Source of the DNA: Candidatus Omnitrophota bacterium
GTDB lineage: Bacteria; Omnitrophota; Gorgyraeia; Pluralincolimonadales; Pluralincolimonadaceae
Direction of reading: 5' to 3'
Assembly: GCA_028716565.1 (NCBI GenBank)
Contig: JAQUPL010000003.1
Span: 1,473-65,472, forward strand
DNA length: 64,000 bases
In this document: positions 1-64,000 of the stretch, one piece after another
How positions within the stretch are numbered: position 1 is the first letter of the stretch
How the letters are laid out: each line of letters opens with the position of its first letter
The notes under the pieces: model-generated
The model's input: the letters and a program-made list of their open reading frames with translations, nothing else
Told to the model about the DNA's origin: nothing
Database searches by the model: none
Translations under genes and position numbers: made by a program

Positions 1-2
1 CA

Positions 3-128
3 AATGAATTAGAAAATGAAAAGTTAAAACAATTAGATGGAGTTATCGGCTTGGGGAAAAACGTACTTCCTGACATTGATAAGTGTTTAGGCATCTTGAA
101 TAGGGCCATAGAAAATCAAACCGAATAA
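3..128 (+). CDS. 3' end of an upstream gene (partial), product unknown
   Basis: Open frame from the window edge to TAA at 126-128. Low GC like the rest of the island. No motif recognised. Confidence 0.25.
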   Translation, partial: NELENEKLKQLDGVIGLGKNVLPDIDKCLGILNRAIENQTE

Positions 129-175
129 AATTTAGCAGTATCATGTTGAAAAGTTTTTGAAAGGCAAAATCGGAT

Positions 176-1945
176 ATGGAAAACGATAGAAATTATAAAG
201 GTGCGTTACGCCTTGATTGGATAAATAAGAGCCTTTCGCTCTATTACGAGATTGACGAAAAAGAAGGGAAAGGTGTTCGGCCAGTTTGGGTGGCAAGAAA
301 TGACATCCGCGTTGCCGAACCACGCATTTTAAAGTTTCAAAAACACTACGGTGATGTAAAGAGCGAGAATGTGCTTATAAAAGGCGATAACCTTTTAGTC
401 CTTCGGAGTTTAGTTGAAATGTTTAAGGGCCGGCCGGACAAAGAAAAAGTGAAGTGTATTTATATTGATCCGCCATTTAATACCGGCAACGCTTTTAAGT
501 ATTATGATGATAACCTTCGACATTCTGAATGGTTAACAATGATGAGGGACCGTTTATATCTTTTGCGCAAGTTGATGAAAAAAGACGGGGTCATCTTCGT
601 AAATATCGACAACGACGAATTGCATTATCTTAAAGTTATAATGGATGAAATTTTCGGTAGAGAAAATTACATCACGACGGTTGCAATGAAAGCAAAGGCC
701 CCATCCGGCGTAGCGACTGGAAGCATGATTTTTGACGTCTCTCAATACCTACTTTGTTATCGTGGACCGCAGAAGCCAAAAGTTTATAAAAATAAAATCA
801 TTAAAGAAATTATTGATGAATCATCAAAAACAGCTGAACAGTATAGCTTACTTTTTGTAGATGAAGGGAAACAAGGAAAAGTCGTTAATGAATTGAAAAC
901 TAAAAGTGGGAATGTAATAAAAATAAAAAAACATACGAATTATAAAATTAAAAGAATTTCTAATGGAGAAAAGAACGTTGCCTGCTACTTAAAGAATTTT
1001 GATAAAATCTTCAGGACAGCAACTCTCTCCGGTGGGATCGAAAAACAGATAAAAAAACTCATACCTGACAGTGGCCTCTATTCATACATTCATGTGCCGA
1101 ACAAAGGAAAGTATGCTGATATTCCAACAAAGTATTATGTTTATAATAAAGAAGGTGTTTTATTTTTGAAAGAGGTTGCCGAAATTGCTGAAATTGAAGA
1201 CGAGAAAGGCGATTTAGCAAAAGTTCCAGCAAAACTAGAGTTAGTCAGTAATATATTTACAGATGATTTGTGGCAAGGTATTTCGGGAGAAGGCGATGTT
1301 GAGTTTCAGCAAAACAAAAAACCAGAGAAATTGATTCAGCGTTTATTAGAGTTAGTAACGTGTAAGGATGATTTAGTATTAGATATTTTTGCCGGCTCTG
1401 GAACAACCGCAGCGGTAGCGCATAAACTTGGCCGGCGCTGGATAACTGTAGAAATTGGCAGACAAGCAGAAGAGTTAATCATTCCTCGTCTTTTAAGAGT
1501 TGTTAATGGAAAAGATCAGACTGGGATTAGCAAAGATATAAATTGGAAAGGCCAAGGTGGTTTTAAGTACTATCAGCTCGGGGAAAGTGTAATACACGAA
1601 CATGACATGAACTGGGCTCTGAAGTCAGGGGAAATGGCGGAAGCTATCTTTTTGCATTTTCAATATAGACCCGTGAAAGCAGATTGGCTGAAAAATGAAA
1701 ATATGCATCTAGGCAAACATCAATCGGCCCGTTATAACTTTGCCCTTGCCTTTGCTTCAAGTAAAATTGAGACATTAACGGAAGATTTATACGAAACAAT
1801 TGTTATTGAGTTGGCTAAGGAGAAATTCAAGCATTTAACAATTTTTACCAATGTTGCAGTTTCTGTGCCTCCGGCGTCGCTTGACGAGCGTATTTTGATA
1901 AAGAAAATACCGGCAGCAATTTTGAGAGAATACAATTTGCTATGA
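176..1945 (+). CDS. mod: Type III R-M methyltransferase (Mod), beta-class N6-adenine MTase
   Basis: 589 aa. Motif IV IYIDPPFNTG lies near the N-terminus and motif I VLDIFAGSGTTAAVA near the C-terminus, with a variable (TRD) region between them. Stop overlaps the res start (ATGA). Confidence 0.8.
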   Translation: MENDRNYKGALRLDWINKSLSLYYEIDEKEGKGVRPVWVARNDIRVAEPRILKFQKHYGDVKSENVLIKGDNLLVLRSLVEMFKGRPDKEKVKCIYIDPPFNTGNAFKYYDDNLRHSEWLTMMRDRLYLLRKLMKKDGVIFVNIDNDELHYLKVIMDEIFGRENYITTVAMKAKAPSGVATGSMIFDVSQYLLCYRGPQKPKVYKNKIIKEIIDESSKTAEQYSLLFVDEGKQGKVVNELKTKSGNVIKIKKHTNYKIKRISNGEKNVACYLKNFDKIFRTATLSGGIEKQIKKLIPDSGLYSYIHVPNKGKYADIPTKYYVYNKEGVLFLKEVAEIAEIEDEKGDLAKVPAKLELVSNIFTDDLWQGISGEGDVEFQQNKKPEKLIQRLLELVTCKDDLVLDIFAGSGTTAAVAHKLGRRWITVEIGRQAEELIIPRLLRVVNGKDQTGISKDINWKGQGGFKYYQLGESVIHEHDMNWALKSGEMAEAIFLHFQYRPVKADWLKNENMHLGKHQSARYNFALAFASSKIETLTEDLYETIVIELAKEKFKHLTIFTNVAVSVPPASLDERILIKKIPAAILREYNLL

Positions 1946-4662
1946 AAACTAAATCGCAAACATTTTATGACTTAGTAAGTCAGGATCAGCAATACAAAAT
2001 CGCTATTGGTTCGCCGTCGCCAAAAACAATTGAAAATTACGATAAAATACAGCACTTGCTCAAGTTCGCCCTACGTCCTTATCAAATAGAAGCATTGAGC
2101 GCATTTCAGCTTTTTTGGAAAAATGGCTTTGACAGCCGGAGCTTAAAACAAAAGACTCTTCAACAAGAGAAAAATAATGAAGGCAAACTTGTAGAATGGC
2201 ATAAAGTTGGCTTTGAAATGGCAACCGGATCCGGCAAAACGCTTCTTATGGGCGCAATAATTTTGGATTTGTATCACAAAGGATTTAAGGATTTTCTCAT
2301 TTTGACCCCAAACACAATTTTATTTGATAAGACGATCGAAAACTTTACCCCTCGCGCGGTGAAAAGTATTTTTGGGGACGGCTGGAATTTAACCTACAAC
2401 TTAGTAAGTGGCAATTCATATCGGGACAAAACCTGCAACTACGAGGAAGATCGCGACATTTCATTCTATGTGTTTAATATGCAGAAGTTTTATGACAAAA
2501 CCGCTTCGTCAGGGCAAAAGGATGGCGAAGATACAATGAAAGGCACTCCGTATGTGCGCCGTCCGCTTGAGGATTCGTTGTGGCGTGATAAGAGTGGAAA
2601 TCATACCATTTCGTTTGTAGAATTTTTGCGCGAACGCCGGCCGGTTATTATTTCCGACGAAGCACATCACTATCAACAAAAGCAAACTACAGAAGCCATT
2701 TTTGAGTTTTTGCCGGGGATAGTGCTTGAATTTACCGCAACATCGCTTGAAAAAGGTGGAAGCGAAAGTTTTGGGCAAGATAATCTCTACAAGTATCCAA
2801 TGCAGAGATACATCAATGAGAGATACGGCAAGAGAATTTTTGCCGTCGGTTGCGGAACAGGCGACGATAAAACGCCGGATATAGTAACTGATAGTGATAA
2901 GCAAAAGTTGGTGTGGGGCATGTTAATACACTTGCTTAAATACGAGGCGCTTTCGGCTGTAAATGCTCCAGTGAAAAAAGCAATGTTGCTTACCAGGGCG
3001 AGATCAATCAAGCATGCGGATGCAATTGATATTTATCTCCGAAACTGGCCGGCTTCAACAGGAAACGAGATCGAAGATGTATTAGAGCAAGTTAACAGAG
3101 AAGGAACGGATATCGCTAAAATTGTTAGACAATATATGCCCAAGAAAAAAACGGAGCTAATTGAAAAATTAACGCGAATAGCAAAATCAGTTTTTACCAT
3201 TCATAGCGAAAACAAAAGCCAAGAAGAGGTTTTGGCAGATTACCAGTCGCTTGATGACAACGAAACGGAGATTGTTAATCAAGTTCGCATATTTACTGAA
3301 GGTGTTGATTATGACAATTTTTATACGATTGTAGTTTTGGGCGATACTGTTCAAAAAGTTGGACTTGTAGCAGCTCAACTTATCGGTCGCGGGTTGCGGC
3401 TTTATAAAGAAAAGCGAGAATTTGATGTTTTAGGACATGATTTGAAAGAGCAGAGCGAAATTTTACATGTGATTTGTGAACGTGGTCATCGGTTCGACCA
3501 GATCGTTAATGAAATAAGGCAGAATCTTCAGTTGTCAACATTAACCATAGAAATACCAACTGAGGAGGAAGACCGAGAAAACAAAGTTAATCGAAAGATT
3601 ATCGATGACTACGAAATCCCAATTTTACAAATCAAGCCAATCGCTACTGGAAAAAGTTTTGAGGACGCATTAAAAGATAAATCACTCAGCATTGCGGCGT
3701 TTATAGACGAAGTGTGTGTAGTTTTAAAGGGCGAAAAAGTTTTGAAGCCAGAAGTTTTGGCGATGGTAGATTATGCCGAGATTACAGCAGATGAAATTAC
3801 ATTGCAAGGAGACAAACCGAAGACAACTCGACGAACAATAGCTTTAGCAAAAACTGATATTGCGCATTGGGCATTAGATTTTATTGAGCAAACGGGATCA
3901 TTTATAGGAAATAATTCTTTTAACACGGCAAAGAAACTGATCGAAGCAATAACCAACTCTGGAATACAGGTTGATACCGCTTACGGTATTGATTATAAGC
4001 GTGCACTCAAGGCATTAAAGAAAAGCATTATTTGGTTTTATGGAAAAAAATCATTCGAAATTATGTTCAAAGGTCAATTCAATTTCCAGAAGAAGAACGT
4101 GAAGAATATTTTTATGGACGAGATAATTACAGTGCGTAAACGAGATGGATTAACGATGAATTTAATTCCATCTCATCAGCCGATGTCTTCACACCTGCAA
4201 CAAAAAGGAATTATCGTTGAAGGGTATAAATATTCTGTTAGGCCATATGTAAAGTTTGATTCTCCACCAGAAAAATGGGTTGCTGATGCACTCGAACATC
4301 TTTGTGAGTTGGATAAAAAGAAAAAAAGCTTTTGGGTCAGAAATGAACCAAAGACTGAATACTCCGTTGAAGTAAAGCCAGCTCCATTTTATCCCGATTT
4401 TCTTGCGTTTATTGGCGGAAAATGGATTATCGTTGACGTAAAAGGTAAACATCTTGCAGAAGGAAAACAGATTGACGATCGTAAGAAGGCCCTAAAGCTT
4501 TTGGACAAAAAAGGCGGTATTAAAACTTTTTTCCTTGTTGATAACGTTATGGAAAATAAAGGCTTCAAAGCAGTCGAAATTGCGACTGTTAATGATTTTG
4601 AAGGATTTGATGAATTGCGGCATGAAGAACTTAGCATTGAGGAATTTATCAAAAAGATGTGA
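1942..4662 (+). CDS. res: Type III restriction enzyme Res subunit (SF2 helicase plus C-terminal PD-(D/E)xK nuclease)
   Basis: 906 aa. Walker A EMATGSGKTLLMG, DEAH box ISDEAHHY, C-terminal YPDF...IIVDVKGK nuclease-like core. Translationally coupled to mod. Confidence 0.8.
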   Translation: MKTKSQTFYDLVSQDQQYKIAIGSPSPKTIENYDKIQHLLKFALRPYQIEALSAFQLFWKNGFDSRSLKQKTLQQEKNNEGKLVEWHKVGFEMATGSGKTLLMGAIILDLYHKGFKDFLILTPNTILFDKTIENFTPRAVKSIFGDGWNLTYNLVSGNSYRDKTCNYEEDRDISFYVFNMQKFYDKTASSGQKDGEDTMKGTPYVRRPLEDSLWRDKSGNHTISFVEFLRERRPVIISDEAHHYQQKQTTEAIFEFLPGIVLEFTATSLEKGGSESFGQDNLYKYPMQRYINERYGKRIFAVGCGTGDDKTPDIVTDSDKQKLVWGMLIHLLKYEALSAVNAPVKKAMLLTRARSIKHADAIDIYLRNWPASTGNEIEDVLEQVNREGTDIAKIVRQYMPKKKTELIEKLTRIAKSVFTIHSENKSQEEVLADYQSLDDNETEIVNQVRIFTEGVDYDNFYTIVVLGDTVQKVGLVAAQLIGRGLRLYKEKREFDVLGHDLKEQSEILHVICERGHRFDQIVNEIRQNLQLSTLTIEIPTEEEDRENKVNRKIIDDYEIPILQIKPIATGKSFEDALKDKSLSIAAFIDEVCVVLKGEKVLKPEVLAMVDYAEITADEITLQGDKPKTTRRTIALAKTDIAHWALDFIEQTGSFIGNNSFNTAKKLIEAITNSGIQVDTAYGIDYKRALKALKKSIIWFYGKKSFEIMFKGQFNFQKKNVKNIFMDEIITVRKRDGLTMNLIPSHQPMSSHLQQKGIIVEGYKYSVRPYVKFDSPPEKWVADALEHLCELDKKKKSFWVRNEPKTEYSVEVKPAPFYPDFLAFIGGKWIIVDVKGKHLAEGKQIDDRKKALKLLDKKGGIKTFFLVDNVMENKGFKAVEIATVNDFEGFDELRHEELSIEEFIKKM

Positions 4663-4684
4663 GGAAGAGAGGAAAAACAAAGAA

Positions 4685-5413
4685 ATGACTTTAAACAAAA
4701 GGAATGATTATGGTGATTATCAGTTCGGCCAAGCTGATAAAGGCAATTCTCTGACAAAAGCAACGGATTTCGTCAAAGAAATCGTAAAGGATGCATCTCC
4801 TTTTTTGGATGCCTGCGAATATTATAATTCTGAAAAAAAACTAGGTAAAGCTCCTGCGGTTGAATTGCCAGGCGGCAAACTTGTTATCGCCCCAGATGTT
4901 ATTTGCCGAACAAAAAAGGGAAATATTTTTTGGATTGAAGCAAAAGATAAATCTCAAAGATTCTACAAACCCGACACAGGAGCTGATCTTTTTCAAGTGT
5001 ATGGTTGGTATAAGGTTTGGTCTAAGTTAAATCAGCCAGTATTTATAGTTTTTAAAGACCCTGATTTTGATTCATGTTTGCCAAGAAAAACTGTAGATCG
5101 AAAATTGGTCGAGACCTTTAAAAAGCGCTGGGAATTGTTTAAAGGGAGACCTTATGGTGGCTGGTTAAACACATTACTTGTACTCCAAGAACAATATCCT
5201 CAGATTTTCGCTGAAAGATCAAGAGATATTCCCATGTTTATTTTCTATTTCCTCGTTTATTTAATGCAAGGCAATATTACTTGGGAGAAAATAATTAACG
5301 ATTTAGACAGCGACACTATTGGTGACATCCAAAAGGAAATTAGCGCTTATTTTGAGGGAAGATTGATAAATGAAAATGAAATTGAAGCGAAAATAAAAGA
5401 ACTTTTTTCTTAA
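4685..5413 (+). CDS. Hypothetical protein with Hjc/YraN-like PD-(D/E)xK core (cassette gene A)
   Basis: ATG at 4685 is preceded by GAGGAAGAGAGG. Ordered E (VELPGG) ... PD (IAPDVI) ... IFWIEAKDKS. The 292-aa ORF-track start at 4535 overlaps res and is probably too far upstream. Confidence 0.5.
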   Translation: MTLNKRNDYGDYQFGQADKGNSLTKATDFVKEIVKDASPFLDACEYYNSEKKLGKAPAVELPGGKLVIAPDVICRTKKGNIFWIEAKDKSQRFYKPDTGADLFQVYGWYKVWSKLNQPVFIVFKDPDFDSCLPRKTVDRKLVETFKKRWELFKGRPYGGWLNTLLVLQEQYPQIFAERSRDIPMFIFYFLVYLMQGNITWEKIINDLDSDTIGDIQKEISAYFEGRLINENEIEAKIKELFS

Positions 5414-5499
5414 AATGTACGTTCAAAACAAAGCGAATAACACCCCTTATCAAAGTCTTTTCATAAGAGCTTTTTTCTCTCATTTAAAATATAGGGTAA

Positions 5500-6312
5500 A
5501 TGCCGGCACGCATGGCACTGAGAAAAACAAGAAACGTGTCTATGGATAAGTATGTTACCAGCAAGACGGGCGTTAAGGTTTATAGGGATTATCGCGATCA
5601 GGTAACGATAGATAAAGACAACCCACTTCTTAAGACTAAAGCAAGCCTACCGAGAGAAACCTATAACAGAGGAATCATAAAAGGACTATCCAGATTCGGT
5701 AGTGAGAATAGTGAAGACATCAAGACTTGGAATGTATTTAGATCGCTACAATTGAATAAAAACATGAAAAAGTATTATGGATTGATAGGCTTGCAGGATG
5801 ATTGTGAGAGAATGCTATTCTGGGGGATGGATGCTGATACCTGCAAATTCGACAAAGACTTAAAATCGGTTCTTGATAAAATAGAACCGCCTACATTATG
5901 GACCGTGCAACAGACAGAGCCAGATGTTGTGATTATAGGAAAGAATTCAGTTGTATTTAATGAGTCAAAGCTAGGCAAGCCCGAGGCTAATATCGATGCG
6001 TGGAACCGCAAAGATGAGTTTTCAGATAAGCATAAGCTTTATAGAAAGAATGCCGAAAAATACTTTAAGAAAAGTTTTATAAATGACTTCGATTTACAGG
6101 GTAGGAGGTTTTATCAATTGGTCCGTAATTACATAATAGGCTCAAGTTTTGCTGAAAAATTAAATAAAAAGTTTTATTTAACGACTTTGGTTAGCAAAGA
6201 CAATAAGGCGATAAGTGGCCTATCCCACAAGGCAGAATTTGATCTGTTTTGCTCAAACTTGCAAGGTAGCTCTACTTGCTATTTATTGACTTGGGACCAA
6301 TTGGATAGTTAG
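5500..6312 (+). CDS. Hypothetical protein with second PD-(D/E)xK-like core (cassette gene B)
   Basis: 270 aa. TEPDVVIIGKNSVVFNESKLGK gives D...ExK. Start uncertain; alternative ATGs at 5512 and 5542. Confidence 0.45.
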   Translation: MPARMALRKTRNVSMDKYVTSKTGVKVYRDYRDQVTIDKDNPLLKTKASLPRETYNRGIIKGLSRFGSENSEDIKTWNVFRSLQLNKNMKKYYGLIGLQDDCERMLFWGMDADTCKFDKDLKSVLDKIEPPTLWTVQQTEPDVVIIGKNSVVFNESKLGKPEANIDAWNRKDEFSDKHKLYRKNAEKYFKKSFINDFDLQGRRFYQLVRNYIIGSSFAEKLNKKFYLTTLVSKDNKAISGLSHKAEFDLFCSNLQGSSTCYLLTWDQLDS

Positions 6313-6383
6313 TTCGGGAAAACTTAGAGCGATCCAAGAGATGCCAGCGCGTAATAAATATTCTGCGTGGACGTGAGGAAGAA

Positions 6384-7124
6384 GTGAGGAAATCTCCAAA
6401 CAATAGCAGATACTTGAGGATAGATACTCGACCATTTTGGCGTACTGTCATTGTCTATACAGAAAAGGAAAAGAAAGAGATTCAGGCATATTTCCCAAAG
6501 GAAAAGCAAAAGGTTGCTCTGAAGGAAACTGCAGAGCATGTTTCTACATTGGTTAGATGGTTGAGCCCGGATATAACCCTAAAAAATATTAAACGTAAGG
6601 AAAGCGTCCAGCAGTTGCAGGCATTACATGATCATCTGCAGTCTTTAGAAAATACATTGCAAGCTTATTTACAGCAAGGCTCACATCAAAATACAATTAA
6701 GCTTAAGCAGCAATTTTATAGTTTTATTCATCCGGAATACCCCCAGATAACATTGCAGACATTAAACGATTTAATTTTGTATCTTAAATTAGCATGTAAA
6801 GAAGTTATGAAAAATCCCGGAAAACCTGGATGGAAAGATCAGAGCTATCATGAAGCCGTTGAGAACTTAGCTGCCGTTTGGAAGAACCATACCAATAAGG
6901 AGCCCAAGCTCCAAAATAAGTGCTATAAAGTTGACGAATATCAAAATAGTCAAAAGACGTGCGGGCCGTTTCTGGACTATCTCAATATCTCCATTAAATC
7001 CGCTATTTGTCATGCCAATAAACAGCGTAGAAAAAAAATCTCCCTAAATGTAAGTCTTGCCAATGTCGCCAGAGATGTCATTCGTTGCCGGAAAAAATCT
7101 ATGGCGGAAATCTCTTCAAAATAG
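6384..7124 (+). CDS. Hypothetical protein (cassette gene C), basic C-terminal tail
   Basis: 246 aa. GTG start inside the duplicated GTGAGGAAgaaGTGAGGAA. No motif recognised. Low GC, same strand and spacing as A and B. Confidence 0.4.
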   Translation: MRKSPNNSRYLRIDTRPFWRTVIVYTEKEKKEIQAYFPKEKQKVALKETAEHVSTLVRWLSPDITLKNIKRKESVQQLQALHDHLQSLENTLQAYLQQGSHQNTIKLKQQFYSFIHPEYPQITLQTLNDLILYLKLACKEVMKNPGKPGWKDQSYHEAVENLAAVWKNHTNKEPKLQNKCYKVDEYQNSQKTCGPFLDYLNISIKSAICHANKQRRKKISLNVSLANVARDVIRCRKKSMAEISSK

Positions 7125-7195
7125 CCCAAAAATCTCCATAAGCGTTATTAACGTCTTCACGCTATACTCTGCCTTATAAAGAAGAGGTAACGAAA

Positions 7196-7513
7196 ATGAA
7201 GACGTTAATATCAATCTCCGAAATCCAAATCATTCCAGTTAAACCAAATAACGGTCTCATAGCATTTGCCTCCTGCGTAGTAAATAATCAATTCTACATA
7301 GGCAATATTGCAATCTACACTTCTTTATCAAGTCAAGCCGGTTATAGGCTAGTCTATCCCACCAAAGTTTTACCTAACGGAAAGGCCTTAAGCTGTATTT
7401 ATCCTATTAACAAGATTGTAGGTAGCGCCGTACAGGAGGCTATTATAAATAAATATGAAGACTTGATGAAAAAGGTGGTGGGAAAGAATGAAGCGATTAA
7501 CGCCGGCTTGTAG
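7196..7513 (+). CDS. spoVG: SpoVG-family nucleic-acid-binding protein
   Basis: 105 aa. The pattern IQIIPVKPNNGLIAFASCVVNNQFYIGNIAIY...LPNGKALSCIYPINKIVGSAVQEAIINKY matches the SpoVG core (V..G..AfAS....N.F.I..I...nG...PIN...Q.AI...Y). RBS AAGAGG precedes it. Confidence 0.6.
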   Translation: MKTLISISEIQIIPVKPNNGLIAFASCVVNNQFYIGNIAIYTSLSSQAGYRLVYPTKVLPNGKALSCIYPINKIVGSAVQEAIINKYEDLMKKVVGKNEAINAGL

Positions 7514-7943
7514 ATCGTTTTTGTACTATTTAATGAATCAATATACTTACTTCAGTAAAAATGGGAAGTTGGCGGGAGATGGGTCATTTTTTAAAGCAGA
7601 CTCTGAAGCGGCAGGGTATTTGGGTGTATGCCCAAGAACAATCAAAAGGTGCAGAGGTCACTTAAAGGAGATAGGTAAAATAAAAGCCGCAGAGGGTAAA
7701 TGGAGTGGTAATGCCACACGATATTGGCTATTAGAAAAGGATGACAAAATGTCACCCTTTCAGTCAGGCATAAAGGACGACAAATTGTCCGCAAAGGTTG
7801 ACAAATTGTCCAATAAAGGGTGTCAAAATGTTACCCCAAATAAAGAAAAGAAAGAGATAAATCAAGAGACATTAAATGATCTTCAAATACAAGAAATGCA
7901 CAATGCATTTCAAGAAACTATCAAAAAATCTTTCTCCAAATAA
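7488..7943 (+). CDS. RepA_N-like replication initiator / winged-helix DNA-binding protein
   Basis: N-terminus FLYYLMNQYTYFSKNGKL...GSFFKADSEAAGYLGVCPRTIKRCRGHLKEIGKI fits the RepA_N pattern (KNGW.DENG.VYI.FT.EEL...LGIS..TV.KA.KELEE.GLI). RBS GGTGG. Followed by an iteron-like region. Confidence 0.5.
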   Translation: MKRLTPACRSFLYYLMNQYTYFSKNGKLAGDGSFFKADSEAAGYLGVCPRTIKRCRGHLKEIGKIKAAEGKWSGNATRYWLLEKDDKMSPFQSGIKDDKLSAKVDKLSNKGCQNVTPNKEKKEINQETLNDLQIQEMHNAFQETIKKSFSK

Positions 7944-7958
7944 AGGAGGTTCGTCAAA

Positions 7959-8147
7959 ATGAAATCATTAACGCCGATAAAGGCGATTAGAGCCAAATGC
8001 CTTATCTGCTCAGCGCAGCAACCATCAGAGGTCCGTAACTGCGTGATATTAGACTGCCCTTTATTTCACTACAGGTTTGGCAAGAACCCAAATAGGGGTG
8101 GCATAGGGGGCCAAACTTCAATTCCTGTACAGGAAAACAGTAGCTGA
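7959..8147 (+). CDS. Small Zn-ribbon protein (CxxC...CxxxxC)
   Basis: 62 aa with CLIC...CVILDC. RBS AAGGAGG lies 7 nt upstream. Confidence 0.4.
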   Translation: MKSLTPIKAIRAKCLICSAQQPSEVRNCVILDCPLFHYRFGKNPNRGGIGGQTSIPVQENSS

Positions 8148-8149
8148 GT

Positions 8150-8375
8150 AGGGGTTATTGGCCGGAAGCCAGCAGAAGCATATCTGGCTAACCCTAAAAG
8201 TATCAATTTGAATATACGTGCGTGAGTGCGTAAAAAATGAGGGAAATAGGCAATATAAAAAAGGTAACAAGGTAATGAAGGTAATGTATATAAAAAGGTA
8301 AGAAAGTAATGTGAAATAAGGTAAAAAGGTTCGAAAGGTTCGGTAAATGCACCTAAAAAGCAGGAAACCCAAGCT
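8150..8375. repeat. AT-rich iteron-like direct-repeat block (AAGGTAA x6, AAAGGTTCG x2, GTGCGT x2)
   Basis: Seen directly: AAGGTAAcAAGGTAATGAAGGTAATG...AAGGTAAG...AAGTAATG...AAGGTAAAAAGGTTCGAAAGGTTCGG, and GTGCGTGAGTGCGT at 8218-8231. Non-coding, between the Zn-ribbon gene and xis. Confidence 0.5.
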
Positions 8376-8405
8376 TAAATGGCAGGGAATGGAAGCATAG
8401 GTTAT

Positions 8406-8591
8406 ATGGAAAAACGATTTTTAGGCATGGAAGAAGCTTCTGAATACTTAGGCTTAACCAAGGGGACTCTCTATGGCTGGGTTTGCCACAAGAAGATCCC
8501 TTACTTAAAAATAGGCCGACTGGTAAAGTTTGATCTGCGCGAGATAGAGGCCTGGCTTAAAGACAGGAGGGTAAAAAGTGTCGAATTATAG
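8406..8591 (+). CDS. xis: Excisionase / AlpA-type HTH DNA-binding protein
   Basis: EASEYLGLTKGTLYGWVCHKKIPYLKIGRLVKFDLREIEAWL matches the excisionase-family HTH. Alternative starts at 8379 and 8427. Confidence 0.6.
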   Translation: MEKRFLGMEEASEYLGLTKGTLYGWVCHKKIPYLKIGRLVKFDLREIEAWLKDRRVKSVEL

Positions 8592-8676
8592 CTTGACTTC
8601 CCCCTCACTTCAGGGTAGTCTTGTGACTGACGGCTATACTATAACACATTGAAATACAATAGGTTATATCAAAAAT

Positions 8677-9762
8677 ATGGCGATAAGAGAACGCGACGGT
8701 AAATACTTTATAGACTATTACGCCAATGGACACAGGGTTCGCGAGGCCATAAGCGGCAGCAGGGCTCTTGCCGAAAAAGTCTTACGCAAGAGACAGAGCG
8801 CGATTGATGAGAACAGATACTTGGATATCAAGCGCAGCGAAAAGATCAGATTTGAGGATTTCCTCGAAGACTACCTTGAGCACCATTCGAAGCTAAATAA
8901 CCGCTCCTGGAAACGCGCCGAGATACCAAACATGAAGCGCCTTAAGGCGTACTTTTCAGGGCGCCTTTTGCAGGAAATCACCCCTCTCGATGTCGAGAAG
9001 TTTAAGGCCAAAACTTTAACCGAGGTCAGCCCCGCCACAACCAATCGTTGCCTCGCGCTTCTTAAGTCCATGTTTAATAAGGCGACCATCTGGGGAAAGC
9101 TTAACGGCCCGAACCCGGTTAAGGGGATAAAGCTATTCAGAGAAGAGAGCCGGCTTCGTTTTCTTGAGAAAGAAGAGATCGCCACGCTCCTTAAGTATTG
9201 CAACGGATACTTATATCCAGTCGTTACCGTTGCTTTGCATACCGGAATGCGAAAGTCAGAGATCCTAAACCTTAAATGGCATGATGTCGATTTTAGCCGC
9301 GATAACATATATTTAAGCCAGACTAAGAACGGGGAGAAAAGAGAGGTTTCCATGAACTCCCTGGTGAGGTCAACGCTTATCAAAGTAAGGAAGCATCCGA
9401 GCAGCCCTTATATTTTTGTAAACGCAAAGGGAAAACCCTATACTGATATACGAAAATCATTCCACGCAGCCCTGCATAAGGCCGGCATAAGAGACTTTAG
9501 GTTCCACGACCTAAGGCATACCTTTGCCTCGCAATTGGCGATGGCAGGGGTGGACCTGAACTCCATCAGGGAGCTTATGGGGCATAAGTCAATCAAGATG
9601 ACGCTACGCTACAGCCACCTATCGTCCGGCCATAAAAAACGAGCCGTTGAGGCATTAAACAACCAGATAGGCACGATTTGGGCACAAGAGCCGGTTAACA
9701 AGACAGAGGAAACGGCCACACCGTCACAATTGTTGACAAATTCGGGGGTTATGGTAATATGA
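8677..9762 (+). CDS. int: Tyrosine site-specific integrase
   Basis: 361 aa. C-terminal catalytic box HDLRHTFASQLAMAGVDLNSIRELMGHKSIKMTLRYSHL (R...HxxR...Y). Confidence 0.9.
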   Translation: MAIRERDGKYFIDYYANGHRVREAISGSRALAEKVLRKRQSAIDENRYLDIKRSEKIRFEDFLEDYLEHHSKLNNRSWKRAEIPNMKRLKAYFSGRLLQEITPLDVEKFKAKTLTEVSPATTNRCLALLKSMFNKATIWGKLNGPNPVKGIKLFREESRLRFLEKEEIATLLKYCNGYLYPVVTVALHTGMRKSEILNLKWHDVDFSRDNIYLSQTKNGEKREVSMNSLVRSTLIKVRKHPSSPYIFVNAKGKPYTDIRKSFHAALHKAGIRDFRFHDLRHTFASQLAMAGVDLNSIRELMGHKSIKMTLRYSHLSSGHKKRAVEALNNQIGTIWAQEPVNKTEETATPSQLLTNSGVMVI

Positions 9763-9785
9763 AAATGGCGGACGACGAAAGCACG

Positions 9786-9835
9786 TCAGATTGTCGATCT
9801 GAAGACCGCGAGTTCAAATCTCGTCGGGCCCGCCA
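9786..9835 (+). other. attR: 3' half of tRNA-Asp(GUC), from anticodon arm to CCA, with no 5' half
   Basis: Anticodon arm TCAGA-ttGTCga-TCTGA, T-arm GCGAG-TTCAAAT-CTCGT, acceptor 3' strand CGGGCCC, discriminator G, CCA. The matching 5' strand GGGCCCG is absent upstream. Lies 24 bp after the int stop. Confidence 0.55.
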
Positions 9836-9891
9836 TGTTTTACCAGAAGGTCTTGAAAATGGATAAAATACACAAATAGGAATCAAACCAA

Positions 9892-9917
9892 GGCGTTAGG
9901 AAACTAACGCCTTTTTT
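9892..9917 (+). terminator. Intrinsic terminator (GGCGTTAG-gaaa-CTAACGCC then T6)
   Basis: Perfect 8-bp stem and U-tract just after the tRNA fragment. Consistent with the native tRNA-Asp terminator retained to the right of attR. Confidence 0.6.
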
Positions 9918-9971
9918 GTTTGAAAGGAAACCAAGGTGAAAACATTTCCGGGGCTAGAATAAGGAGGGGAA

Positions 9972-10679
9972 ATGGAATATGTAATAATTTTAATTACGTT
10001 AATACTAGCAATTGTCGGAATTTGGTTTAAAAATGAATCTTCTGGGAATGTAAACTTTATAATTATTTTATTACTCGTCACGTCTACTCTGTTGAGTATT
10101 TATCTTAAGTATTCAGATACCAAAAAGTATATTTATCAAAAAGATAGCGGCAGATTAACGTTTCGGATAAGGAATAATATATCTTATCCAACGTTTTCCA
10201 TAGGTTCGGCAAAACTTGTTAAAACTGGTAATGATTTCGTGCTTTTTAATATATTAGGGGACGATTTGGATGTAAAAATAGAAAAATCATACCTTTTCTG
10301 GAAATTATTTCCTCGTAGTCAGTATAAACTCAATCTTACGTTAAGAAACGAGAAAAACGAAATATTGGCAAAGGTTAAAGATAATGTTTGGCAAAGGAAT
10401 CCGATTTTAACGTTAGATAAAAATTTTACTAAAGATGCATTAGAGATTTTAGATAAAGAAGGGAATGTTATATTGCGCGTTAGAATTTTGGGTGATGTTT
10501 TAGATTTTTCAGGTAGGTTTTATAGCGATACAGGTGACGGTATCGCGTTATGTGAAAGCGTAGAGCCGAAGGGAGGGCTTATGGAAATAAAGCATAATGG
10601 CGAAAAGCTAGAAGCGAGAATTAAACCTATTTTCAAATACCCCTCTGCGGAGTATCCGGGAGTCTTAGAAAAGCATTAA
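9972..10679 (+). CDS. Hypothetical membrane-anchored protein (2 N-terminal TM helices), low GC
   Basis: 235 aa. RBS AGGAGGGG. Lies outside attR but still about 33% GC. Confidence 0.5.
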   Translation: MEYVIILITLILAIVGIWFKNESSGNVNFIIILLLVTSTLLSIYLKYSDTKKYIYQKDSGRLTFRIRNNISYPTFSIGSAKLVKTGNDFVLFNILGDDLDVKIEKSYLFWKLFPRSQYKLNLTLRNEKNEILAKVKDNVWQRNPILTLDKNFTKDALEILDKEGNVILRVRILGDVLDFSGRFYSDTGDGIALCESVEPKGGLMEIKHNGEKLEARIKPIFKYPSAEYPGVLEKH

Positions 10680-10760
10680 AATAGCATATATCGAAAATAG
10701 AAATTAGAGTGAAATATACGCAATTAGTGACGGACCAAAAGAGAAAATATAATATAAAAT

Positions 10761-11027
10761 ATGGATCACGTAACTCTTCTCGGCCTCCTCGCCGCCGCAT
10801 GCACGACGATCGCGTTCTTCCCGCAGGCGTATAAGGTCTACAAGACACAGCATACGCGAGACCTGTCGATGCCGATGTATGTCCTCTTTTCTATAGGCAT
10901 ACTGTTGTGGCTTATTTATGGTATTATGATAAATAATCTGCCGATAATATTTGCCAATGCAGTGACTATAGTTTCGTGCGTATATATCCTGGCGATGATG
11001 GCCAAAAACAGGGGGGGCAAGGCGTGA
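10761..11027 (+). CDS. SemiSWEET (PQ-loop) sugar transporter
   Basis: 88 aa with 3 TM helices and the PQ motif FFPQAYKVYKT. Confidence 0.65.
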   Translation: MDHVTLLGLLAAACTTIAFFPQAYKVYKTQHTRDLSMPMYVLFSIGILLWLIYGIMINNLPIIFANAVTIVSCVYILAMMAKNRGGKA

Positions 11028-11746
11028 AACGCTTCGCGATAGCGGTAGTCCTGCTTTACGGCGTTATCTTATTCGTCCTGACCGTGCCGGTCTTCCTCGC
11101 GGCTTTTTATCCCGAGCTTACCTATGATAATGCGATAGAGGTAATTGCATCCTTGAGGTATTGGGTGTTGTTCGCGGTAATGCTCATCTGCCAGGCGGCG
11201 TTATTGGGCATACCCATCGAGACGGGGAGCAATCGCCCTATAAGGAAACGCTCAATAATCTATTCCGTCATCGCGATAAGTTTTGTAATGACCGGGCTGG
11301 CCGTCGGCATTTTTGCCGCCATCACCGAAACCGTGATAAAAGGCCCGGAGGGGTACTCCTGGCTTATCCTCGGCTTAAACTTTTCCGAGGCCAAAGAGTG
11401 GCTGGCCAAACCGCCGGTCCAGATATATATAATCTCGTTTATCGCCGTATGGTTTCTCTGGGGCGCGGTCTTTTACAGGTGGAGCAAGAAATACGATCCC
11501 AGGAATTTCGTGGAACGGAAATGCAGGCTTATGTTCAAGGGGAGCGTCCTCGAACTGCTCGTCGCGGTCCCGACGCACATCATCGCCAGGAGCAGGGATT
11601 ATTGCTGCGCCGGATTTTCGACTTTCATAGGGATAGCGCTGGGGATCTCGGTAATGCTCCTTTCCTTCGGCCCGGGCGTCTACTTCCTGTTCCTCGACAG
11701 GTGGAAGAAACTGCACCCTCAGGTGCATCCCCAAGGGGAGAAATAA
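11024..11746 (+). CDS. Hypothetical polytopic membrane protein
   Basis: GTG start overlaps the SemiSWEET stop (GTGA). The first in-frame ATG is far downstream. Several TM helices. Confidence 0.45.
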   Translation: MKRFAIAVVLLYGVILFVLTVPVFLAAFYPELTYDNAIEVIASLRYWVLFAVMLICQAALLGIPIETGSNRPIRKRSIIYSVIAISFVMTGLAVGIFAAITETVIKGPEGYSWLILGLNFSEAKEWLAKPPVQIYIISFIAVWFLWGAVFYRWSKKYDPRNFVERKCRLMFKGSVLELLVAVPTHIIARSRDYCCAGFSTFIGIALGISVMLLSFGPGVYFLFLDRWKKLHPQVHPQGEK

Positions 11747-11755
11747 ATAAGCGAT

Positions 11756-12124
11756 ATGGACGCTAGATCCTTCGAGGCCCTTGTCGTCGCGGCCGTCGAG
11801 AGCCTGCCCGAAGAAATAAAACAGAAACTCGAGAATGTCGGCGTCGTCATCGAGGATGAGCCAACTGCGGAGCACAAAAAGGCCGGTGGTTCAAACGAAG
11901 ACGGTTACCTGATGGGGCTCTACCAGGGAGTGCCGCTCTCCAAACGGATGCATTATTACGGCAATGTCCTTCCCGACAAGATAACGATATTCAAAAATAA
12001 CATCGAGCGCGTCTGCCGCACGGATGACGACATAAAAGAGGCGGTCAGGCGCACGGTGATCCACGAGTTCGCGCATCATTTCGGCATCTCGGACGAGCAT
12101 ATGAAGAATTCCGGCACTTATTGA
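11756..12124 (+). CDS. Minimal zincin-like metallopeptidase (HExxH)
   Basis: 122 aa with VIHEFAHHFGISDEH near the C-terminus. Confidence 0.55.
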   Translation: MDARSFEALVVAAVESLPEEIKQKLENVGVVIEDEPTAEHKKAGGSNEDGYLMGLYQGVPLSKRMHYYGNVLPDKITIFKNNIERVCRTDDDIKEAVRRTVIHEFAHHFGISDEHMKNSGTY

Positions 12125-12199
12125 TGGTAGCGCAGAAGCGCTGCCATTGACTATCTATTTCTATGGTGGTAAACTTCTTTTTATCCCGGAAGGAGAATA

Positions 12200-13438
12200 A
12201 TGAAAAAGAAGATATCGATATATGGTTTTATCCTTGCTTTTATTCTCACGTCCGCCGCCCAAGCCGCCGAGAGCGACAACTCCCTGGATATCATCCTGAA
12301 ACTCCAGGACAAAATAGACAGCGCCTTTATTAAAATGGATTCCGGCGCGGCTTTTGCCGCAAGGGAGATCCAGAAGACCGGCGCCTCGGGTAATGAGGGG
12401 CGGAAGATCATCGCCGACCTCGCCAGGTCGAGCCCTTACGCGGTTGATTGCTCGTACATCGACGCCAAGGGGATAATGGCCATAGTCGAGCCGGAAGAAT
12501 ATAAAAGCTGCGAAGGTTCGGATGTCAGCGGCCAGGAACAGGTAATTCGTATTCAAAGGACCCGCCGGCCGGTCATGAGCGACGCCTTTAAATGCGTCGA
12601 GGGTTTTTACGCGTCGGACATAGAGCAGCCGGTATTTTCGGCGAGGGGGGATTTCGCCGGGTCTGTCAGCCTGCTTTTCAAGCCGGAAGACCTGCTTTCG
12701 GCTGTGATAAAGTCGGTGACGAATGACCCGTCCCTGTATATATGGGTGATGCAGAAGGACGGGCGCATTCTTTATGATCCGGACCCGGATCAGATAGGGA
12801 GGATGTTATTCAGCGATCCTCTTTATGAGCCGTTCCCGGATACGGTAGCGTTCGGCAGGAAGATCGCCGCGGACAGGACAGGTTCGGGCTCGTACAATTT
12901 TTACGACCTGGGGACCACTAAACCCGTAAAAAAGAATGCAGTCTGGACTACCATTGCCCTGCACGGCACCGAGTGGCGGCTGGTCGTGGCGACGAAAGAG
13001 TTCTCGGCGAACGATAAACAGGATGCGGTCATAAAGAACGCCACGCAGCAGGCGGTCAGCATGCTCCAGGCCGTATATGACAGGGCGCAGAAGGATAACA
13101 TGACGCTTGACCAGGCGAAAGAGGCGGGCGCCAACCTGTTGAGGTCCCTGCGCTACGGCGACGACGGCAAGGGATATTTCTGGGCGGATACTGTCGCGGG
13201 CGTAAACGTCGTCCTCTACGGTGACAAGAAAGTGGAGGGCAAGAACCGCCTTGACGCGAACATAAACGGCGTTAATTATATCCGGGAGATAATTACCCGC
13301 GGCAAACAGCCGGGCGGCGGTTATACCGATTACTGGTTCCCGAAGCCGGGCTCGTCCGAACCTTCGAAGAAGAGGGGATACAGCCTTCTCTTCAGGCCTT
13401 TCGGGTGGGTCGTCGGCACGGGCTATTATCCGGACTGA
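12200..13438 (+). CDS. Periplasmic Cache-domain protein (C-terminal sCache_2), no transmitter domain
   Basis: Signal peptide. GYFWADTVAGVNVVLYGDKKVEGKNRLD...YTDYWFPKPGSSEPSKKRGYSLLFRPFGWVVGTGYYPD matches the sCache_2 consensus. Confidence 0.55.
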   Translation: MKKKISIYGFILAFILTSAAQAAESDNSLDIILKLQDKIDSAFIKMDSGAAFAAREIQKTGASGNEGRKIIADLARSSPYAVDCSYIDAKGIMAIVEPEEYKSCEGSDVSGQEQVIRIQRTRRPVMSDAFKCVEGFYASDIEQPVFSARGDFAGSVSLLFKPEDLLSAVIKSVTNDPSLYIWVMQKDGRILYDPDPDQIGRMLFSDPLYEPFPDTVAFGRKIAADRTGSGSYNFYDLGTTKPVKKNAVWTTIALHGTEWRLVVATKEFSANDKQDAVIKNATQQAVSMLQAVYDRAQKDNMTLDQAKEAGANLLRSLRYGDDGKGYFWADTVAGVNVVLYGDKKVEGKNRLDANINGVNYIREIITRGKQPGGGYTDYWFPKPGSSEPSKKRGYSLLFRPFGWVVGTGYYPD

Positions 13439-13442
13439 GACC

Positions 13443-13808
13443 ATGAAAAAATACATTTATCTTTTGGCTTTGGCGATAGTTTTAGCGCCGTTCACGGCCG
13501 CCGCCGGCGGCATAGGGACACTCATGCAGGTCGGGAAGAGCATGGACGATATACAGCGCGATTATGACAAAGAGACCGCTGTTTACGGCCGGGTAAAAGA
13601 AGCTGTCGCCAAAGGCGCGATAAAGAAGGGCGTGAAGCAGGCCGCGGTCTTGAAATACGGAGAGCCGGTGGCTATCGTGACCGAGACGGCGAGCAAGAGG
13701 CAGATATGGGTCTACAGGCCCGGCACGACAGACCTCTTGAATAAGCCGAAAATACGCCTCTTCTTCGACGATAGCGGCGCGCTCGACCAGATAACCGTCA
13801 TAGAATAG
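13443..13808 (+). CDS. Small secreted hypothetical protein
   Basis: Signal peptide. 121 aa. Confidence 0.45.
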   Translation: MKKYIYLLALAIVLAPFTAAAGGIGTLMQVGKSMDDIQRDYDKETAVYGRVKEAVAKGAIKKGVKQAAVLKYGEPVAIVTETASKRQIWVYRPGTTDLLNKPKIRLFFDDSGALDQITVIE

Positions 13809-13819
13809 GGGAAGAGGGA

Positions 13820-14173
13820 ATGACAAAGATAATCATTACGCTTTTGATAGCGGTCCTGGGGACCGTCGCAGCCGCGCCCTGCTATTGCCAGCAGGAGCAG
13901 GGAGAGCTTCGCAAAGTCAAGGCCGTCGACGGGACGATCTTCGACCTGGACTGGGCCGGGTCAAAGATGGTCGTAAAATGGCTGGACGGTCAGGATAACA
14001 GCTACCGCGAGCTGGTCCTTGCCGTGCCCGATAATGCGGTCATAAGGAAGGGCGCGGAAGAGATAGATTTTTCAGAGCTGCAGATAGATGACGCCGTCAC
14101 CGTCAGGTATTACGAGAATCCCGACGGGACAGGCACGCTCATAAGCCTCGAAGACACCACACCGTCACCGTAA
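13820..14173 (+). CDS. Small secreted hypothetical protein
   Basis: Signal peptide. 117 aa. Confidence 0.45.
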   Translation: MTKIIITLLIAVLGTVAAAPCYCQQEQGELRKVKAVDGTIFDLDWAGSKMVVKWLDGQDNSYRELVLAVPDNAVIRKGAEEIDFSELQIDDAVTVRYYENPDGTGTLISLEDTTPSP

Positions 14174-14186
14174 AAGTGGAGGCCAA

Positions 14187-14591
14187 ATGTTAAACGTTAA
14201 AAGGGGTTCCGCCCTCATATTGATCGCCGCGTTCCTCCTCTCCGGGTGCGCAGTAGACCGTTCCATGGAATCGAAGAAATTAATCGAGAAGGACAACGGC
14301 AAGCTGGTCGAGCTCACGACAGGGAACACCCTCATAATCGAGCTTCCCGGGAACCCGACAACGGGTTATATGTGGGAGATCGTGTCGGTAAATACTTCCG
14401 TGCTTAAACAGGTCGAGAGCGCCACGAAATTCAAGGCCGATACGAAACTGACAGGCTCTCCGGGAAAGGTCACGCTGCGCTTTAAGGCGGCAGGACCGGG
14501 GAAGACAATGCTCAAGCTTGTCTGTCACCGGTCGTGGGAGAAGAAGATCGCGCCGTTAAAGACCTTTCAGGTTGACGTCGTGGTCAACTGA
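14187..14591 (+). CDS. Chagasin-family (I42) peptidase-inhibitor-like lipoprotein
   Basis: Lipobox LSGC. Chagasin motif ELPGNPTTGYMWEIV. Confidence 0.55.
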   Translation: MLNVKRGSALILIAAFLLSGCAVDRSMESKKLIEKDNGKLVELTTGNTLIIELPGNPTTGYMWEIVSVNTSVLKQVESATKFKADTKLTGSPGKVTLRFKAAGPGKTMLKLVCHRSWEKKIAPLKTFQVDVVVN

Positions 14592-14618
14592 CGTTTGCGA
14601 TAAAATAGATTTTGACGC

Positions 14619-15038
14619 ATGGCCGATTATAACGTAAATTTATCGAAGGAACACGCCCTTAAAGAGAAGATGGGGCGGCTCGGGGTGCGCGAGAGCGACA
14701 TCGTCGAGTCGTTCATCCGTTCGAGCGGTCCGGGCGGGCAGAATGTCAATAAGGTCTCGACCGCCGTCTATCTCAAGCATATACCCACGGGCATAGAGGT
14801 CAAATGCGGGCAGGAGCGTTCCCAGGCGCTGAACCGTTTCCTCGCGCGCAGGATATTGGTAAATAAGATAGAAACCATGGCGCTTGGCAGGGCCTCCGAG
14901 GAGAGGAGGAAGATAGAAAAGATAAGGAGGCAGAAGCGCAAGAGGTCGAGGCGGGCGAAGGAGAAGATGCTCGCCGCGAAGAAGATACATTCGGAGAAGA
15001 AGGGTTTCCGCAGAAAACCGGAGGGAGACTATGAATAA
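14619..15038 (+). CDS. arfB: Peptidyl-tRNA hydrolase ArfB (alternative ribosome-rescue factor B)
   Basis: GGQ motif SGPGGQNVNKV. Basic C-terminal tail KIRRQKRKRSRRAKEK. About 139 aa. Confidence 0.8.
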   Translation: MADYNVNLSKEHALKEKMGRLGVRESDIVESFIRSSGPGGQNVNKVSTAVYLKHIPTGIEVKCGQERSQALNRFLARRILVNKIETMALGRASEERRKIEKIRRQKRKRSRRAKEKMLAAKKIHSEKKGFRRKPEGDYE

Positions 15039-16308
15039 AAAAGTTTTTTTCGTGTTGGCCTTTATCGCGGCATTCGCGCTCATATTGCCGCGGGCCGACG
15101 CGATAGCGTGGAAATATAACCTGCAGGACGCGCTGAAGGCCGCCAAGAGCCAGGGCAAGCCGGTCATGATAGATTTTTATACGGACTGGTGCGGCTGGTG
15201 CAAGAAGCTCGACAGCGACACGTATTCCGACCCGAAGGTCAACGCAGCGTCCGCTAAATTCATCTGTGTCAAGATAAACGCCGATAAGGAAAAGGACCTG
15301 ACGAACAAATACGGCGTCTCGGGATTCCCGACGATAATCTTCCTGGACAGCAACGGCAAAGTCCTCCAGAAGATACCCGGGTTCCTCCCCCCTGCCGGGT
15401 TCCTGCAGAACATGAAGAAGATACTTTCGACGACGCCGAAACCTATGGCAAAAATTGACGAGAAACCTCCCGTTGAAGCGGGAGGTTTCGCCGTCATAGA
15501 CGACCGGGCCGGAAAGAGGGACAAGGGCGGAAAACTCCTGCCGCCTAAGACGGTGGGCCAGGAATTCGTCTATAACGGCTATATAGAATCGGGCAAAGGC
15601 GGCATTATAGGCCAGATAAACTACAAGGGAGGCACCTATTTCGTAAAAAAAGGCGACATTTTCGCGCGATTCCAGGTGATCTCGATAGACAAAGGGAGCG
15701 TGGTCCTCGCGTCGGATAACGGCGAAATAACCCTTGAATCCAAAAAACCATACGGCAAGACAGGATTTATAAGCGATATCTCCAACGCGATAACCCAGCC
15801 CGTCGAGACGAGGTCGATGATAGACAGGGTCGAGATCGAGGAGTCTTTTCCGGCGCTAGCCTCAGGCAAAGCCAGGGCGATGATCTTATCCTTAACATTT
15901 GCCATCATACTTATTTTTTATATTTATTATGCCCTGTGCCTGCAGTTTATCGCCGCGAAGACAAAGACCCTGAACGGATGGATGGCGTGGGTGCCGGTCC
16001 TGAATATCTTCCTTGTCCTCAATATAGCATGGATAAAATACAGGTTCCTGGTCATCCCGGTCATTACGTTCTTCGCGTTTATCCTCATTTCGGCTTTCGT
16101 AGCGATGTTCAATCCTCTCGTCGGACTGGCATTTACCGCCGCCATAGTCCTTAACTCGCTCTATTTTGTCATCTTGATGGCGTATGTGTGGTATAAAGTC
16201 GCGATAGCGCGCGGGAAATCGCCGGGCCTGGCTGCGGTCCTGACGATCCTGATGTTCATCTCGCCGCTGAACCTGATCGCGCTGGGATACCTGGCTTTTT
16301 CAAAATAA
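15031..16308 (+). CDS. Thioredoxin-fold (CGWC) domain fused to a C-terminal polytopic membrane domain
   Basis: Signal peptide. DFYTDWCGWCKKLD. C-terminal 150 aa are hydrophobic helices. Confidence 0.55.
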   Translation: MNKKVFFVLAFIAAFALILPRADAIAWKYNLQDALKAAKSQGKPVMIDFYTDWCGWCKKLDSDTYSDPKVNAASAKFICVKINADKEKDLTNKYGVSGFPTIIFLDSNGKVLQKIPGFLPPAGFLQNMKKILSTTPKPMAKIDEKPPVEAGGFAVIDDRAGKRDKGGKLLPPKTVGQEFVYNGYIESGKGGIIGQINYKGGTYFVKKGDIFARFQVISIDKGSVVLASDNGEITLESKKPYGKTGFISDISNAITQPVETRSMIDRVEIEESFPALASGKARAMILSLTFAIILIFYIYYALCLQFIAAKTKTLNGWMAWVPVLNIFLVLNIAWIKYRFLVIPVITFFAFILISAFVAMFNPLVGLAFTAAIVLNSLYFVILMAYVWYKVAIARGKSPGLAAVLTILMFISPLNLIALGYLAFSK

Positions 16309-16331
16309 GCATTTTCGGAAAGAGATAAGCG

Positions 16332-17492
16332 ATGTTCTGGAAAAGGTTCTTTATAGTAATAGGCCTGCTGGTCATCCTGGCGTTCGTCGCCCAGTTGTTG
16401 GCCGCGCCGTATGTCAAAGGCCTGATAATCAAGGGCCTGAAGGAGTCGCTGGGAGTTGACGCGACCATAGGCGATTGCGCGGTGAGCGTCCTTCAAAGGA
16501 AGGTGATCCTTGACGATGTAACGGTCCTTAACCCGGAGAAGAAGGACGATTACATCCTGAAGGCGAAAGAGATAAGCGTGGATTTTTATCTCCTGCCGAG
16601 CCTGTTCAATAAATATATCCTGAATAACATAGTGCTAACGAACCCGGAGGCGATACTTTACCTCGATGAGTCCGGCAAGCTGAAAGTCCCGCAGTTCAAA
16701 AAGAAAGACGGCGCGAAGAAGGGCGGCGAGCTGCTGTTCAAGAGATTCGCAGTCGAGAACGGGAATTTCAAGTTCATAGACCAGAAAGTCTCTAAGCCGG
16801 CCACGATAACCGGGTTCTCTTCGATAAACTGCGAGATCGTGAATTCCGTATCCTTGTCCGGCAGGACGATAATAACGGGCGTGAACGCGAAAGGCAATAT
16901 AGAAGGCCAGGGGAAGTTCTCGGTCGACGGAAAAGGTAAATTTATCGAAAAGCCGATGAGTTTCGACGGCAATATAAAGATAGAGAACCTCCCGATAACG
17001 AAGTTCTCGGTCTATTGGGGCGGCCTCCTGCCGGTCAAGGTCAACAAGGGGAACCTCTTCCTTGATACCAAGGCGGCATGCGACAAGGGGAACCTCGATG
17101 TCAAAAACCGGGTCAGTATCAAGGACCTCGTACTCGAGCCTATAGGCGATCCGAACCAGACGGTCCTCTTCGAGCTCAAGACCGAGGACGTGATAACTTT
17201 CCTGAAGGACGAAAACAATACCGTAAACTTCAGCTTCGATATAAGCGGCGACCTGGCCAAGCCCGACTTTAAATGGGGCGCGGAGATGGGCAAGGCCCTG
17301 CGTAATGCCATGCTCAAGGCCTTTACCGACGGCGTCGGGCGTTTATTTATATCCACGATCAAGGATGCGGTCGAGAACCCTGCGAAGGCCGGGGAGAAGA
17401 TCGGGAACATGATAGGCGGCGATACGGGCGAGACGGTCAAGAAAATAGGCGACAAGATCAACAAACAGCTCGACAAGATAATGGGAAAATAG
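16332..17492 (+). CDS. Hypothetical N-terminally anchored protein (AsmA/DUF748-like)
   Basis: 386 aa. One N-terminal TM helix. Loose resemblance only. Confidence 0.4.
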   Translation: MFWKRFFIVIGLLVILAFVAQLLAAPYVKGLIIKGLKESLGVDATIGDCAVSVLQRKVILDDVTVLNPEKKDDYILKAKEISVDFYLLPSLFNKYILNNIVLTNPEAILYLDESGKLKVPQFKKKDGAKKGGELLFKRFAVENGNFKFIDQKVSKPATITGFSSINCEIVNSVSLSGRTIITGVNAKGNIEGQGKFSVDGKGKFIEKPMSFDGNIKIENLPITKFSVYWGGLLPVKVNKGNLFLDTKAACDKGNLDVKNRVSIKDLVLEPIGDPNQTVLFELKTEDVITFLKDENNTVNFSFDISGDLAKPDFKWGAEMGKALRNAMLKAFTDGVGRLFISTIKDAVENPAKAGEKIGNMIGGDTGETVKKIGDKINKQLDKIMGK

Positions 17493-17494
17493 GG

Positions 17495-17523
17495 TTGACT
17501 TGCCCTTTTTAAAATTATATAAT
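17495..17523 (+). promoter_or_regulatory. Consensus sigma70-type promoter for tRNA-Phe
   Basis: TTGACT, 17-nt spacer, TATAAT. About 30 nt upstream of tRNA-Phe. Confidence 0.55.
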
Positions 17524-17555
17524 ATCGAAACCTTCTCGTTAAATCCGTAACCTAT

Positions 17556-17631
17556 GCCGAGGTAGCTCAGATGGTAGAGCGCGGGACTGAAAATCCCGGC
17601 GTGAGCGGTTCAATTCCGCTCCTCGGCACCA
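17556..17631 (+). tRNA. tRNA-Phe (GAA)
   Basis: Cloverleaf read by eye. Anticodon loop CTGAAAA. CCA encoded. Confidence 0.85.
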
Positions 17632-17663
17632 TTTCACGATATAAATAAAAGGAGGAAGCAGTC

Positions 17664-17942
17664 ATGGCAGTAAAAAAGGCCGGGACAAAGAAAGTCACGT
17701 TTAAGCTCATCGCCCCTTATGCCAGCAGTGTCAGCGTTGCGGGAGATTTCAATAATTGGGATGTCAACGCCATCCCGATGAAGAAGGATTGGAAGGACGA
17801 CTGGACAGCCGGAACGACCCTGAAGCCGGGACGTTACGAATACAAATTCTACGTCGACGGTTCATGGCAGAACGACCCGAGCTGCGACACCTGCGTCCCC
17901 AACCAGTACGGCAGCACGAATTGCGTGATCGAGGTAAAGTAA
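17664..17942 (+). CDS. CBM48/AMPK-beta-like glycogen-binding domain protein
   Basis: 92 aa. VTFKLIAPYASSVSVAGDFNNWD...KPGRYEYKFYVDGSWQNDP. Confidence 0.55.
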   Translation: MAVKKAGTKKVTFKLIAPYASSVSVAGDFNNWDVNAIPMKKDWKDDWTAGTTLKPGRYEYKFYVDGSWQNDPSCDTCVPNQYGSTNCVIEVK

Positions 17943-17994
17943 TACACAAGGTTTTAGTTTTTGTAGTTTCTCTTCCTCCTGGGAAGGGGGCTCT

Positions 17995-18025
17995 GTAAAG
18001 GGGGAAACGATGCTTCCCCCTTTAC
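17995..18025 (+). repeat. Conserved hairpin, copy 1 (GTAAAGGGGGAA-acgatgc-TTCCCCCTTTAC)
   Basis: 12-bp perfect stem. Shares its GTAAAGGG/CCCTTTAC ends with copy 2. Confidence 0.5.
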
Positions 18026-18064
18026 GACAAATTTGCCCGGTTTTTAGGGCGAGACAAATTTGTT

Positions 18065-18140
18065 GCTGGCGTAGCTCAGTTGGTAGAGCAGCGGTTTCGT
18101 AAATCGCGGGTCGGAGGTTCAATTCCTCTCGCCAGCTCCA
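18065..18140 (+). tRNA. tRNA-Thr (CGT)
   Basis: Acceptor GCTGGCG/CGCCAGC. Anticodon loop TTCGTAA. CCA encoded. Confidence 0.8.
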
Positions 18141-18162
18141 TTCTTAAACCCCGGAACATTAT

Positions 18163-19422
18163 TTGGCGAGATTCAGGGAAGTCCTAAGCGAGCGTAATTT
18201 TTTCCTCCTCTGGGTGGGCCAGATAATCTCGCAATTCGGAGACAGGCTCAACCAGATGGCCCTGATAGCGATAGTCTACAGCAGGGCTCCCGGTTCCCCG
18301 TTCGAGCTCGCCAAATTCTTCTCATTCACTATAATACCCTCCTTTTTCGTGAGTCCGATAGCCGGCGCGTTCATAGACAGGTGGGACAGGAAGAGGACGA
18401 TGATCGGCTGCGATATCCTGCGCGGCCTGATAGTGCTTGTGATACCGGTCGCGTTCCTGGGCCTCACGCCCACATTCCCGATATACACCGCAGTGTTCCT
18501 TATCTTCGCGGTGAGCTGTTTCTTCCTTCCGGCAAGGCTCGCCATTATCCCGGATCTTGTCTCGAAAGAAAAACTGCTCGTAGCGAATTCTCTTTTTACG
18601 GTCACTTCGATGATAGGCGCGATATTCTGGTTTGTCATCGGTGGGCTCCTGGTGGAATTTTTGAAGGTAAAAGGCGGGTTATACCTTAACTCGTTCGTCT
18701 ACCTGATGTCGGCGGCGGCGATCGTTTTTATTACCGGCCACAGGCGGCAACAGAAGAAGGCGGAGGGATCGGTCGATATAGAAAAGATAATAGAGACGTC
18801 GATCGTCCGGGAGATAAAGGACGGGGCAAAATACCTGGCCGCACACAGCGAGGCGAGGTTCGCGTTCCGCATGCTCTTCGTCCTCATGGCCGGCGCGGGC
18901 GCGGCGTATGCCGTGGTGATAGTCTTCATCCAGGACGCGATGGGGTCGATGACCCGCGACTTAAGCCTCCTGGGATTCTTCCTCGGCGCGGGATTTTTTA
19001 TCGGATCGGTCGCCTATGGGAAGCTTGGTCACCGTTTCTCAAAGGCTAAATCGATATTCGCCTGCCTCATATTGTGCGGCATATCGATATGCGCTTTTAC
19101 GGCCGTCCTTAAGGGGACAAGGTCGTTTTTGGGGGCGTCTGTCGTGGCAATGATATTAGGCATTGCCATGGCGCCTATCGGGATATCGACGAACACCCTC
19201 ATACACGAGATGGTTGACGAGAAGATGCGCGGAAGGATATTCAGCTCACTAGGCATCGCGATGAACCTGGCGTTCCTCATATTCATGCTTGGTGCCGCGA
19301 AACTCGCCGAACGCGTCGACAGCGGCTGGATACTTTACGGGGTAAGCGTTTTTTATGTAATATCGGGAATACTCGGGTTCATAGACCTGCGTCTCTTTAA
19401 GGAGAAAGGCACCGATGCCTGA
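18163..19422 (+). CDS. MFS transporter
   Basis: 419 aa with about 12 TM helices and an MFS-like N-terminal signature. Confidence 0.6.
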   Translation: MARFREVLSERNFFLLWVGQIISQFGDRLNQMALIAIVYSRAPGSPFELAKFFSFTIIPSFFVSPIAGAFIDRWDRKRTMIGCDILRGLIVLVIPVAFLGLTPTFPIYTAVFLIFAVSCFFLPARLAIIPDLVSKEKLLVANSLFTVTSMIGAIFWFVIGGLLVEFLKVKGGLYLNSFVYLMSAAAIVFITGHRRQQKKAEGSVDIEKIIETSIVREIKDGAKYLAAHSEARFAFRMLFVLMAGAGAAYAVVIVFIQDAMGSMTRDLSLLGFFLGAGFFIGSVAYGKLGHRFSKAKSIFACLILCGISICAFTAVLKGTRSFLGASVVAMILGIAMAPIGISTNTLIHEMVDEKMRGRIFSSLGIAMNLAFLIFMLGAAKLAERVDSGWILYGVSVFYVISGILGFIDLRLFKEKGTDA

Positions 19423-20338
19423 TCACGACCTGATAATCATAGGCGGAGGGCCTGCCGGCCTGACCGCCGGGATATATGCCTCGCGCGCGCGGCTCAAGAC
19501 GCTTCTCCTGGAAAAGGCGATGCCCGGCGGGCAGATATTGACCTCGCCGCTGCTTGAGAATTATCCCGGATTCCCGGAAGGCGTCTCAGGAATGCAGATA
19601 ATAGAGGAGATCGTAAAGCAGGGCGAGCGCTTCGGGCTCACGGTAAAGATAGAGCCGGTCGTTTCCATGGAGGATAAAGGCAAAGGCGCGAAGACAGCCA
19701 GGACCGATAAGGATACGCATAAGGCGCCGGCCGTAATATTCGCGATGGGCGCGAGTTACGCCAAACTTGCGTTGCCTGGGGAGGACAGGCTGGGAGGCCG
19801 CGGCGTCTCTTATTGCGCGACGTGCGACGGGCCGTTGTTCAAAAATAAAGAAGTGGTCGTCGTCGGCGGAGGGGATACCGCGATAGAAGAGGCGCTCTTC
19901 CTGACGAATTTCTGCGCGAAGGTCAGCGTAGTCCACAGGAGGAATGAGCTGCGCGCGGCGAAGATACTCCAGGAGCGCGCGTTCGCGAACAAGAAGATAA
20001 ATTTCGTATGGGATTCGGTCGTCGCTGAAATATCAGGCGACCAGAGGGTAGAAGGAGTGAAGGTCAAGAACGTAAAGACCGGAGGGGAGAAGGCGATAGC
20101 GGCCCACGGCGTATTCATCGCGGTCGGCTTTAAGCCCCACACGGAATTAGCGAAAGGGCTTGTCGAGACGGACGAGAAAGGGTATATTATTACAGGGGAC
20201 GACATGTCGGCTTCGCGCGAAGGGTTCTTCGCTGCCGGTGACTGCCGTAAAAAACTCCTTTATCAATTCGTAACGGCCTGCGGTGACGGCGCCACCGCCG
20301 CCTTCGCCGCGCAGAAATATATTGAACAATTACGGTGA
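19415..20338 (+). CDS. trxB: Thioredoxin reductase
   Basis: IIGGGPAG, redox CATCDGP, second GG motif VVGGGDTA. Confidence 0.8.
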   Translation: MPDHDLIIIGGGPAGLTAGIYASRARLKTLLLEKAMPGGQILTSPLLENYPGFPEGVSGMQIIEEIVKQGERFGLTVKIEPVVSMEDKGKGAKTARTDKDTHKAPAVIFAMGASYAKLALPGEDRLGGRGVSYCATCDGPLFKNKEVVVVGGGDTAIEEALFLTNFCAKVSVVHRRNELRAAKILQERAFANKKINFVWDSVVAEISGDQRVEGVKVKNVKTGGEKAIAAHGVFIAVGFKPHTELAKGLVETDEKGYIITGDDMSASREGFFAAGDCRKKLLYQFVTACGDGATAAFAAQKYIEQLR

Positions 20339-20367
20339 GAGTACTTAATTCGGAAAAGGAGGGCAAG

Positions 20368-20778
20368 ATGAAGAGATCGATCGCGGTAATGTTGATGGTG
20401 CTGTTCGTTTCCGGCGTGTGCTTCGGCGCGAGCCCGGAGAAGAAAGCGAAGATCGCCGCCAAAAACTGGCTCGAATCCGTTGACCAGAAAAATTACGCAA
20501 AGAGTTATGACGATGCCGCCGAGTTCTTCAAGGTGATGGTAAAGAAAGACGAGTGGATAAACACGCTTACCAACCTGAGGAGCATGCTCGGGCCCGTGGA
20601 ATCGAGGGAGCTCATAAGTGAGAAATATCAGGAGAAGATGCCGGGCGCGCCGGACGGAGAATATGTCATCATCGTCTATAAGACAGATTTCAGGAAGAAA
20701 TCCGACGCCCGGGAAGTGGTAGTGCCCATGCTGGACAAAGACGGCAAATGGCGCGTCTCGGGGTACCACATCCAATAA
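20368..20778 (+). CDS. Secreted hypothetical protein
   Basis: RBS AAAAGGAGGG. Signal peptide MKRSIAVMLMVLFVSGVCFG. Confidence 0.5.
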   Translation: MKRSIAVMLMVLFVSGVCFGASPEKKAKIAAKNWLESVDQKNYAKSYDDAAEFFKVMVKKDEWINTLTNLRSMLGPVESRELISEKYQEKMPGAPDGEYVIIVYKTDFRKKSDAREVVVPMLDKDGKWRVSGYHIQ

Positions 20779-20805
20779 AGGCAGGTTAAAAACAGGAGGG
20801 ACAAC

Positions 20806-21135
20806 ATGGCTGAGGGCATACTGCAGTTGAAAGACGACAATTTTGACAAGGAGATAACACAGGCGAAGGGAGTGGCGCTCGTGGATTTCTGGGCGTCGTG
20901 GTGCATGCCTTGCAAGATGGTAGCGCCGGTGGTCGAGGCGATAGCCAAAGATTACGCGGGAAAAGTAAAGGTCGCCAAGGTCGAGGTGGACGAGGCCGGT
21001 GAGACGGCATCCCGCTTTAACGTGATGAATATTCCCACCCTTATAATATTCAAGGACGGCAAAGAGGCGGGTCGCGTCATAGGTGTCACGCCAAAGGAAG
21101 AGCTGGCTAGAAAACTGGACGCGCTGCTTAAATGA
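20806..21135 (+). CDS. trxA: Thioredoxin with non-canonical WCMPC active site
   Basis: 109 aa. VDFWASWCMPCKMVAP. Thioredoxin-length fold. Confidence 0.75.
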   Translation: MAEGILQLKDDNFDKEITQAKGVALVDFWASWCMPCKMVAPVVEAIAKDYAGKVKVAKVEVDEAGETASRFNVMNIPTLIIFKDGKEAGRVIGVTPKEELARKLDALLK

Positions 21136-21160
21136 ACCCAAAGACCAGGGGGAAACCGGG

Positions 21161-21760
21161 ATGAACTTCGCTGTCTTTTGCTCCGGACACGGAACGAACC
21201 TGCAGGCGGTAATTGACGCCTCGAAGAAGAGGCGCATCAGCGCGAAACTCGCGCTTGTCGTCTGCGATAATCCCGGGGCTTATGCGGTAAAGCGCGCCGG
21301 GAGAGCCGGCATACCGGTCGCCGTATTTGACCCGAAAGGTTTCGCCTCGGAAAAAGAGCTAGAGGCCGCGGTCGTCCGGGAACTCAACAGCAAAAAGATA
21401 AAACTTATCGCGCTCGCCGGGTATATGCGGATATTGAGCGATAGTTTCGTGAAGAGATACAGGAACAGGATATTGAACATCCACCCGGCGCTACTTCCGG
21501 CATTTAAAGGTGGACAAGCGATAAAAGATGCGATAAAATATGGCGTCAAAGTTACGGGAGCGACCGTCCATTTCGTGACCGAAGAGGTCGACGCGGGACC
21601 GATAGTCCTGCAGGCGGCATGCCCCGTAAAAAATAACGATAGCGAAAAAACGCTTCTAGCTCGTGTCCACAAACTGGAACACAAGATCTACCCCGAAGCG
21701 ATCGAGTTGTTCGCGAGGGGGAAGCTGAAGGCGGCAGGCAGGAGAGTAATAGTAAAGTAG
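21161..21760 (+). CDS. purN: Phosphoribosylglycinamide formyltransferase
   Basis: MNFAVFCSGHGTNLQAV...NIHPALLPAFKG. Confidence 0.75.
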   Translation: MNFAVFCSGHGTNLQAVIDASKKRRISAKLALVVCDNPGAYAVKRAGRAGIPVAVFDPKGFASEKELEAAVVRELNSKKIKLIALAGYMRILSDSFVKRYRNRILNIHPALLPAFKGGQAIKDAIKYGVKVTGATVHFVTEEVDAGPIVLQAACPVKNNDSEKTLLARVHKLEHKIYPEAIELFARGKLKAAGRRVIVK

Positions 21761-23218
21761 ATGTCGATAAAGTTTGGCACATCCGGTTGGCGTGCCGTAA
21801 TAGCCGACGGATTCACGTTCTCGAACGTAAGAAAAGCAGCGCAGGCGATAGCAGGCTACGTAAAGGCGCACCACCCTTCCAGGAAGGCCCCGCCCGTCGT
21901 AATAATCGGCCACGATACCCGCTTCGATTCAAGGGAATTCGCGTCTGCCGCGGCCAAGGTCCTTTGCGCGAACGGCGTGAAGGTCCTCCTTACCGAACGC
22001 GACACCCCCACGCCGGTGATCTCTTTCCAGGTTGTCCATAAGGAAGCCGACGGCGCCATAAACATAACAGCGAGCCATAACCCGCCCGAATATAACGGCC
22101 TCAAATTTTCGCCCTCGCACGGCGGCCCGGCCGAGCCGGAAGTCACGAAAGAGATAGAGAAGCGCGCCGCCAAAATCAAAGGCGAGGTAGAAGAGCCGTT
22201 GCCCTCGGAACTTAAATGCCGCATAGAAGAATTTGACCCCCGCCGGGCGTATTTCGCGCGGATAAAAGACCTTGTCGACCTCTCCGCGATAAAGAAAGCC
22301 CGCCTTAAAGCGGTCGTTGACGTGATGCACGGGACCGGCCGCGGATACCTGGACCGCATATTAACGGAGAACGGGTGCAAAGTCATATTATTGAACGACA
22401 ATCTCGACCCGCTCTTCGGCGGACACCCGCCGGAGCCGGCGAAGGATAATATAGGGAAGATGCTCCGCGAAGTGAAGAGGCACAAGGCCGACCTCGGCCT
22501 CGGCCTCGACGGCGACGCGGACAGGTTCGGGATAGTGGACGAGAACGGCAGGTTCTATACGCCGGACGAAGTAATATCGTTGTTATTCAAGCATTTGATC
22601 GATACGCGGCCGCGCCTCCCGAAGGTCGCGCGCACGCATTCGACGACGCGGCTCGTCGACAGGATAGCGGCCCGGTACGGCATCGAGGTCGTAGAGACGC
22701 CTATCGGTTTCAAATATATAGGCGAGGTATTAATGACCGGAGAATGCATAATAGGCGGCGAGGAGTCCGGCGGATTGTCGATAGCCAACCACGTCCCGGA
22801 GAAAGACGGGATACTCGCGTGCCTGCTGGTCGCCGAGATGGTGGCGGTCAGGGGCAAGAAGCTGAGCGCCATATTAAATGAGATATACCGCGAGTTCGGC
22901 AGGTCGTATCCGGGGAAATTGAACGTCAGGCTTACCGACGACCAGAAGGCGAGGCTCCTCCATATGCTCAAGAGCCGCCCGCCGAAAGAGATAGCCGGAA
23001 CGAAAGTCGCGAAACTGGACACGATGGACGGTTACAAATTTACCCTGGCCGACTCGAGCTGGGTCCTGGTCCGTCCGTCGGGCACCGAGCCGCTCATCAG
23101 GTTCCATTTCGAGGCGATGACCGCCGCGAAAGAGAAGAAATTAATAAAATATTGCGAAGACCTGATACACGCGATAAAGACACAGGTAAACGGGGTCCAT
23201 CCTCCGGAAGAGGATTGA
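21761..23218 (+). CDS. Alpha-D-phosphohexomutase (phosphoglucomutase/phosphomannomutase family)
   Basis: Active-site TASHNPPEYNGLKF. Mg loop DGDADR. GGEESGG. Confidence 0.75.
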   Translation: MSIKFGTSGWRAVIADGFTFSNVRKAAQAIAGYVKAHHPSRKAPPVVIIGHDTRFDSREFASAAAKVLCANGVKVLLTERDTPTPVISFQVVHKEADGAINITASHNPPEYNGLKFSPSHGGPAEPEVTKEIEKRAAKIKGEVEEPLPSELKCRIEEFDPRRAYFARIKDLVDLSAIKKARLKAVVDVMHGTGRGYLDRILTENGCKVILLNDNLDPLFGGHPPEPAKDNIGKMLREVKRHKADLGLGLDGDADRFGIVDENGRFYTPDEVISLLFKHLIDTRPRLPKVARTHSTTRLVDRIAARYGIEVVETPIGFKYIGEVLMTGECIIGGEESGGLSIANHVPEKDGILACLLVAEMVAVRGKKLSAILNEIYREFGRSYPGKLNVRLTDDQKARLLHMLKSRPPKEIAGTKVAKLDTMDGYKFTLADSSWVLVRPSGTEPLIRFHFEAMTAAKEKKLIKYCEDLIHAIKTQVNGVHPPEED

Positions 23219-23272
23219 GCGAAGCGAAACCCCGCACGGAGTGCGGGGCTAACCGCGGGATTGAGCGCGGGG

Positions 23273-23301
23273 TTGACATCCGTCGACGGATGTCTTAAAC
23301 T
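23273..23301 (+). promoter_or_regulatory. eno promoter (TTGACA, 17 nt, TAAACT) overlapped by a perfect 20-bp palindrome GACATCCGTCGACGGATGTC
   Basis: Palindrome at 23275-23294, seen directly. Immediately upstream of the eno start. Confidence 0.45.
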
Positions 23302-23305
23302 ATAG

Positions 23306-24850
<1,545 letters not shown>

Positions 24851-24861
<11 letters not shown>

Positions 24862-25336
24862 CGCCACCCAGGAAGTAAAGATCGACGATGTAGTTGATGC
24901 CGAGGTCATGAAGATAGCCGAGTTCGGCGCCTTCGTGAAATTCGGGAACAAGAAGGGCCTGATCCATATTTCGCAGGTCTCCGATTCCTATGTGAAGAAA
25001 GTCGAGGACCATCTTAAGGTGGGCGACAAGGTCAAGGCGAAGATAATAAAAGTTTCGCCTGACGGCAAGATAGACCTCACCTTAAAGAGCGGCAAGGAAC
25101 AGGCGTCGCGCCAGCCAAGGGGCCAGTTCCCCTCAGGCGGGCGCCCGCAGAGGGAACACGGAGGAAGGCGCGGCGGCCGCCCGGATTCGGGCTTCCGCGA
25201 GAACATGTCCTCCTCTCCCGAAGGGAAGTCCTTCAAGGCCTCGCCTTTTGAGGATAAGCTGAAGAATTTCCTTGTGGATAGCGGCGAGCTCCAGACCGAC
25301 ATCAAAAAACACGTCGAAGAGAAACAAGGCCGGTAA
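24851..25336 (+). CDS. S1 RNA-binding domain protein with RG-rich C-terminal tail
   Basis: The S1 fold pattern GAFVKFGNKKGLIHISQV...VGDKVKAKII. Confidence 0.65.
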
Positions 25337-25452
25337 TTCCCGTCTGATTTACCCCTTGCTATTAAGCAAAGGGTCTGCTATACTCTTTTACACAAGATTG
25401 GTGAATAGAAATTCGCTATTTTGATAACACTTCCGATTAGGAAAAGGGATCA

Positions 25453-25483
25453 GTAAAGGGAAAAACTACGTTTTTCCCTTTAC
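25453..25483 (+). repeat. Conserved hairpin, copy 2 (GTAAAGGGAAAAA-ctacg-TTTTTCCCTTTAC)
   Basis: 13-bp perfect stem. Same GTAAAGGG/CCCTTTAC ends as copy 1, with compensatory changes in the middle. Confidence 0.5.
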
Positions 25484-25526
25484 AGGAGACTCGTATAAAG
25501 TTTGACATATCTGACGAGTCGACTAT

Positions 25527-25603
25527 CGCGGGGTGGAGCAGCCTGGTAGCTCGCAAGGCTCATAACCTTGAGGTCAGAGGTTCAAATCCTCTCCCCGCTA
25601 CCA
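25527..25603 (+). tRNA. tRNA-Met (CAT), initiator-like
   Basis: First 27 nt identical to E. coli tRNA-fMet (CGCGGGGTGGAGCAGCCTGGTAGCTCG). The 1:72 pair is a C:U mismatch. The anticodon stem has only 2 of the 3 G:C pairs. Confidence 0.8.
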
Positions 25604-25716
25604 AATATATAAAGGCGTTAACTTTACGTTAGCGCCTTTTTTATTATTTAGGCCAAAAAAGTGGTAAAATAGCGGTAGTTTATGGCAGGGGGCATTTTTA
25701 CTAAAAGGGGAAAGAC

Positions 25717-26544
25717 ATGAGAGGCTTGAAGGTACTGATAGGCGCAGCAATGATAGCGTGTTGTTTGAGCAATGCAGGGCGGTGCGAAGATTTAAACAGC
25801 AGAAAGATGAATCCAATAATATCAGATTTAATTATCCGGTCGGTAGCCGGCAAGCTCCGTATTCCGGAAGAGAAATTCACGGTAGCCGATATCTCGTACG
25901 TCAAGTCCGGGGGCAACAATTATGCGGGTAATGCGAATGTTACCATGGCGGGCGCAGGAACGAAGACCACCTTCCGGGTATCTTATTCCATGATATCCGA
26001 TAATAGGACAGTTGCCCTGGTGTTAGACAATCCAACGTCGGCCATTCAGGCTGCTATCTCAAATGAAACGGATAAGGGATATCGCCTTCCCAGCGACAAC
26101 AGCCGGTCATCCGGAAGCGCCAAGCCGATCACTGCGCAATACGGCGATTTTAAATGGGGAATGCCTAAAGCAGAGGCCCGCGAATTAGCGCTATCCCAGG
26201 GCAAAGAAAACGTGAGTGTATATGCGGCAAATGACCCCGAAGGGAACATTTTTCAATTCGACGACGTTCTTCTTGATAAGCGCGTCATAGTAAAACTTTA
26301 TTTTACCCCAAACAGCGAAAAGCTTTTCAAGGTGTCAATAAAGGGTTTAGATGCTTTCCACGGCGATGCCCTGATCTCATCCCTGAATAAAAAGCACGGT
26401 AAATACGCGGCATCGATGCCGGATGAAAGATATTATTGGGGCAGCAGCAAGGAAGGAGACAGGATCGAATTATCAAAAGGAGAAGGCCTGTTACTTTATA
26501 GCAACGCGGAAGGCCTGGCGCTTGCAGAAAAAGAGAAACAATAA
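25717..26544 (+). CDS. Secreted hypothetical protein, lower GC than its neighbours
   Basis: Signal peptide. 275 aa. No motif recognised. Confidence 0.5.
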   Translation: MRGLKVLIGAAMIACCLSNAGRCEDLNSRKMNPIISDLIIRSVAGKLRIPEEKFTVADISYVKSGGNNYAGNANVTMAGAGTKTTFRVSYSMISDNRTVALVLDNPTSAIQAAISNETDKGYRLPSDNSRSSGSAKPITAQYGDFKWGMPKAEARELALSQGKENVSVYAANDPEGNIFQFDDVLLDKRVIVKLYFTPNSEKLFKVSIKGLDAFHGDALISSLNKKHGKYAASMPDERYYWGSSKEGDRIELSKGEGLLLYSNAEGLALAEKEKQ

Positions 26545-26586
26545 GTTAATCGGCGAATTTCCCCAAGAACTTGTATGAGAATTATT

Positions 26587-26615
26587 TTGACACCACAAGC
26601 CATTTGTGGTATAAA
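26587..26615 (+). promoter_or_regulatory. pur operon promoter: TTGACA, 17-nt spacer that is the palindrome CCACAAgccaTTTGTGG, then TATAAA
   Basis: Seen directly. About 100 nt upstream of purB. Confidence 0.5.
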
Positions 26616-26718
26616 TAATCGTAGCACAAGCCTTCATTAAACTAGAAATCCTCAAATAAGAAGAACAAATTATGTCCGAAGGACTCTCCTTTACGGGTTT
26701 TACACCTTTGGAGGGAAG

Positions 26719-28011
26719 ATGATCGAAAGATACACCCTGCCCAGGATGGGTAAGATCTGGGAAGACCAGAACCGTTTCCAGCGGATGCTCGACGTGGAGC
26801 TAATGGCCTGCGAGGCGTTCGCGAGGAAGAAACTTATACCAAATTCCGCATTATCCGAGATCAAAAGGCGCGCCCGCTTCGACGTAGACCGCATCAAAGA
26901 GATCGAAAAAGAGACCAAGCACGACGTGATCGCTTTCATAAAGAGCATCTCCGAGAACGTCGGGCCGGACGCCAAATATATCCACATGGGCCTCACCTCA
27001 AGCGATGTCCTCGATACGGGGCTCTCGCTCCAGATGAGGGACGCGGCAGATATCCTTATCGACGACCTCAAGAGGTTCCTCATAGCGTTAGAGAGAAAAG
27101 CCAAAAAATACAAGAACACCCCGTGCGTCGGCAGGACACACGGGGTGCACGCCGAGCCGATGACGTTCGGCCTGAAATTCGCGCTTATTTACGCCGAGAT
27201 ACAGCGTGATATCGCCAGGATGGAAGCCGCGCGCAAGGGGATAAACGTGGGCAAATTATCCGGCGCGGTCGGGACATTCGCCAACGTCGACCCGTGGGTG
27301 GAGGAATACGTCTGCAAACGGCTGAAGCTTGAGCCCGCGCCGATATCGACGCAGGTCATCCAGCGCGACAGGCACGCGCAGTTCCTGACGACTATAGCCA
27401 TAATAGGCGGCACGCTCGAGAAATTCGCGACAGAGATAAGGGCGCTCCAGAGGACCGAGATCCTCGAAGCGGAGGAGCCGTTTACCGAAGGGCAGAAGGG
27501 CTCATCGGCGATGCCGCACAAGAGGAATCCTGTGATATGCGAACGCATAGCAGGCCTCGCGAGGGTCCTGCGCGGGAACTCGCTGGCGGCGATGGAGAAT
27601 ATTTCGTTGTGGCACGAGAGGGACATATCGCACTCGTCTGTGGAGCGCGTCATAATCCCGGATTCGTGCATCCTCCTGGATTATATGCTGAACCTCGCCA
27701 CGGATGTGGCGATGCATATGGCTGTCTATCCGGAACGGATGATAGAGAACCTCGAGAGGACGAAGGGCCTGGTATTCTCGCAGAGGGTGCTTTTGGCGCT
27801 CATAGGCAAGGGGCTCACGAGGAATGAGGCGTATGACATGGTCCAGAAATGCGCGATGCGCGTCTGGAAGGAGAACATCGGGTTCAGTGCGATATTAACG
27901 GACGATATCGACGTCACGAAATACCTGACGCACGAGGAGGTGGAAGCCTGCTTCGACCCGGGCTATTACACCAAGAACGTCGACAGGATATACAAACGGT
28001 TGGGGCTATGA
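26719..28011 (+). CDS. purB: Adenylosuccinate lyase
   Basis: N-terminus ERYTLPRMGKIWEDQNRF. Fumarate-lyase signature SSAMPHKRNP. Confidence 0.85.
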   Translation: MIERYTLPRMGKIWEDQNRFQRMLDVELMACEAFARKKLIPNSALSEIKRRARFDVDRIKEIEKETKHDVIAFIKSISENVGPDAKYIHMGLTSSDVLDTGLSLQMRDAADILIDDLKRFLIALERKAKKYKNTPCVGRTHGVHAEPMTFGLKFALIYAEIQRDIARMEAARKGINVGKLSGAVGTFANVDPWVEEYVCKRLKLEPAPISTQVIQRDRHAQFLTTIAIIGGTLEKFATEIRALQRTEILEAEEPFTEGQKGSSAMPHKRNPVICERIAGLARVLRGNSLAAMENISLWHERDISHSSVERVIIPDSCILLDYMLNLATDVAMHMAVYPERMIENLERTKGLVFSQRVLLALIGKGLTRNEAYDMVQKCAMRVWKENIGFSAILTDDIDVTKYLTHEEVEACFDPGYYTKNVDRIYKRLGL

Positions 28012-28913
28012 CTGAAAAAGTAAAAGAAGAAGTTTTGCTTACCACCGAGAACATCCCGCTTAAATTCTTCAAACGCGGGAAGGTCCGCGATATCTACGAG
28101 CTTGACGGCAAATTGCTTATCGTCGCGACCGACAGGATATCATGTTTCGACGTGGTATTGTCCGAAGGCATCCCTTATAAAGGGAAGGTCCTGACACAGA
28201 TATCCAAGTTCTGGTTTGATTACCTGAAAGAACAGAGCGAGAACCACGCGGTGACGTTCGACATGGAATCGCTGCGCGATAAACTCGGCGATTCGACGGA
28301 TATATTAAAGGACCGCTCGATGCTGGTGAAGAGGACCCGGCCGCTTCCGATAGAATGCGTGGTCAGGGGATACCTCTCAGGTTCGGGGTGGAGGGAATAC
28401 AAGGAGACCGGCGAGATATGCTGCATCAAACTGCCGAAGGGCCTCAAGGAATCCGACCAGCTGCCCGAGCCGATATTTACCCCCTCGACCAAGGAGGATA
28501 TCGGCCACGACCTGAACATCACCGAGTTCGGCGCGAGGAAGAAGCTCGGCGACAGGCTTTATGAGCTCGTAAAGGGCAAGGCGATAGCGATATACAAGAA
28601 GGCCGCGGAATACGCGGATTCGAAAGGGATAATAATCGCCGACACGAAGTTCGAGTTCGGCGTTACCGAAGAGGGCAAGACGATACTTATCGATGAGGTC
28701 CTGACGCCGGATTCGTCGAGGTTCTGGCCAAAAGAGAAATACAAGCCGGGCGGGCCGCAGGCGAGTTTCGATAAGCAGTTCGTGCGGGATTATCTTGAAA
28801 GTTTAAATTGGCCCAAGGCCCCGCCGGCCCCTCACCTGCCCGAGGATATCATCAAAAAGACCAGCAAGAAGTATCTGGAGGCCTTAAGGAAATTAACCGA
28901 TAAGGAGCTCTAA
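28008..28913 (+). CDS. purC: SAICAR synthetase
   Basis: ATG overlaps the purB stop (ATGA). KVRDIYELDGKLLIVATDRISCFD. Confidence 0.8.
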   Translation: MTEKVKEEVLLTTENIPLKFFKRGKVRDIYELDGKLLIVATDRISCFDVVLSEGIPYKGKVLTQISKFWFDYLKEQSENHAVTFDMESLRDKLGDSTDILKDRSMLVKRTRPLPIECVVRGYLSGSGWREYKETGEICCIKLPKGLKESDQLPEPIFTPSTKEDIGHDLNITEFGARKKLGDRLYELVKGKAIAIYKKAAEYADSKGIIIADTKFEFGVTEEGKTILIDEVLTPDSSRFWPKEKYKPGGPQASFDKQFVRDYLESLNWPKAPPAPHLPEDIIKKTSKKYLEALRKLTDKEL

Positions 28914-31805
28914 GTGCTGTGGCGCGTTGAAGTATGCGATAGGAACAACGGCTTCGACTCCGGCGTCAAGAGGGATATAGAGGACCTGGGAATAAAAGGC
29001 GTCGAAACGGTCGAGGTCGCGCAGGTATATATAATCGAAGGCAATGTTTCCCGGTCCGGGATAAAGAGGATCGCAGGGGAATTGCTTACCGACCCTGTTA
29101 CCCAGGTTTATTCATTCAGGTCGAGCCCCATAACCGGCAGGAATGACCGGGCGAAGAATAAGGCCGTCGTCGAGGTGGCCTATAACGCCGGGGTGATGGA
29201 CCCGGTCGAGGAGAGCGTGAGGAAAGGCATCCTCGATCTCGGCGTAAAAGGCGTCGAGTCGGTAAAGACAGCAAAAAAATATATCATTAACGGGAATGTG
29301 TCCGGGAGCCGGCTTAAGACGATAAGCGAAAAGCTCCTTTTCAATAAGGTCATCCAGCATATCGTCACCGGTCCGGATTCCTATAACTTTAAAAACCCTC
29401 CGCAATACCATTTTAAATTTACAACGGTAGGCCTCTCGGGCTCTTCTGATAAAGGTCTCGAGAATATAAGCAAGAAAGGCCAATTATTCCTGGATCTCAC
29501 CGAGATGCGCAGGATAAAGGAGTATTTTACCGTCCTCGGGCGCGAGCCGGCCGATGTCGAGCTTGAGACGCTCGCGCAGACGTGGTCCGAGCATTGCGGC
29601 CACAAGACATTCCGAGGCCTGATAGATTACGAGTCCGGCGGAAAAAGGCGCTTCATAAACAACCTCCTTAAAGAGACGATAATGAAAGCGACCGCCGAGC
29701 TCAAGAAGCCGTGGTGCGTCTCGGTATTCAAGGATAATTCCGGGGTCATAAGATTTAACAATAGATATAACGTCTGCTTCAAGGCCGAGACGCATAACCA
29801 TCCGTCGGCGATAGAACCGTACGGCGGCGCGAATACGGGCTTGGGCGGCGTCATACGCGACCCGCTCGGCACCGGCCTAGGCGCGAAGCCGATCTTAAAT
29901 ACCGACGTATTCTGCTTCGGCGAGCCTGATTACGCTTTTAACCGCCTGCCGAAGGGCGTCCTTCACCCTAAGAGAGTGATGAAGGGCGTGGTCGCCGGCG
30001 TGCGCGATTACGGCAACAAGATGGGCATACCGACGGTCAACGGCGCGGTGCTCTTTGACAACAGGTACCTCGGCAATCCCCTGGTCTATTGCGGGAATGT
30101 CGGCATTATGCCGAAAGAAAAGTCTTTTAAAGAGGTTGAGAGCGGGGACATGGTCGTCCTCGTGGGAGGGAAGACCGGCCGCGACGGTATACACGGCGCG
30201 ACATTCTCGTCCGGGGAATTGACCTCGGAGTCGGAGCAGGTCTCAGCGCAGGCGGTCCAGATCGGAAATCCCATCGAGGAAAAAAAGATGGCCGATTGTA
30301 TCCTGAAGGCGCGCGACCTGGGCCTGTATGACGCGATAACAGATTGCGGCGGCGGCGGGCTGTCGAGCGCGGTAGGCGAGATGGGCGAGAAGACCGGCGT
30401 CAGGATCGACCTCGACAGGATACCGCTCAAATACGAGGGGCTGACCTATACCGAGATATGGATATCAGAGGCGCAGGAGAGGATGGTCCTCTCGGTGCCG
30501 AAGAACAAAGTAAAAAGACTGCTCGAGGTCTTCGAAAGAGAGGATGTCGAGGCGACGGTGATCGGCGAGTTTACCCGCACGAAAAAACTGGAACTTTTTT
30601 ATAAAAGGAACAAGGTCTGCGACCTCGATATGAAATTCCTGCACGACGGCCTGCCGAAGACCGTAAGGAAGGCGAGATGGAACAGGCCGAAGCGCGCCGA
30701 GCCGCGGTTCGCGTGCCCGAAGGACCTGACCCCGTCGCTCTTAAGGATATTATCCGACTGGAACGTCTGCAGCAAGGAATGGATAATAAGGCAATATGAC
30801 CACGAGGTCCAGGCCGGCTCGGTCATAAAACCGCTTGTCGGCGTAAATAACGACGGGCCGTCCGACGCCGCGGTAGCCAGGCCTATATTAGATTCGGATA
30901 AAGGCGTGATAATATCGAACGGGATAAATCCGAGGTACGGAGAGATCGATCCGTACTGGATGGCGGCGTCGAATATCGACGAGGCGCTGAGGCAGATAAT
31001 TGCGGTAGGCGGCGACCTGAAAGAGGTGGCGCTCCTGGATAATTTCTGCTGGGGAGACACTGACCAGCCGTCGCAATTGGGCAGCCTCGTGAGGGCGGCC
31101 CAGGGTTGTTATGACATGTCGAAAGGTTTCCAGGCGCCTTTTATCTCGGGCAAAGACAGCCTTCATAATGAATATATCGTCGGCAAAAAACGCGTGTCGA
31201 TCCCCGGGACCCTGCTCATTTCGGCTATCAGCGTGGCGGATAACGTAAAGAAATGCATCACCATGGATTTCAAGGAAGCGGGCGACCTGATATATGTAGT
31301 CGGGATGACATATGACGAGCTCGGCGGTTCATATTATTATAAGGCCCGCGGGGTCCTCGGAAATTCCGTGCCGACCGTCAACGCGAAACGCAGCCGCGCG
31401 CTGATGGAGAGGTTGAGTCGCGCGATAAGAGCCGGCCTCGTGAACGCCTGCCACGATTGCTCGGAGGGCGGCATAGGGGTGGCGGCGGCCGAGATGGCGT
31501 TTGCCGGAGGGTTCGGCGCCGAGATAAAACTGGAAAAAGCGCCTTTCAAGGTAAAATACGGCGCGCGAGGGAAGAAGCGCGACGACATCATATTATTTTC
31601 GGAGTCGAATACCCGTTTCATCGTCGGCGTCAGCCCGGAAAAAAAGAAGAGGTTCGAGAAGGCGATGAGGGCCGCGGCTATCGGGCTCATAGGCGGTGTC
31701 CTCGAGGAGAAATATTTTACGGTCTACGGCGCCGAAGGGGATATCGTCGTCAGGACTGACCGAAAAGAACTGAAGGAGGCCTGGCAGAGGCCGTTAAGAT
31801 GGTAG
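28914..31805 (+). CDS. purL: FGAM synthase II (PurL) with two tandem N-terminal PurS domains fused
   Basis: GTG start right after the purC stop. Residues 1-75 and 85-160 are two PurS-like repeats. The PurL body follows (ETHNHPSAIEPYGGANTG...). Confidence 0.8.
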   Translation: MLWRVEVCDRNNGFDSGVKRDIEDLGIKGVETVEVAQVYIIEGNVSRSGIKRIAGELLTDPVTQVYSFRSSPITGRNDRAKNKAVVEVAYNAGVMDPVEESVRKGILDLGVKGVESVKTAKKYIINGNVSGSRLKTISEKLLFNKVIQHIVTGPDSYNFKNPPQYHFKFTTVGLSGSSDKGLENISKKGQLFLDLTEMRRIKEYFTVLGREPADVELETLAQTWSEHCGHKTFRGLIDYESGGKRRFINNLLKETIMKATAELKKPWCVSVFKDNSGVIRFNNRYNVCFKAETHNHPSAIEPYGGANTGLGGVIRDPLGTGLGAKPILNTDVFCFGEPDYAFNRLPKGVLHPKRVMKGVVAGVRDYGNKMGIPTVNGAVLFDNRYLGNPLVYCGNVGIMPKEKSFKEVESGDMVVLVGGKTGRDGIHGATFSSGELTSESEQVSAQAVQIGNPIEEKKMADCILKARDLGLYDAITDCGGGGLSSAVGEMGEKTGVRIDLDRIPLKYEGLTYTEIWISEAQERMVLSVPKNKVKRLLEVFEREDVEATVIGEFTRTKKLELFYKRNKVCDLDMKFLHDGLPKTVRKARWNRPKRAEPRFACPKDLTPSLLRILSDWNVCSKEWIIRQYDHEVQAGSVIKPLVGVNNDGPSDAAVARPILDSDKGVIISNGINPRYGEIDPYWMAASNIDEALRQIIAVGGDLKEVALLDNFCWGDTDQPSQLGSLVRAAQGCYDMSKGFQAPFISGKDSLHNEYIVGKKRVSIPGTLLISAISVADNVKKCITMDFKEAGDLIYVVGMTYDELGGSYYYKARGVLGNSVPTVNAKRSRALMERLSRAIRAGLVNACHDCSEGGIGVAAAEMAFAGGFGAEIKLEKAPFKVKYGARGKKRDDIILFSESNTRFIVGVSPEKKKRFEKAMRAAAIGLIGGVLEEKYFTVYGAEGDIVVRTDRKELKEAWQRPLRW

Positions 31806-32608
31806 CGATAAAGAGAAGGCCGAAGGTCATAGTCCTCCGCGCGGCCGGGACGAATTGCGATGAGGAGACGGCTTTCGCGTTCGAACACGCCGGCGCGAGA
31901 TCCGAAGCCGTTCATATAAACCAGCTTGTCAGCGGAGAGAAGAAGCTGCGCGACTACCATATCATGGCCGTGCCGGGCGGGTTCACTTACGGCGACGACG
32001 TCGGTTCGGGAAAGATACTCGCGAACGAATTAAAATACAAATTGGCCGGGGACCTCGGGAAATTCGTGGGCGCCGGAAAACTTATAATCGGTATATGCAA
32101 TGGTTTCCAGGTCCTCGTAAAGGCGGGCCTTCTGCCGGGAAAGGGAGTAAACGGCGAGCAGCTGGAAGCGACGCTTACGACTAACGACACGGCGCGCTAT
32201 GAGGACAGGTGGGTCTATCTTAAGGCCGCCAAGGGGCTGAACATCGGATTCCGGAACAAGTGCGTTTGGACCGGTGGCATCGAACGCATGATATATGTGC
32301 CCGCCGCGCACGGCGAAGGAAAATTCATCCCGAAGGACGACGAGGTCCTGGGGAAATTATGGGCGAACGGGCAGGTTGTTTTCAGGTATGCCGACCCGTA
32401 CGGCAAGCTCGCCGGGTTCCCTTGGAACCCCAACGGGTCGGTCGATGACATAGCCGGCGTGTGCGACATCACCGGCAGGATATTCGGGCTTATGCCGCAT
32501 CCGGAGAGGCATCTATTCGCTTCCCAGCACCCGCGCTGGACGCGCGGCGAGGCGCAGAGGGAAGGGGATGGGGTGAGTATTTTCAGGAACGGGGTAAAAA
32601 ATGTCTAG
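31799..32608 (+). CDS. purQ: FGAM synthase glutaminase subunit
   Basis: VLRAAGTNCDEETAFAFEHAG. Catalytic GICNGFQVL. HPER. Confidence 0.8.
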   Translation: MVAIKRRPKVIVLRAAGTNCDEETAFAFEHAGARSEAVHINQLVSGEKKLRDYHIMAVPGGFTYGDDVGSGKILANELKYKLAGDLGKFVGAGKLIIGICNGFQVLVKAGLLPGKGVNGEQLEATLTTNDTARYEDRWVYLKAAKGLNIGFRNKCVWTGGIERMIYVPAAHGEGKFIPKDDEVLGKLWANGQVVFRYADPYGKLAGFPWNPNGSVDDIAGVCDITGRIFGLMPHPERHLFASQHPRWTRGEAQREGDGVSIFRNGVKNV

Positions 32609-32616
32609 AGGTGAAA

Positions 32617-34014
32617 ATGGGCGATAAGATCAAACACCACTGCGGACTGTTCGGCGTCTACGGGCACAAGGACGCGGCGCGGCTTACATATCTCGGACTG
32701 TATGCGCTACAGCACCGCGGGGAGGAGTCCGCAGGTATAGCGTCTTTCGACGGCGAAACGCATTTACACAAAGGGATGGGCCTGGTCCCGGAAGTCTTCA
32801 ACGAAGGGATCCTGGCCGGCCTGAAAGGCGACATCGCGATAGGCCATGTCAGGTATTCGACCACCGGGTCGACGACGCTGAAGAACGCGCAGCCGGTCGT
32901 GGTTGATTATTCCCGCGGCACAGTGGCTGTCGGACACAACGGCAACCTCGTCAACGGCGCGCGCCTGCGCGACGAGCTCGAGGCCCGCGGCTCGATATTC
33001 CAGACGACTCTCGATTCGGAGATAATAATACACCTGTTAGCGCGGCCAGAGCACAAAAATTTCGAGGAAGGGCTTGTCTATACTCTCAAGCAGCTGAAAG
33101 GCGCCTTCTCGCTCGTAATGATGAAAGAGGATATGCTCGTCGGGGTCCGCGACCCGCATGGCTGGAGGCCGCTCTGCCTCGGGAAACTCGGCGACGCATA
33201 CGTATTGGCCAGCGAGACGACGGCACTCGACCTTATCGAGGCGGAATTCGTCCGCGAGATCGAGCCGGGAGAGGTCTTGTATATCACGAAGAAAGGCCTG
33301 CGCTCGACCAAGCCGTTCGGCGAGAGCAAGAAGGTATCGCATTGCATATTCGAGCATGTTTATTTCGCGAGGCCGGATTCTTTCATCTTCGGCGAGTCGG
33401 TCCACCTGGTACGGCAGAGGCTCGGCCACAGGCTCGCGCAGGAGCATCCGGTAGAGGCGGACCTCATCATCCCGGTGCCGGACTCGGGCACGCCGGCCGC
33501 GCTCGGCCTTTCGCACGAGTCGGGGATACCGCTAGAGATGGGCATAATAAGGAACCATTACATAGGCAGGACGTTCATCCAGCCGCTGCAGCATATACGC
33601 GATTTCAGCGTAAAGATAAAATTGAACCCGATAAAGGCGCTCCTGAAGGACAAGAAGGTGATCGTCGTCGACGATTCGATCGTCCGCGGGACGACCTCGC
33701 GCGCGAGGATCAAGAAACTTTATGACGCGGGCGCGAAAGAGGTCCATATGAGGATATCGTGCCCGCCGATAAAACACCCGTGTTTTTACGGGATAGATTT
33801 CCCGACCAAGAAGGAGCTGATAGCGGCGACGCATACGATAGAAGAGATAAGGAAGTTCCTGGGAGTCACCACGCTCGGCTATCTTTCGGTCGAGGGGTTA
33901 TTGAGCTGCGTCTCATGCCCGGACAATTACTGCACCGCGTGTTATACCGGGGACTATCCGGTGCCGTTCGGCGGAGAGGCAAATAAATTCGCGACAGAAC
34001 ATAAAGGGTATTGA
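32617..34014 (+). CDS. purF: Amidophosphoribosyltransferase
   Basis: Propeptide MGDKIKHH, then Ntn Cys CGLFGVYGH. PRTase motif VIVVDDSIVRGTT. C-terminal Cys cluster. Confidence 0.8.
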   Translation: MGDKIKHHCGLFGVYGHKDAARLTYLGLYALQHRGEESAGIASFDGETHLHKGMGLVPEVFNEGILAGLKGDIAIGHVRYSTTGSTTLKNAQPVVVDYSRGTVAVGHNGNLVNGARLRDELEARGSIFQTTLDSEIIIHLLARPEHKNFEEGLVYTLKQLKGAFSLVMMKEDMLVGVRDPHGWRPLCLGKLGDAYVLASETTALDLIEAEFVREIEPGEVLYITKKGLRSTKPFGESKKVSHCIFEHVYFARPDSFIFGESVHLVRQRLGHRLAQEHPVEADLIIPVPDSGTPAALGLSHESGIPLEMGIIRNHYIGRTFIQPLQHIRDFSVKIKLNPIKALLKDKKVIVVDDSIVRGTTSRARIKKLYDAGAKEVHMRISCPPIKHPCFYGIDFPTKKELIAATHTIEEIRKFLGVTTLGYLSVEGLLSCVSCPDNYCTACYTGDYPVPFGGEANKFATEHKGY

Positions 34015-34015
34015 T

Positions 34016-35044
34016 ATGGGCCTTACGTATAAAAAAGCGGGCGTCGATATCCGCAAGGCGAGCCGTTTCGTCGAGGCGATAAAAAAGCACACGAAAGCGA
34101 CGGCGCGCAAAGGCGCGGACTGCAGGCTCGGCGGGTTCGGCGGGCTCTTCGATCTCAGGGCGGCGGGGTATAAAGACCCCGTACTCGTCTCGTCTACCGA
34201 CGGCGTAGGCACGAAACTGAAGATCGCCTTCCTGGCGGGCAAGCATGATACCGTCGGCATTGATATGGTCGCGATGAACGTCAATGACATCCTAACCTCG
34301 GGCGCCGAGCCGCTCTTCTTCCTTGATTATATCGCTACCGGAAAGATAGATAAAAAAGTACTGACCGATGTCATGAAGGGCATCGCCGAGGGATGCAGGC
34401 AGGCGGGTTGCGCGCTGATAGGCGGCGAGACCGCGGAGATGCCGGCGTTCTATAAAGAAGGGGAATATGACCTCGCCGGATTTTGCGTCGGGGCGGTCGA
34501 GAGGAAAGGGATAGTCGACAGTTCGAAGATGAAAGCCGGCGATATCGCAATAGGGCTCGCCTCGAACGGCCTGCATTCAAATGGGTATTCATTGGTCAGG
34601 AAAGTATTTTCACAGGCCGAGCAGAAGGCCCTTTCAAAAGAGCTGCTCCGTCCGACGAGGATATATGTCAAGCCCATATTGGAACTGAAGAAAAAGGCGG
34701 AGATAAAAGGCATCGCGCATATAACCGGCGGCGCCTATTTCGAGAAATTGCCGCGCATCGTCCCTAAGGACAAGACCCTGGTCATCGAGAAAGGCTCATG
34801 GGTAGTCCCGGAGATATTCAGGAGGATACAGCGGAAGGGGAAGATAGACGAGATAGAGATGTTCCGCACCTTCAATATGGGACTGGGGCTTATAATAGTT
34901 ATAGGGCCCCAGGATTGCGGCGAGGCCAGGAAGGTCTTCGCAAAATGGAAGATAGATTCGTGGATAGTCGGCTCGGTCGATAAAGGGAAGGCAGAGTCCC
35001 GCGCGAAACGAGGAGGCAAAGTAAGGATAATATGCGGGTTTTAG
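34016..35044 (+). CDS. purM: AIR synthetase
   Basis: YKKAGVDI...GGFGGLFDL. Confidence 0.8.
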   Translation: MGLTYKKAGVDIRKASRFVEAIKKHTKATARKGADCRLGGFGGLFDLRAAGYKDPVLVSSTDGVGTKLKIAFLAGKHDTVGIDMVAMNVNDILTSGAEPLFFLDYIATGKIDKKVLTDVMKGIAEGCRQAGCALIGGETAEMPAFYKEGEYDLAGFCVGAVERKGIVDSSKMKAGDIAIGLASNGLHSNGYSLVRKVFSQAEQKALSKELLRPTRIYVKPILELKKKAEIKGIAHITGGAYFEKLPRIVPKDKTLVIEKGSWVVPEIFRRIQRKGKIDEIEMFRTFNMGLGLIIVIGPQDCGEARKVFAKWKIDSWIVGSVDKGKAESRAKRGGKVRIICGF

Positions 35045-36306
35045 TGGTCGGTTCGGGCGGGAGGGAGCACGCGCTCGCCTGGAAGATAAGGCAGTCGCCG
35101 TTGGTCGACAAAGTATTCTGCGCGCCGGGGAACGGCGGGATATCGCAGATCGCCGAATGCGTCGACATAAAAGCCGATGACATAGCCGCCCTGACAGCTT
35201 TCGCCTCTAGGAATAAGATGGACCTTACCGTCGTAGGGCCTGAGGCGCCGCTCTCTGGCGGTATAGTGGATAAATTCTGCGCGAACGGCCTCAGGGTATT
35301 TGGTCCGTCAAAGGAGGCTGCGCGGCTCGAGTCGAGCAAGGTCTTCATGAAAGAGCTCGCGAAAAAATACGGCATCCCGACCGCGAAATTCGAGGTTTTC
35401 ACCGACAGCGATGCCGCGAAAAAATACATAAAAGGATTTAAGGGCAGGTTTGTCGTGAAAGCGGACGGGCTCGCCGCAGGAAAAGGCGTAGTCGTTTGTT
35501 CTGAAAAAGACGAAGGAATCGCCGCGGTGGAGGCGATGATGGAGCGTAAGATATTCAAGGACGCGGGCAAAAAAGTGGTGATCGAGGAATGCCTCGAAGG
35601 CGAAGAGGCGTCTATTATAGTCGTCACTGACGGGAAAGATGCCGTCCCTCTCGCCTCGGCGCAGGACCACAAGAGGATATTTGACGGGGACAAAGGCCCG
35701 AATACCGGCGGTATGGGCGCGTATTCGCCCGCGCCTGTCGTCCCGGAAGCGACAATGGATGCGGTGATGAAAGATATAATCAAGCCGGCGATAGAAGGGT
35801 TGCGCAAAGAGGGAATAAAATATACCGGCGCCCTGTACGCGGGGCTGATGATAGACGGCTCCGGGCCGAAACTGCTCGAGTTCAACTGCAGGTTCGGAGA
35901 TCCCGAGACCCAGGCGATACTTCCCCGCCTAAAAAGCGATTTCGTCGAATTGGTCGAGGCCTCGGTGGACGATGAGATAGATATTGCCTTGCTCGAGTGG
36001 GACGCGAGGCCGTGCGTCTCGGTGGTGCTCTCTTCGGGCGGGTATCCGGGGGAATATAAGACGGGTTTCGAGATCGAGGGGCTGGACGCCTTGGAAAAAA
36101 TGAAAGATGTCCACATCTTCCATGCCGGCACGAAGATGGCCGACGGGAAGATCGTGACCGCGGGCGGCCGGGTCCTTAGCGTGACGGCGCTCGGCCCGGA
36201 CATAAAAGAGGCGATAGAAAGATGTTATAACGCCGTAAATTTCATAGAGTTCGAGGGGATGCATTTCAGAAGGGATATAGGCTACAGGGCGCTAAACAGG
36301 AGATAA
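35032..36306 (+). CDS. purD: GAR synthetase
   Basis: MRVLVVGSGGREHALAWK. Confidence 0.85.
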   Translation: MRVLVVGSGGREHALAWKIRQSPLVDKVFCAPGNGGISQIAECVDIKADDIAALTAFASRNKMDLTVVGPEAPLSGGIVDKFCANGLRVFGPSKEAARLESSKVFMKELAKKYGIPTAKFEVFTDSDAAKKYIKGFKGRFVVKADGLAAGKGVVVCSEKDEGIAAVEAMMERKIFKDAGKKVVIEECLEGEEASIIVVTDGKDAVPLASAQDHKRIFDGDKGPNTGGMGAYSPAPVVPEATMDAVMKDIIKPAIEGLRKEGIKYTGALYAGLMIDGSGPKLLEFNCRFGDPETQAILPRLKSDFVELVEASVDDEIDIALLEWDARPCVSVVLSSGGYPGEYKTGFEIEGLDALEKMKDVHIFHAGTKMADGKIVTAGGRVLSVTALGPDIKEAIERCYNAVNFIEFEGMHFRRDIGYRALNRR

Positions 36307-36312
36307 AAGAAA

Positions 36313-36807
36313 ATGACGAACCCGAGGATCGCGGTCATATTAGGTTCAGATTCAGACCTTCCGGCGATGGAAGAGGGGCTTAAGGTATTGAAGGATTTTA
36401 AAGTGGCTTTTGAGCTTAAGATAATGTCCGCCCACAGGAGCCCGGACCTGGTGCATGATTTTGCGAGGTCGGCGGAGAAGAAAGGCATAAAGGTCGTAAT
36501 AGCCGCCGCCGGCGGAGCCGCGCACCTGGCCGGCGTCATCGCGTCCCTCACTAGACTGCCGGTCGTTGGCGTCCCGATGGAGACGAGCAGCCTTAACGGG
36601 ATGGATTCCCTCTTCTCGACGGTGCAGATGCCTTACGGCGTCCCGGTCGCGACGATGGCGATAGGAAAATCAGGCGCGAGGAACGCTTCTATATTTGCGC
36701 TGCAGATCCTGGCCCTAAGCGACAAGAAGATCGCCGGGGAGCTCAACGCCTTCAAGAGAAGGCTTGAGGCCGACGTAATAGCGAAGAATAAAAAACTGAA
36801 AATATGA
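36313..36807 (+). CDS. purE: N5-CAIR mutase
   Basis: PRIAVILGSDSDLPAMEEG. Confidence 0.8.
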   Translation: MTNPRIAVILGSDSDLPAMEEGLKVLKDFKVAFELKIMSAHRSPDLVHDFARSAEKKGIKVVIAAAGGAAHLAGVIASLTRLPVVGVPMETSSLNGMDSLFSTVQMPYGVPVATMAIGKSGARNASIFALQILALSDKKIAGELNAFKRRLEADVIAKNKKLKI

Positions 36808-37403
36808 CGGAAGTCCTGCGCGTCAACGCTTCGAAGCCCGAAGCGGCGAAGATAAAGAAGGCGGCCGCGGAGCTTAAAAAGGGAGGGTTGGTAGTTTTCC
36901 CGACCGAGACTGTATACGGCCTCGGCGCGAGCCTCCTTGATAAGAGGGCGGTAGAGAAGATATACGAAATAAAGAAACGCCCGAAGAACAAGCCTCTTAC
37001 GGTGCACGTAGCCGATACGGCCTCGGTCAGGAAGATAGCCGGAAAGATACCGGCCGGCGCGGAAAGATTGATAAAAAAGTATTGGCCGGGCCCGTTGACG
37101 ATAATATTGAGGGACAGCCGCGGGAAAAAAACCGGTTTCAGGATGCCGGACAACAAGATCGCCTTCTGCCTGATAAAAAAAGCGGGCGTCCCGGTCGTCG
37201 CGCCCAGCGCGAACATATCGGGCAATAAACCGCCGACGAGCGCCGCGGAAGTATTACGCGACCTCGACGGTAAGGTCGATATCGTCATTGACGGCGGCAA
37301 GACGGCGATCGGCATCGAGTCTACGGTCGTAGACATGACCGGCCGCAGTCCCAAGGTATTGCGCGAAGGCGCGATACCGAAAGCGGAGATCGAGCGGATA
37401 TGA
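36804..37403 (+). CDS. tsaC: L-threonylcarbamoyladenylate synthase (YrdC/Sua5 family)
   Basis: GGLVVFPTETVYGLGA. ATGA overlap with purE. Confidence 0.75.
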   Translation: MTEVLRVNASKPEAAKIKKAAAELKKGGLVVFPTETVYGLGASLLDKRAVEKIYEIKKRPKNKPLTVHVADTASVRKIAGKIPAGAERLIKKYWPGPLTIILRDSRGKKTGFRMPDNKIAFCLIKKAGVPVVAPSANISGNKPPTSAAEVLRDLDGKVDIVIDGGKTAIGIESTVVDMTGRSPKVLREGAIPKAEIERI

Positions 37404-37873
37404 TAAAATCCGTATTGATGGTATGCACCGGAAATTCATGCCGCAGCGTCATGGCCGAGGGGCTTTTTAAAAAATGGCTCAAAGACCACGGCTGCGGCGA
37501 TGTCAGGGTCGCCTCGGCCGGGATAGCGACGATCCCCGGGATGATGGCAAGCTCGAACGCGATAGACGTGATGAAGAGGGAGCATGTGGACGTATCGTAC
37601 CACCGGGCGCAGGCCGTCTCCGGCCGCTTGATAGGGGAATACGACCTGATCCTGTGCATGGAGCCGGTGCACGTGGCGACGGTTACCGGGCTTTTGCCCG
37701 AAGCCGAGGGCAAGACGCACCTGCTTTTGGATTACGCCTATAGCGGCGACAGCGAGAAACCCAAAAACCTCAGGGTCGTCGACCCGATCGGAAAACCGAA
37801 AGAGGTCTATGAATCGGTCCTTATGACTTTAAAAGACGCGATAGAAAGGATAGGGAAGAAGATATGCGGATAG
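37400..37873 (+). CDS. Low-molecular-weight protein-tyrosine phosphatase
   Basis: P-loop VLMVCTGNSCRSVMAEG. Confidence 0.75.
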   Translation: MIKSVLMVCTGNSCRSVMAEGLFKKWLKDHGCGDVRVASAGIATIPGMMASSNAIDVMKREHVDVSYHRAQAVSGRLIGEYDLILCMEPVHVATVTGLLPEAEGKTHLLLDYAYSGDSEKPKNLRVVDPIGKPKEVYESVLMTLKDAIERIGKKICG

Positions 37874-38307
37874 CTATCGGCGCCGACCACGGCGGATTCG
37901 ATCTCAAAAACAAGGTCATAAAATACCTCAAGTCTAAAGGCTACGAGCTAAAAGATTTCGGTTGCTATACGCCGGAATCGTGCGATTATCCCAAATACGG
38001 GTTTCTTGTCTCGGAAGCGGTCGGGAAGAAGAAATTCCCGCGCGGGATATTAATATGCAAGAGCGGGATAGGCATGTCGATAGTTGCCAACAAGGCCCGC
38101 GGCGTGAGAGCCGCCCTCGTCTACAATATCGAGGACGCGCGCTCCTCCCGCGAGCACAATGACGCGAATGTCATAGTCTTCGGCTCGAGATCGATGAACA
38201 GTTATAAAGTGAAGAAGATATTGGACGTGTGGCTTTCGACGAGGAGGCTCGGCGGGAGGCACTTAAGGAGGGTAAAGCAGATATCCGACCTGGAGGAGAG
38301 TCAATGA
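37864..38307 (+). CDS. rpiB: Ribose-5-phosphate isomerase B
   Basis: [18 protein letters not shown]. Confidence 0.8.
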
Positions 38308-39557
38308 AGAATCTCAAGAGAGTGGATCCCGAAATCTACGAGGCCATAATAAACGAGACGCGCCGCGAGGAGGAGAACATAGAGCTCATCGCGAGCGAGA
38401 ATTTCGTAAGCCGCGCCGTCCTTGAGGCGCAGGGCTCGGTCCTTACGAACAAATACGCCGAGGGCTATCCGGCCGCGCGGTGGTATGGCGGCTGTGAGCA
38501 TATAGACGTCGCGGAAAAACTTGCCATCGAGCGCGCGAAGGAATTGTTCAAGGCCGAACACGCCAACGTCCAGCCGCACTGCGGTTCGTCGGCGAACATG
38601 GCCGTATATTTTTCGGCGCTTAACATGGGCGATACGGTCATGGCCCTCGACCTCGCTTGCGGAGGCCATCTCACCCACGGCCACAAGGCGAATTTCTCCG
38701 GCAAGTATTTCAACATCGTCCCTTACATGGTCGACCGCAAGACCGAGATGCTCGACTACGACCAGATAGAAAAGACCGCCGTAGAGTGCAAACCGAAGAT
38801 GATACTCGCCGGCGCCTCGAATTATTCCCGGGCGATAGATTTCAAGAAGTTCCGCCAGATATGCGACAAATTGGGCGCGTTTCTCATGGTCGATATGGCA
38901 CATTTCGCCGGTCTTGTCGCGGCAGGCATACATCCTGACCCGGTCCCTTACGCCGAATTCGTGACTACCACGACGCACAAGACCCTGCGCGGCCCGCGCG
39001 GGGGCATGATCTTATGCAAGAAGGAATTCGCCAGGAAAATAGACTCGATGGTATTTCCCGGCATCCAGGGCGGGCCGTTGATGCATGTCATCGCGGCGAA
39101 AGCGGTCTCGTTTAAAGAGGCGTTGAAGCCTGAATTCAAGGACTACCAGGACCAGATATTGAAAAATGCGCGCGCGCTGGCGTCCGCGTTCCAGAAACGC
39201 GGTTACAGGATCGTATCCGGCGGGACAGACAACCACTTATTCTCGCTGGACCTCAACAGTAAAGGCCTGAACGGCAAGGATGCGCAAGAGGCCCTGGATA
39301 AAGCCGGCATAACCGTGAACAAGAACACGATACCTTACGACCCGAACCCTCCGGCGAAACCGAGCGGGGTGAGGATAGGCGTTCCGGCTGCCACTACGCG
39401 CGGCATGAAAGAGAAAGAGATGGAGGAGATAGCCGGGCTCATCGATGAGATTTTAAGCAATATCACCGATGCGGCCGCGGCAGGCCGCGTAAGGGAAAAA
39501 GTGCACGCGATGGTAAAGAGATTCCCCTTGTATCGCGACCTTCTGGACGAGGAATAG
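38304..39557 (+). CDS. glyA: Serine hydroxymethyltransferase
   Basis: ATGA overlap with rpi[10 protein letters not shown]...[14 protein letters not shown]. Confidence 0.85.
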
Positions 39558-39560
39558 ACA

Positions 39561-40043
39561 ATGGCTAAAAAAAATGCGATAAGAAGGAAACGGCCGGACT
39601 GGGACGAATATTTCATCGGCATAGCGAAGCTTATCTCGGAGCGTTCCACATGCCTGAGGCGCGCGGTCGGCGCCTTGATCGTAAAGAATAAAAGGATACT
39701 TACCACCGGCTATAACGGGACGCCGAGCGGCATTACGCACTGCGAAATTACGGGCTGCCTCAGGGACAAGCTCAAGGTCCCGTCGGGCGAGAGGCATGAG
39801 CTCTGCCGCGGCCTGCATGCGGAACAGAACGCCATAATCCAGGCGGCGCTCCACGGGGTCGATATACACGGCGGGGCTCTCTATTGCACGAACCAGCCGT
39901 GCTCTATCTGCGCGAAGATGCTGATAAACGCCGGCATAAAAGAGATAATAATGGAATCGGGATATCCGGACGAGATGGCGAAGAAATTTTTTGAAGAGGC
40001 AGGCGTGGAGATAAGGATGGCTAAGGCGGGGAAGAAGAGATGA
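39561..40043 (+). CDS. dCMP/cytidine-family deaminase (ComEB-like)
   Basis: HAEQNAI...[18 protein letters not shown]. Confidence 0.7.
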
Positions 40044-40080
40044 ACCCCATTATTTGGGATAAAAAGAAAGAAGGTGTGGG

Positions 40081-40563
40081 GTGAAATGCCCATTTTGCGG
40101 TAACGTAGAAGATAAAGTGATAGATTCGCGCATCTCGGCCGAAGGCGACTCTATCAGGCGCAGGCGCGAGTGCCTCAAATGCCAGAAGAGGTTCACGACA
40201 TACGAGCGGCTCGAGGAACATCCCATGATGGTGATAAAGAAGGACGGGAGGCGCGAACCATTCGACCGCAAGAAGCTCCTCTCCGGGATACTCAAGGCCT
40301 GCGAGAAACGCCCCGTCCCCATGGATAAGGCCGAGGGGATGGTAGACGAAGTCGAGAGGATCATCCAGCGCAACTACGAAAAGGAGGTCTCCTCTACGGC
40401 GATAGGCGAATTCGTCATGAAACAGCTCCACGACCTCGACGAGGTCGCCTACGTCAGGTTCGCTTCGGTCTACCGCCAGTTCAAGGATATAAACCAGTTT
40501 ATGAAGGAGCTCTCGGGCTTGCTCAAGGAAGGGCAGAAGCCCGATGAGAAGAACAGGTATTGA
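40081..40563 (+). CDS. nrdR: Transcriptional repressor NrdR
   Basis: GTG start. Zn ribbon MKCPFCGN...[11 protein letters not shown]-cone. Confidence 0.8.
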
Positions 40564-41408
40564 AAGAAGCGCTTTACTGGGAAAAGGCGGACGGCGCGGT
40601 CCATTGCCTGCTTTGCCCCCACGATTGCAAGATCGTAAACGGCATCACCGGGGTCTGCGGCGTACGGCAGAATATCGACGGTAAGCTCTATACCCTCGTC
40701 TACGGCGAGACGACCTCAGTATCGCTTGATCCCATCGAGAAGAAGCCCCTCTACCATTACCATCCCGGCGAATTCATATTCTCACTCGGGACCAAAGGCT
40801 GCAACTTCAAATGCCCGTTCTGCCAGAATTGGGCGATATCGCAGGACCTCGATGTGCCGACCCGGAATATAACTTCGCAATGGGTGATAGATAAGGCCAG
40901 GGAATGCAAATCGTTCGGCATCGCCTATACCTATAACGAGCCGTTCATATGGTATGAGTTCGTCCTCGAGACCGCGAAACTCGCGAAAAAAGAAGGCCTC
41001 GAGAACGTCCTGGTGACGAATGGTTTTGTAAATCCGGGGCCGTTGGAGGAGATGCTCCCGTTCATCGGCGCGATGAACATAGACCTCAAGTCCATCGACG
41101 ACGAATTCTACAGGAAATACTGCAAGGGCAGCCTCGGGCCCGTCCTGCACACGATAAAGAGGTCGGCCGAGGCGTGCCATGTGGAACTGACCAACCTGGT
41201 CATACCCGGGCTGAACGATTCCGAAGAGAACTTCAACCGTCTCGTGGATTGGATATACGATAATGTCGGCGCGGATGTGCCGCTGCATTTTTCGAGGTAT
41301 TTCCCTTGCTACAAGCTCGACCGGCCCATCACCTCGAAGGAGACACTCGAGAAGGCTTATAAGATAGCAAAAAAGAAACTAAGGAACGTCTACGTCGGGA
41401 ATGTTTAA
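40560..41408 (+). CDS. Radical SAM protein (PflA/AmmeMemoRadiSam-like activase family)
   Basis: TTG start overlaps the nrdR stop. N-terminal Cys cluster CLLCPHDC...GVCGVR. Radical-SAM CNFKCPFC. Confidence 0.55.
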
Positions 41409-41428
41409 CGCCGCACCGGATAACTTCC

Positions 41429-41458
41429 TTGACAATACAACCGGTATTTTGGTATCCT
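41429..41458 (+). promoter_or_regulatory. Candidate gdhA promoter (TTGACA, 18 nt, TATCCT)
   Basis: Seen directly. Followed by a leader of about 130 nt. Confidence 0.35.
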
Positions 41459-41596
41459 GATTGCACCTCGATACAAAGCCGTATCGGAAGTTTTCTGCAA
41501 CAGAGCAGCGAAGCAAACCTAGAGACAAAGACGTCTTCAGCCACTTTCTACTGCGTTGGGGGACGCATTTATTTTCTAAAAAAAGGAGCCAGCTAA

Positions 41597-42937
41597 ATGC
41601 CAGCAAAGAAGATCGAAGATTTTATGTCAAAAGTCATGGAGAGGGATCCCGCGCAGCCCGAATTCCACCAGGCGGTGCAGGAAGTCGCGGAATCGGTATG
41701 GGATTATATCGATGACAATCCCAGGTACAGGGAAGAGAAGATACTTGAAAGGATGGTCGAACCCGAGCGGGTCTTTATGTTCAGGGTCCCCTGGGCCGAC
41801 GACAAGGGCAACATCCAGATAAACCGCGGTTTTCGTATACAGATGAACAGCGCGATAGGCCCGTATAAAGGCGGCCTTCGTTTCCATCCCAGCGTAAACC
41901 TGAGCATACTGAAGTTCCTCGCTTTCGAACAGGTATTCAAGAACGCGCTTACTACGCTTCCCATGGGCGGCGGAAAAGGCGGTTCGGATTTCGACCCGAA
42001 GGGAAAATCCGATGCTGAGGTGATGAGGTTCTGCCAGAGTTTTATGACAGAGCTCGAGAGGCATATCGGCCCGGATACGGACGTGCCGGCCGGTGATATA
42101 GGCGTCGGTGGCCGCGAGATAGGGTTTTTGTTCGGCCAGTACAAGAGATTGCGCAACGAATTTTCCGGCGTGCTGACAGGCAAGGGCCTGAGATGGGGCG
42201 GAAGCCTCGTAAGGCCGGAAGCGACCGGTTACGGCTGCGTATATTTCGTCGAAGAGATGATGAAAACGAAAGGCCAGAGCCTTAAGGGCAAGACCTGCGC
42301 GGTATCCGGTTCCGGCAACGTCGCCCAGTATACCGTCGAGAAGCTCATCGAGCTGGGGGCGAAAGTAGTCACGCTCTCGGATTCGAACGGCTTCATATAC
42401 GACGAGGGCGGCCTCGACAAGAAAGAATTAAGCTGTGTCCTCGACCTCAAGAACGTCCGCCGCGGAAGGATCAAGGAATGCGCGAAAGAGTTCAAGTGCA
42501 AGTATTTCGATAACCAGCGCCCGTGGGGCATCAAGTGCGATATCGCTTTCCCGAGCGCAACCCAGAACGAGATATCCGGCGAAGACGCGAAGATGCTGGT
42601 AAAGAACGGCTGCGTAGCCATAGGCGAAGGCGCCAACATGCCTACGACGCCCGAGGGCATCAAGGTTTTCCAGAAGGCGAAGGTTCTTTACGCGCCCGGA
42701 AAGGCCTCAAATGCCGGCGGCGTCGCTACCTCAGGCCTCGAGATGTCCCAGAACAGCATGAGACTCTCGTGGTCGCGCGAAGAGGTCGATGACAAACTGC
42801 ACGATATAATGATCGCCATACACGAACAGTGCGTCAGGTACGGCAAGGAAGGCAGTTACATAAACTATGTCAAGGGCGCTAACATAGCCGGCTTTGTGAA
42901 GGTGGCCGACGCTATGATAGACCAGGGCCTGGTTTAA
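41597..42937 (+). CDS. gdhA: NADP-specific glutamate dehydrogenase
   Basis: GPYKGGLRFHP and GGGKGGSDFDPKGKSD. Confidence 0.85.
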   Translation: MPAKKIEDFMSKVMERDPAQPEFHQAVQEVAESVWDYIDDNPRYREEKILERMVEPERVFMFRVPWADDKGNIQINRGFRIQMNSAIGPYKGGLRFHPSVNLSILKFLAFEQVFKNALTTLPMGGGKGGSDFDPKGKSDAEVMRFCQSFMTELERHIGPDTDVPAGDIGVGGREIGFLFGQYKRLRNEFSGVLTGKGLRWGGSLVRPEATGYGCVYFVEEMMKTKGQSLKGKTCAVSGSGNVAQYTVEKLIELGAKVVTLSDSNGFIYDEGGLDKKELSCVLDLKNVRRGRIKECAKEFKCKYFDNQRPWGIKCDIAFPSATQNEISGEDAKMLVKNGCVAIGEGANMPTTPEGIKVFQKAKVLYAPGKASNAGGVATSGLEMSQNSMRLSWSREEVDDKLHDIMIAIHEQCVRYGKEGSYINYVKGANIAGFVKVADAMIDQGLV

Positions 42938-42955
42938 CTGCTGTAGATAGATCGG

Positions 42956-42990
42956 ACAAGGGCGTCCCTAAAGGGCGCCCTTGTTTTTTT
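42956..42990 (+). terminator. Intrinsic terminator after gdhA
   Basis: ACAAGGGCGTCC-ctaaa-GGGCGCCCTTGT followed by T7. Confidence 0.7.
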
Positions 42991-43000
42991 AGGAGAAGAT

Positions 43001-45574
43001 ATGGTCAGCACCGGCTTTAAGGGCCTGGACAAGGTAATAACGGGATTAAGGATCGGCGATAATGTCGTCTGGCAGATCGACGATATCAGGAATTATCAGG
43101 ATTTCCTCGGCCCGTTCGTCAAGAAGGCCCTCGAAGAGAAGAAGGAAGTCGTCTATATAAGGTTCGCGGACCATAAGCCCCTGCTCGAGGCGGGCAAGGG
43201 CGTGAAGATATTTAAGCTTAACGCCCACGAAGGATTTGAATCGTTCTCGACCCAGCTTAACAGCATCATAAAAGAGCGCGGGGAAGGCGTCTATTACGTA
43301 TTCGATTGCCTCTCCGACCTGCTCTCCGCGTGGGCGAACGACCTCATGATAGGGAATTTTTTCAAGATAACGTGCCCGTATCTCTACGAGCTCAATACCA
43401 TAGCCTACTTTTCGATACTGCGCAACAGGCATTCCTTCAAGACTGTCGCCCGCATCCGCGAGATAACGCAGCTCCTCATAGACGTCTACGAATACGAGGG
43501 CAGGTATTATGTCCATCCGCTGAAGGTCTGGAACAGGTATTCGCCGACGATGTTCCTGCCGCACCTGATGAGCAAGGACCGTTTCGTGCCGATAGCGAAC
43601 AGCGTCGATACGGCGCGCCTCTTCTCGAATATCCTTAAGAAAGGCGCGAAGAACACCCGCAGGATACTCGATTACTGGGACCGCCTCTTCATGAAAGTGG
43701 AGGACCTTGCCTCAAAGGCGGGTTCGCAGGACGAGAAGAAGGGGATGGTAAAGCAGCTCTGCAGGATAATGATAGCGCGCGAGGAGAAACTCCTTTCGTT
43801 AGTCGAGGAGTATTACTCCCTCGAGGACCTGCTCGGCATCAAATCAAAGATGATAGGTACGGGTTTCATCGGGGGCAAGGCCGTCGGCATGCTGCTCGCG
43901 AGGAATATGCTCCTCAAGGAGCGCTCCCTGGGCATGGAGAAATATTTCGAGCCGCACGATTCTTTCTATGTGGGTTCCGACGTCTTCTACACTTATATAG
44001 TCGAGAACGGATGGTGGAAACTCAGGATGGAGCAGAAGACGAAGGAGGGATATTTTTCCGTAGCCGAGGCGCTCCGCGAAAAGATGCTGGGAGGGATCTT
44101 CCCGGAAGAGATAAAGGAGCAGTTCCGGCAGATGGTAGAATATTTCGGGCAGTCGCCCATAATCGTGCGTTCCAGCAGCCTGCTGGAAGACAGTTTCGGT
44201 AACGCCTTCGCAGGAAAATACGAGAGCATATTCCTGGTGAACCAGGGTTCGCCGGAAGAAAGGTACAATAAGTTCACGGAGGCGGTAAGGCGCATCTACG
44301 CGAGCGCGATGAACAAGGACGCCCTGGCATACCGCCTGCAGCGCGGACTCGACCAAGCCGATGAACAGATGGCCCTGCTGGTCCAGAGGGTCTCGGGCGC
44401 GTACCATTCAGATTATTTCTTCCCGGATATCGCGGGAGTGGGGATATCGTATAACACGTTCGTCTGGAACAAGGACATGGACCCCAAGGCCGGGATGCTA
44501 AGGATAGTGGCGGGCCTGGGGACGCGAGCCGTCAACCGCGTAGAGGGCGACTATCCCAGGATAGCGGCGCTCGATATGCCCCTGGTCAAACCGCTGGCTG
44601 GCGCAAAAGATATGCAGAGGTTCTCCCAGCACGACCTCGACGTGCTGAACATCAAAGAGAACAGGCTCGAGGCCGTGCCGCTAAGGCAACTGTTGGCCGA
44701 TAAGGTGGAGATCAACCTTGAGTATACCGGCGCGAGGGATTACGAGGCGGCCCGCCGGATGGAAGAGGCGGGGAAGGCCGCCGAAGATCACTGGATATTG
44801 ACCTTCGACAAGCTTTTCTCCGGCACGTCATTCGGCGATATAATGCAAAAGATGCTTAAACTACTCGAGAAGCGTTACGGATACCCGCTCGATATCGAGT
44901 TCACCGTGAATTTCAAGAAAGACGGGACATTCCAGATAAACCTCCTGCAATGCCGTCCCCTGCAGACGAAAGGCCTCGGTAAAAAGGTGGAGTTCCCGGA
45001 GAATATCAAGAAGGAAGACATTATCTTCCGCTCAAAAGGTTCTTTCCTGGGAGGGAATATATCCCAGCCCATAAAGAGGATGATATTTATCGATCCCCAA
45101 AAGTACAGCGCGCTGCCGCTTTCTTCCAAGTATGATATCGCCCGTGCAGTGGGCGGGCTCAATAAACTCATCACTGACAGGGAAGCGTTGCCGTGTTTCC
45201 TCATGGGGCCGGGCAGATGGGGCACGACTACTCCCTCGCTCGGCGTCCCGGTCTCTTTTTCCGAGATAAATAATATGGCCGTCCTGGGCGAACTTGCGTT
45301 TGCCGGGGCCAATTGCGCCCCCGAGCTCTCATTCGGCACGCACTTCTTCCAGGACTTAGTGGAGACCAATATATTCTACGTCGCGCTCTTTCCGGAAAGC
45401 GGGCAGACATTCTTCAACCGGGGACTGATAGATTCGTACCGGAACTTATTCCGGGAATTGGCGCCTTCATACGGGAAATATGAAGATGTGATAAGGGTCT
45501 GCGACCCTCCAAAGGGGCGGATACGCCTTGTCGCAGATATCGTTTCCCAGGATATCCTGATGTTCTCCCGATAA
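43001..45574 (+). CDS. PEP/pyruvate-binding (PPDK_N) domain protein with degenerate KaiC/RecA-like N-terminal domain
   Basis: The N-terminus TGFKGLDKVITGLRIGDNVVWQID resembles a KaiC-type fold but has no Walker A. The central IGTGFIGGKAVGMLLARNM fits the PPDK_N ATP-grasp motif. Confidence 0.45.
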   Translation: MVSTGFKGLDKVITGLRIGDNVVWQIDDIRNYQDFLGPFVKKALEEKKEVVYIRFADHKPLLEAGKGVKIFKLNAHEGFESFSTQLNSIIKERGEGVYYVFDCLSDLLSAWANDLMIGNFFKITCPYLYELNTIAYFSILRNRHSFKTVARIREITQLLIDVYEYEGRYYVHPLKVWNRYSPTMFLPHLMSKDRFVPIANSVDTARLFSNILKKGAKNTRRILDYWDRLFMKVEDLASKAGSQDEKKGMVKQLCRIMIAREEKLLSLVEEYYSLEDLLGIKSKMIGTGFIGGKAVGMLLARNMLLKERSLGMEKYFEPHDSFYVGSDVFYTYIVENGWWKLRMEQKTKEGYFSVAEALREKMLGGIFPEEIKEQFRQMVEYFGQSPIIVRSSSLLEDSFGNAFAGKYESIFLVNQGSPEERYNKFTEAVRRIYASAMNKDALAYRLQRGLDQADEQMALLVQRVSGAYHSDYFFPDIAGVGISYNTFVWNKDMDPKAGMLRIVAGLGTRAVNRVEGDYPRIAALDMPLVKPLAGAKDMQRFSQHDLDVLNIKENRLEAVPLRQLLADKVEINLEYTGARDYEAARRMEEAGKAAEDHWILTFDKLFSGTSFGDIMQKMLKLLEKRYGYPLDIEFTVNFKKDGTFQINLLQCRPLQTKGLGKKVEFPENIKKEDIIFRSKGSFLGGNISQPIKRMIFIDPQKYSALPLSSKYDIARAVGGLNKLITDREALPCFLMGPGRWGTTTPSLGVPVSFSEINNMAVLGELAFAGANCAPELSFGTHFFQDLVETNIFYVALFPESGQTFFNRGLIDSYRNLFRELAPSYGKYEDVIRVCDPPKGRIRLVADIVSQDILMFSR

Positions 45575-45626
45575 GGGTCGACAAACCCGTTTTTTAGTAG
45601 TAAAATAGCCGTTAAGACGGTCTCCG

Positions 45627-46913
45627 ATGAAGATAAATATACCTTACGGAAAAAAGCAGGTCGGTGTTTCCATCCACGAGAAGAACCTTCTGGGTATCCT
45701 TCATCCCAATAGGTCGCACAGCAAGAAATCCGAATCCCGCATAATAAAAGAAGCGATACTCCACCCCATGGGTTGCTGCCGGCTCAGGGACCTCGTCTCG
45801 CCCAAAGAGACGATCGCCATAGTCGTGCCGGACCTCGCAAGGGTATGTCCCCGCAAGCTTATAATTCCCATATTGCTGGATGAGTTGAAAAAGGGCGGGA
45901 TAAGGGATAAGGATGTGACGATCTTCATGGCGGTCGGGATGCTCACGCCCCCGACAAGGCCGGAGATCGAAGAAGCTTTCGGGAAAAAGATTGTCAAGCG
46001 GATAAAAATAAAGATCCACGACCCCTCGGACAGCTCAAACCTGACCAATCTCGGATATGTCGCCAACGGCGTCCCTGTAATAGTCAACAAGCAGATGCTC
46101 TATAACGACCATGTCATCTCTATCGGTGTCATCGAGCCGCACCTGCACGCCGGTTTCTCGGGTGGGCCGGAGACGCTGAGCATAGGCATGGCCGGCGAAG
46201 AGACGATAAAGTTCACCCATTCTCCGAAATTCATCGATAAACCGGGCGCGAAACCCGGAGTCATCAAGGATAACCCCTTCCACCGCTGGATCATGGAATT
46301 CGCCTGCATAGCCAAACTGAAATTCATAATAAACGTCGTGAATGACGACCTGGGGCGCACGATATTCGCGGCCGCGGGCGAACCACAGCTGGCTTTTTAC
46401 AGGGGAATAGAACACGCGATGCTCCATTACAGGGTGAAGGTGGATGAACCGGCCGACATAATCATCTGCGGAGTGGGCTGGCCCAAAGATGTCAACCTCT
46501 ACCAGGCATCACGCGCCCTGACTTACCTGACCAACACGCAGAAACCCATCGTCAAAAAGGGCGGGCTTATACTCATCTCCGCGCGATGCGAAGACGGCAT
46601 AGGTAAAGGGCTGGGCGAACGCAGGTTCTATGACGCTATGGTAAAGGCGAAGAGCCCCGCCGGGATCGTAAAGAAGATGAAGAACAAGACTTGTCTTGCC
46701 GGAGAACAGAGGGCGTATGCCGTGGCAAAGTCCCTTCTTTTTGCCGATTGCGCTTTCGTCGGGACAAAATTCCCCGATAGGGCAAAAAAGATGAAGATGT
46801 TGTCTTTTGAGGATATGGATGAGGCGTTGGAATACGCTTTTGCCACCCGCGGAAAGGACGCGAAGGTCTATGTTGTCCCGCACGCGCTCGTAACTCTGCC
46901 AGTATCGCGATGA
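45627..46913 (+). CDS. larA: Lactate racemase-like (LarA family)
   Basis: N-terminus MKINIPYGKKQVGVSIHEKNLLGIL resembles the LarA N-domain. About 428 aa. Confidence 0.55.
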   Translation: MKINIPYGKKQVGVSIHEKNLLGILHPNRSHSKKSESRIIKEAILHPMGCCRLRDLVSPKETIAIVVPDLARVCPRKLIIPILLDELKKGGIRDKDVTIFMAVGMLTPPTRPEIEEAFGKKIVKRIKIKIHDPSDSSNLTNLGYVANGVPVIVNKQMLYNDHVISIGVIEPHLHAGFSGGPETLSIGMAGEETIKFTHSPKFIDKPGAKPGVIKDNPFHRWIMEFACIAKLKFIINVVNDDLGRTIFAAAGEPQLAFYRGIEHAMLHYRVKVDEPADIIICGVGWPKDVNLYQASRALTYLTNTQKPIVKKGGLILISARCEDGIGKGLGERRFYDAMVKAKSPAGIVKKMKNKTCLAGEQRAYAVAKSLLFADCAFVGTKFPDRAKKMKMLSFEDMDEALEYAFATRGKDAKVYVVPHALVTLPVSR

Positions 46914-49690
46914 CCTTATTGGAAAAAGAACTTAGAAAGATCATCAAAGGTGATGTCCTTTTTGATGATTTGACCCGCCATATCTATTCCTTCGGCGCGT
47001 CGATTTATAAGATCAGACCGAAAGGCATCGTCATCCCTAAGGACAAGGACGATGTCGCCGCGCTGGTCAAATACGCTTTCCGGAACAATATCCCCCTTAC
47101 TGCCCGCGGCGCGTGCACAAGCCTCGCCGGCCAGGCGGTAGGCAACGGCATAATAATCGATTTCACCAAATACATGAATAAGGCCATCGACTATAAAGGC
47201 GGCGACACGGCCACTGTCCAGCCCGGAATCGTCTACGGCGAGTTGAACAAATTATTGGCCAGGTACGGGAAATTCTTCCCGCCCGACCCTTCGAGCGGGG
47301 ATTACTGCACGATAGGCGGGATGATCGCCGATAATTCGGGCGGGCCGCATTCGGTGAAATACGGCACTACCGCGGATTGGGTCCTTGAACTCGAGGCCGT
47401 CCTCGCGAATGGTGACAGGGTTATCCTGTCGCCGCGCGTTAAGATAAAAGATATCTCGATACCGCTCGCGGAATTACTAAAAAATAGCGAGGAAGTCATA
47501 AAGAGATCCGTTCCCAGGGTCATGAGGAGCTCTAGCGGATACAATGTCTACGATATCCTTAAAGGCGATTGGGTAGACCTGGTGAAATTGATGGCCGGCT
47601 CCGAGGGCACTCTGGCGATCATAACCGAGGCGAAACTGAGATTGGCGCCCCTGGTCGGGATGCGCGCATCGCTCCTGTTATTCCTGAAAGACCTGCAGTC
47701 GATAGCGGATATCGTCGCCGAGCTTCGCGGCCTTTCGGCTTCGGCGATAGAGTTCATGGACGAGACTTTCATCAAACTCGCCGTCGAAGCGGAGCCGAAA
47801 CTCAGGGACCTTCTCCAGAATGGGGCGAAGGGGGTATTGCTCGTCGAGCTGGAAGAGAACAGCACGCCGTCCCTCGACGGGAAGATAGACGCCGTAAAAG
47901 GCCGGCTCCTTAAGGAGAGGAAACTTATATCGGGGATGAGTGTTGCCAGGGACGCGGACGAGCAAGACCGCCTTTGGGGGGTCCGGCGCGCGGCAGTCCC
48001 GATCACCAACAGGATAAAAGGGAAGAAGCGCCCGGTCCCGTTCATCGAGGATGCGATAGTCCCTCCGGAGAACCTGGACGATTTTATAATAGGCGCTTAC
48101 GCGATATTTGAAAAATACGGCGTCGAAGCATGCGTCTACGGGCATGCAGGGGACGGCAATATGCACATACGCCCGCTCCTCGATATGAGGGATAAGGAGG
48201 ATCTCGCCAAGATCGACGGGATCGCCGACGATTTTTACAGGATGGTCATCTCGCTCGGCGGTTCGACCACCGCCGAACACGGCGACGGCATATTGAGGGT
48301 CCCGTATCTCAAGAAGCAGTTCGGCCCGCTTTACGATATCTTCGTCCGGATAAAGGATATCTTCGACCCGAAAGGCATTTTAAATCCCGGAAAGAAGATA
48401 GGCAAGGACGGGACGATCACTCACGACTTGATCTACGACGCCGGCATAAAATATGTCGATACGAAGACCGTGTTTGATTCGGAGAAGATAAGGGAGGAGA
48501 TCGGGAAGTGCCATGCCTGCGGCCTTTGCAGGAACGTATGCCCGGTGAATATCAGCCTGCCGCAGGAACTCGCTTCGCCGCGCGCCAAGGCCGCGATACT
48601 TAAGGCCGTAATTACCGGCGAGTTGGATAAAAGGCTGCTCAGGGACAAGACCATCAAAGGCGTTCTTGACCTGTGCATCAATTGCAAGTCCTGCCGCGTA
48701 GAATGCCCTACCGGCGCGGACGTCTCCGAGCTTTGCGCCCTGGCTAAAGAGATATACGTAAGGGAATGGGGCGTGCCGTTCTCCCAGTCTGTCCTGGAAA
48801 ATATGAGGTTCCTCGGTTCGGCCTCGGCCGAATTAACGGTCCTCGCCGATATTTTCATGTGTTCAACGTTCGGCAGGCGCCTCATGCAGTCCTCCCTCGG
48901 CCTGGACGAGAGGCGTCTCCTGCCCAAGCCCTGCGTCCCGCCGTTCGAGAAAAGAAGATTGAGCGGGAAGAGCGGCAGGAGGAGGGTCGCGTATTTTTAT
49001 GGCTGCTATGTGAATTTTTTTAACGCGGACGGCGAAGGCGCGGCCGCGCTTAAGGTATTCGAGAAGAATAATATAGAGGTCGTCATTCCTCGCCAGAGAT
49101 GCTGCGGCATCCCGAGCATATCATCCGGCAACACCGACGCCGTCAGGAAAGACATCTCCTATAACCTAAAATACCTTAACGAGGCAGTGAAGTCGGGCTG
49201 CGATATCGTGACAGGGTGCCCAAGCTGCGGGCTCGCCCTTAAAGAGGATTATCCGAGGATACTCTCTACGCCCACGGCGCTGCTTGTCTCGCAGAAGACA
49301 TTCGATATCCACGAATATCTCTGGATCCTGTTCAACGAAGGCGAGATGAACACTGATTTTAAGCCATCGGGCAAGAGCGTCGTATTCCATGCCCCCTGCC
49401 ACCTCAAGGCCCAGGAGATCGGCGATCTGCAGCAATGCCTGGTCGAACTGGTCCCGGGAGTGTCGATAAAGAAGATCACGGATTCATGCTGCGGCATGGG
49501 CGGGACGTTCGGGCTCAAAAAGGAGAATTACGATCTCTCGCTTGCCATCGGGGAAAGGCTGTTCAGGGAGCTAAAGGAAGCGAACGCCGACTATATCCTG
49601 ACAGGCTGCGGAGCGTGCAAGTCCCAGATATCGCAAACCACCTTAACGAAGGTCATCCATCCTATCGAATTCCTCGCCGACCACTACTAG
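46910..49690 (+). CDS. FAD-linked oxidase (GlcD-like) fused to a GlcF/HdrD-like Fe-S/CCG module; D-lactate dehydrogenase-like
   Basis: N-terminal FAD-binding fold. Two 4Fe-4S motifs CHACGLCRNVCP and CINCKSCRVECP. Two CCG motifs CCGIPS and CCGMGG. ATGA overlap with larA. Confidence 0.65.
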   Translation: MTLLEKELRKIIKGDVLFDDLTRHIYSFGASIYKIRPKGIVIPKDKDDVAALVKYAFRNNIPLTARGACTSLAGQAVGNGIIIDFTKYMNKAIDYKGGDTATVQPGIVYGELNKLLARYGKFFPPDPSSGDYCTIGGMIADNSGGPHSVKYGTTADWVLELEAVLANGDRVILSPRVKIKDISIPLAELLKNSEEVIKRSVPRVMRSSSGYNVYDILKGDWVDLVKLMAGSEGTLAIITEAKLRLAPLVGMRASLLLFLKDLQSIADIVAELRGLSASAIEFMDETFIKLAVEAEPKLRDLLQNGAKGVLLVELEENSTPSLDGKIDAVKGRLLKERKLISGMSVARDADEQDRLWGVRRAAVPITNRIKGKKRPVPFIEDAIVPPENLDDFIIGAYAIFEKYGVEACVYGHAGDGNMHIRPLLDMRDKEDLAKIDGIADDFYRMVISLGGSTTAEHGDGILRVPYLKKQFGPLYDIFVRIKDIFDPKGILNPGKKIGKDGTITHDLIYDAGIKYVDTKTVFDSEKIREEIGKCHACGLCRNVCPVNISLPQELASPRAKAAILKAVITGELDKRLLRDKTIKGVLDLCINCKSCRVECPTGADVSELCALAKEIYVREWGVPFSQSVLENMRFLGSASAELTVLADIFMCSTFGRRLMQSSLGLDERRLLPKPCVPPFEKRRLSGKSGRRRVAYFYGCYVNFFNADGEGAAALKVFEKNNIEVVIPRQRCCGIPSISSGNTDAVRKDISYNLKYLNEAVKSGCDIVTGCPSCGLALKEDYPRILSTPTALLVSQKTFDIHEYLWILFNEGEMNTDFKPSGKSVVFHAPCHLKAQEIGDLQQCLVELVPGVSIKKITDSCCGMGGTFGLKKENYDLSLAIGERLFRELKEANADYILTGCGACKSQISQTTLTKVIHPIEFLADHY

Positions 49691-49698
49691 GGGACGCT

Positions 49699-50835
49699 TC
49701 ACTTTCTTAACTGTTTGAGAATTATCTCCGCGGCGCGCCTGCTCGCGCCGGGCCCGCCCAATCCCGCTTTTACCGCGGCAAGCCGTACCTTCATCGCTCC
49801 CATCTTTTCCAGGGAGGAGAAGAGAGAGGAGACTTCTGAGGATATCTTAGATGGCGTCGCGTCAAATTGTACCAATTCCGGCACTATCTTTTCGCCGGCG
49901 ATAATATTCACGAGGCCTATATTCGGGACCTTGACAAGTAGTTTCCCGACGAGCCACGTAAGAAGAGAGACCTTATATATTATCAGCATCGGCTTCTCGA
50001 GTATCATCGTTTCGACCGTCGCGGTCCCGGAGGCGACCAGGACCAGTTCCGCGGCGTTTATGCAGTCATACGGATGACCTTCCGCGACCGCGGGCTTAAG
50101 CGGCGACTTCTTTAATATCTTTTCGTATGCGGAGGCCTTTATTTCCGGAGGCTTGGCAAGTATGAACTGTGTATCCCCGAACCTGTCCTTTATCCGTTTG
50201 GCGGCTTTGAGCATTATAGGGAGATTTCTTTCGATCTCGGTGAGGCGCGATCCGGGCAAGAGGGCTATCGTTTTGAAGGCCGGTTCAAGGCCGTATTTCT
50301 TCAGGAACTCTTCCCTGCCGAAGGAGGGCTTAACCACGTCGAGCAGGGGATGCCCCACGAATTCCACATCTACGCCTTCCTTCGAGTAAAAATCCTTCTC
50401 GAATTTCAGGATGACTATCATCTTGCCGACGTATTTTTTTACGATATTCACGCGTCCCTTGCGCCATGCCCATATCTGAGGGCTGATGTAATATATGACG
50501 GGGATGCCGCGTTTCTTTGCCTCTTTCGCGAACCGCAGGTTGAATTCCGGATAATCGATAAGGATGACTGCGTCAGGTTTTTCGGAATCGAGCTTTCCCG
50601 CGAGAAGGTTGAATGCGTCCTTGAATTTTTTGAGGCTGGATAATATCTCGAGGAGCCCGATAACTGAGAGGTCTTTTATGTCCTGGAACGACCGGAGGCC
50701 GGCCTTGATCATCTTCTCGCCGCCCATGCCGACCAATTTTACGTCCGGTTCGAGTTCTTTTAACGCGAGAACGAGGCTTGAGCCGTGCAGGTCGCCCGAA
50801 GCCTCGCCCGCTATTATCATTATCTTTTTAGGCAT
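49699..50835 (-). CDS. lpxB: Lipid-A-disaccharide synthase
   Basis: KIMIIAGEASGDLHG. Confidence 0.8.
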   Translation of the reverse strand: MPKKIMIIAGEASGDLHGSSLVLALKELEPDVKLVGMGGEKMIKAGLRSFQDIKDLSVIGLLEILSSLKKFKDAFNLLAGKLDSEKPDAVILIDYPEFNLRFAKEAKKRGIPVIYYISPQIWAWRKGRVNIVKKYVGKMIVILKFEKDFYSKEGVDVEFVGHPLLDVVKPSFGREEFLKKYGLEPAFKTIALLPGSRLTEIERNLPIMLKAAKRIKDRFGDTQFILAKPPEIKASAYEKILKKSPLKPAVAEGHPYDCINAAELVLVASGTATVETMILEKPMLIIYKVSLLTWLVGKLLVKVPNIGLVNIIAGEKIVPELVQFDATPSKISSEVSSLFSSLEKMGAMKVRLAAVKAGLGGPGASRRAAEIILKQLRK

Positions 50836-51760
50836 TATTCTTCAGGTTTTCCCTTATTGCGTCCTCTATCTGCAGCGCGAATTTAAGCGCGTCGCGCCCT
50901 TCCTCGCCGGAAACGAGCGGCCGCTCGCCGGTCCTCACGCAGTTTATGAAGGCCTCGAGCTCTTTTTTTAGCGGCTCTTCTTTTTTGATGTTTATAAGTT
51001 TTCCGGTGATCCTGTTGTTGACCTTCCTATAGAGCACCGCTTCCTGCTTGATGTAATCGAGCGATACATAGCAGTCGTCCTTAAAGAGGCGTATCTTGCG
51101 CATTTCGGATTTCGTGACGCGGCTCGCGGTCAGGTTCGCGACAGCGCCGTTCTTGAACCTTATCCTGACGTTCGCGAGGTCCTCGTGGTCGGTCAGGATA
51201 TTTACGCCGACCGCGTCTATCGATGAGATCTCGGACTTCACGAGCCCGAGGATGATATCTATGTCATGGATCATCAGGTCGAGGACTACGCCGACGTCGA
51301 GCGCGCGTTTCTTGAAAGGGCCGAGCCTGTGGCATTCGATGAACCTGACGTTGCCCGGTATCTCGTCGAGGGCGCGGACCGCGGCGTTGAACCTTTCGAT
51401 GTGCCCGACCTGGATGATAAGCTTGCGCTCCCTTGCGATATTCAACAGGTCATCGGCCTCGCCGACGAATTTTGTCACCGGTTTCTCTATGAGGACGGAT
51501 ATGCCGTTTAAGAGGCAATCTTTGGCTACGTGATAGTGGAGTTCGGTAGGGACGACCACAGAGGCGCAGTTTACCACGCCGAACATCTGCTTATAATCGG
51601 TGAAAGCGGTAGCTCTGTATTTTCTTGCGAGTTTTTTGGCGCGCCTGATATCAATGTCGCATATTCCGGCGAGCTCGACGCCCTCCATGCCCGCGTATAT
51701 GCGCGCGTGGTGCTGACCCAGATGCCCTACACCTATAACCCCGACCTTTATCTTGTCCAT
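50828..51760 (-). CDS. Gfo/Idh/MocA-family oxidoreductase
   Basis: Rossmann N-terminus KVGVIGVGHLGQHHARIY. Overlaps lpxB by 8 nt. Confidence 0.65.
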   Translation of the reverse strand: MDKIKVGVIGVGHLGQHHARIYAGMEGVELAGICDIDIRRAKKLARKYRATAFTDYKQMFGVVNCASVVVPTELHYHVAKDCLLNGISVLIEKPVTKFVGEADDLLNIARERKLIIQVGHIERFNAAVRALDEIPGNVRFIECHRLGPFKKRALDVGVVLDLMIHDIDIILGLVKSEISSIDAVGVNILTDHEDLANVRIRFKNGAVANLTASRVTKSEMRKIRLFKDDCYVSLDYIKQEAVLYRKVNNRITGKLINIKKEEPLKKELEAFINCVRTGERPLVSGEEGRDALKFALQIEDAIRENLKNNA

Positions 51761-51857
51761 TTTTCGCCTTTCAAGCTATTTTATAGGATAAAAAGTGTGT
51801 TTGCAAGGGCAATTTCGCCTTTACAGCCCCCGTCGCCGTATGGTAAGATTTAATATA

Positions 51858-53681
51858 ATGAAACTCTACCTTCGTTTGCTTAAATTCGTAAAACCCTATA
51901 TTGCTAAGCTGGTTGCGGCAAATTTTTGCATGCTGTTGAATAGTGTCGTCTTTGGGTTCGCGACCACCGCGGCTATATTTCCTATCATAAACCCAATCTT
52001 GCGAAACGCCCCGATGACAGTACCGGAAAAATTACCGCAATTTCTTAGGGATTTTATAAATTATGCTAATGCCGTCCCGCGGCTCGACCTTTTTATGTAT
52101 GTAATCATCGGCATGGTCATGGCCTTCTTCTTCAGAGGGATGTTCAACTTTCTCCAGGGATATCTCATGACCGATGTCAGCACAAGGGTGCTTACCGACA
52201 TGAGAAGGGCGATATACGACAAACTTCTGCAATTCTCCCTCGATTTTTACAACAAGTCCCATACGGGCGCGCTCGTATCACGCATAACCTACGATACCAG
52301 TGTAATACAAAATTCCGTGACGGAAGGGCTTACGAACCTTGTTTATCAGAGTTCACAAGTTATAGTTTACATATTTATAGTATTCTTTACGCGGGCGATG
52401 TACGACATCAGCTGGTTGCTGGTTATGCTCAGTTTCGTGGTGTTGCCGATAGTGATGTTGCCGATAGTGCAGATAGGCAAGAAATTAAGGAAGATCTCCA
52501 GGCAGACGCAGGAGCAGATGGGGGACGTCACCACGACTCTCGTCGAGACCATAGGCGGCATGCGCATCGTGAAGGCCTTCTCCATGGAACCCTCAGAAAA
52601 AAATAAGTTTTCCAACCAGAACAACGGCCTGTATAAGATGTTCATGAGGTCGGCGAAGAGGGAAAAGATACTCGACTGGGTCACCGAATTTACTGCTGTT
52701 GGCTGGGTTTGTTTGATATTGTGGCTGGGAGGAAGGGATTTTATCGCAAAGGGTGCGGATCCCGCGGGTTTCATCGTCTTCATCTTCGCGATATTCATGC
52801 TTGCCAGGCCGCTCAGCGCGCTAGGGAAGGTAAATTCCATCAACCAGAAAGCCCTCGGCGCGGCCGAGAGGATATTCGATCTCCTAGATATGGAGATGAC
52901 GGTCCGCGAGAAGCCCGGCGCCGCCAAAATGGATGACTTTTGCGACACTATCGTATTCGAAAAAATCAATTTCTCGTATGAAAAAGAGGCCGTGCTCAAA
53001 GGCATAGATCTCACGGTGAAGCGGGGCGAGATCCTCGCCATAGTAGGACCCAGCGGCAGCGGAAAATCCACCCTGGTGAACCTCATCCCCAGGTTTTACG
53101 ATCCGAATAACGGCCGTATCCTTATTGATAACAATGACATAAAAGAAGTGACCTTTGACTCGCTGCGCGGCCAGGTAGGCATTGTCACGCAGGAGACGAT
53201 ACTCTTCCACGATACGATAAAGACGAATATTGCCTATGGGAACCAGGCCGCTTCAGGCGAGGAGATAATAAATGCGGCAAAAATCGCCAACGCCCATGAT
53301 TTCATATCAAAACTTCCCAAGGGCTATGACACGATAGTCGGCGAGAGAGGTTACCGTCTTTCCGGAGGCGAGCGCCAGAGGATAGCAATAGCCCGCGCCG
53401 TGCTCAAGGATGAACCTATTTTGATACTGGACGAGGCGACTTCCCAGTTAGACATGGAATCCGAGAAGCTGGTGCAGGACGCCCTGGAGAAGCTCATAAG
53501 GGGCAGGACCGTCTTTGTGATCGCCCACAGGCTCTCAACCGTCAAATTTGCCACCAAGATCATCGTCCTGGACAAGGGCAGGATAGTCGAGACAGGAACT
53601 CACGAGGAATTAGTCCGCAAGAATGGCCTCTATAAACGTCTCTATGACCTCCAGTTCTTAGAAGAAAAAGGCTTGAATTAA
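51858..53681 (+). CDS. msbA: ABC exporter, fused permease/ATPase (MsbA-like lipid A flippase)
   Basis: 6-TM domain. Walker A GPSGSGKST. Signature LSGGERQR. Upstream ATGs at 51795 and 51840 are also possible. Confidence 0.7.
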   Translation: MKLYLRLLKFVKPYIAKLVAANFCMLLNSVVFGFATTAAIFPIINPILRNAPMTVPEKLPQFLRDFINYANAVPRLDLFMYVIIGMVMAFFFRGMFNFLQGYLMTDVSTRVLTDMRRAIYDKLLQFSLDFYNKSHTGALVSRITYDTSVIQNSVTEGLTNLVYQSSQVIVYIFIVFFTRAMYDISWLLVMLSFVVLPIVMLPIVQIGKKLRKISRQTQEQMGDVTTTLVETIGGMRIVKAFSMEPSEKNKFSNQNNGLYKMFMRSAKREKILDWVTEFTAVGWVCLILWLGGRDFIAKGADPAGFIVFIFAIFMLARPLSALGKVNSINQKALGAAERIFDLLDMEMTVREKPGAAKMDDFCDTIVFEKINFSYEKEAVLKGIDLTVKRGEILAIVGPSGSGKSTLVNLIPRFYDPNNGRILIDNNDIKEVTFDSLRGQVGIVTQETILFHDTIKTNIAYGNQAASGEEIINAAKIANAHDFISKLPKGYDTIVGERGYRLSGGERQRIAIARAVLKDEPILILDEATSQLDMESEKLVQDALEKLIRGRTVFVIAHRLSTVKFATKIIVLDKGRIVETGTHEELVRKNGLYKRLYDLQFLEEKGLN

Positions 53682-53800
53682 CCCCTCGGTTGTGCTAAAA
53701 TTACCCGATTATCGAGCCCCTGACATAATTAAGGGCGAGATCCTTGACCGCAGTCAAGGACGAGAAGTTTAAAGCAAATAAACATAAGGAGGAGGTTTCG

Positions 53801-54661
53801 TTGGCAGCTACGCAGACTATAAAACAGTTACTTGAAGCGGGAGTCCACTTCGGCCACCAGAAGAAACGTTGGAACCCCAAGATGAAGAAATTCATCTTTG
53901 GAGAGAAGAACGGCATCTACATCATCGACCTGGAGAAGACCGAGAAGGCGTTGGAGAAAGCGCTCGGCTATTTGAGGGACATAGCCTCGAAAGGCGATAT
54001 AGTCCTCTTCGTGGGGACGAAGAAACAGGCGAAGGACGTCATGAAGGAGGAGGCCCTGCGCAGCGGCATGTTTTACGTGACCGAGCGCTGGCTGGGCGGC
54101 ATGCTCACTAACTTTGCGACGCTCAAAAAATCGATAAAAAGGCATAAAGATATCACCCGGATGAAGGAAGACGGCACCATGGAGAAGCTTTCCAAGAAAG
54201 AAGTGGCAAGGCTTACCAGGGAACAGGCGAAACTCAACCGCGTCCTCGAAGGCGTGCTTGATATGGGCAAGGTCCCGGCCGCCATTTTCATAGTCGACTC
54301 GAAGAAAGAGGAGATCGCCGTCGCCGAAGCGAATAAACTGGGCCTGGCGGTAGTCGGGCTCATAGATACCAATTGCGACCCGGACAAGATAGATTACCCG
54401 ATACCCGGCAACGACGACGCCATCCGCTCGATAAAGCTTATTTCGGGCATGGTCTCTGACGCGATAATGCAGGGAAGGAAGGCCTACCTCGACGGAAAAG
54501 CCGCCGAAGAAGCGAGGGCCGCCGCCGAAGCCGGCGAAGAGGAGAAGGTTGAAGTGGACGAAGAAGCGGTCGAGGACCTGAGCAAGAAGGTCCTTAAGGG
54601 AAAGAAGGCCGCCCCGGAAGAACCGGCAGCGAAGAAAACCAAAAAGACAACAAAGGTCTAA
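53801..54661 (+). CDS. rpsB: 30S ribosomal protein S2
   Basis: TTG start after AAGGAGG. LLEAGVHFGHQKKRWNPKM. Confidence 0.8.
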   Translation: MAATQTIKQLLEAGVHFGHQKKRWNPKMKKFIFGEKNGIYIIDLEKTEKALEKALGYLRDIASKGDIVLFVGTKKQAKDVMKEEALRSGMFYVTERWLGGMLTNFATLKKSIKRHKDITRMKEDGTMEKLSKKEVARLTREQAKLNRVLEGVLDMGKVPAAIFIVDSKKEEIAVAEANKLGLAVVGLIDTNCDPDKIDYPIPGNDDAIRSIKLISGMVSDAIMQGRKAYLDGKAAEEARAAAEAGEEEKVEVDEEAVEDLSKKVLKGKKAAPEEPAAKKTKKTTKV

Positions 54662-54665
54662 ATAG

Positions 54666-55911
<1,246 letters not shown>

Positions 55912-55929
55912 GAAGAAGGAGAGGGCGAG

Positions 55930-56505
55930 ATGGACTTCGAAGGACATACTATAAAAGAGATACTGATCGATACGGAAACGAGGATGAAAAAGAGCGGGGA
56001 AGTGCTCTCGCACGAGTTTTCCACGGTCCGCACAGGCCGCGCGACGCCGGCGCTTGTCGACGGCATAAGGGTAGATTATTTCGGCACGCCGACGCCCTTA
56101 AAATCGCTCGCGGCGATATCGACGCCGGACGCGAAACTCATAGTGATCCAGCCGTGGGACGCGACGGTCTGCGGCGATATAGAGAAGGCCATATTAAAAT
56201 CCGATCTCGGGATAACGCCGGTGAACGACGGGAAGCTCATCCGCCTGCAGATACCGGACCTCTCGAAAGAGCGCCGCATCGAGCTGGCCAAGGTTGTAAA
56301 GAAGATGGCCGAGGACGGCAGGATATCCGTAAGGAATGTCCGCCACGCGGCGATAGAGCATTTGAAGAAGATCGAAAAAGAGAAGATCATCACGGAAGAC
56401 GAGAAGTTCACCGGCCAGGACGCTATCCAGAAGCTGACCGACAAGTATATCGCCAAAGTCGAAGAGCTATTGGCAGCCAAAGAAAAAGAGATAACAGAGA
56501 TTTAG
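55930..56505 (+). CDS. frr: Ribosome recycling factor
   Basis: FSTVRTGRATPALVDGIRVDYFG. Confidence 0.85.
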   Translation: MDFEGHTIKEILIDTETRMKKSGEVLSHEFSTVRTGRATPALVDGIRVDYFGTPTPLKSLAAISTPDAKLIVIQPWDATVCGDIEKAILKSDLGITPVNDGKLIRLQIPDLSKERRIELAKVVKKMAEDGRISVRNVRHAAIEHLKKIEKEKIITEDEKFTGQDAIQKLTDKYIAKVEELLAAKEKEITEI

Positions 56506-56510
56506 CAAGT

Positions 56511-56586
56511 GAGCCGCTAGCTCATCCGGTAGAGCAACGGCCTTTTAAGCCGTGGGTGCTGAGTTCAAGTCTCAGGCGGCTCACCA
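56511..56586 (+). tRNA. tRNA-Lys (TTT)
   Basis: Acceptor GAGCCGC/GCGGCTC. Anticodon loop CTTTTAA. CCA encoded. Confidence 0.8.
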
Positions 56587-56608
56587 ATTTTTTTACGGCG
56601 AACCAGAC

Positions 56609-57892
56609 ATGCTAGACTTAAAATTCATAAGAGATAATCCCGATAAGGTAAAGAAGGCCTGCGAAGAACGCGGCAAGCCCGCGGATATCGACGGTCTTTT
56701 GTCGCTTGATGAGAAACGCCGCAAGGCCCTTAAAGAGACCGAGGATATCAAGCGCAGCAAGAATATCGCCTCGGACGAGATAGCGAAACTTCTTCGCGAG
56801 AAACAGGATGCCAAGGCGACGATCGCCGGGATGAAGGCGATCTCGGAAAAAGAAAAATCTCTCGACGAGGAAATAAGGGTTATAGAGAAGGATATCCAGG
56901 CCGCGCTGTATAATATCCCGAATATCCCGCACGAGTCCGTGCCTGTCGGCAAGGACGCCTCCGCAAATAAGATAGTAAGGGCATGGGGCAAGGAGAGGAA
57001 GTTAGGTTTTAAGCCGCTCACGCATATCGAACTGGGCGAATATCTCGATATATTGGACTTCCCGCGCGCCGCGAAGATAACCGGGAGCAATTTCCCGCTC
57101 TTTAAGGGCGACGGGGCGAAACTTGAGCGTTCTTTGATAAATTTTATGCTGGACCTTCACACGAAGGAGCACGGATACAGGGAGATCTTCCCGCCGTTTT
57201 TGGTCAACCGCGCCTCGATGACAGGGACGGGCCAGCTGCCTAAATTTGAGGAAGATATGTACCGGCTGAAAGACGAGGACCTGTTCCTTGTCCCGACCGC
57301 GGAGGTGCCACTTACGAACCTTCACATGAATGAGATCCTCGATGAAGAGATCCTGCCGGTCTATTACACTGCCTATACGGCGTGTTTCAGGCGCGAGGCC
57401 GGTTCTTACGGCAAGGATACCAAGGGCCTGATGCGCGTCCACCAATTCGATAAGGTCGAATTGGTCAAGTTCGTGAAACCCGGCACGTCCTATGATGAGC
57501 TCGAAAAACTCGTCGTGAACGCCGAGAAGGTCCTCCAAAAACTTGACCTGCAGTACAGGATCGTCGCGCTATCTACCGGCGACCTGAGCTTTGCGGCGGC
57601 GAAATGCTATGATTTTGAGGCATTCGCCCCCGGTGTCAACGCCTGGCTTGAGGTCTCGAGCTGTTCCAATTTCGAGGATTTCCAGGCGAGGCGCGCCAGC
57701 ATAAAATTCCGTTCCAAAGATACGGGCAAGTCCGAATATGTCCATACGTTAAACGGCTCGGGCGTGGCCATGGCGCGCACGGTCATCGCCATACTCGAGA
57801 ATTACCAGAACAAGGACGGCAGCGTGACTATCCCGGAGGTCCTCCGGCCGTACATGGACGGAAAAGACAAAATAGTCCCGCCGAAAAAATAA
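56609..57892 (+). CDS. serS: Seryl-tRNA synthetase
   Basis: MLDLKFIRDNPDKV. Class II motifs. Confidence 0.85.
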   Translation: MLDLKFIRDNPDKVKKACEERGKPADIDGLLSLDEKRRKALKETEDIKRSKNIASDEIAKLLREKQDAKATIAGMKAISEKEKSLDEEIRVIEKDIQAALYNIPNIPHESVPVGKDASANKIVRAWGKERKLGFKPLTHIELGEYLDILDFPRAAKITGSNFPLFKGDGAKLERSLINFMLDLHTKEHGYREIFPPFLVNRASMTGTGQLPKFEEDMYRLKDEDLFLVPTAEVPLTNLHMNEILDEEILPVYYTAYTACFRREAGSYGKDTKGLMRVHQFDKVELVKFVKPGTSYDELEKLVVNAEKVLQKLDLQYRIVALSTGDLSFAAAKCYDFEAFAPGVNAWLEVSSCSNFEDFQARRASIKFRSKDTGKSEYVHTLNGSGVAMARTVIAILENYQNKDGSVTIPEVLRPYMDGKDKIVPPKK

Positions 57893-58563
57893 TGGGCCGC
57901 ATTACAAAATTCATCGTCTCGATACTCGCCATACCGTTCGTCATCTCCGCCTCTTATTCGCTGTATCATGAGATAGGAAAGATCTATTCGGTCGACAGCA
58001 ACCAGTGGTTTTTCCTGCTCGGCATCGTCGTCTACCTGATAATGCACACGGTGCTCTTCAAGCCGAATGTCGTATATATCTTCGGGCACGAGCTGACGCA
58101 CGCGCTGGCGATGTTCGTCTCAGCCGGGAAAGTCAAGAGCTTCAAGGTCTCGAAGAAAGGCGGGGAGGTCAAGGGGACGAAGGCAAACCTGTTCATCAGC
58201 CTCGCGCCCTATTTCTTCCCGACGTATACCCTGGTGATGATCCTCATCTGGTACATCGCCAAGCAGATCTGGGATATAAGGGATTTTATCGGCGTCTTCC
58301 TATTCGCGGTCGGACTGACGCTGACTTTTCATTTCGTCATGACCGTCGAGTTCCTGAAGACGAAACAGCCGGACCTCGTGAAGAGCGGTTACCTATTTTC
58401 GATAGTCCTGATATACCTTATAAATTTAAGCATCGCGGCGGCCATACTGAATTTCGTGTTCTTTGATTTCTCGTTCAAGAATTACGCGATAAACGCTTAC
58501 GAAGTCGGGAGGGATATGTACCTGTGGCTCTTCAGGCAGATGTTTTCCTTGAGGGGCGCGTAA
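57892..58563 (+). CDS. Polytopic membrane protein with HExxH (FGHELTHA) in a TM segment, putative metalloprotease-like
   Basis: 223 aa and very hydrophobic. Confidence 0.45.
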   Translation: MGRITKFIVSILAIPFVISASYSLYHEIGKIYSVDSNQWFFLLGIVVYLIMHTVLFKPNVVYIFGHELTHALAMFVSAGKVKSFKVSKKGGEVKGTKANLFISLAPYFFPTYTLVMILIWYIAKQIWDIRDFIGVFLFAVGLTLTFHFVMTVEFLKTKQPDLVKSGYLFSIVLIYLINLSIAAAILNFVFFDFSFKNYAINAYEVGRDMYLWLFRQMFSLRGA

Positions 58564-58670
58564 ACTATATGATATAGTTGTTGCATGAGATACTTTTGGA
58601 TGTACCAAGGCGAGTACCCCGACGAATATGTCGTCGGGATCCTGCTTGCTACCACTAAAATAGAGCGAGC

Positions 58671-58761
58671 GGAGAGGTGGCTGAGCGGTTGAAAGCGGCA
58701 GTCTTGAAAACTGTTGTGGGTGTTATGCCCACCCCGAGTTCGAATCTCGGCCTCTCCGCCA
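58671..58761 (+). tRNA. tRNA-Ser (TGA)
   Basis: Long variable arm. Anticodon loop CTTGAAA. CCA encoded. Confidence 0.8.
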
Positions 58762-58843
58762 GAGTCGTTAATTTCTAAGTGCGCGAGTATCCCGCGGAAT
58801 ATATCCGCGGGATCCGCTGCGCTTCTCCCATAATGTAGCTTGC

Positions 58844-58933
58844 GGAGAGTTGGCAGAGTGGTCGAATGCGGCGGTCTCGAAAACCGTTGTCGACGTAAGT
58901 CGACCGGAGGTTCGAATCCTCCACTCTCCGCCA
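58844..58933 (+). tRNA. tRNA-Ser (CGA)
   Basis: Long variable arm. Anticodon loop CTCGAAA. CCA encoded. Confidence 0.8.
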
Positions 58934-59087
58934 TCCTTTCCGGGTAACGGAAAGGATGGCGGATGCCGCAACGAGCGTAGCCGAGCGACAAGCGAGGCAG
59001 TGAGTGCAGCGCCGCCCAAGATTTACATCTGTCATATTGGTGTGCCCCGCTTGAAAACTGTACCACTTTTAGCTGGGGCAGTTCACT

Positions 59088-62000
59088 TTGCATATGAATC
59101 TGTTCAAGAAATTATTTCTACTAACAGGAGATAAAAATATGGACACGTCCTCTCACAAAAAATGGCCCGCCAGGGTATTCATTTTGTTTATTTCCTGCCT
59201 ATTGTCCTTCTCTGCATCGGCTAATGCTACTGATATCACCGTTCCTCCGGCAACCGCTCCAATTAATCTTCCCACGGGAAGTCCCCCGGATACAGTTACT
59301 ATTAATAGCGGTTCTACTTTAGCCGCCACAGGTACTACTGAGGCAATTCACGGCCCATCGGCAAATGGCGTAACGGTGACCGTGGGAGGAACAGTTTCGG
59401 CTGAGGGGGGGAGTGGCAACACGGCAGCATGGGCTATTGATCTGGGAAATAATGCCAATGTCACGGTGCAAAGCGGAGGAGAAGTCAAAAATTTAGGATA
59501 TGCCGTCAATGCGAATGGCGATGCCATCCATACCGGGACCGGTGCCATAGTCGATGTGGCCGGTACCATTAATGTCCTTAGGCAGGGTAGCGGTTATAGC
59601 AACTGGTCGAACGGCATTACTGCAGGATCCGGTTCAGCCGTTACTATTGAATCAACGGGACATATTAATACTTATACGTTTGGTAGCGCCGCTGTTTCTT
59701 TGGCGAACGGCGGGACCGTAACGAATCACGGCACATTGACCACAACCAACGAAGGCGGATTGATTTATGGTGTGGTTTCCATAATGTCCGGTAACAGTAA
59801 GATAATCAATAACAATACTATAACAAACAATGATGGTACTTATGCGATCTATATGGGCACCGGTTCATCTTCTACCGGCAACGAGCTTGATTTATACGGA
59901 AATTCGGCGATCACGGGGATCTTGTATAACGCCGGCGCCGCGGGCGGCGCTACCGTGAATTTCGGATATGATGGGACTGCGGCCGATGCCACAGCCAACA
60001 CGGTTACAACCGGAAATATCGGCAGCTCTGGCAGTGCCTGGAACGGCCGGGTATGGGGTGGAGCGAATCACGTTACGGGCACCTCCACATTTAACACTCT
60101 ACAGGTTGACCTGGACGCTGCTTTGACCCTTGACGGGGCATCCGTGACTACAGGGAATCTTACAGCCGATGGTATGCTGAATATTGCCGGCGGCGCGACA
60201 GTAGGTTCACTTTTCGGATCGGGCACCGTTGCTAACACAGGAGCGATAGACAGGACCCTTACGGTAGGAGACGATACTTCAACGACATTTTTCGGAACCA
60301 TTGCAGATGGCGGAGGCGCAGGTAAGTTATTCCTTACTAAACAGGGCGCGGGAACCCTTACTCTTAGCGGCACAAGCACCTACACCGGAGCCACGACGAT
60401 TAATGGCGGTGTAATAGATATCACGGCGGATAATGCTCTCGGAACCGGCGCTGTGACGATAAATGACGGGACTGCTCTCTTGTTTGGAACAGTGGGATAC
60501 GACGCAGGCAGTGTAGAAATATCGAATAGCATCAATGTGGCAGGCGCGGGTGATACCGGCATAGGGGCTATTAATAATGCCGGCGGGAATAATACCATCA
60601 AGGGCGCAATTGTTACGACCGGGGACGCGTCTATCGGTTCAATCAGCAGTACGTTGACCATAACCGGTAATATTACCAGCGCGGACAATTATGACCTTAC
60701 CTTTACCGGTGAAAGCAACATATCTGTAGAGGGCGTGATAGGTATCGGATCCGGCTCCGTAATAAAGGAAGGGACCGGTGGTCTCTACTTGTCGGCGGCC
60801 AATACCTATACGGGTAACACTACCATCAATACAGGGGGTATTATTGCCAGGAGCAGCGATGCGTTGGGAGTGGATAGTGATATAACCGTTGCCGACCGCG
60901 CCACGCTGGTCCTTGAAACTGATTTGACGGATGTAACCATAGCTAACAATATTATTTCGGTACAGGGAATAGGCCCGGGCAACTACGGCGCAATCGTCAA
61001 TTCGGGCGATAATAATACCATCTCGGGCTCAATTACCCAAGCCGGCGATACGACCATTTATTCGGATAACGGTAAGTTAACGATAAGCGGGGCCATTGGC
61101 GGCGTCCATGCCCTTACGCTGGCGGGCGACGGCGATATCGATATTTCAGGCGTCATAGGTGAAGTCACCGGACTTACCAAAGACGACGGAGGCATTCTTA
61201 CCTTAAGCGGCGCCAACACCTACACCGGCGCAACTACGGTAAATGCCGGTATTCTTGAGGCAGGTGTCGCGACCCAGGCGTTCGGCGATATATCGGAAGT
61301 GACGGTTGCCACAGGAGCGACGCTGTCTTTGAATAATTTTGACGAAACCATAGCTTCACTTTCCGGATCGGGGACGGTAAATAACGGAGGAGCGGCGGAT
61401 AAGACCCTGACAGTAGGGAATATCCCGTTAGCGCGCGGCAATACCTCAACGACATTCTCCGGGCTTATCGCTGATGGCGGCGGCGGAAGATTTGCGTTGG
61501 TCAAAGACGGGATCGGCGTTCTTATCTTAGATACCGCCAACACCTTCACCGGCGGAACGACAATTACCGCCGGCACCCTACAGGTTTCTAACGCCAATGC
61601 CGTCGGCACAGGCGACCTTACCAATAACGCTACCTTAAGCGTCGGCACGACCGGTCTTTCGGTCGACGGTACTTATACCCAGAACGCGGGTTCTGCATTA
61701 GATCTTACCGCGAATTCCTCCTCTGCCTTCGGTAATATTACCTCCCTGTGCGATGCCGTTGTAGATGCAGGAAGTACGGTCAACGTCACCGTCGGCGGCT
61801 ACATGCCCAATAACACCACCCTTAAGATAATCAACGGCACCGGCGGACTCAACGTAGCTGTCCCGACCACTATCACATCCTCTAATCCCAAATATACGTT
61901 TACGGGTTTGAGCTCAAACGGCGACCTCATCCTGACCGTAAGTCGCCTGGGGACAGGATTCGAGCCTGATGGCCGCGATCCCAACGGCAAGAAGGTAGGT

Positions 62001-63092
62001 AAGGTCTTAGACGATGTCGTTGACCCCACCCCCGATATGAGAGACGTCCTGGATACCCTGGACTCAATGAGCAATACAGACGTCGGCCAGGCACTTTCAA
62101 CCTTCACCCCGGTCGTAGACAGCGGTGTAACCAACGTCAGCAATACCGCCATCGTCCAGTTTATCGGCGCCTCAGAGGACAGGCTGGTAAACCTCTACGC
62201 CCAGGCGCGTCAAGCGGAAGAGACCGGCGTCTCTACCGGAAGCAAAGGGTCAAGCGGCTTTGAGGCCTGGGGCAGGGGATTCGGCCAGGCCGCCCACCAG
62301 GATGCCAGGGGTAACAGTAACGGCTATTCCGCCACCATCTGGGGCACAGCTTTAGGCGGTGATATCCCCGCTTTTCACGAGAAGGTAAGGTTCGGCGGAA
62401 GCGGCGGCTATGCGGCATCCAACGTAAATTCCAAAGACAACAGCGGAAAGACCTACATCAACAGCTATCAGTCGACTTTCTACGGCGGATACATCGACCC
62501 GGAGAAGCCCTACTACGTAAATGGCGCTTTTGCCTTCGCCTATAACACATATAAGTCAAAAAGGGATATCGCCGTAGGCACGATAGCAAGAAGGGCCAAC
62601 TCCAGCTATAGAGGCCAGCAGTACTCGGTCCTTTTTGACGGCGGCTATACATTTAAGACTAAGCATGTAAACATAACACCTATCGCATCATTACAATACC
62701 TCCACCTGCACCTTCAGAAGTATACCGAGACTGGCGCCGACGCCCTAAACCTAAGTGTTGCGAAACAGGACTACGACATGCTCCAGTCAGGCCTGGGCGC
62801 AAAACTCGACCATCCATTTGAGTTCGGCTACGGCACATTAACCCCCGAGGTCCACGCAAGGTGGCTCCATGACTTCATAAACGATAACCAGGATACGACC
62901 TCGACCTTCGCAGGCGGCGGCGGCTCATTCGCCACTCAGGGGTTCACCCCTGCGCGCGACGCCTTAAACGTCGGCGGACGTCTTACCCTCGTCACTAAAG
63001 GCAATTGGAGCGTCGATGCCAACTATGACTTCGAATACAAGCAGGACTACACCTCCCATACGGGTTGGGCTGATATAAGGTATAAGTTCTAA
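59088..63092 (+). CDS. Autotransporter (type Va) with beta-helical passenger repeats and C-terminal beta-barrel
   Basis: Signal peptide. At least 4 repeats of about G.LTLSG.NTYTGATTINGG. C-terminus ends in ...WADIRYKF. The likely start is an ATG about 51 nt downstream, preceded by AGGAG. Track coordinates are used; the printed sequence differs by 1-2 nt here. Confidence 0.7.
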   Translation: MHMNLFKKLFLLTGDKNMDTSSHKKWPARVFILFISCLLSFSASANATDITVPPATAPINLPTGSPPDTVTINSGSTLAATGTTEAIHGPSANGVTVTVGGTVSAEGGSGNTAAWAIDLGNNANVTVQSGGEVKNLGYAVNANGDAIHTGTGAIVDVAGTINVLRQGSGYSNWSNGITAGSGSAVTIESTGHINTYTFGSAAVSLANGGTVTNHGTLTTTNEGGLIYGVVSIMSGNSKIINNNTITNNDGTYAIYMGTGSSSTGNELDLYGNSAITGILYNAGAAGGATVNFGYDGTAADATANTVTTGNIGSSGSAWNGRVWGGANHVTGTSTFNTLQVDLDAALTLDGASVTTGNLTADGMLNIAGGATVGSLFGSGTVANTGAIDRTLTVGDDTSTTFFGTIADGGGAGKLFLTKQGAGTLTLSGTSTYTGATTINGGVIDITADNALGTGAVTINDGTALLFGTVGYDAGSVEISNSINVAGAGDTGIGAINNAGGNNTIKGAIVTTGDASIGSISSTLTITGNITSADNYDLTFTGESNISVEGVIGIGSGSVIKEGTGGLYLSAANTYTGNTTINTGGIIARSSDALGVDSDITVADRATLVLETDLTDVTIANNIISVQGIGPGNYGAIVNSGDNNTISGSITQAGDTTIYSDNGKLTISGAIGGVHALTLAGDGDIDISGVIGEVTGLTKDDGGILTLSGANTYTGATTVNAGILEAGVATQAFGDISEVTVATGATLSLNNFDETIASLSGSGTVNNGGAADKTLTVGNIPLARGNTSTTFSGLIADGGGGRFALVKDGIGVLILDTANTFTGGTTITAGTLQVSNANAVGTGDLTNNATLSVGTTGLSVDGTYTQNAGSALDLTANSSSAFGNITSLCDAVVDAGSTVNVTVGGYMPNNTTLKIINGTGGLNVAVPTTITSSNPKYTFTGLSSNGDLILTVSRLGTGFEPDGRDPNGKKVGKVLDDVVDPTPDMRDVLDTLDSMSNTDVGQALSTFTPVVDSGVTNVSNTAIVQFIGASEDRLVNLYAQARQAEETGVSTGSKGSSGFEAWGRGFGQAAHQDARGNSNGYSATIWGTALGGDIPAFHEKVRFGGSGGYAASNVNSKDNSGKTYINSYQSTFYGGYIDPEKPYYVNGAFAFAYNTYKSKRDIAVGTIARRANSSYRGQQYSVLFDGGYTFKTKHVNITPIASLQYLHLHLQKYTETGADALNLSVAKQDYDMLQSGLGAKLDHPFEFGYGTLTPEVHARWLHDFINDNQDTTSTFAGGGGSFATQGFTPARDALNVGGRLTLVTKGNWSVDANYDFEYKQDYTSHTGWADIRYKF

Positions 63093-63241
63093 GGCTTGTG
63101 CGCCCGCTTGAAAACTGTACGATTCCTGTATAGCGGATGGGTTGCATAATCGTAACTTATTTATTATAATGCCATTGGGAGCGGAGGCATTATCATCCCC
63201 CGCTCTCCGCCATCTTCATTAACTAAAGGAGAATATAATAG

Positions 63242-64000
63242 ATGACTGAACTTGCGTTGACGGCGCGCGCCGCACTCTTCGGAGATGGTTTTAATTGCAG
63301 GATCAAGGGGTTTTATGGCAGGATAACCAGAAAGTTATCTTCGCGTATCTCAAAGGCCATTTCATCGAACAGTTTCAGGTTTTCTGTTATTGCGGTTATG
63401 TTCCTGTCCCTTATCTTGGCAAGGGTAGCGGTGCACTCTTTCGGCGTATCCCTGGGTTATCTCTATTTGATCGTGATATCGCTTGCCGGCATCTGGTTCG
63501 GGTCTGTCGGAGGGTTATTTGCGGCGGCGGCCTCCGTACTGATATTCTCCGCGGAAATAATCATTTTCAGGGACTGGCCATTCAGGGACCTCGTACTGAA
63601 TGGGGCATCTTTCAGGCTGTTAGCTTTTTCCCTCGGGGGCATCATAGTCGGCTACATTTCCGAGATGGAAAAAAGGCTGAAAGAAAGATTAAAGGAATTA
63701 GCCTACAAGGACGAGCTTACCGGCTGCGTAAATTACAGATGGACCATGCAAATACTCGAGAACGAGATAGAGCGCAGTGAACGTTATCAAAAAGAGACAT
63801 CGATAATAATAATCGACATAGACCACTTTAAGGACATTAATGACACGTATGGCCATCAGGCCGGAAACGATATCTTGAAGGCTTTTGTGGATGCGCTCAA
63901 AAACAACATAAGGGCTATCGATACCGTAGGCAGGTACGGAGGTGAGGAGTTTATTATCATCTTTCCCGAAAAGAATCCCGAGGAGGCGCTCGTAGCCGTG
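63242..64000 (+). CDS. Diguanylate cyclase (GGDEF) with N-terminal membrane domain; runs off the window end
   Basis: RBS AAGGAG. GGDEF core DELTGC...RYGGEEFIIIF. The ORF track lists 63295..63780 in another frame instead. Confidence 0.6.
   Translation, partial: MTELALTARAALFGDGFNCRIKGFYGRITRKLSSRISKAISSNSFRFSVIAVMFLSLILARVAVHSFGVSLGYLYLIVISLAGIWFGSVGGLFAAAASVLIFSAEIIIFRDWPFRDLVLNGASFRLLAFSLGGIIVGYISEMEKRLKERLKELAYKDELTGCVNYRWTMQILENEIERSERYQKETSIIIIDIDHFKDINDTYGHQAGNDILKAFVDALKNNIRAIDTVGRYGGEEFIIIFPEKNPEEALVAV

What the first reader, a model, noticed from the sequence alone, without database searches (positions are those of the whole stretch)
1..9835. Integrase-bounded low-GC island ending in a 3' half of tRNA-Asp with the native terminator
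GC jumps from about 35% to about 60% near 10.7 kb. At 9786-9835, 24 bp after the integrase stop, is a sequence that folds as the tRNA-Asp(GUC) anticodon arm, T-arm and acceptor 3' strand with discriminator G and CCA. No complementary 5' acceptor strand (GGGCCCG) lies upstream, so this is an att core copy and not a gene. A perfect intrinsic terminator at 9892-9917 follows it, as expected if the chromosomal tRNA-Asp 3' flank sits to the right of attR. This predicts an intact tRNA-Asp as attL upstream of the window, in the same orientation.
Basis: seen in the sequence. Interest (0 to 1): 0.5.

Follow-up and report, generated by a model that had tools for sequence, protein, structure and literature searches.

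The report
tRNA-Asp attR of an 11-kb island
The sequence is the right-hand junction (attR) of an ordinary 11-kb integrase-driven genomic island that carries a restriction-modification system and sits in the tRNA-Asp gene of an uncultured Omnitrophota bacterium.

Summary

- **The fragment.** Window 9780-9835 is an exact copy of positions 21-76 of the Omnitrophota tRNA-Asp(GUC) gene. It has no 5' acceptor or D arm, and it starts 17 nt after the stop codon of a catalytically intact tyrosine integrase.
- **The repeat.** Three independent assemblies break exactly at the edges of a 57-bp repeat R (9780-9836). An 11,184-bp contig carrying the whole island starts with the last 30 nt of R and ends with the first 30 nt.
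- **The predicted attL tRNA.** In a MAG of the same species (99.9% identical), one contig ends on M48 peptidase, tRNA-Val and an intact tRNA-Asp whose last 57 nt are R. Another contig of that MAG starts at window 9780.
- **Empty site.** A relative has tRNA-Val, tRNA-Asp, a terminator and the PQ-loop gene with no island.
- **The island.** It is about 11.2 kb, 38.6% GC against 53%. It carries a Type III restriction-modification system, an excisionase and the integrase. Its left end lies about 1.35 kb outside the window.
- **Family geometry.** Relatives show arm-type repeats about 125 bp either side of the anticodon, which places the crossover in the anticodon loop.

This is a new member of a well-known kind.

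The parts
1..9779 (+). Body of the integrated island as far as it lies in the window. The complete element is about 11.18 kb, and its left end lies 1,345-1,375 bp left of window position 1.
   Evidence: L001 equals window 1-9809 at 100% identity and extends 1,375 bp further left, starting with the repeat. GC is 0.386-0.39 against 0.534 for the chromosome.
176..1945 (+). Type III restriction-modification methyltransferase (Mod); island cargo.
   Evidence: Pfam N6_N4_Mtase, E = 2.7e-42. PADLOC MTase_III, 317 bits.
1942..4662 (+). Type III restriction enzyme subunit (Res, helicase-type); island cargo.
   Evidence: Pfam ResIII, E = 2.7e-23. PADLOC REase_III, E = 1.5e-12. Its start overlaps the Mod stop codon.
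7196..7513 (+). SpoVG-like small protein. A counterpart is also present in the related element L081.
   Evidence: Pfam SpoVG, 36.6 bits against a cut-off of 29.6. The L081 ORF 111-392 is similar.
7488..7943 (+). Possible replication-initiator-like DNA-binding protein. It contains three 19-nt direct repeats at 7736-7811.
   Evidence: PHROG 428 'replication initiation protein', E = 5e-6, a weak match. The repeats are family D1.
8379..8591 (+). Excisionase / recombination directionality factor (HTH_17).
   Evidence: Pfam HTH_17, 47.6 bits. NCBIfam TIGR01764 'excise', 47 bits against a cut-off of 28.8. PHROG 66 excisionase.
8677..9762 (+). Tyrosine integrase, transcribed towards the att core.
   Evidence: Pfam Phage_integrase E = 4.9e-37 plus Int_N. 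R192, K217, H277, R280, H303 and Y312 are invariant in 30 relatives. Best PDB relatives are XerA and HP1 integrase.
9662..9689 (+). Candidate P arm-type integrase-binding site (ACCAGATAGGCACGATTTGGGCACAAGA), lying inside the last codons of int.
   Evidence: A 28-nt direct repeat of it (3 mismatches) lies at L001 104-131, in the island's left end. The motif lies at -122 and +126 from the anticodon. The same geometry is seen in 6 other elements.
9733..9760 (+). Promoter-like element (TTGACA, 16 nt, TG-extended TAATAT) pointing into the tRNA fragment. Function unknown.
   Evidence: Best plus-strand hit of the scan. It is conserved in L081. It overlaps coding sequence that is conserved across the family.
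9780..9836 (+). attR core: the 57-bp direct repeat R, made of tRNA-Asp(GUC) positions 21-76 (anticodon arm, variable loop, T arm, 3' acceptor strand, discriminator G, CCA) plus one T.
   Evidence: 100% identical to the 3' 56 nt of intact tRNA-Asp genes and to the last 57 nt of L076. Assembly breaks fall at 9780, 9807 and 9809.
9791..9797 (+). Anticodon loop TTGTCGA, flanked by the inverted stem arms TCAGA and TCTGA. This is the inferred strand-exchange (overlap) region.
   Evidence: Inference. The repeat blocks of relatives start or end at the anticodon arm. The arm sites are centred on it at about 125 bp on either side, whichever tRNA half an element carries.
9837..9921 (+). Native chromosomal 3' flank of tRNA-Asp, with its intrinsic terminator (stem 9890-9913, T run to 9918).
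   Evidence: Terminator scan. The flank is 80% conserved in L081 directly upstream of the PQ-loop gene, with a compensatory T-A to C-G change in the stem.

Best explanation
Window 9780-9836 is the attR junction of an integrative genomic island of about 11.2 kb that inserted into the single-copy tRNA-Asp(GUC) gene of an Omnitrophota bacterium. The circular element carried an attP made of tRNA-Asp positions 21-76, placed directly downstream of its integrase gene. Recombination with the chromosomal gene most likely exchanged strands in the 7-nt anticodon loop, with the anticodon-stem arms acting as inverted core sites. This left an intact tRNA-Asp at the left end (native 5' part, island-supplied 3' part and island-supplied terminator). 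It also left the displaced native 3' part with the native terminator at the right end, next to int. The integrase appears to be of the lambda-like kind that also binds arm sites. One arm site lies in its own last codons, about 122 bp before the anticodon, and one lies about 126 bp after it in the island's left end. The excisionase gene just upstream of int would reverse the reaction. The cargo is a Type III restriction-modification system plus several unknown genes. **Shown:** the repeat, the intact tRNA at the other end, the native synteny, the gene content and the conserved site geometry. **Inferred:** the crossover position, arm-site binding, and present-day mobility.
For: - **The fragment is tRNA-Asp 21-76.**
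- **A 57-bp repeat at both island ends.** L001 starts and ends inside R. L079 also ends at 9809. L064 and L065 start at 9807, and L062 and L063 start at 9780.
- **Intact tRNA-Asp on the other side, in the same MAG.** L076 ends with tRNA-Val plus tRNA-Asp, and its last 57 nt equal R. The MAG contigs are 99.88-99.95% identical to the window.
- **Native synteny and an empty site.** DUF4416, M48, tRNA-Val, tRNA-Asp, PQ-loop, Zincin_1 and dCache occur in that order in L067, L033 and L050.
- **Independent assembly of the same junction type.** JGI contig L081 has Xis, Int (90% amino-acid identity), the same 56-nt fragment, and further on the native flank and the PQ-loop gene.
- **A related element with both ends on one contig.** SAG AM-311-A19 has an intact tRNA-Asp (L041) and a 57%-identical int followed by a 50-nt fragment (L035).
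- **Integrase and excisionase are intact.**
- **Island-borne terminator right after the CCA at the left end.**
- **Arm motif at -122 to -125 and +126 to +130 from the anticodon** in elements targeting Asp, Thr, Arg, Ala and Lys. Only 12 of its 56 matches in 726 kb of related loci lie away from int 3' ends, and several of those are the P' copies.
- **Foreign composition.** 38.6% against 53.4% GC.
- **The principle is the published one for tDNA islands.** PMC4383910.
Against: - attL was not read through in one contig. It is reconstructed from contig ends in de Bruijn-graph assemblies.
- R is identical in many Omnitrophota species. In a mixed community, an assembler could in principle join an island from one species to the flank of another.
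- The two R copies are identical, so the crossover point cannot be read from this element alone.
- No circular form or excision product was seen.
- The N-terminal arm-binding domain is only a sub-threshold Pfam match (Arm-DNA-bind_2, E = 0.044).
- The P site overlaps a conserved protein motif ([D/G]-T-x-W). Part of its conservation is therefore due to coding.
- Low GC continues 870 bp beyond attR, and the island does not explain that stretch.
Confidence: 0.9

Rival explanations
1. Assembly chimera. The island is integrated in, or is an episome of, another co-occurring Omnitrophota organism. The assembler joined it to this chromosome through the 57-nt stretch of tRNA-Asp that is identical across species.
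For: R is 100% identical in many Omnitrophota species. All short-read assemblies available here break at R. The island contig was not binned into the two NCBI MAGs, because Mod and Res are found only on Logan contigs.
Against: - The window's own assembly reads through int, R and the flank.
- An independent JGI contig from a related organism (L081) also has a 90%-identical int, R and, further on, the same native flank and PQ-loop gene.
- The contig ends fit one occupied locus exactly: contig 1 ends at the last base of R and contig 13 starts at its first base.
- The island and flank contigs co-occur in the same three sequencing runs.
Confidence: 0.06
2. Immobile relic. The junction is a true attR, but the element can no longer excise, so it is a fixed defence island rather than an active mobile element.
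For: No circular form was observed. No conjugation or packaging genes were found. Neighbouring genomes show decayed relics at the same site (L081 and L015).
Against: int and xis are full-length, and all six catalytic residues are present. The two R copies are identical over 57 nt. The P and P' sites differ at only 3 of 28 positions. The assembly graphs branch at both edges of R, which also fits a population that varies in whether the island is present.
Confidence: 0.3
3. Decayed tRNA pseudogene unrelated to the integrase. On this view a duplicated tRNA-Asp lost its 5' part and happens to lie next to an integrase gene.
For: tRNA gene fragments are common in prokaryotic genomes. The title and abstract of PMC9897764 concern such fragments (listed; the paper was not read).
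Against: - The fragment is 100% identical to the functional gene, with a sharp boundary.
- A second copy of exactly this block bounds the other end of a low-GC, integrase-bearing segment.
- The same int-plus-fragment arrangement recurs in L081, L035 and L120.
- Relatives show an empty site.
Confidence: 0.02

Closest known systems
tDNA-integrated genomic islands as catalogued by Islander (Hudson, Lau & Williams 2015, PMC4383910), class with a 3' tDNA fragment and an anticodon-centred attP ('A' sites)
   Same: A tyrosine integrase splits a tRNA gene. The island restores the gene, and the displaced 3' fragment in the same orientation marks the far end. The identity block runs from the anticodon arm to the 3' end. 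Tandem relics occur at the same tDNA.
   Different: The host is an uncultured Omnitrophota bacterium and the target is tRNA-Asp. The integrase lies at the fragment (attR) end rather than next to the regenerated tRNA. Many relatives in its integrase family appear to have the opposite polarity, which is rare in Islander (159 of 3,919 islands).
Lambda-type heterobivalent tyrosine integrases with arm-type sites and an excisionase (established knowledge, recalled from memory)
   Same: The int 3' end abuts attP and an Xis gene lies just upstream of int. Direct-repeat candidate arm sites flank the core on both sides at a fixed distance.
   Different: Binding was not tested. The arm-binding domain is not detectable above threshold. 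Only one strong site was found per arm, with a possible second P' site at +173. The P site lies inside the integrase's own coding sequence.
Small defence islands or integrative mobilisable elements carrying restriction-modification systems
   Same: An integrase and excisionase module plus a Type III restriction-modification cargo, with no capsid or conjugation genes. A sister element with the same layout (Mod, Res, Xis, Int) sits at tRNA-Gln in another MAG from the same study (L083).
   Different: No relaxase or oriT was identified, so how the element transfers is unknown. Several cargo genes have no detectable family.

Membership tests
tDNA-integrated genomic island (Islander criteria) | An intact tRNA gene and a cognate fragment of it in the same orientation bound the element. 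| tested here: met
   The fragment is at window 9780-9835. The intact tRNA-Asp lies at the end of L076, in the same MAG and orientation, and its last 57 nt are identical. L001 links the two ends. The ends were joined through contig ends, not in one contig.
tDNA-integrated genomic island (Islander criteria) | A tyrosine integrase gene (PF00589, not Xer or integron type) lies inside the interval. | tested here: met
   Int at 8677-9762 matches PF00589 with E = 4.9e-37. All NCBIfam Xer and integron models score far below their cut-offs.
tDNA-integrated genomic island (Islander criteria) | An unoccupied site exists in related genomes. | tested here: met
   L067 to L075 and L033 have tRNA-Val and tRNA-Asp followed directly by the PQ-loop gene and the same downstream genes.
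Tyrosine recombinase superfamily | The catalytic residues R-K-H-R-H/W-Y are present. | tested here: met
   R192, K217, H277, R280, H303 and Y312 are invariant in an alignment of 30 relatives.
Heterobivalent (lambda-like) integrase system | Arm-type repeats lie on both sides of the core. | tested here: met
   A 28-nt direct repeat is present in the window element. The motif lies at -122 to -125 and +126 to +130 from the anticodon in 6 elements (in SAG AM-311-A19 at -103/+128). Only 12 of its 56 matches in 726 kb lie away from int 3' ends, and several of those are the P' copies themselves.
Heterobivalent (lambda-like) integrase system | An N-terminal arm-binding domain that binds those repeats. 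| tested here: inconclusive
   Residues 1-57 precede the Int_N core-binding domain. They match Arm-DNA-bind_2 only at E = 0.044, 14.2 bits against a cut-off of 22. Binding cannot be tested here.
Excisionase (Xis / TIGR01764) | A small HTH_17 or 'excise' domain protein is encoded next to int. | tested here: met
   ORF 8379-8591 scores 47 bits on TIGR01764 against a cut-off of 28.8 and matches HTH_17.
Type III restriction-modification system | Adjacent Mod methyltransferase and Res helicase-nuclease genes. | tested here: met
   Mod matches PADLOC MTase_III at 317 bits. Res matches Pfam ResIII and PADLOC REase_III. The two genes overlap by 4 nt. Activity was not tested.
Prophage | Capsid, portal, terminase or tail genes. 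| tested here: not met
   No structural PHROG or Pfam hits in any island ORF. The element is only 11.2 kb.
Integrative conjugative element | Relaxase, coupling protein or type IV secretion genes. | tested here: not met
   None were detected. A relative, L082, does carry TrwB and Replic_Relax genes, but this element does not.
Functional tRNA gene | A complete cloverleaf with a paired acceptor stem. | tested here: not met
   ARAGORN and Rfam at gathering threshold find nothing. The sub-threshold Rfam hit lacks the acceptor stem and D arm. The upstream sequence is unrelated to GGGCCCGTGGTGCAGTCTGGTCT.

The most novel reading that the evidence does not exclude
The element belongs to a large, mostly Omnitrophota integrase clade with a rigid attP architecture: int, a P site inside its own last codons, the anticodon-loop core, and a P' site, with the arm sites about 125 bp either side of the anticodon. 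Different lineages carry either the 5' half or the 3' half of the target tRNA. Many members appear to use the globally rare polarity in which the element supplies the 5' half and must therefore bring a tRNA promoter. The window element would be a polarity-switched member that still keeps a strong outward promoter-like site (9733-9760). That site could transcribe the displaced 3' tRNA half as far as the native terminator.
Probability: 0.25. Interest if true: 0.5.

Novelty: new member of a known kind. Interest (0 to 1): 0.3.

Why it matters
Practically, the result fixes the right boundary of a mobile defence island in a phylum known almost only from metagenomes. It also explains why short-read assemblies and MAG binning lose the island, and why they lose the link between the two chromosomal contigs: a 57-bp tRNA repeat and a 15-point GC difference.

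It also shows that tRNA-Asp is a recurrent insertion site in Omnitrophota, where intact, tandem and decayed elements are all found.

The family-wide geometry gives a concrete prediction. The arm sites lie about 125 bp either side of the anticodon, so the recombination mechanism is testable, and the motif could be used to find element ends automatically. Conceptually nothing here departs from the established model of tDNA islands.

Tried and rejected
- **Second copy of R in the window.** A search for a second or degenerate copy of R, to explain the low-GC stretch 9837-10700, found none.
- **Orphan ORF 9972-10679.** It has no Pfam, PHROG or PADLOC match. It shows no similarity to the variable ORFs at the same position in L081 or L050. 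The stretch remains unexplained.
- **Island left end in JGI metagenomes.** A scan for the left-end 30-mer found nothing.
- **Viral contigs.** A scan with the integrase gave only a 29%-identical relative, L077, which was not pursued.
- **Fetching the source contig.** The protein index lists an NCBI contig of 136,835 bp that carries the identical integrase. Look-ups with Mod, Res and Int returned only Logan contigs. attL therefore could not be read through.
- **First guess for the source's M48 peptidase.** P0014 turned out to come from a different species, but it provided the empty-site comparison.
- **P' site as a remnant of an int gene.** Rejected. Similarity is limited to about 28 nt, a stop codon lies two codons upstream in frame, and the site sits at a fixed distance in unrelated elements.
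- **Co-variation of the variable base in the two half-sites.** 40 of 44 loci have matching bases, but 35 of them share the same A/A state. This is suggestive only.
- **Promoter-like site at 9733-9760.** Its TTGACA overlaps a family-conserved coding stretch (TTGA[T/A]A). I do not claim it is functional.
Full report
**The observation.**
- The window has six tRNA genes and none is tRNA-Asp. ARAGORN and Rfam at gathering threshold find no tRNA near 9.8 kb.
- A permissive Rfam scan finds a sub-threshold tRNA match at 9780-9824. It scores 24.2 bits against a gathering score of 29. It covers model positions 9-63 with the D arm deleted and no acceptor pairing.
- By eye, 9786-9835 reads as an anticodon arm (TCAGA-TTGTCGA-TCTGA, anticodon GTC), a variable loop, a T arm (GCGAG-TTCAAAT-CTCGT), CGGGCCC, G and CCA.
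- The integrase ORF ends at 9762. A 10-bp-stem terminator sits at 9890-9913 with a T run after it.

**What tRNA it is, and whose.**
- The 26-mer GAGTTCAAATCTCGTCGGGCCCGCCA occurs once in the window.
- In one genome per species (GTDB) it occurs in 59 loci, nearly all from Candidatus Omnitrophota. Almost every time it is the 3' end of an intact tRNA-Asp(GTC) gene lying just downstream of tRNA-Val(TAC).
- The intact gene reads GGGCCCGTGGTGCAGTCTGGTCTAGCACGTCAGATTGTCGATCTGAAGACCGCGAGTTCAAATCTCGTCGGGCCCGCCA.
- The window matches it perfectly from AGCACG (9780, tRNA position 21) to CCA (9835). It bears no resemblance upstream of 9780.

**The other end of the island.**
- Looking up the Mod protein returned Logan contig L001 (11,184 bp), which is window 1-9809 plus 1,375 bp to the left.
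  - L001 begins with cgcgagttcaaatctcgtcgggcccgccat, which equals window 9807-9836.
  - L001 ends at window 9809.
  - In a k=31 graph this is the signature of a 57-bp repeat R (9780-9836) at both ends of the contig's unique part.
- Other contigs break at the same places.
  - L079 ends at 9809.
  - L064 and L065 start at 9807.
  - Two NCBI MAG contigs, L062 and L063, start exactly at 9780. They are 99.88% and 99.95% identical to the window.
- To find what enters R from the left, I used synteny. In relatives, tRNA-Val and tRNA-Asp are preceded by DUF4416 and an M48 peptidase.
  - A homologue search with the M48 protein and a look-up of hit P0010 gave contig JAQTMX010000001.1. This is from the same MAG as L062.
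  - That contig ends with tRNA-Val, an intact tRNA-Asp and one T. Its last 57 nt are identical to window 9780-9836.
Its native upstream neighbours are attached, and the contig stops on the last base of R.

**The right flank is the native one.**
- Homologues of window genes 10761 (PQ-loop), 10976, 11756 (Zincin_1) and 12200 (dCache sensor) lie directly downstream of intact tRNA-Asp, in the same order, in L033, L050, L024 and L044.
- L067 is a closer relative, at 80-86% nucleotide identity in those genes. It has M48, tRNA-Val, tRNA-Asp, a terminator and the PQ-loop gene with nothing in between. It is an empty site.
- JGI contig L081 carries a 90%-identical integrase followed by the same 56-nt fragment. 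Further on it has a stretch 80% identical to window 9830-9921, directly before its PQ-loop gene. The terminator stem there carries a compensatory change (GGCGTTAG/CTAACGCC against GGCGCTAG/CTAGCGCC).
- L081 is also an independent assembly of an int-R junction at this same chromosomal locus, which argues against a chimeric join.

**The element.**
- The unique part is 11,124 bp and one R adds 57 bp, giving about 11.18 kb. GC is 38.6% against 53.4% for the rest of the window.
- The genes, from left to right:
  - two small ORFs, which lie outside the window;
  - Type III Mod and Res;
  - three unknown ORFs;
  - a SpoVG-like protein;
  - a weak replication-initiator-like protein;
  - a 62-aa ORF;
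  - an excisionase (TIGR01764, above cut-off);
  - a tyrosine integrase.
- All six catalytic residues of the integrase are invariant among 30 relatives.
- There are no capsid, packaging or conjugation genes. It is a small integrative defence island, not a prophage or an ICE.
- Directly after the CCA at the left end, the island carries its own terminator at L001 38-60. This replaces the native one for the regenerated tRNA. The related SAG element does the same.

**How it most likely works.**
- I rebuilt attP as window 9400-9836 followed by L001 31 onwards. It contains one strong direct repeat:
  - ACCAGATAGGCACGATTTGGGCACAAGA at window 9662-9689, inside the last codons of int;
  - ACCGGATAGGCACGGTTTGGGCACAAGG at L001 104-131.
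- The SAG AM-311-A19 element has a 57%-identical integrase and also sits in tRNA-Asp. It has the analogous pair with a different half-site, GTCAC instead of GGCAC.
- A metagenome scan with an integrase alignment gave 80 further loci.
  - The motif NCAC-N5/6-GGNCAC is present at the int 3' end in 44 of the 80 loci tabulated.
  - Over 726 kb of those loci, only 12 of its 56 matches lie elsewhere, and several of those 12 are the P' copies listed next.
- Where both ends of an element could be mapped, the motif starts at a fixed distance from the first anticodon base.

| Element | Target tRNA | P site | P' site |
|---|---|---|---|
| window | Asp | -122 | +126 |
| L085 | Thr | -124 | +129 |
| L113 | Arg | -125 | +130 |
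| L121 | Ala | -124 | +129 |
| L126 | Lys | -122 | +128 |
| SAG AM-311-A19 | Asp | -103 | +128 |
| L015 (P' at two copies; P at a third) | Asp | -122 | +127 |
| L103 | Met | -122 | not found |

- The repeat blocks of relatives begin or end at the anticodon arm.
- Together these points place the strand exchange in the anticodon loop, with the stem arms as inverted core sites. They also suggest a lambda-like integrase that bridges arm and core sites.
- These steps are inferred, not shown.
  - The N-terminal 57 residues match an arm-binding domain only below threshold.
  - The P site overlaps a conserved [D/G]-T-x-W protein motif.
  - The two R copies are identical, so this element by itself does not reveal the crossover.

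**Comparison with what is known.**
- This is the textbook situation formalised by Islander. A tyrosine integrase splits a tDNA, the island restores the gene, and the regenerated gene and its displaced fragment mark the island ends.
- In Islander, anticodon-centred sites account for 2,083 of 3,919 islands and 3' fragments for 3,760 (PMC4383910).
- A full-text search found no paper that describes tRNA-Asp islands in Omnitrophota. That is a gap in cataloguing, not a new principle.
- I therefore rate it a new member of a known kind, with modest interest.

**Remaining doubts.**
- attL was reconstructed from contig ends.
- R is identical in many Omnitrophota species, so a mis-join cannot be formally excluded. 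L081 and the exact fit of the contig ends make it unlikely.
- Whether the element still excises is unknown.
- The 33%-GC stretch 9837-10700 lies outside the island.
  - It consists of the native flank plus an orphan membrane-anchored ORF (9972-10679).
  - The ORF is absent from L067, L033 and L081 at this position.
  - It has no family match and no bounding repeat.

**Side observations from the family survey.**
- In 53 of 83 related loci the integrase gene is followed within 200 nt by a complete tRNA gene in the same orientation. Twelve different amino-acid specificities are represented.
- In all five such loci where a repeat of that tRNA was found upstream (L085, L103, L113, L121, L126), the far end of the element carries a displaced 5' half of the tRNA. 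In Islander this is the rare polarity (159 of 3,919 islands).
- The window element, L081, the SAG element and L120 have the common 3'-fragment polarity. Yet int sits at the same end and the arm geometry is the same.
- A strong promoter-like site lies at window 9733-9760, pointing into the fragment. It may correspond to the promoter that 5'-half elements need. It overlaps conserved coding sequence, so I leave it as a lead.

Noticed in passing
L085-L164, L082, L083 (relatives of window Int 8677-9762): In 53 of 83 related loci the integrase stop is followed within 200 nt by a complete tRNA gene in the same orientation (Lys, Met, Arg, Thr, Ala, Gln, Gly, Leu, Phe, Pro, Ser, Val). In five loci where a repeat of that tRNA was found upstream (L085, L103, L113, L121, L126), the far end carries a displaced 5' half of the tRNA up to the anticodon loop. 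This is the polarity that is rare in Islander. The window element, L081, L035/L041 and L120 have the usual 3'-fragment polarity with int at the same end.
   Followed up: partly
window 9733-9760: A near-consensus promoter-like site (TTGACA, 16 nt, TG-extended TAATAT) lies inside the last codons of int and points into the tRNA fragment. The native terminator is about 130 nt downstream, so a short transcript containing a 3' tRNA-Asp half is possible. The site is conserved in L081, and the TTGA[T/A]A part recurs in the family as coding sequence.
   Followed up: partly
window 9972-10679: An orphan 235-aa ORF with an N-terminal hydrophobic segment and about 30% GC lies between the native tRNA-Asp terminator and the PQ-loop gene. 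It has no Pfam, PHROG or PADLOC match. It is absent at this position in L067, L033 and L081, and it is unrelated to the variable ORFs found there in L081 and L050. It explains why the GC step is at 10.7 kb rather than at attR.
   Followed up: partly
L015 (reverse strand; tRNA-Asp 4675-4753, fragments 3216-3262 and 2968-3018): An intact tRNA-Asp is followed by two 3' fragments. The two fragments are 249 nt apart with a single arm motif between them, which is +127 from one and -122 from the next. This looks like the scar left when an island body is deleted by recombination between its P' and P repeats.
   Followed up: partly
L081 3340-5630: There is a tandem array of relics at the same locus in a related organism. 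The order is int, a 56-nt fragment, an 84-aa ORF whose N-terminal sequence (YILKS...YIGYT) looks GIY-YIG-like by eye (not scanned), a 17-nt remnant of the tRNA 3' end (3753-3770), a 347-aa orphan ORF, a degenerate remnant, the native flank with terminator, and the PQ-loop gene.
   Followed up: partly
window 7736-7811 (also 9778-9796): Three 19-nt direct repeats (AAAGGAYGACAAATTGTCC, each containing the palindrome GACAA-A-TTGTC) lie inside the replication-initiator-like ORF 7488-7943. They may be iterons. A 15-of-19 match to the start of R (AAAGCACGTCAGATTGTCG) is probably chance.
   Followed up: no
L083 / L084 (GCA_028715415.1 and run SRR22315506): A second island with the same layout (Type III Mod, Res, unknown genes, Xis, and a 60%-identical Int) lies next to a complete tRNA-Gln(CTG) in another Omnitrophota MAG from the same study. 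A 24-nt repeat of the tRNA 3' end lies about 140 nt further on. A third paralogous integrase (54% identical, L080) from the same run has no recognisable tRNA beside it.
   Followed up: partly
L029, L053, L061, L032, L019, L036: In several Omnitrophota genomes tRNA-Val and tRNA-Asp are separated by 0.7-3.7 kb instead of the usual 10-150 nt. This suggests insertions upstream of tRNA-Asp as well.
   Followed up: no
L001 160-174: A second, weaker arm-like motif (CCACAATTAGGCCAC) lies 47 nt after the P' site, at +173 from the anticodon. It may be a second P' arm site.
   Followed up: no

What the first reader, a model, noticed from the sequence alone, without database searches (positions are those of the whole stretch)
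4685..7124. Three uncharacterised genes, two with PD-(D/E)xK cores, between the Type III R-M operon and the element's replication/integration module
Three co-directional low-GC ORFs (4685-5413, 5500-6312, 6384-7124) sit between the res stop (4662) and the SpoVG/RepA_N/xis/int module. The gaps between them are 22-86 bp. I cannot assign any of them to a named family. By eye, ORF-A has an ordered E (4862-4864) ... PD (4891-4896) ... hhhhExK (IFWIEAK, 4937-4945) core like Hjc/YraN-type endonucleases. ORF-B has TEPD (5917-5925) ... VVFNESK (5962-5970), a second such core. ORF-C has a basic C-terminal tail and a GTG start inside a duplicated GTGAGGAA. Defence genes cluster beside R-M systems on mobile islands. 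A two-nuclease-plus-partner cassette in this position is therefore a candidate uncharacterised defence module, or alternatively an anti-defence or addiction module.
Basis: partly seen in the sequence, partly recalled or inferred. Interest (0 to 1): 0.8.

Follow-up and report, generated by a model that had tools for sequence, protein, structure and literature searches.

The report
Three unrelated genes, not one cassette
The three genes are real and two are true restriction-type nucleases, but they are three independent units, and the notable one is an unnamed Hjc-like nuclease that repeatedly rides along with Type III restriction-modification operons in distant microbes.

Summary
ORFs A (4685-5413), B (5500-6312) and C (6384-7124) are conserved genes. 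A and B have invariant PD-(D/E)xK residues and confident restriction-endonuclease-fold models.

The interpretation as a three-gene cassette fails: A, B and C never co-occur outside this island.

- A is an unnamed, rare family with an Hjc-like core plus about 100 extra residues. In 13 of 13 independent contexts it lies beside a DNA methyltransferase. In 10 of those it is in or next to a Type III mod-res operon, often with 4-bp overlaps. The Res partners keep their own nuclease motif. A's phylogeny is decoupled from Mod/Res and from the Mod target-recognition domain. So A is a shuffled accessory nuclease of methyltransferase-based restriction systems, not a specificity-matched enzyme.
- B is a divergent member of Pfam REase-ARP. 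It is solitary in 80 loci, has no partner or methyltransferase, and often sits among housekeeping genes.
- C is a backbone gene of the 11.2-kb tRNA-integrated element (attR at 9807-9836). It travels with the SpoVG/Xis/integrase genes and different cargo.

A's mechanism is inferred, not shown.

The parts
176..1945 (+). mod: Type III methyltransferase (589 aa)
   Evidence: Pfam N6_N4_Mtase 2.7e-42. PADLOC MTase_III 5.7e-95. DPPF at residue 98 and FAGSGT at residue 405.
1942..4662 (+). res: Type III restriction subunit (906 aa) with its own C-terminal PD...DxK motif (YPDF...IIVDVKGK)
   Evidence: Pfam ResIII 2.7e-23. PADLOC REase_III. C-terminal motif read from the translation.
4685..5413 (+). 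ORF-A (242 aa): Hjc-like PD-(D/E)xK nuclease, the third gene of the mod-res operon. The ATG 4685 start is supported by homolog N-termini (MTLN...). NCBI's longer 263-aa call is not supported.
4892..4945 (+). A catalytic core: P70-D71 (4892-4897) at the start of strand 2; E85-x-K87 (4937-4945) in strand 3. It is followed by the invariant DK.QRF..PDTGAD loop.
   Evidence: Invariant columns. Strand positions E72-75 and E81-88 in the model.
5500..6312 (+). ORF-B (270 aa; probable true start ATG 5542, giving 256 aa): a solitary, divergent nuclease of the REase-ARP family
5713..5970 (+). B catalytic residues: E72/D73 (5713-5718), E140-P-D142 (5917-5925), E155-S-K157 (5962-5970)
   Evidence: Invariant in 27 sequences.
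6384..7124 (+). ORF-C (246 aa, GTG start): a backbone gene of the integrative element. Biochemical function unknown.
   Evidence: 61-72% identical homologs in three other integrase elements that carry different cargo. No family or solved-structure hit.
7196..7513 (+). SpoVG-like gene, directly downstream of C here and in L005/L006
   Evidence: Pfam SpoVG 5.1e-09. 72% identity in L005/L006.
7488..8147 (+). 151-aa and 62-aa (Cys-rich) backbone genes
   Evidence: The 151-aa protein is 47% identical in L101. The 62-aa protein is 61% identical in L099.
8379..9762 (+). Xis-like HTH_17 (8379-8591) and tyrosine integrase (8677-9762)
   Evidence: Pfam HTH_17 1.9e-12 and Phage_integrase 4.9e-37.
9807..9836 (+). 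attR: a 30-bp direct repeat equal to the 3' 28 nt of a tRNA (T-arm, acceptor strand, CCA). The other copy lies 1375 bp upstream of the window start, giving an element of about 11.2 kb.
   Evidence: Exact 30-mer shared with L102 positions 1-30. L102 is identical to window 1-9809.

Best explanation
The 2.4-kb stretch holds three functionally independent units on an 11.2-kb element integrated at a tRNA 3' end.

(1) ORF-A is the third gene of the Type III operon (mod-res-A).
- It is a metal-dependent DNA endonuclease with an Hjc-like PD-(D/E)xK core (D71, E85, K87) plus about 100 extra residues.
- It belongs to a rare unnamed family that has been recombined repeatedly with methyltransferase-based restriction systems. 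These are mostly Type III, and occasionally Type II-like or DISARM/Dpd-like.
- Res keeps its own nuclease, and A does not track Mod's target-recognition domain. So A is most likely a second, sequence-independent effector.
- My preferred reading (inferred, roughly 40% of the probability for A) is a structure-specific nuclease. It would attack branched, nicked or already-engaged DNA produced when the restriction complex acts, making restriction irreversible or broadening it.
- The next reading (about 25%) is a nuclease gated by the R-M complex, a PrrC-style guardian.

(2) ORF-B is a solitary PD-(D/E)xK nuclease of the Pfam REase-ARP family, carried as separate cargo. It has no methyltransferase or fixed partner, so it most plausibly acts alone. 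One possibility is modification-dependent or other non-cognate DNA cleavage; this is inferred.

(3) ORF-C is not cargo. It is the most conserved backbone gene of this family of small integrase/Xis elements, and probably has a regulatory or replication role for the element. Its biochemistry is unknown.

Shown: gene reality, folds, invariant catalytic residues, gene neighbourhoods, lack of co-occurrence, phylogenetic decoupling, element borders.

Inferred: all activities and the mode of cooperation between A and Mod/Res.
For: A fold and motif.

A neighbourhoods:
- mod-res-A in the window, Rhodohalobacter L004 (4-bp overlap), Autumnicola L011, Tenacibaculum L012, Bacteroidales L013, L096/097 (4-bp overlap), L098 and L104.
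- HTH-A-mod-res in Vogelbacteria L009/L010.
- A tail-to-tail with res-mod in L105.
- A Type II-like MTase overlapping A in Arcobacter L014.
- An MTase-Mrr fusion convergent with A in archaeal L001-3.
- A inside a DpdF/DrmMI/DrmD-like cluster in Thermus L015.
- Sources.

Res partners retain PDF...(E/D)xKG.

Decoupling:
- Window vs L009: A 57%, Mod 81%, Res 82%.
- Window vs L096: A 67%, Mod 37%, Res 22%.
- Window vs L001: A 60%, MTase 23%.
- The Mod TRD is 9-33% identical where A is 39-67%, and 73-80% identical where A is 57%.

B: REase-ARP in 23 of 27 homologs, fold, 0 of 80 loci with A/C/Mod/Res, no conserved neighbour and no recurrent MTase.

C: always in integrase elements with mosaic SpoVG/151-aa/zf62/Xis/Int and different cargo.

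Element borders.

Precedent for accessory genes embedded in R-M loci: the PrrC and PARIS discussion in PMC12707154.
Against: - No biochemical or genetic data exist for any of the three proteins.
- In Arcobacter, A is the only nuclease next to a small Type II-type MTase. In two loci A is convergent with the MTase or Res, as in classical Type II pairs. Both favour a plain restriction-enzyme reading.
- No invariant acidic residue is seen in helix 1, unlike Hjc.
- The sample of A contexts is small (13), and the family is rare, so A is clearly not needed by most Type III systems.
- B and A could still cooperate in this particular island even though they do not co-occur elsewhere.
- No terminator or promoter was found to separate A, B and C transcripts.
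Confidence: 0.62

Rival explanations
1. One reading: A, B and C form one three-gene defence (or anti-defence or addiction) cassette with two nucleases and a partner protein.
For: - The genes are co-directional with short gaps.
- There are no detectable terminators between them.
- They are located beside an R-M system on a mobile island.
Against: - No co-occurrence anywhere else. None of the 12 other A contexts has B or C. None of 80 B loci has A or C. None of the 3 other C elements has A or B.
- C tracks the element backbone.
- B relatives often sit among housekeeping genes.
- No PADLOC model hits any of the three.
Confidence: 0.03
2. A is a conventional sequence-specific (Type II-like) restriction endonuclease whose host protection comes from the adjacent methyltransferase. 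In Type III operons it would simply share Mod.
For: - It is always next to a DNA MTase (13 of 13).
- It overlaps a 306-aa Type II-type MTase in Arcobacter.
- It is convergent with the MTase in archaeal contigs.
- A controller-like HTH lies directly upstream of A in L009.
- Type II REases appear among the fold hits.
Against: - A is 39-67% identical across systems whose Mod TRDs are only 9-33% identical, and whose MTases have different architectures (306, 462, 589 and 671 aa, and Eco57I-type). Matched specificity is therefore unlikely.
- Type III Mod methylates only one strand of an asymmetric site (established knowledge; Rao et al. 2014, cited in PMC12707154). A simple REase relying on it would cut one daughter duplex after replication.
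- 12 of 13 systems already have another nuclease.
- No NCBIfam REase family matches A.
Confidence: 0.15
3. A is a latent 'guardian' toxin embedded in the R-M operon, analogous to PrrC in the EcoprrI locus. It would be held inactive by the Mod/Res complex and released as an abortive-infection nuclease when a phage inhibits restriction or depletes SAM.
For: - It is embedded in, and translationally coupled to, the R-M operons.
- It is an accessory present in only a small minority of Type III systems.
- It is not specificity-matched.
- There is precedent for R-M guardians and R-M-coupled toxins (PMC12707154).
Against: - A guardian needs a protein-protein interface, yet A has been swapped among Mod/Res partners with 22-37% identity, and even onto an Eco57I-type MTase cluster.
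- Its fold is unrelated to PrrC.
- No sensor domain is recognisable.
- There is no direct evidence of toxicity.
Confidence: 0.2
4. A is a repair or resolvase function that protects the host from its own R-M system. It would resolve recombination intermediates after self-restriction, which is useful in reduced genomes such as CPR bacteria, DPANN archaea and Omnitrophica.
For: - Its closest folds are Holliday-junction resolvases: Hjc and RecU.
- Several hosts are reduced-genome lineages.
- There is an analogy with vsr linked to dcm (my own knowledge).
Against: - It also occurs in Bacteroidota, Arcobacter and Thermus, which have full repair sets.
- About 100 extra residues and the lack of the helix-1 acidic residue distinguish it from true resolvases.
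- It lies in defence islands next to CBASS, GmrSD and TA genes.
Confidence: 0.08

Closest known systems
Archaeal Holliday-junction resolvase Hjc (PDB 1hh1, 2wcw, 1gef), with related RecU and fusellovirus D212
   Different: - No sequence-level relationship: Pfam, NCBIfam and PDB profile searches are all empty.
- A is twice as long.
- A has a distinctive invariant DK.QRF..PDTGAD loop and a conserved C-terminal half.
- A lacks an invariant acidic residue in helix 1.
- A is encoded in R-M operons rather than as a housekeeping gene.
Canonical two-gene Type III R-M systems (EcoP15I/EcoP1I type: Mod plus Res)
   Same: The window's mod and res have the standard domains and order, including the Res helicase and C-terminal PD-(D/E)xK.
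   Different: A third, conserved nuclease gene is attached: after res in 8 operons, before mod in 1, and convergent in 1. It is absent from the classical systems and from the PADLOC models.
PrrC / RloC embedded in Type I hsd loci (R-M 'guardian' nucleases)
   Same: An accessory nuclease gene inserted into an R-M operon. It is modular and present in a minority of systems (PMC12707154).
   Different: PrrC is an ABC-ATPase-type anticodon RNase tied to Type Ic systems. A is a small PD-(D/E)xK DNA-nuclease fold tied to N6_N4 MTase systems. Latency and triggering are untested.
Pfam PF22558 REase-ARP ('Restriction Endonuclease associating with ARP')
   Same: 23 of 27 members of B's family match it at 35-40 bits, above the 27-bit cut-off. 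B's invariant E...EPD...ExK residues and REase fold agree with it.
   Different: - The window protein itself does not reach the model even at E<=10.
- Only the C-terminal half of the profile is matched.
- No conserved partner ('ARP') was seen in 80 loci.
- I could not find a paper defining ARP.
Small tRNA-integrated integrase/Xis islands and phage satellites (PICI-like elements)
   Same: C's element family has an integrase, an AlpA/HTH_17 Xis, small regulatory genes, variable cargo, a tRNA-3'-end att repeat and, in L101, small-terminase/packaging genes.
   Different: No helper phage, primase-replicase or capsid-remodelling genes were identified here. C itself has no known counterpart.

Membership tests
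PD-(D/E)xK nuclease superfamily (ORF-A) | alpha-beta-beta-beta-alpha-beta core fold | tested here: met
PD-(D/E)xK nuclease superfamily (ORF-A) | Conserved D ... (D/E)xK on strands 2 and 3 | tested here: met
   P70, D71, E85 and K87 are invariant in 22 sequences and lie at the predicted strands.
PD-(D/E)xK nuclease superfamily (ORF-A) | Metal-dependent phosphodiester cleavage | not testable with these tools
   Needs purified protein.
Hjc Holliday-junction resolvase family | Sequence membership (Pfam Hjc or related models) | tested here: not met
   No Pfam, NCBIfam or PHROG hit at E<=1. The PDB profile search was empty.
Hjc Holliday-junction resolvase family | Compact protein of about 120-140 aa with a catalytic acidic residue in helix 1 | tested here: not met
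A is 242 aa. No invariant D/E precedes D71.
Hjc Holliday-junction resolvase family | Dimeric four-way-junction cleavage | not testable with these tools
   No multimer prediction or assay is available.
Type II restriction endonuclease with cognate MTase (ORF-A) | Adjacent methyltransferase gene | tested here: met
   13 of 13 contexts.
Type II restriction endonuclease with cognate MTase (ORF-A) | The nuclease co-varies with the MTase specificity determinant | tested here: not met
   A is 39-67% identical where the Mod TRD is 9-33% identical. A is 57% identical where the TRD is 73-80% identical.
Type III R-M system (mod-res of the window) | Mod of the N6_N4 beta class, plus Res with an SF2 helicase and a C-terminal PD-(D/E)xK | tested here: met
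Type III R-M system (mod-res of the window) | Two-subunit composition | tested here: not met
   A conserved third gene (A) is operonic in 10 independent Type III loci.
Pfam REase-ARP PF22558 (ORF-B) | Score above the gathering cut-off (27 bits) | tested here: inconclusive
   The window protein has no hit. 23 of 27 homologs, at 36-87% identity to B, do hit. Membership is therefore by transitive homology.
Pfam REase-ARP PF22558 (ORF-B) | REase fold with catalytic E...D...ExK | tested here: met
Pfam REase-ARP PF22558 (ORF-B) | Genomic association with the 'ARP' partner | tested here: not met
   No neighbour cluster occurs in more than 6 of 80 loci. There were 101 different Pfam families among 148 neighbours. 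The identity of ARP could not be established.
Known anti-phage defence systems (PADLOC-DB v2) | Match to any defence-protein model | tested here: not met
   A, B and C have 0 families at E<=1. The Thermus A homolog also has 0.
PrrC-type R-M guardian (ORF-A) | Gene embedded in an R-M operon | tested here: met
   Overlapping or closely spaced with res or mod in most loci.
PrrC-type R-M guardian (ORF-A) | Latent nuclease activated when the R-M enzyme is inhibited | not testable with these tools
   Requires genetics with anti-restriction proteins.

The most novel reading that the evidence does not exclude
ORF-A defines a previously undescribed three-component subclass of Type III (and related methyltransferase-based) restriction systems. 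In it, an Hjc-like nuclease is a working third subunit or a guardian. It would either cut DNA structures created by the Mod-Res complex or fire as a back-up nuclease when phages disable restriction. That would add a new functional layer to a class of enzymes regarded as two-subunit machines since the 1970s.
Probability: 0.3. Interest if true: 0.65.

Novelty: new variant of a known kind. Interest (0 to 1): 0.45.

Why it matters
Type III R-M systems are textbook two-gene machines. A conserved, catalytically intact third nuclease has been shuffled among unrelated Type III operons in bacteria, CPR lineages and archaea. That suggests an unrecognised auxiliary step in restriction, such as a second cut, a back-up, or damage control.

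The family is absent from Pfam, NCBIfam, PADLOC and PHROGs, so current defence finders miss it.

The result also corrects a tempting over-reading. Adjacent small genes beside an R-M system are not necessarily one module: here one is an R-M accessory, one is an orphan nuclease and one belongs to the mobile element's own backbone.

Tried and rejected
- **A supplies a nuclease that Res lacks (split Res).** Rejected: all full-length Res partners keep PDF...(E/D)xKG. Only L098's Res is truncated.
- **A, B or C match a known defence, phage or annotated family.** Nothing in Pfam, NCBIfam, PHROGs or PADLOC for the window proteins. PDB sequence-profile searches were empty.
- **Relatives on plasmids or phages.** None for A or B in either collection, and none for C in the phage collection, by tblastn. 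C was not searched against plasmids. The viral structure library gave only generic small endonucleases for A.
- **The fringe of 155-210-aa proteins found by the exhaustive profile search might link A to a named family.** None of the 10 tested has a Pfam hit.
- **The recurring gene block near distant B relatives might be the 'ARP' system.** It is housekeeping synteny: Cmk, IspH, GlmS, PPDK.
- **Meaning of 'ARP' and any paper on REase-ARP.** Three literature searches found nothing.
- **Literature on a third gene in Type III systems.** No relevant paper found.
- **AFDB Foldseek search.** The library was unavailable.
- **Promoter and terminator scan.** No signal above shuffled expectation, so the transcript structure is unresolved.
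- **L102 as a circular excised form.** No end overlap. The contig simply breaks at the 30-bp att repeat.
Full report
**1. The observation**

The three co-directional ORFs exist as described: A 4685-5413, B 5500-6312 and C 6384-7124, with gaps of 22, 86 and 71 nt. They lie in a low-GC block (0.33-0.40) that runs to about 10.7 kb; host DNA beyond that is about 0.53 GC. The source is a Candidatus Omnitrophica MAG, where the genes are annotated as hypothetical proteins PHO67_04510, 04515 and 04520.

All three are conserved genes, not chance ORFs. A has 25 homologs, B at least 68 and C 7.

- In A, P70, D71, E85 and K87 are invariant across 22 sequences. The proposed upstream E60 is not conserved.
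- In B, E72/D73, E140/D142 and E155/K157 are invariant across 27 sequences.

None of the window proteins matches Pfam, NCBIfam, PHROGs or PADLOC.

**2. Folds**

- 23 of 27 B-family members hit Pfam PF22558 REase-ARP above threshold, although the window protein itself does not.

So 'two PD-(D/E)xK cores' is confirmed. B is not strictly unassignable.

**3. Do the three genes belong together?**

No.
- tblastn with A, B, C, Mod and Res against every fetched locus shows no B or C in any other A context.
- It shows no A, C, Mod or Res in 80 B loci.
- It shows no A or B in the three other C-bearing elements.

**4. What A is**

In 13 of 13 independent contexts, A lies beside a DNA methyltransferase. 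In 10 of them it lies beside a full Type III mod-res pair.

| Arrangement | Where |
|---|---|
| mod-res-A | window; Rhodohalobacter (4-bp overlap); three Bacteroidota genomes; L096/097 (4-bp overlap); L098; L104 |
| HTH-A-mod-res | Vogelbacteria genome, next to CBASS |
| A tail-to-tail with res-mod | L105 |
| Type II-type MTase overlapping A | Arcobacter |
| MTase-Mrr fusion convergent with A | archaeal contigs |
| A inside a DpdF / DrmMI / DrmD-like cluster | Thermus |

Sources.

The family is rare: 25 representatives at E<=1e-10 among 1.84 billion proteins. It is absent from the plasmid and phage collections.

Res partners keep their own PD...(E/D)xK motif, so A does not replace it.

A's evolution is decoupled from its partners:

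| Comparison | A | Mod | Res |
|---|---|---|---|
| Window vs Vogelbacteria (L009) | 57% | 81% | 82% |
| Window vs L096 | 67% | 37% | 22% |
| Window vs archaeal L001 | 60% | 23% (MTase) | - |

The Mod target-recognition region is 9-33% identical where A is 39-67% identical. It is 73-80% identical where A is only 57%.

Type III Mod methylates only one strand (established knowledge). Together with the decoupling, this argues against a specificity-matched Type II-like enzyme. It argues for a modular, sequence-independent accessory nuclease.

I favour a structure-specific second effector that acts on DNA engaged or cut by the restriction complex. A PrrC-like guardian gated by the complex is the main alternative; the precedent is reviewed in PMC12707154. 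Both readings are inferences.

**5. What B is**

B is a solitary REase-ARP-family nuclease.
- Among 80 metagenomic loci, no neighbour cluster recurs in more than 6.
- The one recurring block is housekeeping synteny.
- A pooled Pfam census of 148 flanking ORFs gave 101 families, none in more than 4 members. Housekeeping genes are the commonest, a few are Abi/TA genes, and there is no recurrent methyltransferase.

B is therefore independent cargo. A stand-alone, possibly modification-dependent nuclease is the most economical guess.

Most homologs start at the internal MDKYV, so ATG 5542 may be the true start.

**6. What C is**

C homologs at 61-72% identity occur only in small integrase/Xis elements with different cargo. 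The neighbouring SpoVG, 151-aa, zf62, Xis and Int genes are mosaic among them. One element carries small-terminase and packaging genes. So C is a backbone gene of the element, not a partner of A or B. Its biochemistry is unknown, because no family or solved-structure match was found.

**7. The element**

An independent 11,184-bp contig is identical to window 1-9809 and adds two small ORFs upstream of mod. A 30-bp direct repeat lies at its start and again at window 9807-9836. The repeat equals the T-arm, acceptor strand and CCA of a tRNA.

The element therefore reads: attL - orf173 - orf196 - mod - res - A - B - C - SpoVG - 151 aa - zf62 - Xis - Int - attR. It is about 11.2 kb long.

**8. Verdict**

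The worthwhile residue is A: an unnamed Hjc-like nuclease that recurs as a third gene of Type III R-M operons. That is a new variant of a known kind, of moderate interest, and its mechanism is still to be tested.

Noticed in passing
window 9807-9836 and L102 1-30: An exact 30-bp direct repeat equal to the 3' 28 nt of a tRNA (T-arm, acceptor strand, CCA). It defines an integrative element of about 11.2 kb, whose left end lies 1375 bp before the window start.
   Followed up: yes
window 7146-7159 / 7197-7210: A perfect 14-nt inverted repeat (TATTAACGTCTTCA / TGAAGACGTTAATA) with a 37-nt spacer. Its second arm covers the SpoVG start codon (7196). It could be an operator or a translation-blocking hairpin.
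   Followed up: no
window 4656-4668 and 6370-6382: A near-identical 13-mer, GA(T/C)GTGAGGAAGA, lies just upstream of the starts of both A and C. It is probably a shared strong ribosome-binding context, but it may be chance.
   Followed up: no
window 9972-10679: A 235-aa ORF at GC 0.30 lies just outside attR, between the element and host-GC DNA. It has no Pfam hit. It may be a remnant of another insertion at the same tRNA site.
   Followed up: partly
window 176-4662 vs L009 10753-15275: Mod and Res of this Omnitrophica island are 81-82% identical to those of a Candidatus Vogelbacteria (CPR) genome. That implies recent inter-phylum transfer of the Type III system. A differs (57%) and sits on the other side of the operon.
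   Followed up: partly
L104 534-5121; L098 5397-7961: In two A-linked Type III loci, mod and/or res are split or truncated: Mod in two ORFs and Res in two ORFs in L104, and Res ending right after its PD motif in L098. A is intact in both. This could be phase variation, decay or assembly error.
   Followed up: no
L101 3732-4656: A C-family element carries GP3_package and Terminase_2 (small terminase) genes next to Xis and Int. This suggests the element family includes phage-satellite-like members.
   Followed up: no
L015 92-12184 (Thermus altitudinis): The most divergent A homolog sits inside a six-gene cluster: a DpdF-like helicase, a coiled-coil protein, an Eco57I/DrmMI-like MTase, a 389-aa unknown, A, and an HKD+SNF2 DrmD-like protein. 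It looks like a DISARM/Dpd hybrid that PADLOC models match only piecemeal.
   Followed up: partly
window 5500-5544: The start of B is ambiguous: ATG 5500 (ORF finder), ATG 5512 (NCBI, 266 aa) or ATG 5542 (the position where most homologs start).
   Followed up: partly
L009 15282-16789: A CBASS pair (CD-NTase/SMODS plus a Cap15-like effector) directly follows HTH-A-mod-res in the Vogelbacteria contig. This is a compact defence island in a CPR genome.
   Followed up: no

Follow-up and report, generated by a model that had tools for sequence, protein, structure and literature searches.

The window analyzed here, which is the whole stretch of 64,000 nucleotides from a Candidatus Omnitrophota bacterium, contains two similar hairpins that each lie upstream of a tRNA gene, and the question they raise is whether they belong to a selected structure and, if so, what such a structure could be doing at the 5' side of tRNAs. 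The initial annotation described the first hairpin as GTAAAGGGGGAA-acgatgc-TTCCCCCTTTAC at 17995-18025 and the second as GTAAAGGGAAAAAC-tac-GTTTTTCCCTTTAC at 25453-25483, and both are present as described, each 31 nt long, with a perfect stem of 12 bp in copy 1 and of 14 bp in copy 2. The other features that it named are also found: a box ahead of the first hairpin (GGGAAGGGGG at 17981-17990, with GGAAAAGGG at 25440-25448 in the same place in copy 2), a tRNA gene downstream (39 nt to tRNA-Thr(CGU) at 18065; 43 nt to tRNA-Met(CAT) at 25527), and the lack of a canonical U-tract, with no T-run after either hairpin (GACAAATT and AGGAGACT are what follow the two stems). The pattern GTAAAGGG-N(5-30)-CCCTTTAC has two matches in the window versus none in 100 dinucleotide shuffles. 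Nine distinct perfect hairpins of ≥9 bp occur in the 64 kb, and four of these nine adjoin tRNAs.

What that annotation missed is that the hairpin (here H1) is part of a larger module, that a second covarying hairpin (H2) abuts the tRNA, and that close relatives lack the module, which is an insertion. The likeness of the two window copies is wider than H1; it starts at TACACAAG (17943 and 25389) and includes both H2 and an upstream pairing of the purine-rich box (H0). The features of the two copies and their surroundings are as follows.

17495-17523, + strand: sigma-70-type promoter TTGACT-17-TATAAT upstream of tRNA-Phe, with 11 of 12 consensus matches
17943-18064, + strand: copy 1, whole module, 122 nt, filling the gap from the stop codon of the CBM48 ORF (17940-17942) to tRNA-Thr
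17970-17988, + strand: copy 1 H0, CTCTTCC-tcctg-GGAAGGG, a fold in which the purine box is paired with an upstream pyrimidine run
17981-17990, + strand: copy 1 purine box GGGAAGGGGG, conserved in all nine copies
17995-18025, + strand: copy 1 H1, reduced by one T-to-C change to 12 bp from the 14 bp (plus triloop) usual in the family
18026-18064, + strand: copy 1 H2, with arms GACAAATTTG (18026-18035) and CAAATTTGTT (18055-18064) and its last pair at tRNA position -1
18065-18140, + strand: tRNA-Thr(CGU), the gene preceded by copy 1
25356-25384, + strand: tRNA-fMet promoter TTGCTA-17-TATACT, TG-extended, conserved in all relatives
25389-25520, + strand: copy 2, whole module, ~130 nt between the promoter -10 and tRNA-fMet, with the native spacer gactat (25521-25526) kept
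25440-25448, + strand: copy 2 purine box GGAAAAGGG, with a weak H0 (TTCC at 25431-25434 with GGAA at 25440-25443)
25453-25483, + strand: copy 2 H1, 14 bp, loop TAC
25488-25520, + strand: copy 2 H2, GACTCGT (25488-25494) with ACGAGTC (25514-25520), leaving 6 nt before the tRNA
25527-25603, + strand: tRNA-Met(CAT), initiator type, with C1 opposite A72
25611-25647, + strand: canonical intrinsic terminator after tRNA-fMet, a 12-bp stem then TTTATTATTT

The tRNA-Met(CAT) gene is close to E. coli tRNA-fMet. Covariance models of the module (R1 and R2) found no further copies in the window; the match to copy 2 spans 25440-25523, and the other two GTAAAGGG words in the window (28569 and 46603) have neither a match to these models nor a matching hairpin.

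The phosphoglucomutase (PGM) gene neighboring the module was used for a genome-collection scan, which gave 11 syntenic Omnitrophota loci, and protein look-ups added ten more, L065 to L074. In this small sample, in which most loci were chosen because they flank the sites in question, there are nine distinct copies at four sites in Omnitrophota assemblies: one site at tRNA-Thr, two at tRNA-fMet, and one at tRNA-Gly. The Thr site carries the module in the window, L012, L003, and L004; an fMet site carries it in the window and in L068; and the Gly(CCC) site carries it in L064, L071, and L072 (identical to L073). The two tRNA-fMet occurrences are apparently independent. The element is present in independent NCBI, JGI, ENA, and Logan assemblies and is thus no assembly artifact. 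Proteins of the window are identical to those of the Candidatus Omnitrophota MAGs GCA_028714115.1 and GCA_028711645.1, and their nearest homologues are all from Omnitrophota.

Across these copies the module is ~85 to 130 nt long and reads, 5' to 3', as a variable part, the purine box, H1, H2, and the tRNA. The box has the consensus GGAAGrGGG, is kept in 9/9 copies, and lies 4 to 5 nt upstream of H1. In the family, H1 has 14 bp and a triloop, with conserved GTA... and ...GAAAC/GTTTC, and H2 has 10 bp, starts without a linker after H1, has a loop of 16 to 19 nt (in copy 1 this loop holds an inner GCCC/GGGC stem), and ends its 3' arm 0 to 6 nt ahead of the first base of the tRNA. The H0 pairing common to both window copies is cTTCC-n5-GGAA, and its equivalent in L068 retains 7 bp, one of them changed.

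Both window leaders fold better than their shuffled counterparts (z = -4.0 and -5.9), and H1 and H2 are predicted in each; RNAalifold recovers H0, H1, and H2. In the nine distinct copies, 94.8% of the cells form standard pairs, and 0/500 shuffles reach the observed values. Double compensatory changes are found at 13 of the 24 pairs, 6/14 in H1 and 7/10 in H2. The alignment behind these covariation counts was fitted to the structural model, but the raw sequences themselves show the stems, e.g., CTAGGGAGAGAAAC/GTTTCTCTCCCTAG in L068 versus GTAAGGGGAGAAAC/GTTTCGCCCCTTAC in L004 for H1, and AACGAGCTTG/CAAGCTCGTT in L071 versus AACGATTTCG/CGAAATCGTT in L072 for H2. When the pairing partner is slid by 1 to 3 columns as a control, pairing falls to 38 to 53%. 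The initial annotation had called the two-copy change in the hairpin center the mark of a selected structure rather than of chance, and had held that two copies with no further covariation would speak against this. Covariation beyond those two copies was looked for and found, in nine distinct copies from several assemblies, and it supports, far more firmly than a pair of copies could, the conclusion, drawn from sequence comparison, that the structure of the module is under selection. On the tRNA-sense strand there are 4 G-U pairs versus about 1 A-C pair, an excess that by itself favors an RNA fold weakly; together with the constant orientation of the copies, it favors a fold in RNA. In predicted folds of the full precursors, the hairpins of the module and the tRNA cloverleaf form independently of each other.

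The purine box has a second potential partner. In three copies it is complementary to the loop of H2, over 9 nt in L003, 8 nt in L004, and 8 nt in L071, by sequences that differ among the copies and yet match within each (shuffle P of <0.001, 0.0045, and 0.011, respectively), and this pairing is a possible pseudoknot in these three. Neither window copy has it, nor do L012, L064, and L068; in both window copies the box pairs with the upstream pyrimidine run of H0 instead.

The distribution of filled and empty sites indicates how the module came to lie where it does. At the Thr site, the module (122 to 144 nt) is confined to the window and to the relatives nearest to it, L012, L003, and L004, in which PGM is 91 to 94% identical. 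In L065 and L066 (both 88%), in L006, and in most of the 76-78% clade, the same site is empty, with 5 to 6 nt from the CBM48 stop codon to the tRNA; in L009 the distance is 29 nt. The fMet promoter, TTGCTA-17-TATA(C/A)T, is kept in all relatives at 10 to 45 nt from the tRNA. At the orthologous fMet site the ~130-nt insert is found only in the window; L004 and L012 have TATACT, 17 nt, and then the tRNA, and the module is also missing there from L065, L066, and the 76% clade. A diverged copy lies upstream of the tRNA-fMet of L068 (GCA_041643015.1; PGM 81%). Metagenome contigs were also scanned, regardless of context, for a strict H1 pattern, one too strict to count diverged copies (the H1 stems of L071, L072, and L068 would fail it), and the single match, in L064, again adjoins a tRNA. 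There the module stands between the stop codon of a PfkB kinase and tRNA-Gly(CCC); the same site is filled in L071 and L072/L073 and is empty in L074 and in L070, which reads 'gat taa|GCGGG', with TAA touching the tRNA. Because close relatives have exact empty sites, with a stop codon or promoter 0 to 17 nt from the tRNA, the module is an insertion. The association with tRNAs that the initial annotation had seen in two copies extends to the whole set: 9/9 lie directly 5' of a tRNA, on the tRNA strand, between a transcription start or upstream cistron and tRNA +1, and every module site has a co-directional ORF upstream. The covariance-model scan found no further copy in 1.15 Mb, which includes the whole window and ~300 kb of related Omnitrophota DNA, nor in 36 kb more.

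Junctions can be read by comparing filled and empty sites. At the Gly site, gat-[TGAATG...CGTT]-TAA|tRNA when filled is gat-TAA|tRNA when empty, and at the Met site, TATACTcttt-[TACACAAG...]-gactat when filled is TATACTttagtcactat when empty. No terminal inverted repeats or target-site duplications are present at the junctions compared with empty sites, and microhomology is ≤1 to 2 nt. L068 is atypical, with a ~30-nt direct repeat of the native leader flanking the core on both sides. The left flanks (TAA, cttt, gatT) show no clear common target motif, among only four sites. Sequence comparison of the copies cuts across the sites: the H1 of the L004 Thr copy is identical to that of the L064 Gly copy (31/31) and matches its own Thr orthologues at only 24 to 25 of 31 positions, and the H2 of the L003 Thr copy is closer to that of the L071 Gly copy (17/20) than to that of the window Thr copy (14/20). 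As judged from these matches, the copies swap sequence among themselves, in a mosaic exchange. In a PfkB tree the empty L070 site is nested among filled sites, which indicates clean loss or recombinational gain. Gene tables around the copies show no transposase beside any of them, and no RAYT (Y1) either. Transport of the module to two sites by a common PfkB gene was rejected, since the kinases of L064 and L068 are paralogues only 30% identical, and so was extension of the PfkB C terminus by the insert, the length difference being one of N-terminal start-codon calls. A looser H1 pattern had 0 matches in viral contigs, which gives no sign of a phage origin.

The module appears to depend on its neighbors for transcription. 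No promoter-like or terminator-like site was found inside either window module (terminator scan, 15000-27500). Two candidate elements were inspected by eye in all copies, the 3' arm of H1, TTTAC(G/A), for a -35 and the 5' motif TTGCTGTAAAGAAT for either a -35 or an extended -10; no well-spaced conserved -10 goes with them, so a promoter inside the module was discarded. A small ORF was discarded too, since copy 1 has an ATG that is not conserved. For the tRNA-Phe/CBM48/module/tRNA-Thr string, the best promoter-like site on the upstream side is the one at 17495-17523, with weaker ones inside the CBM48 ORF. The tRNA-Thr and tRNA-Gly genes have no promoter after the preceding ORF and lie 0 to 6 nt from its stop codon in relatives, and they must therefore be read through. 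The module is thus not at the end of a transcription unit: on its 5' side is a promoter or an ORF, and the tRNA on its 3' side has no other promoter. The terminator that had been considered as one outcome for the hairpin does not fare well, given that there is no U-tract, that copy 2 lies between a conserved promoter and the initiator tRNA, and that copy 1 lies between an ORF and the promoterless tRNA-Thr; as a transcription terminator the module is unlikely, while a processing site, the other outcome, is a plausible role.

It is common in this clade for an ORF to stop 0 to 6 nt before a tRNA, as for frr/tRNA-Lys (56505/56511), CBM48/tRNA-Thr (the site at 17942-18065, in relatives), and PfkB/tRNA-Gly (L070, 10900-10907), and the tRNAs sit within long runs of genes on one strand (tRNA-Phe, CBM48, tRNA-Thr, MFS, and others). 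Such an arrangement suggests that tRNA processing may define mRNA ends in the clade.

The module does not correspond to a known family. With Rfam 15 at the gathering threshold, only tRNAs were found in the whole window, and at an E value of ≤10 the best non-tRNA matches to both modules scored 11 to 23 bits against thresholds of 42 to 200, with no riboswitch or ribozyme among them. There is no Rfam match to a T-box leader, and the module stands upstream of tRNA genes rather than synthetase genes. Derivation from a tRNA, an integron attC site, parS, or a CRISPR repeat was dropped, there being no tRNA-model match, no R'/R'' boxes, and no array. A search of the literature found no described equivalent, and we know of no bacterial repeat confined to the few nucleotides before tRNA genes. 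On the comparisons made here, the module is a small, lineage-restricted, previously undescribed RNA family in one narrow group of uncultivated Omnitrophota, and it adds a well-supported motif with 13 covarying pairs for this poorly studied phylum.

We propose that the module is a duplicative, self-folding insert in pre-tRNA leaders that is removed by RNase P and that caps the 3' end of the upstream RNA, in one Omnitrophota clade, and we would put the probability of this at slightly better than even, about 0.55. With neither promoter nor terminator of its own, the module would be transcribed within the tRNA precursor, whether transcription continues from the ORF before it or starts at the promoter of the tRNA itself, and RNase P would cut it off in making the tRNA 5' end. 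It occupies at least four tRNA leaders. Because the insert folds wholly on itself, it should neither terminate transcription nor disturb tRNA folding, and a self-folding insert with no U-tract would be tolerated at a place from which it is later cut away. After cleavage, the upstream RNA would end in H2 with an overhang of 0 to 6 nt, which is the form least well handled by 3' exonucleases, so that the module probably caps this end with a protective double hairpin. Capping would matter here since ORFs end 0 to 6 nt before tRNAs. In E. coli, the secG mRNA has a half-life of under 30 s once RNase P separates secG from leuU (PMC2241853). Two points temper the proposal. The window Met copy follows a promoter, so that much of its transcript would carry no upstream mRNA to protect. 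In addition, the RNase P protein subunit normally contacts leader nucleotides -3 to -6 (PMC12439589), and H2 pairs positions -1 to -10; in this model it could hinder that contact and slow processing rather than be neutral.

The other explanations divide according to whether the fold works as RNA or as DNA. A selfish mobile element that acts at the DNA level, either REP-like or an IS200/IS605 miniature whose single-stranded hairpins are recognized by a transposase encoded elsewhere, would be found in tRNA leaders simply because a compact genome has no other place where landing does no harm, and the RNA fold would have no role. Presence/absence polymorphism with exact empty sites is what such an element would leave, as are mosaic exchange, an empty site nested among carriers in the PfkB tree (clean loss or re-gain), and conserved stem sequence (GTA..., GAAAC/GTTTC) that suggests sequence-specific recognition; the lack of terminal inverted repeats and target duplications is itself usual in IS200/IS605-type elements. 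We nevertheless hold this explanation to be doubtful. Copy number is very low (two in 64 kb), all copies lie 0 to 6 nt from a tRNA 5' end in tRNA orientation, and random insertion followed by selection should have left other intergenic copies, of which there are none in 1.15 Mb. There is no transposase in the gene tables beside any copy, the excess of G-U over A-C pairs weakly favors RNA, and the placement of H2 at the RNase P site looks functional. Compared class by class, the module lacks the many dispersed intergenic copies of REP/BIME elements (two in 64 kb, no extra in 1.15 Mb); it shares with MITEs the presence/absence polymorphism at orthologous sites and not the terminal inverted repeats and target-site duplication; and, set against IS200/IS605 miniatures, hairpins are present and inverted repeats and duplications absent, with only four sites from which to judge insertion 3' of a fixed tetra- or pentanucleotide. 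Still less credible is a double-stranded DNA operator, with half-sites GTAAAGGG and CCCTTTAC bound by a dimeric regulator of tRNA transcription. What invites it is that the palindrome is perfect, that its outer half-sites are conserved, and that at the Met site a promoter is close by, but half-sites should be conserved rather than compensated, and the outer stem covaries just as the inner one does (at positions 4 and 5, A-T becomes G-C; at position 1, G-C becomes C-G). Moreover, the Thr and Gly sites have no promoter nearby, and close relatives with identical promoters lack the module, so that we give this reading almost no weight.

Among the explanations in which the fold works as RNA, a regulatory leader could gate tRNA maturation, with the box alternating between H0 and the H2-loop pseudoknot and with H2 blocking RNase P until a signal arrives, in a riboswitch-like or protein-dependent manner. 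The complementarity of 9, 8, and 8 nt in L003, L004, and L071, the pairing of the box with H0 in other copies, and the coverage by H2 of leader positions usually contacted by RNase P (PMC12439589) are all in keeping with this. Yet both window copies, L012, L064, and L068 lack the pseudoknot, close relatives have the same tRNAs without the module, so that it cannot be essential for regulation, Rfam has no matching riboswitch or ribozyme even at an E value of ≤10, and the neighboring genes suggest no ligand or partner; such gating is improbable. The double hairpin could also be a stable small RNA that acts in trans, as a sponge or sRNA, after release by RNase P. The product is predicted to be compact and highly stable (-44 to -46 kcal/mol), and transcription from the Met promoter would make of it a separate RNA of ~135 nt whose ends are defined. 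On the other hand, it has no conserved single-stranded seed, its loops vary freely among copies, and close relatives do without it, and we regard a role in trans as rather more improbable still. Very unlikely, finally, is an intrinsic terminator or attenuator that works with no U-tract to end the upstream gene. H1 is a strong G+C-containing hairpin (12 to 14 bp) downstream of an ORF at the Thr and Gly sites, but no T-run lies within 0 to 2 nt of it or follows H2, tRNA-Thr and tRNA-Gly depend on read-through, copy 2 stands between an initiator tRNA and its conserved promoter, and canonical hairpin-plus-T-run terminators are present in the same window (25611-25647 and 9890-9920).

Several known systems share part of this arrangement. 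The REP/BIME, Correia, BOX, RUP, and ERIC repeats are co-transcribed with neighboring genes, and some stabilize upstream mRNA as 3' stem-loops. Like REP/BIME-type repeats, the module is short, hairpin forming, multicopy, and lineage specific, and its presence varies between relatives. In contrast to their tens to hundreds of dispersed copies, it is rare and stands only just before tRNAs in tRNA orientation, and unlike them it has no terminal inverted repeats or target duplications. Intrinsic terminators likewise place a stable G+C-containing hairpin downstream of a gene, whereas the module has no U-tract, lies upstream of a read-through-dependent tRNA, and adds a second hairpin and a purine box. 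In the secG-leuU co-transcript and in mitochondrial tRNA punctuation, a tRNA also comes directly after an ORF, and the 3' end of the mRNA is generated by RNase P, but the mRNA released from secG-leuU has no protective structure, while the module would leave a covarying double hairpin at the predicted 3' end (PMC2241853). By analogy, the module may work like a REP-type 3' stabilizer combined with tRNA punctuation.

For the restriction to tRNA genes, the nearest analogy may be with the tRNA-targeting retrotransposons of eukaryotes. Ty3 and Dictyostelium TRE5-A confine their insertions to a short interval ahead of tRNA genes, which serves as a safe haven where the genome is compact. This is analogy only, since those are kilobase-sized autonomous retroelements guided by Pol III factors and the module is a noncoding bacterial insert of ~100 nt. 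A bolder form of the idea, that a ~100-nt bacterial element homes to the last nucleotides before tRNA 5' ends and needs its two-hairpin-plus-pseudoknot fold for spread or for clean release by RNase P, is offered here as speculation with the odds clearly against it; if true, it would be a prokaryotic counterpart of Ty3/TRE5 safe-haven targeting. Should the capping proposal hold, a bacterium with a compact genome would be using tRNA genes as mRNA 3' ends and a transferable RNA module to cap them, the module would provide a natural test of how a fully structured leader abutting position -1 affects RNase P, and it may be the first small bacterial element limited to tRNA 5' leaders. Were it no more than a neutral insert specific to the lineage, it would be a minor curiosity.

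A second family of structured leaders (family B) precedes both tRNA-Ser genes (UGA and CGA) of the window, at 58618-58670 and 58789-58843, and is found in relatives in L077 (about 11990-12039 and 12640-12692) and L078. Its first hairpin has the loop ATAT(A/G) between arms CCCGACGA/TCGTCGGG or ATCCCGCGGA/TCCGCGGGAT, and its second hairpin, GCTTGCT/AGCGAGC, ends its 3' arm at tRNA position -1. In a relative with 88% SerRS identity, both stems are kept with other sequences (GACCCTTCGGA... and GCGCGC/GCGCGC), and they covary between the window and L077/L078. Family B has the same hairpin-hairpin-tRNA layout as the module, but its sequence is not detectably similar to that of the GTAAAGGG family, and it lacks a purine box. 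Its presence in the 88% relative indicates that it is older or more stable than the module, and a shared layout that is conserved and covarying there suggests that this layout is functionally favored in the lineage. The contig of GCA_028711645.1 that begins at window position 9780 (49,034 bp) ends at ~58813, inside a tRNA-Ser leader hairpin, which is consistent with an assembly break at repeated sequence. Just downstream, at 58927-58963, is the longest perfect hairpin of the window (16 bp), with no T-run after it. Its 5' arm is the 3' acceptor strand of tRNA-Ser(CGA) plus CCA and a few trailer bases, so the trailer could compete with the acceptor stem.

Other observations concern tRNA genes and terminators elsewhere in these loci. 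In L068 (8084-8430) the tRNA-fMet gene is split in its anticodon loop by a ~270-nt insert that matches the Rfam group I intron RF00028 (61.9 bits; gathering threshold, 50), and the tRNA was missed by ARAGORN because of this intron. Window positions 1-9800 (L075) look like an integrated island, with a type III restriction-modification pair (N6_N4 methylase and ResIII helicase), SpoVG, an HTH_17 excisionase-like gene, and a tyrosine integrase that ends near 9760 (by offset from L075); two sister-assembly contigs start at ~9780. Just after the integrase, at 9768-9836, is a tRNA-like sequence, GGCGGAC...GAGTTCAAATCTCGTCGGGCCCGCCA, with a T-arm and acceptor 3' end, which was called by neither ARAGORN nor Rfam and which may be the tRNA-derived attachment site of the island. 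The terminators at 9890-9920 and 25611-25647 have nearly the same stem, AAGGCGTTA...TAACGCCTT followed by a T-run, and may represent another small repeat family.

Follow-up and report, generated by a model that had tools for sequence, protein, structure and literature searches.

The N-terminal domain of large PurL (lgPurL) resembles a dimer of PurS, and the locus described here raises the question whether such a dimer is encoded, still legible as two PurS sequences, at the front of a bacterial small PurL (smPurL) that keeps its glutaminase in a separate gene. The window, i.e. the whole stretch of 64,000 nt that was analyzed (Candidatus Omnitrophota bacterium, assembly GCA_028716565.1, contig JAQUPL010000003.1, positions 1,473–65,472 of the forward strand), contains a gene cluster with the order purB-purC-purSSL-purQ-purF-purM-purD, in which the junctions overlap or abut (Table 1). 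The initial annotation had proposed that the third gene begins with a GTG right behind the purC stop, that its product carries two successive PurS-like repeats ahead of a smPurL body, both fitting the PurS motif, and that purQ is a separate gene starting at 31799. All these proposals were borne out, the first of them by inspection of the junction, where the purC TAA (28911–28913) is immediately followed by the GTG at 28914.

Table 1. Features of the gene cluster and domains of the purSSL product (positions in the window)
Feature	Position	Strand	Description or evidence
purB (adenylosuccinate lyase)	26719–28011	+	first gene of the cluster; TIGR00928, 540.9 bits
purC (SAICAR synthetase)	28008–28913	+	PF01259, 257.8 bits
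purSSL (medium PurL)	28914–31805	+	963-aa predicted FGAM synthetase subunit: PurS-PurS, linker, small-PurL core
PurS repeat 1 (~residues 2–69)	28917–29120	+	less conserved repeat; PF02700, BLASTP, profile comparisons
Spacer between PurS repeats (residues 70–82)	29121–29159	+	variable; family identity, entropy
PurS repeat 2 (~residues 83–150)	29160–29363	+	more conserved repeat; PF02700
Connector (residues 151–181)	29364–29456	+	poorly conserved; mean family identity 34%
FGAR-AT linker (residues 182–231)	29457–29606	+	includes invariant AQTWSEHCxHKT motif; PF18072, 63.8 bits
FGAM synthetase core (residues 232–963)	29607–31802	+	PurM-like AIRS/AIRS_C pseudo-dimer; Pfam, NCBIfam
purQ (glutaminase subunit, 269 aa)	31799–32608	+	GATase_5, TIGR01737
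purF	32617–34014	+	TIGR01134, 528 bits
purM	34016–35044	+	TIGR00878, 436 bits
purD	35032–36306	+	TIGR00877, 569 bits

Two PurS repeats ahead of a small-PurL core

The Pfam analysis of the whole protein placed PurS (PF02700) at residues 83–149, i.e. in repeat 2. Scored on its own, the segment containing this repeat (residues 81–169) matched PF02700 with 36.6 bits (gathering threshold 22.2), while residues 1–80 alone reached 21.0 bits (E-value 3.8×10-4), 1.2 bits short of the threshold. The alternative that repeat 1 is a leader unrelated to PurS was rejected on several grounds. BLASTP aligned residues 1–80 with residues 81–169 (43% identity over 65 aa, E-value 4×10-15), and the profile-profile comparison of the two repeats, based on 121 family members, confidently identified a relationship between them (probability 99.2%, E-value 2×10-19). 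Repeat 1 matched PF02700 in all 31 sampled family members (E-value ≤0.01, the best 3.7×10-14), and its profile retrieved the solved PurS structures 8j3n, 2yx5, 1t4a, 3d54_B and 1vq3. Finally, the AF2 prediction for repeat 1 has the order β-α-β-α-β, with strands at residues 2–9, 30–43 (a long hairpin) and 64–69 and helices at residues 16–24 and 47–58. The HMM and profile analyses hence find two PurS units, and not a single one or none.

The PurS motif occurs as EDLGIKGVETVEV in repeat 1 (residues 23–35) and as LDLGVKGVESVKT in repeat 2 (residues 107–119). Repeat 2 possesses in addition the motif YN(P/A)GVMDPVEES and a set of invariant residues (G93, V94, P97, S101, D108, L142 and N144); the mean identity of family members to the query amounts to 67% in this repeat and to 51% in repeat 1. 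The spacer is variable in length, with a mean family identity of 14% and a column entropy of 3.3 bits, and the pLDDT of the model drops there. Judged from their sequences, the two PurS halves are still recognizable as such and have started to diverge from each other, as their mutual identity indicates.

Downstream of the connector, the linker region comprises invariant alignment columns 216–232 and is followed by two AIRS (PF00586) and two AIRS_C (PF02769) domains. The proposed smPurL body is supported by the equivalog TIGR01736, which was passed with 619.1 bits (cutoff 525.75) over residues 195–961 and positions 3–714 of the 718 in the model; a second smPurL model, NF002290, was not reached (595 bits, cutoff 648). 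The three lgPurL models failed by a wide margin (TIGR01735: 306.5 bits, cutoff 1123; NF003672: 352.2, cutoff 783; TIGR01857: 379.8, cutoff 1057), and the lgPurL HMMs are colinear with the purSSL protein from residue 84 or 107 onward. Pfam found no GATase match inside the 963-aa chain, i.e. the protein is without a fused glutaminase. The purQ product comprises a full GATase_5 domain (265 bits, profile positions 1–258 of 260), passes the PurQ equivalog TIGR01737 (196.6 bits, cutoff 177.8) and exhibits intact motifs of the catalytic triad, GICNGFQ (Cys100) and HPER (His234 and Glu236).

A scan of GTDB genomes revealed at least 566 confirmed relatives, the best 80 loci of which are biased to Omnitrophota and of little use for other phyla, because the scan was seeded with the closer of two alignments. 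In every one of these 80 loci that extends far enough, purQ lies downstream of purSSL. Searches with the family HMMs found no second PurS-like ORF in the 64-kb window or in the ~5-kb flanks of the 80 loci.

Predicted structure and proposed function

The AF2 model of the whole protein (pLDDT 83.7, pTM 0.86) superposes on residues ~1–1000 of lgPurL, with the N-terminal domain and the linker included. In the Foldseek comparison, the TM-score normalized by query length (TMq) was 0.83–0.87 over ~1030 columns for lgPurL and 0.65 for the smPurL structure 3viu. For the core, Foldseek matches were T. thermophilus smPurL (3viu, 28% identity), T. maritima PurL and lgPurL (1t3t). A separate model of the 175 N-terminal residues (pLDDT 91.6) shows two β-α-β-β-α-β units. 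Its sole significant Foldseek matches were the N-domains of lgPurL (TMq 0.58–0.67, with 9–15% identity in the structural alignment), and PurS monomers came next, with weak E-values (0.1–0.25) and probabilities of 0.75–0.96; among them, 1vq3_A and 2cuw align over ~75 columns (TMt 0.52–0.67). The predicted fold is that of a large PurL minus its glutaminase, and the structure prediction thus lends support to the earlier suggestion that the N-terminal domain of large PurL is recreated here in cis.

Taken with the domains, the genomic context and the conserved motifs, this predicted fold argues that purSSL encodes a real, functional and conserved FGAM synthetase subunit. The reading that we favor, with a probability of about 0.9, is that it is the synthetase subunit of a two-gene FGAM synthetase, with a PurS pseudo-dimer in cis and a separate PurQ. 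The enzyme would act at the fourth step of de novo purine biosynthesis. One chain would combine the covalent PurS pseudo-dimer, the FGAR-AT linker and an ATP-dependent synthetase core of the smPurL type, while the class-I glutaminase PurQ would be translated separately from the overlapping downstream gene. By homology to the PurS2-PurL-PurQ complex of T. maritima and to the single-chain large PurL, PurQ probably docks on PurSS-L in a 1:1 ratio. Glutamine would be hydrolyzed by PurQ at Cys100, His234 and Glu236, and the released ammonia would reach, by way of a channel between the domains, the active site of PurL, where FGAR, activated by ATP, would be amidated to FGAM. The PurSS part may serve as a non-catalytic adaptor, which bridges the synthetase and the glutaminase and helps to couple the two. 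For the N-domain, a part in allostery and as an adaptor has been described (PMC7124931, PMC13013826), as has the requirement for PurS (PMC3261824, PMC3815217); that PurSS-L and PurQ form a complex, channel ammonia and use PurSS as an adaptor is here inferred by homology with such systems. The fusion would accordingly stand in for a free purS and fix the 2:1 stoichiometry of PurS and PurL in cis.

Known PurL forms and possible directions of change

The layout of purSSL is not a surprise, as it is already known under the name mdPurL. This form was described in six methanogenic archaea (Brown et al. 2011, Biol Direct 6:63, PMC3261824) as a PurL of the smPurL type with ~200 extra N-terminal residues at the position of the PurS-like domain of lgPurL and with a separate purQ; a free purS is absent from five of the six archaea, and the extension is reported to have only low sequence identity to PurS or lgPurL (PMC3261824). 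Compared with this published description, the purSSL protein agrees in the 181 residues that precede the linker, in the smPurL-type core, in the separate purQ and in the inferred role of the N-terminal extension, but it differs in its bacterial host and in that the Omnitrophota extension can be read in sequence as two PurS repeats. Our literature search did not find the term mdPurL beyond Brown et al. 2011, nor anything relevant on PurSS or PurSL. The "intermediate architecture" of the initial annotation is therefore correct as a description, but of a layout that had already been published and is standard in Omnitrophota.

The inventory of two PurS, one PurL and one PurQ is shared with the PurS2-smPurL-PurQ systems of B. 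subtilis and T. maritima (PDB 3D54), as are the matches of the core and PurQ to the smPurL and PurQ equivalogs and of both repeats to PurS; the two PurS units of the window, however, are contained together with PurL in a single chain, and have mutually diverged. The gene order also differs: in B. subtilis it is purS-purQ-purL, whereas in the window the fused SS-L gene comes first and purQ follows. With lgPurL (Salmonella 1T3T, human 9N9W), purSSL shares the predicted structure, N-terminal domain and linker included, but unlike these enzymes it has no fused glutaminase, scores far under the lgPurL cutoffs and retains clear PurS sequence signatures in its N-domain. The likeness to a PurS dimer, known for large PurL, is thus visible here at the level of sequence. 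Closest to the extension itself are free double-PurS proteins of ~150–160 aa, annotated as PurS (one example, in an Endomicrobiales MAG, is MBN1823360.1), which are 33–47% identical to residues 1–150 of the purSSL protein; Pfam found two PF02700 matches in three and one match in two of five such proteins. Unlike the repeats of purSSL, they are separate polypeptides, with a stop and an ATG before purL.

Three states are found among the related PurL cores: PurSS + PurL + PurQ in Endomicrobiales, PurSS-L + PurQ in Omnitrophota, and PurSS-L-Q in two single-chain proteins (P0168 and P0248). An Endomicrobiales locus (L081) illustrates the first of them: it has the order purC-purSS-purL-purQ, with a stop and a start (TAA-ATG) between purSS and purL at the equivalent of residues ~150–173 of the window protein, i.e. 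within the connector, and the PurL of this locus shares 54% identity with residues 174–963 of the window protein. The purSSL gene is of some value for enzyme evolution, chiefly as one member of a natural series of fusion forms, of which sister lineages show the unfused and the fully fused ones. Tentatively, and at slightly less than even odds, we suggest that this clade arose apart from the classical lgPurL lineages; it would then represent a second and recent way, still in progress, of arriving at a large PurL through stepwise gene fusion, with all intermediates extant. If this is true, it would provide a natural system for the effects of a covalent PurS adaptor on glutaminase coupling and on the ammonia channel.

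The change could also have run in the opposite direction, if an ancestral single-chain PurSS-L-Q had shed its glutaminase to a separate gene and the form in the window were a derived breakdown product. The single-chain proteins are indeed closely related to the purSSL protein (P0168 shares 52% identity with it across the full 963 aa, and 48% with the PurQ of the window), and the 7-nt overlap between the purSSL stop and the purQ start is such that a small indel could convert either form into the other. Nevertheless, we regard this scenario as unlikely. The core and PurQ pass the smPurL and PurQ equivalogs and stay far below all three lgPurL models, and the PurSS-L-Q relatives (P0168 and P0248) likewise fall short of every lgPurL model while passing those for smPurL and PurQ, which is the expected look of late fusion products of the same lineage. 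Moreover, among the 150 clusters listed at 50% identity, only two are of the PurSS-L-Q type, as against 62 of 150–169 aa, which corresponds in length to a free double PurS.

Gene junctions and conservation in Omnitrophota

The purC and purSSL genes share a reading frame with one TAA between them, and the same junction is found in eleven of the loci from the GTDB scan (L001–L008, L010, L011 and L013), which might suggest a programmed read-through of the stop codon to yield a PurC-PurSS-PurL polyprotein. This is very improbable and was rejected, as the in-frame junction is not conserved: in two further loci (L009 and L012) the frames of purC and purSSL differ, with a GTGA overlap, and most other Omnitrophota do not have purC next to purSSL at all. 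Besides, a good Shine-Dalgarno sequence (AAGGAG, 28902–28907) is present inside the last purC codons, 6 nt upstream of the purSSL GTG, and this AAGGAG-N6-GTG junction is kept across loci L001–L013. The differing frames, the non-adjacent purC and the Shine-Dalgarno sequence together fit ordinary translational coupling. At the preceding junction, the purB stop is overlapped by the purC ATG (ATGA). The Rfam search identified tRNAs only, and no purine riboswitch or other RNA element upstream.

The best 120 protein clusters all have lengths of 861–1013 aa and, where named, are Omnitrophota PurL; the query is covered to 100% in 118 of them, to 99% in one and to 86% in one cluster of 861 aa. Among the best 80 of the at least 566 GTDB loci, PurSS is continuous with PurL in all, and 56 of the 60 complete ORFs are 950–1025 aa long, the genomes being nearly all Omnitrophota. 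An artificial fusion, in which an assembly or sequencing error erased a stop or shifted the frame between purS or purSS and purL, was a concern of the initial annotation, and a single-base error could in principle mimic a fusion where, as in L081, only TAA-ATG separates the two genes, the more so as the four remaining complete ORFs (L028, L029, L046 and L066) are interrupted and MAG errors thus do occur at this locus; yet it has a negligible chance of being correct and was rejected, since an ORF that is likewise continuous and begins at the same place recurs in independent samples (120 protein clusters) and in the genomes of different species (56 of the 60 complete ORFs), and the connector is translated in frame and weakly but measurably conserved.

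PurSS-L is the ordinary PurL of Omnitrophota. The practical effect of this is small, as purSSL is a normal gene of purine biosynthesis and the public annotation already names its relatives PurL. Caution is advisable in pathway reconstruction, where Omnitrophota genomes would seem to be without purS, probably owing to the PurSS-L fusion and not to a gap in the pathway.

Domain composition and the two PurS units

The initial annotation described purSSL as two successive PurS-like repeats fused to a small-PurL body, opening at a GTG directly after the purC stop and followed by a separate purQ. The ORF, its start and the small-PurL body were all borne out by ORF reading, Pfam and NCBIfam. The GTG lies immediately 3' of the purC TAA (28911–28913), and a Shine-Dalgarno sequence, AAGGAG (28902–28907), is located upstream of it within the last codons of purC. 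The protein scores 619 bits with the small-PurL equivalog TIGR01736 (curated cutoff 525.75), and 306–380 bits, far below the cutoffs of 783–1123, with all three large-PurL models of NCBIfam.

Features of the window and of the purSSL product (nucleotide positions, or residues where stated)
Feature	Position	Strand	Description
N6_N4 methylase	176–1945		type III restriction-modification pair
ResIII helicase/endonuclease	1942–4662		type III restriction-modification pair
Tyrosine integrase	8677–9762		
purSSL	28914–31805	+	ORF, 963 aa
PurS (PF02700)	residues 83–149		Pfam match in purSSL product
FGAR-AT linker	residues 182–231		Pfam match in purSSL product
AIRS/AIRS_C			two pairs in purSSL product (Pfam)
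purF	start 32617		

Scored alone against PF02700, residues 1–80 (repeat 1) reach 21.0 bits (E-value 3.8e-4), 1.2 bits below the gathering cutoff, and repeat 1 was therefore subjected to four other tests. BLASTP aligned it to residues 81–169 with 43% identity over 65 residues (E-value 4e-15), and a profile-profile comparison of repeat 1 with repeat 2, based on 121 family members, gave a probability of 99.2% (E-value 2e-19, aligned over residues 3–67 and 4–71). PF02700 was matched by repeat 1 in 31 out of 31 sampled family members at E<=0.01 (best E-value 3.7e-14), while a search of the PDB sequences with the repeat-1 profile recovered PurS proteins of solved structure (8j3n, 2yx5, 1t4a, 3d54_B, 1vq3, 2cuw and 1gtd). 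These results confirm the two repeats, and both PurS motifs originally quoted for them are present.

Across the family, mean identity to the query is 67% in repeat 2 vs 51% in repeat 1, and column entropy 1.07 vs 1.46 bits. The linker and the core are 71–72% identical, the connector (151–181) is weakly conserved (34%), and the spacer between the repeats (70–82) is essentially unconstrained (14%). Selection thus acts on both repeats, but unequally, with repeat 2 the more conserved, as expected when a symmetric homodimer turns into an asymmetric single chain.

Occurrence of the fusion and related architectures

The 120 best protein clusters (861–1013 aa, 62–89% identical to the query) cover the query completely in 118 cases, to 99% in one and to 86% in one (P0027, 861 aa). 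All 120 carry precomputed matches to PurS, the linker, AIRS and AIRS_C, almost all share the start position and, where named, they are PurL of Candidatus Omnitrophota or Omnitrophica. A GTDB scan with the N-terminal alignment as the query and one genome per species yielded at least 566 confirmed relatives. Omnitrophota MAGs account for nearly all of the best 80, with a few carrying the labels Planctomycetia, Latescibacteria, Patescibacteria or Undivivens. In all of these 80 loci the PurSS match runs without a break into the PurL body, purQ follows purSSL in every one long enough to show it, and 56 of the 60 ORFs complete within their locus have 950–1025 aa. The exceptions (L028, L029, L046, L066) probably contain frameshift errors, because PurL homology continues beyond the interruption. 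An assembly or frame artefact as the source of the fusion is ruled out by the continuous ORF in the protein clusters and GTDB loci; the architecture shared by the 120 best clusters and the best 80 of at least 566 relatives makes PurSS-L, annotated as PurL in hundreds of public genomes, ordinary for Omnitrophota.

Loci L008, L012, L013, L015, L016 and others come from MAGs titled 'uncultured Planctomycetia/Planctomycetales', 'Patescibacteria group' or 'Latescibacteria'. Their N-terminal module is 48–63% identical and the operon is the same; submitters may have used these titles loosely for bins resembling Omnitrophota, in which case PurSS-L would not truly occur in the groups named.

The layout has already been named in the archaeal literature. 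Medium PurL (mdPurL) was described in six methanogens as a small PurL with ~200 extra N-terminal residues where a PurS-like domain sits, in genomes with a separate purQ and, in five of the six, without purS (Brown et al. 2011, Biol Direct 6:63, PMC3261824). Compared by this published description, mdPurL has the same layout as PurSS-L, but only low sequence identity to PurS was reported for it (PMC3261824), whereas the window protein is plainly of tandem PurS origin. In the literature searched, we found no other paper using the term mdPurL and none discussing a bacterial PurSS-L form.

A search with residues 1–175 against 1.84 billion representative proteins gave 907 matches at E<=1e-3. Among the 150 listed (50%-identity clusters), 62 have 150–169 aa, as a free double PurS would, and align to query residues ~2–150 in one stretch. 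Five proteins of this size were compared with Pfam: three show two PF02700 matches and two show one, and two of the five sit on 52- and 194-kb contigs. The free double PurS appears to be a common form, seemingly absent from literature discussion. An Endomicrobiales MAG (GCA_016930715.1, L081 6001–8964) carries purC, purSS (149 aa, annotated PurS), purL (837 aa) and purQ in an order matching the window, with TAA|ATG alone between purSS and purL; its PurL and window residues 174–963 share 54% identity, and the split point maps to the poorly conserved connector. At the other end, two proteins from unclassified bacterial MAGs, P0168 (MDD5528504.1, 1211 aa) and P0248 (MDD5771831.1, 1215 aa), named 'PurL subunit' at NCBI, are single-chain PurSS-L-Q. 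Along the full 963 residues of PurSS-L, P0168 shows 52% identity; with the window PurQ it shows 48%. For P0168 and P0248 alike, scores exceed the equivalog cutoffs of small PurL and PurQ and stay below the cutoff of each of the three large-PurL models. The pair appears to represent a large PurL of separate and recent origin. Thus, the split, PurSS-L plus PurQ and single-chain states all exist among PurL cores ~50% identical; judging from the sequences, a stop codon or short indel would be enough to convert one state to another, in either direction. The initial reading of PurSS-L as an intermediate architecture is essentially correct, and the value of PurSS-L lies chiefly in representing one rung of this natural series of fusion states. 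It is also a reminder that the apparent absence of purS in Omnitrophota is probably explained by the fusion.

Predicted structure and proposed function

The AlphaFold2 model of whole PurSS-L (120 homologues; mean pLDDT 83.7, pTM 0.86) agrees with the likeness to large PurL proposed initially: its top PDB matches are Salmonella large PurL (1t3t and mutants) and human FGAMS (9nal, 9nb3), with TM-scores, normalised by query length, of 0.83–0.87 over ~1030 columns. The score with Thermus thermophilus small PurL (3viu), normalised likewise, is 0.65, because 3viu is without the N-terminal part. Modelled separately (pLDDT 91.6), residues 1–175 form two beta-alpha-beta-beta-alpha-beta units. Significant matches of this model in the PDB (E<=1e-3) are confined to large-PurL N-terminal domains (TMq 0.58–0.67, ~165 columns), with the PurS monomers 2cuw and 1vq3 (~75 columns) ranking next. 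These matches point to a predicted covalent PurS pseudo-dimer in the place of the large-PurL N-domain.

Organisms with small PurL need PurS (PMC3261824, PMC3815217), and published work links the large-PurL N-domain, equivalent to PurSS, to allosteric coupling and the formation of the tunnel (PMC7124931, PMC13013826). By analogy with well-studied homologues, one PurQ would be bound by the PurSS-L chain and hydrolyse glutamine, and the ammonia would be channelled to the PurL active site, where ATP-activated FGAR would be turned into FGAM. The PurSS module would serve as a non-catalytic adaptor between synthetase and glutaminase, its fusion to PurL fixing the 2:1 stoichiometry and sparing one assembly step.

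Gene cluster and other features of the window

The cluster reads purB-purC-purSSL-purQ-purF-purM-purD with tight junctions, purB and purC overlapping by ATGA (28008–28011) and purSSL and purQ by 7 nt (31799–31805). The separate purQ expected beside the fusion indeed encodes a complete GATase_5 protein, which passes the PurQ equivalog and retains the Cys100 and His234/Glu236 motifs. The 64-kb window and the flanks of the best 80 GTDB loci yielded no further PurS-like ORF, and a riboswitch search was negative. At 28902–28916 purC and purSSL share a reading frame, with TAA alone between them. Gene order and the AAGGAG-N6-GTG junction are shared by the closest relatives (L001–L014), except that the two genes are out of frame with each other and overlap by GTGA in L009 and L012. 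The in-frame stop in the window is therefore read as translational coupling rather than read-through from purC into purSSL.

In L015, a LOG-family gene (7935–8597; PF03641, 'possible lysine decarboxylase'/nucleotide phosphoribohydrolase) lies between purSSL and purQ. A gap of ~650–750 nt occurs there in ~30 other GTDB loci (e.g. L017, L020, L022), its content having been read in L015 alone; neither the window organism nor its nearest relatives have the insertion.

Just upstream of the pur cluster, a 275-aa ORF (25717–26544) with a signal-peptide-like N-terminus and no match in NCBIfam is preceded by tRNA-Met (25527–25603). The first 10,700 nt of the window, with a G+C content of 0.36–0.45 vs 0.51–0.57 in the remainder, hold the restriction-modification pair, the integrase and three ORFs without a family match, and are probably a horizontally acquired island. 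Near the other end, two tRNA-Ser genes (58671–58761, 58844–58933) directly precede a 1334-aa ORF (59088–63092) with an autotransporter beta-domain and PATR passenger repeats.
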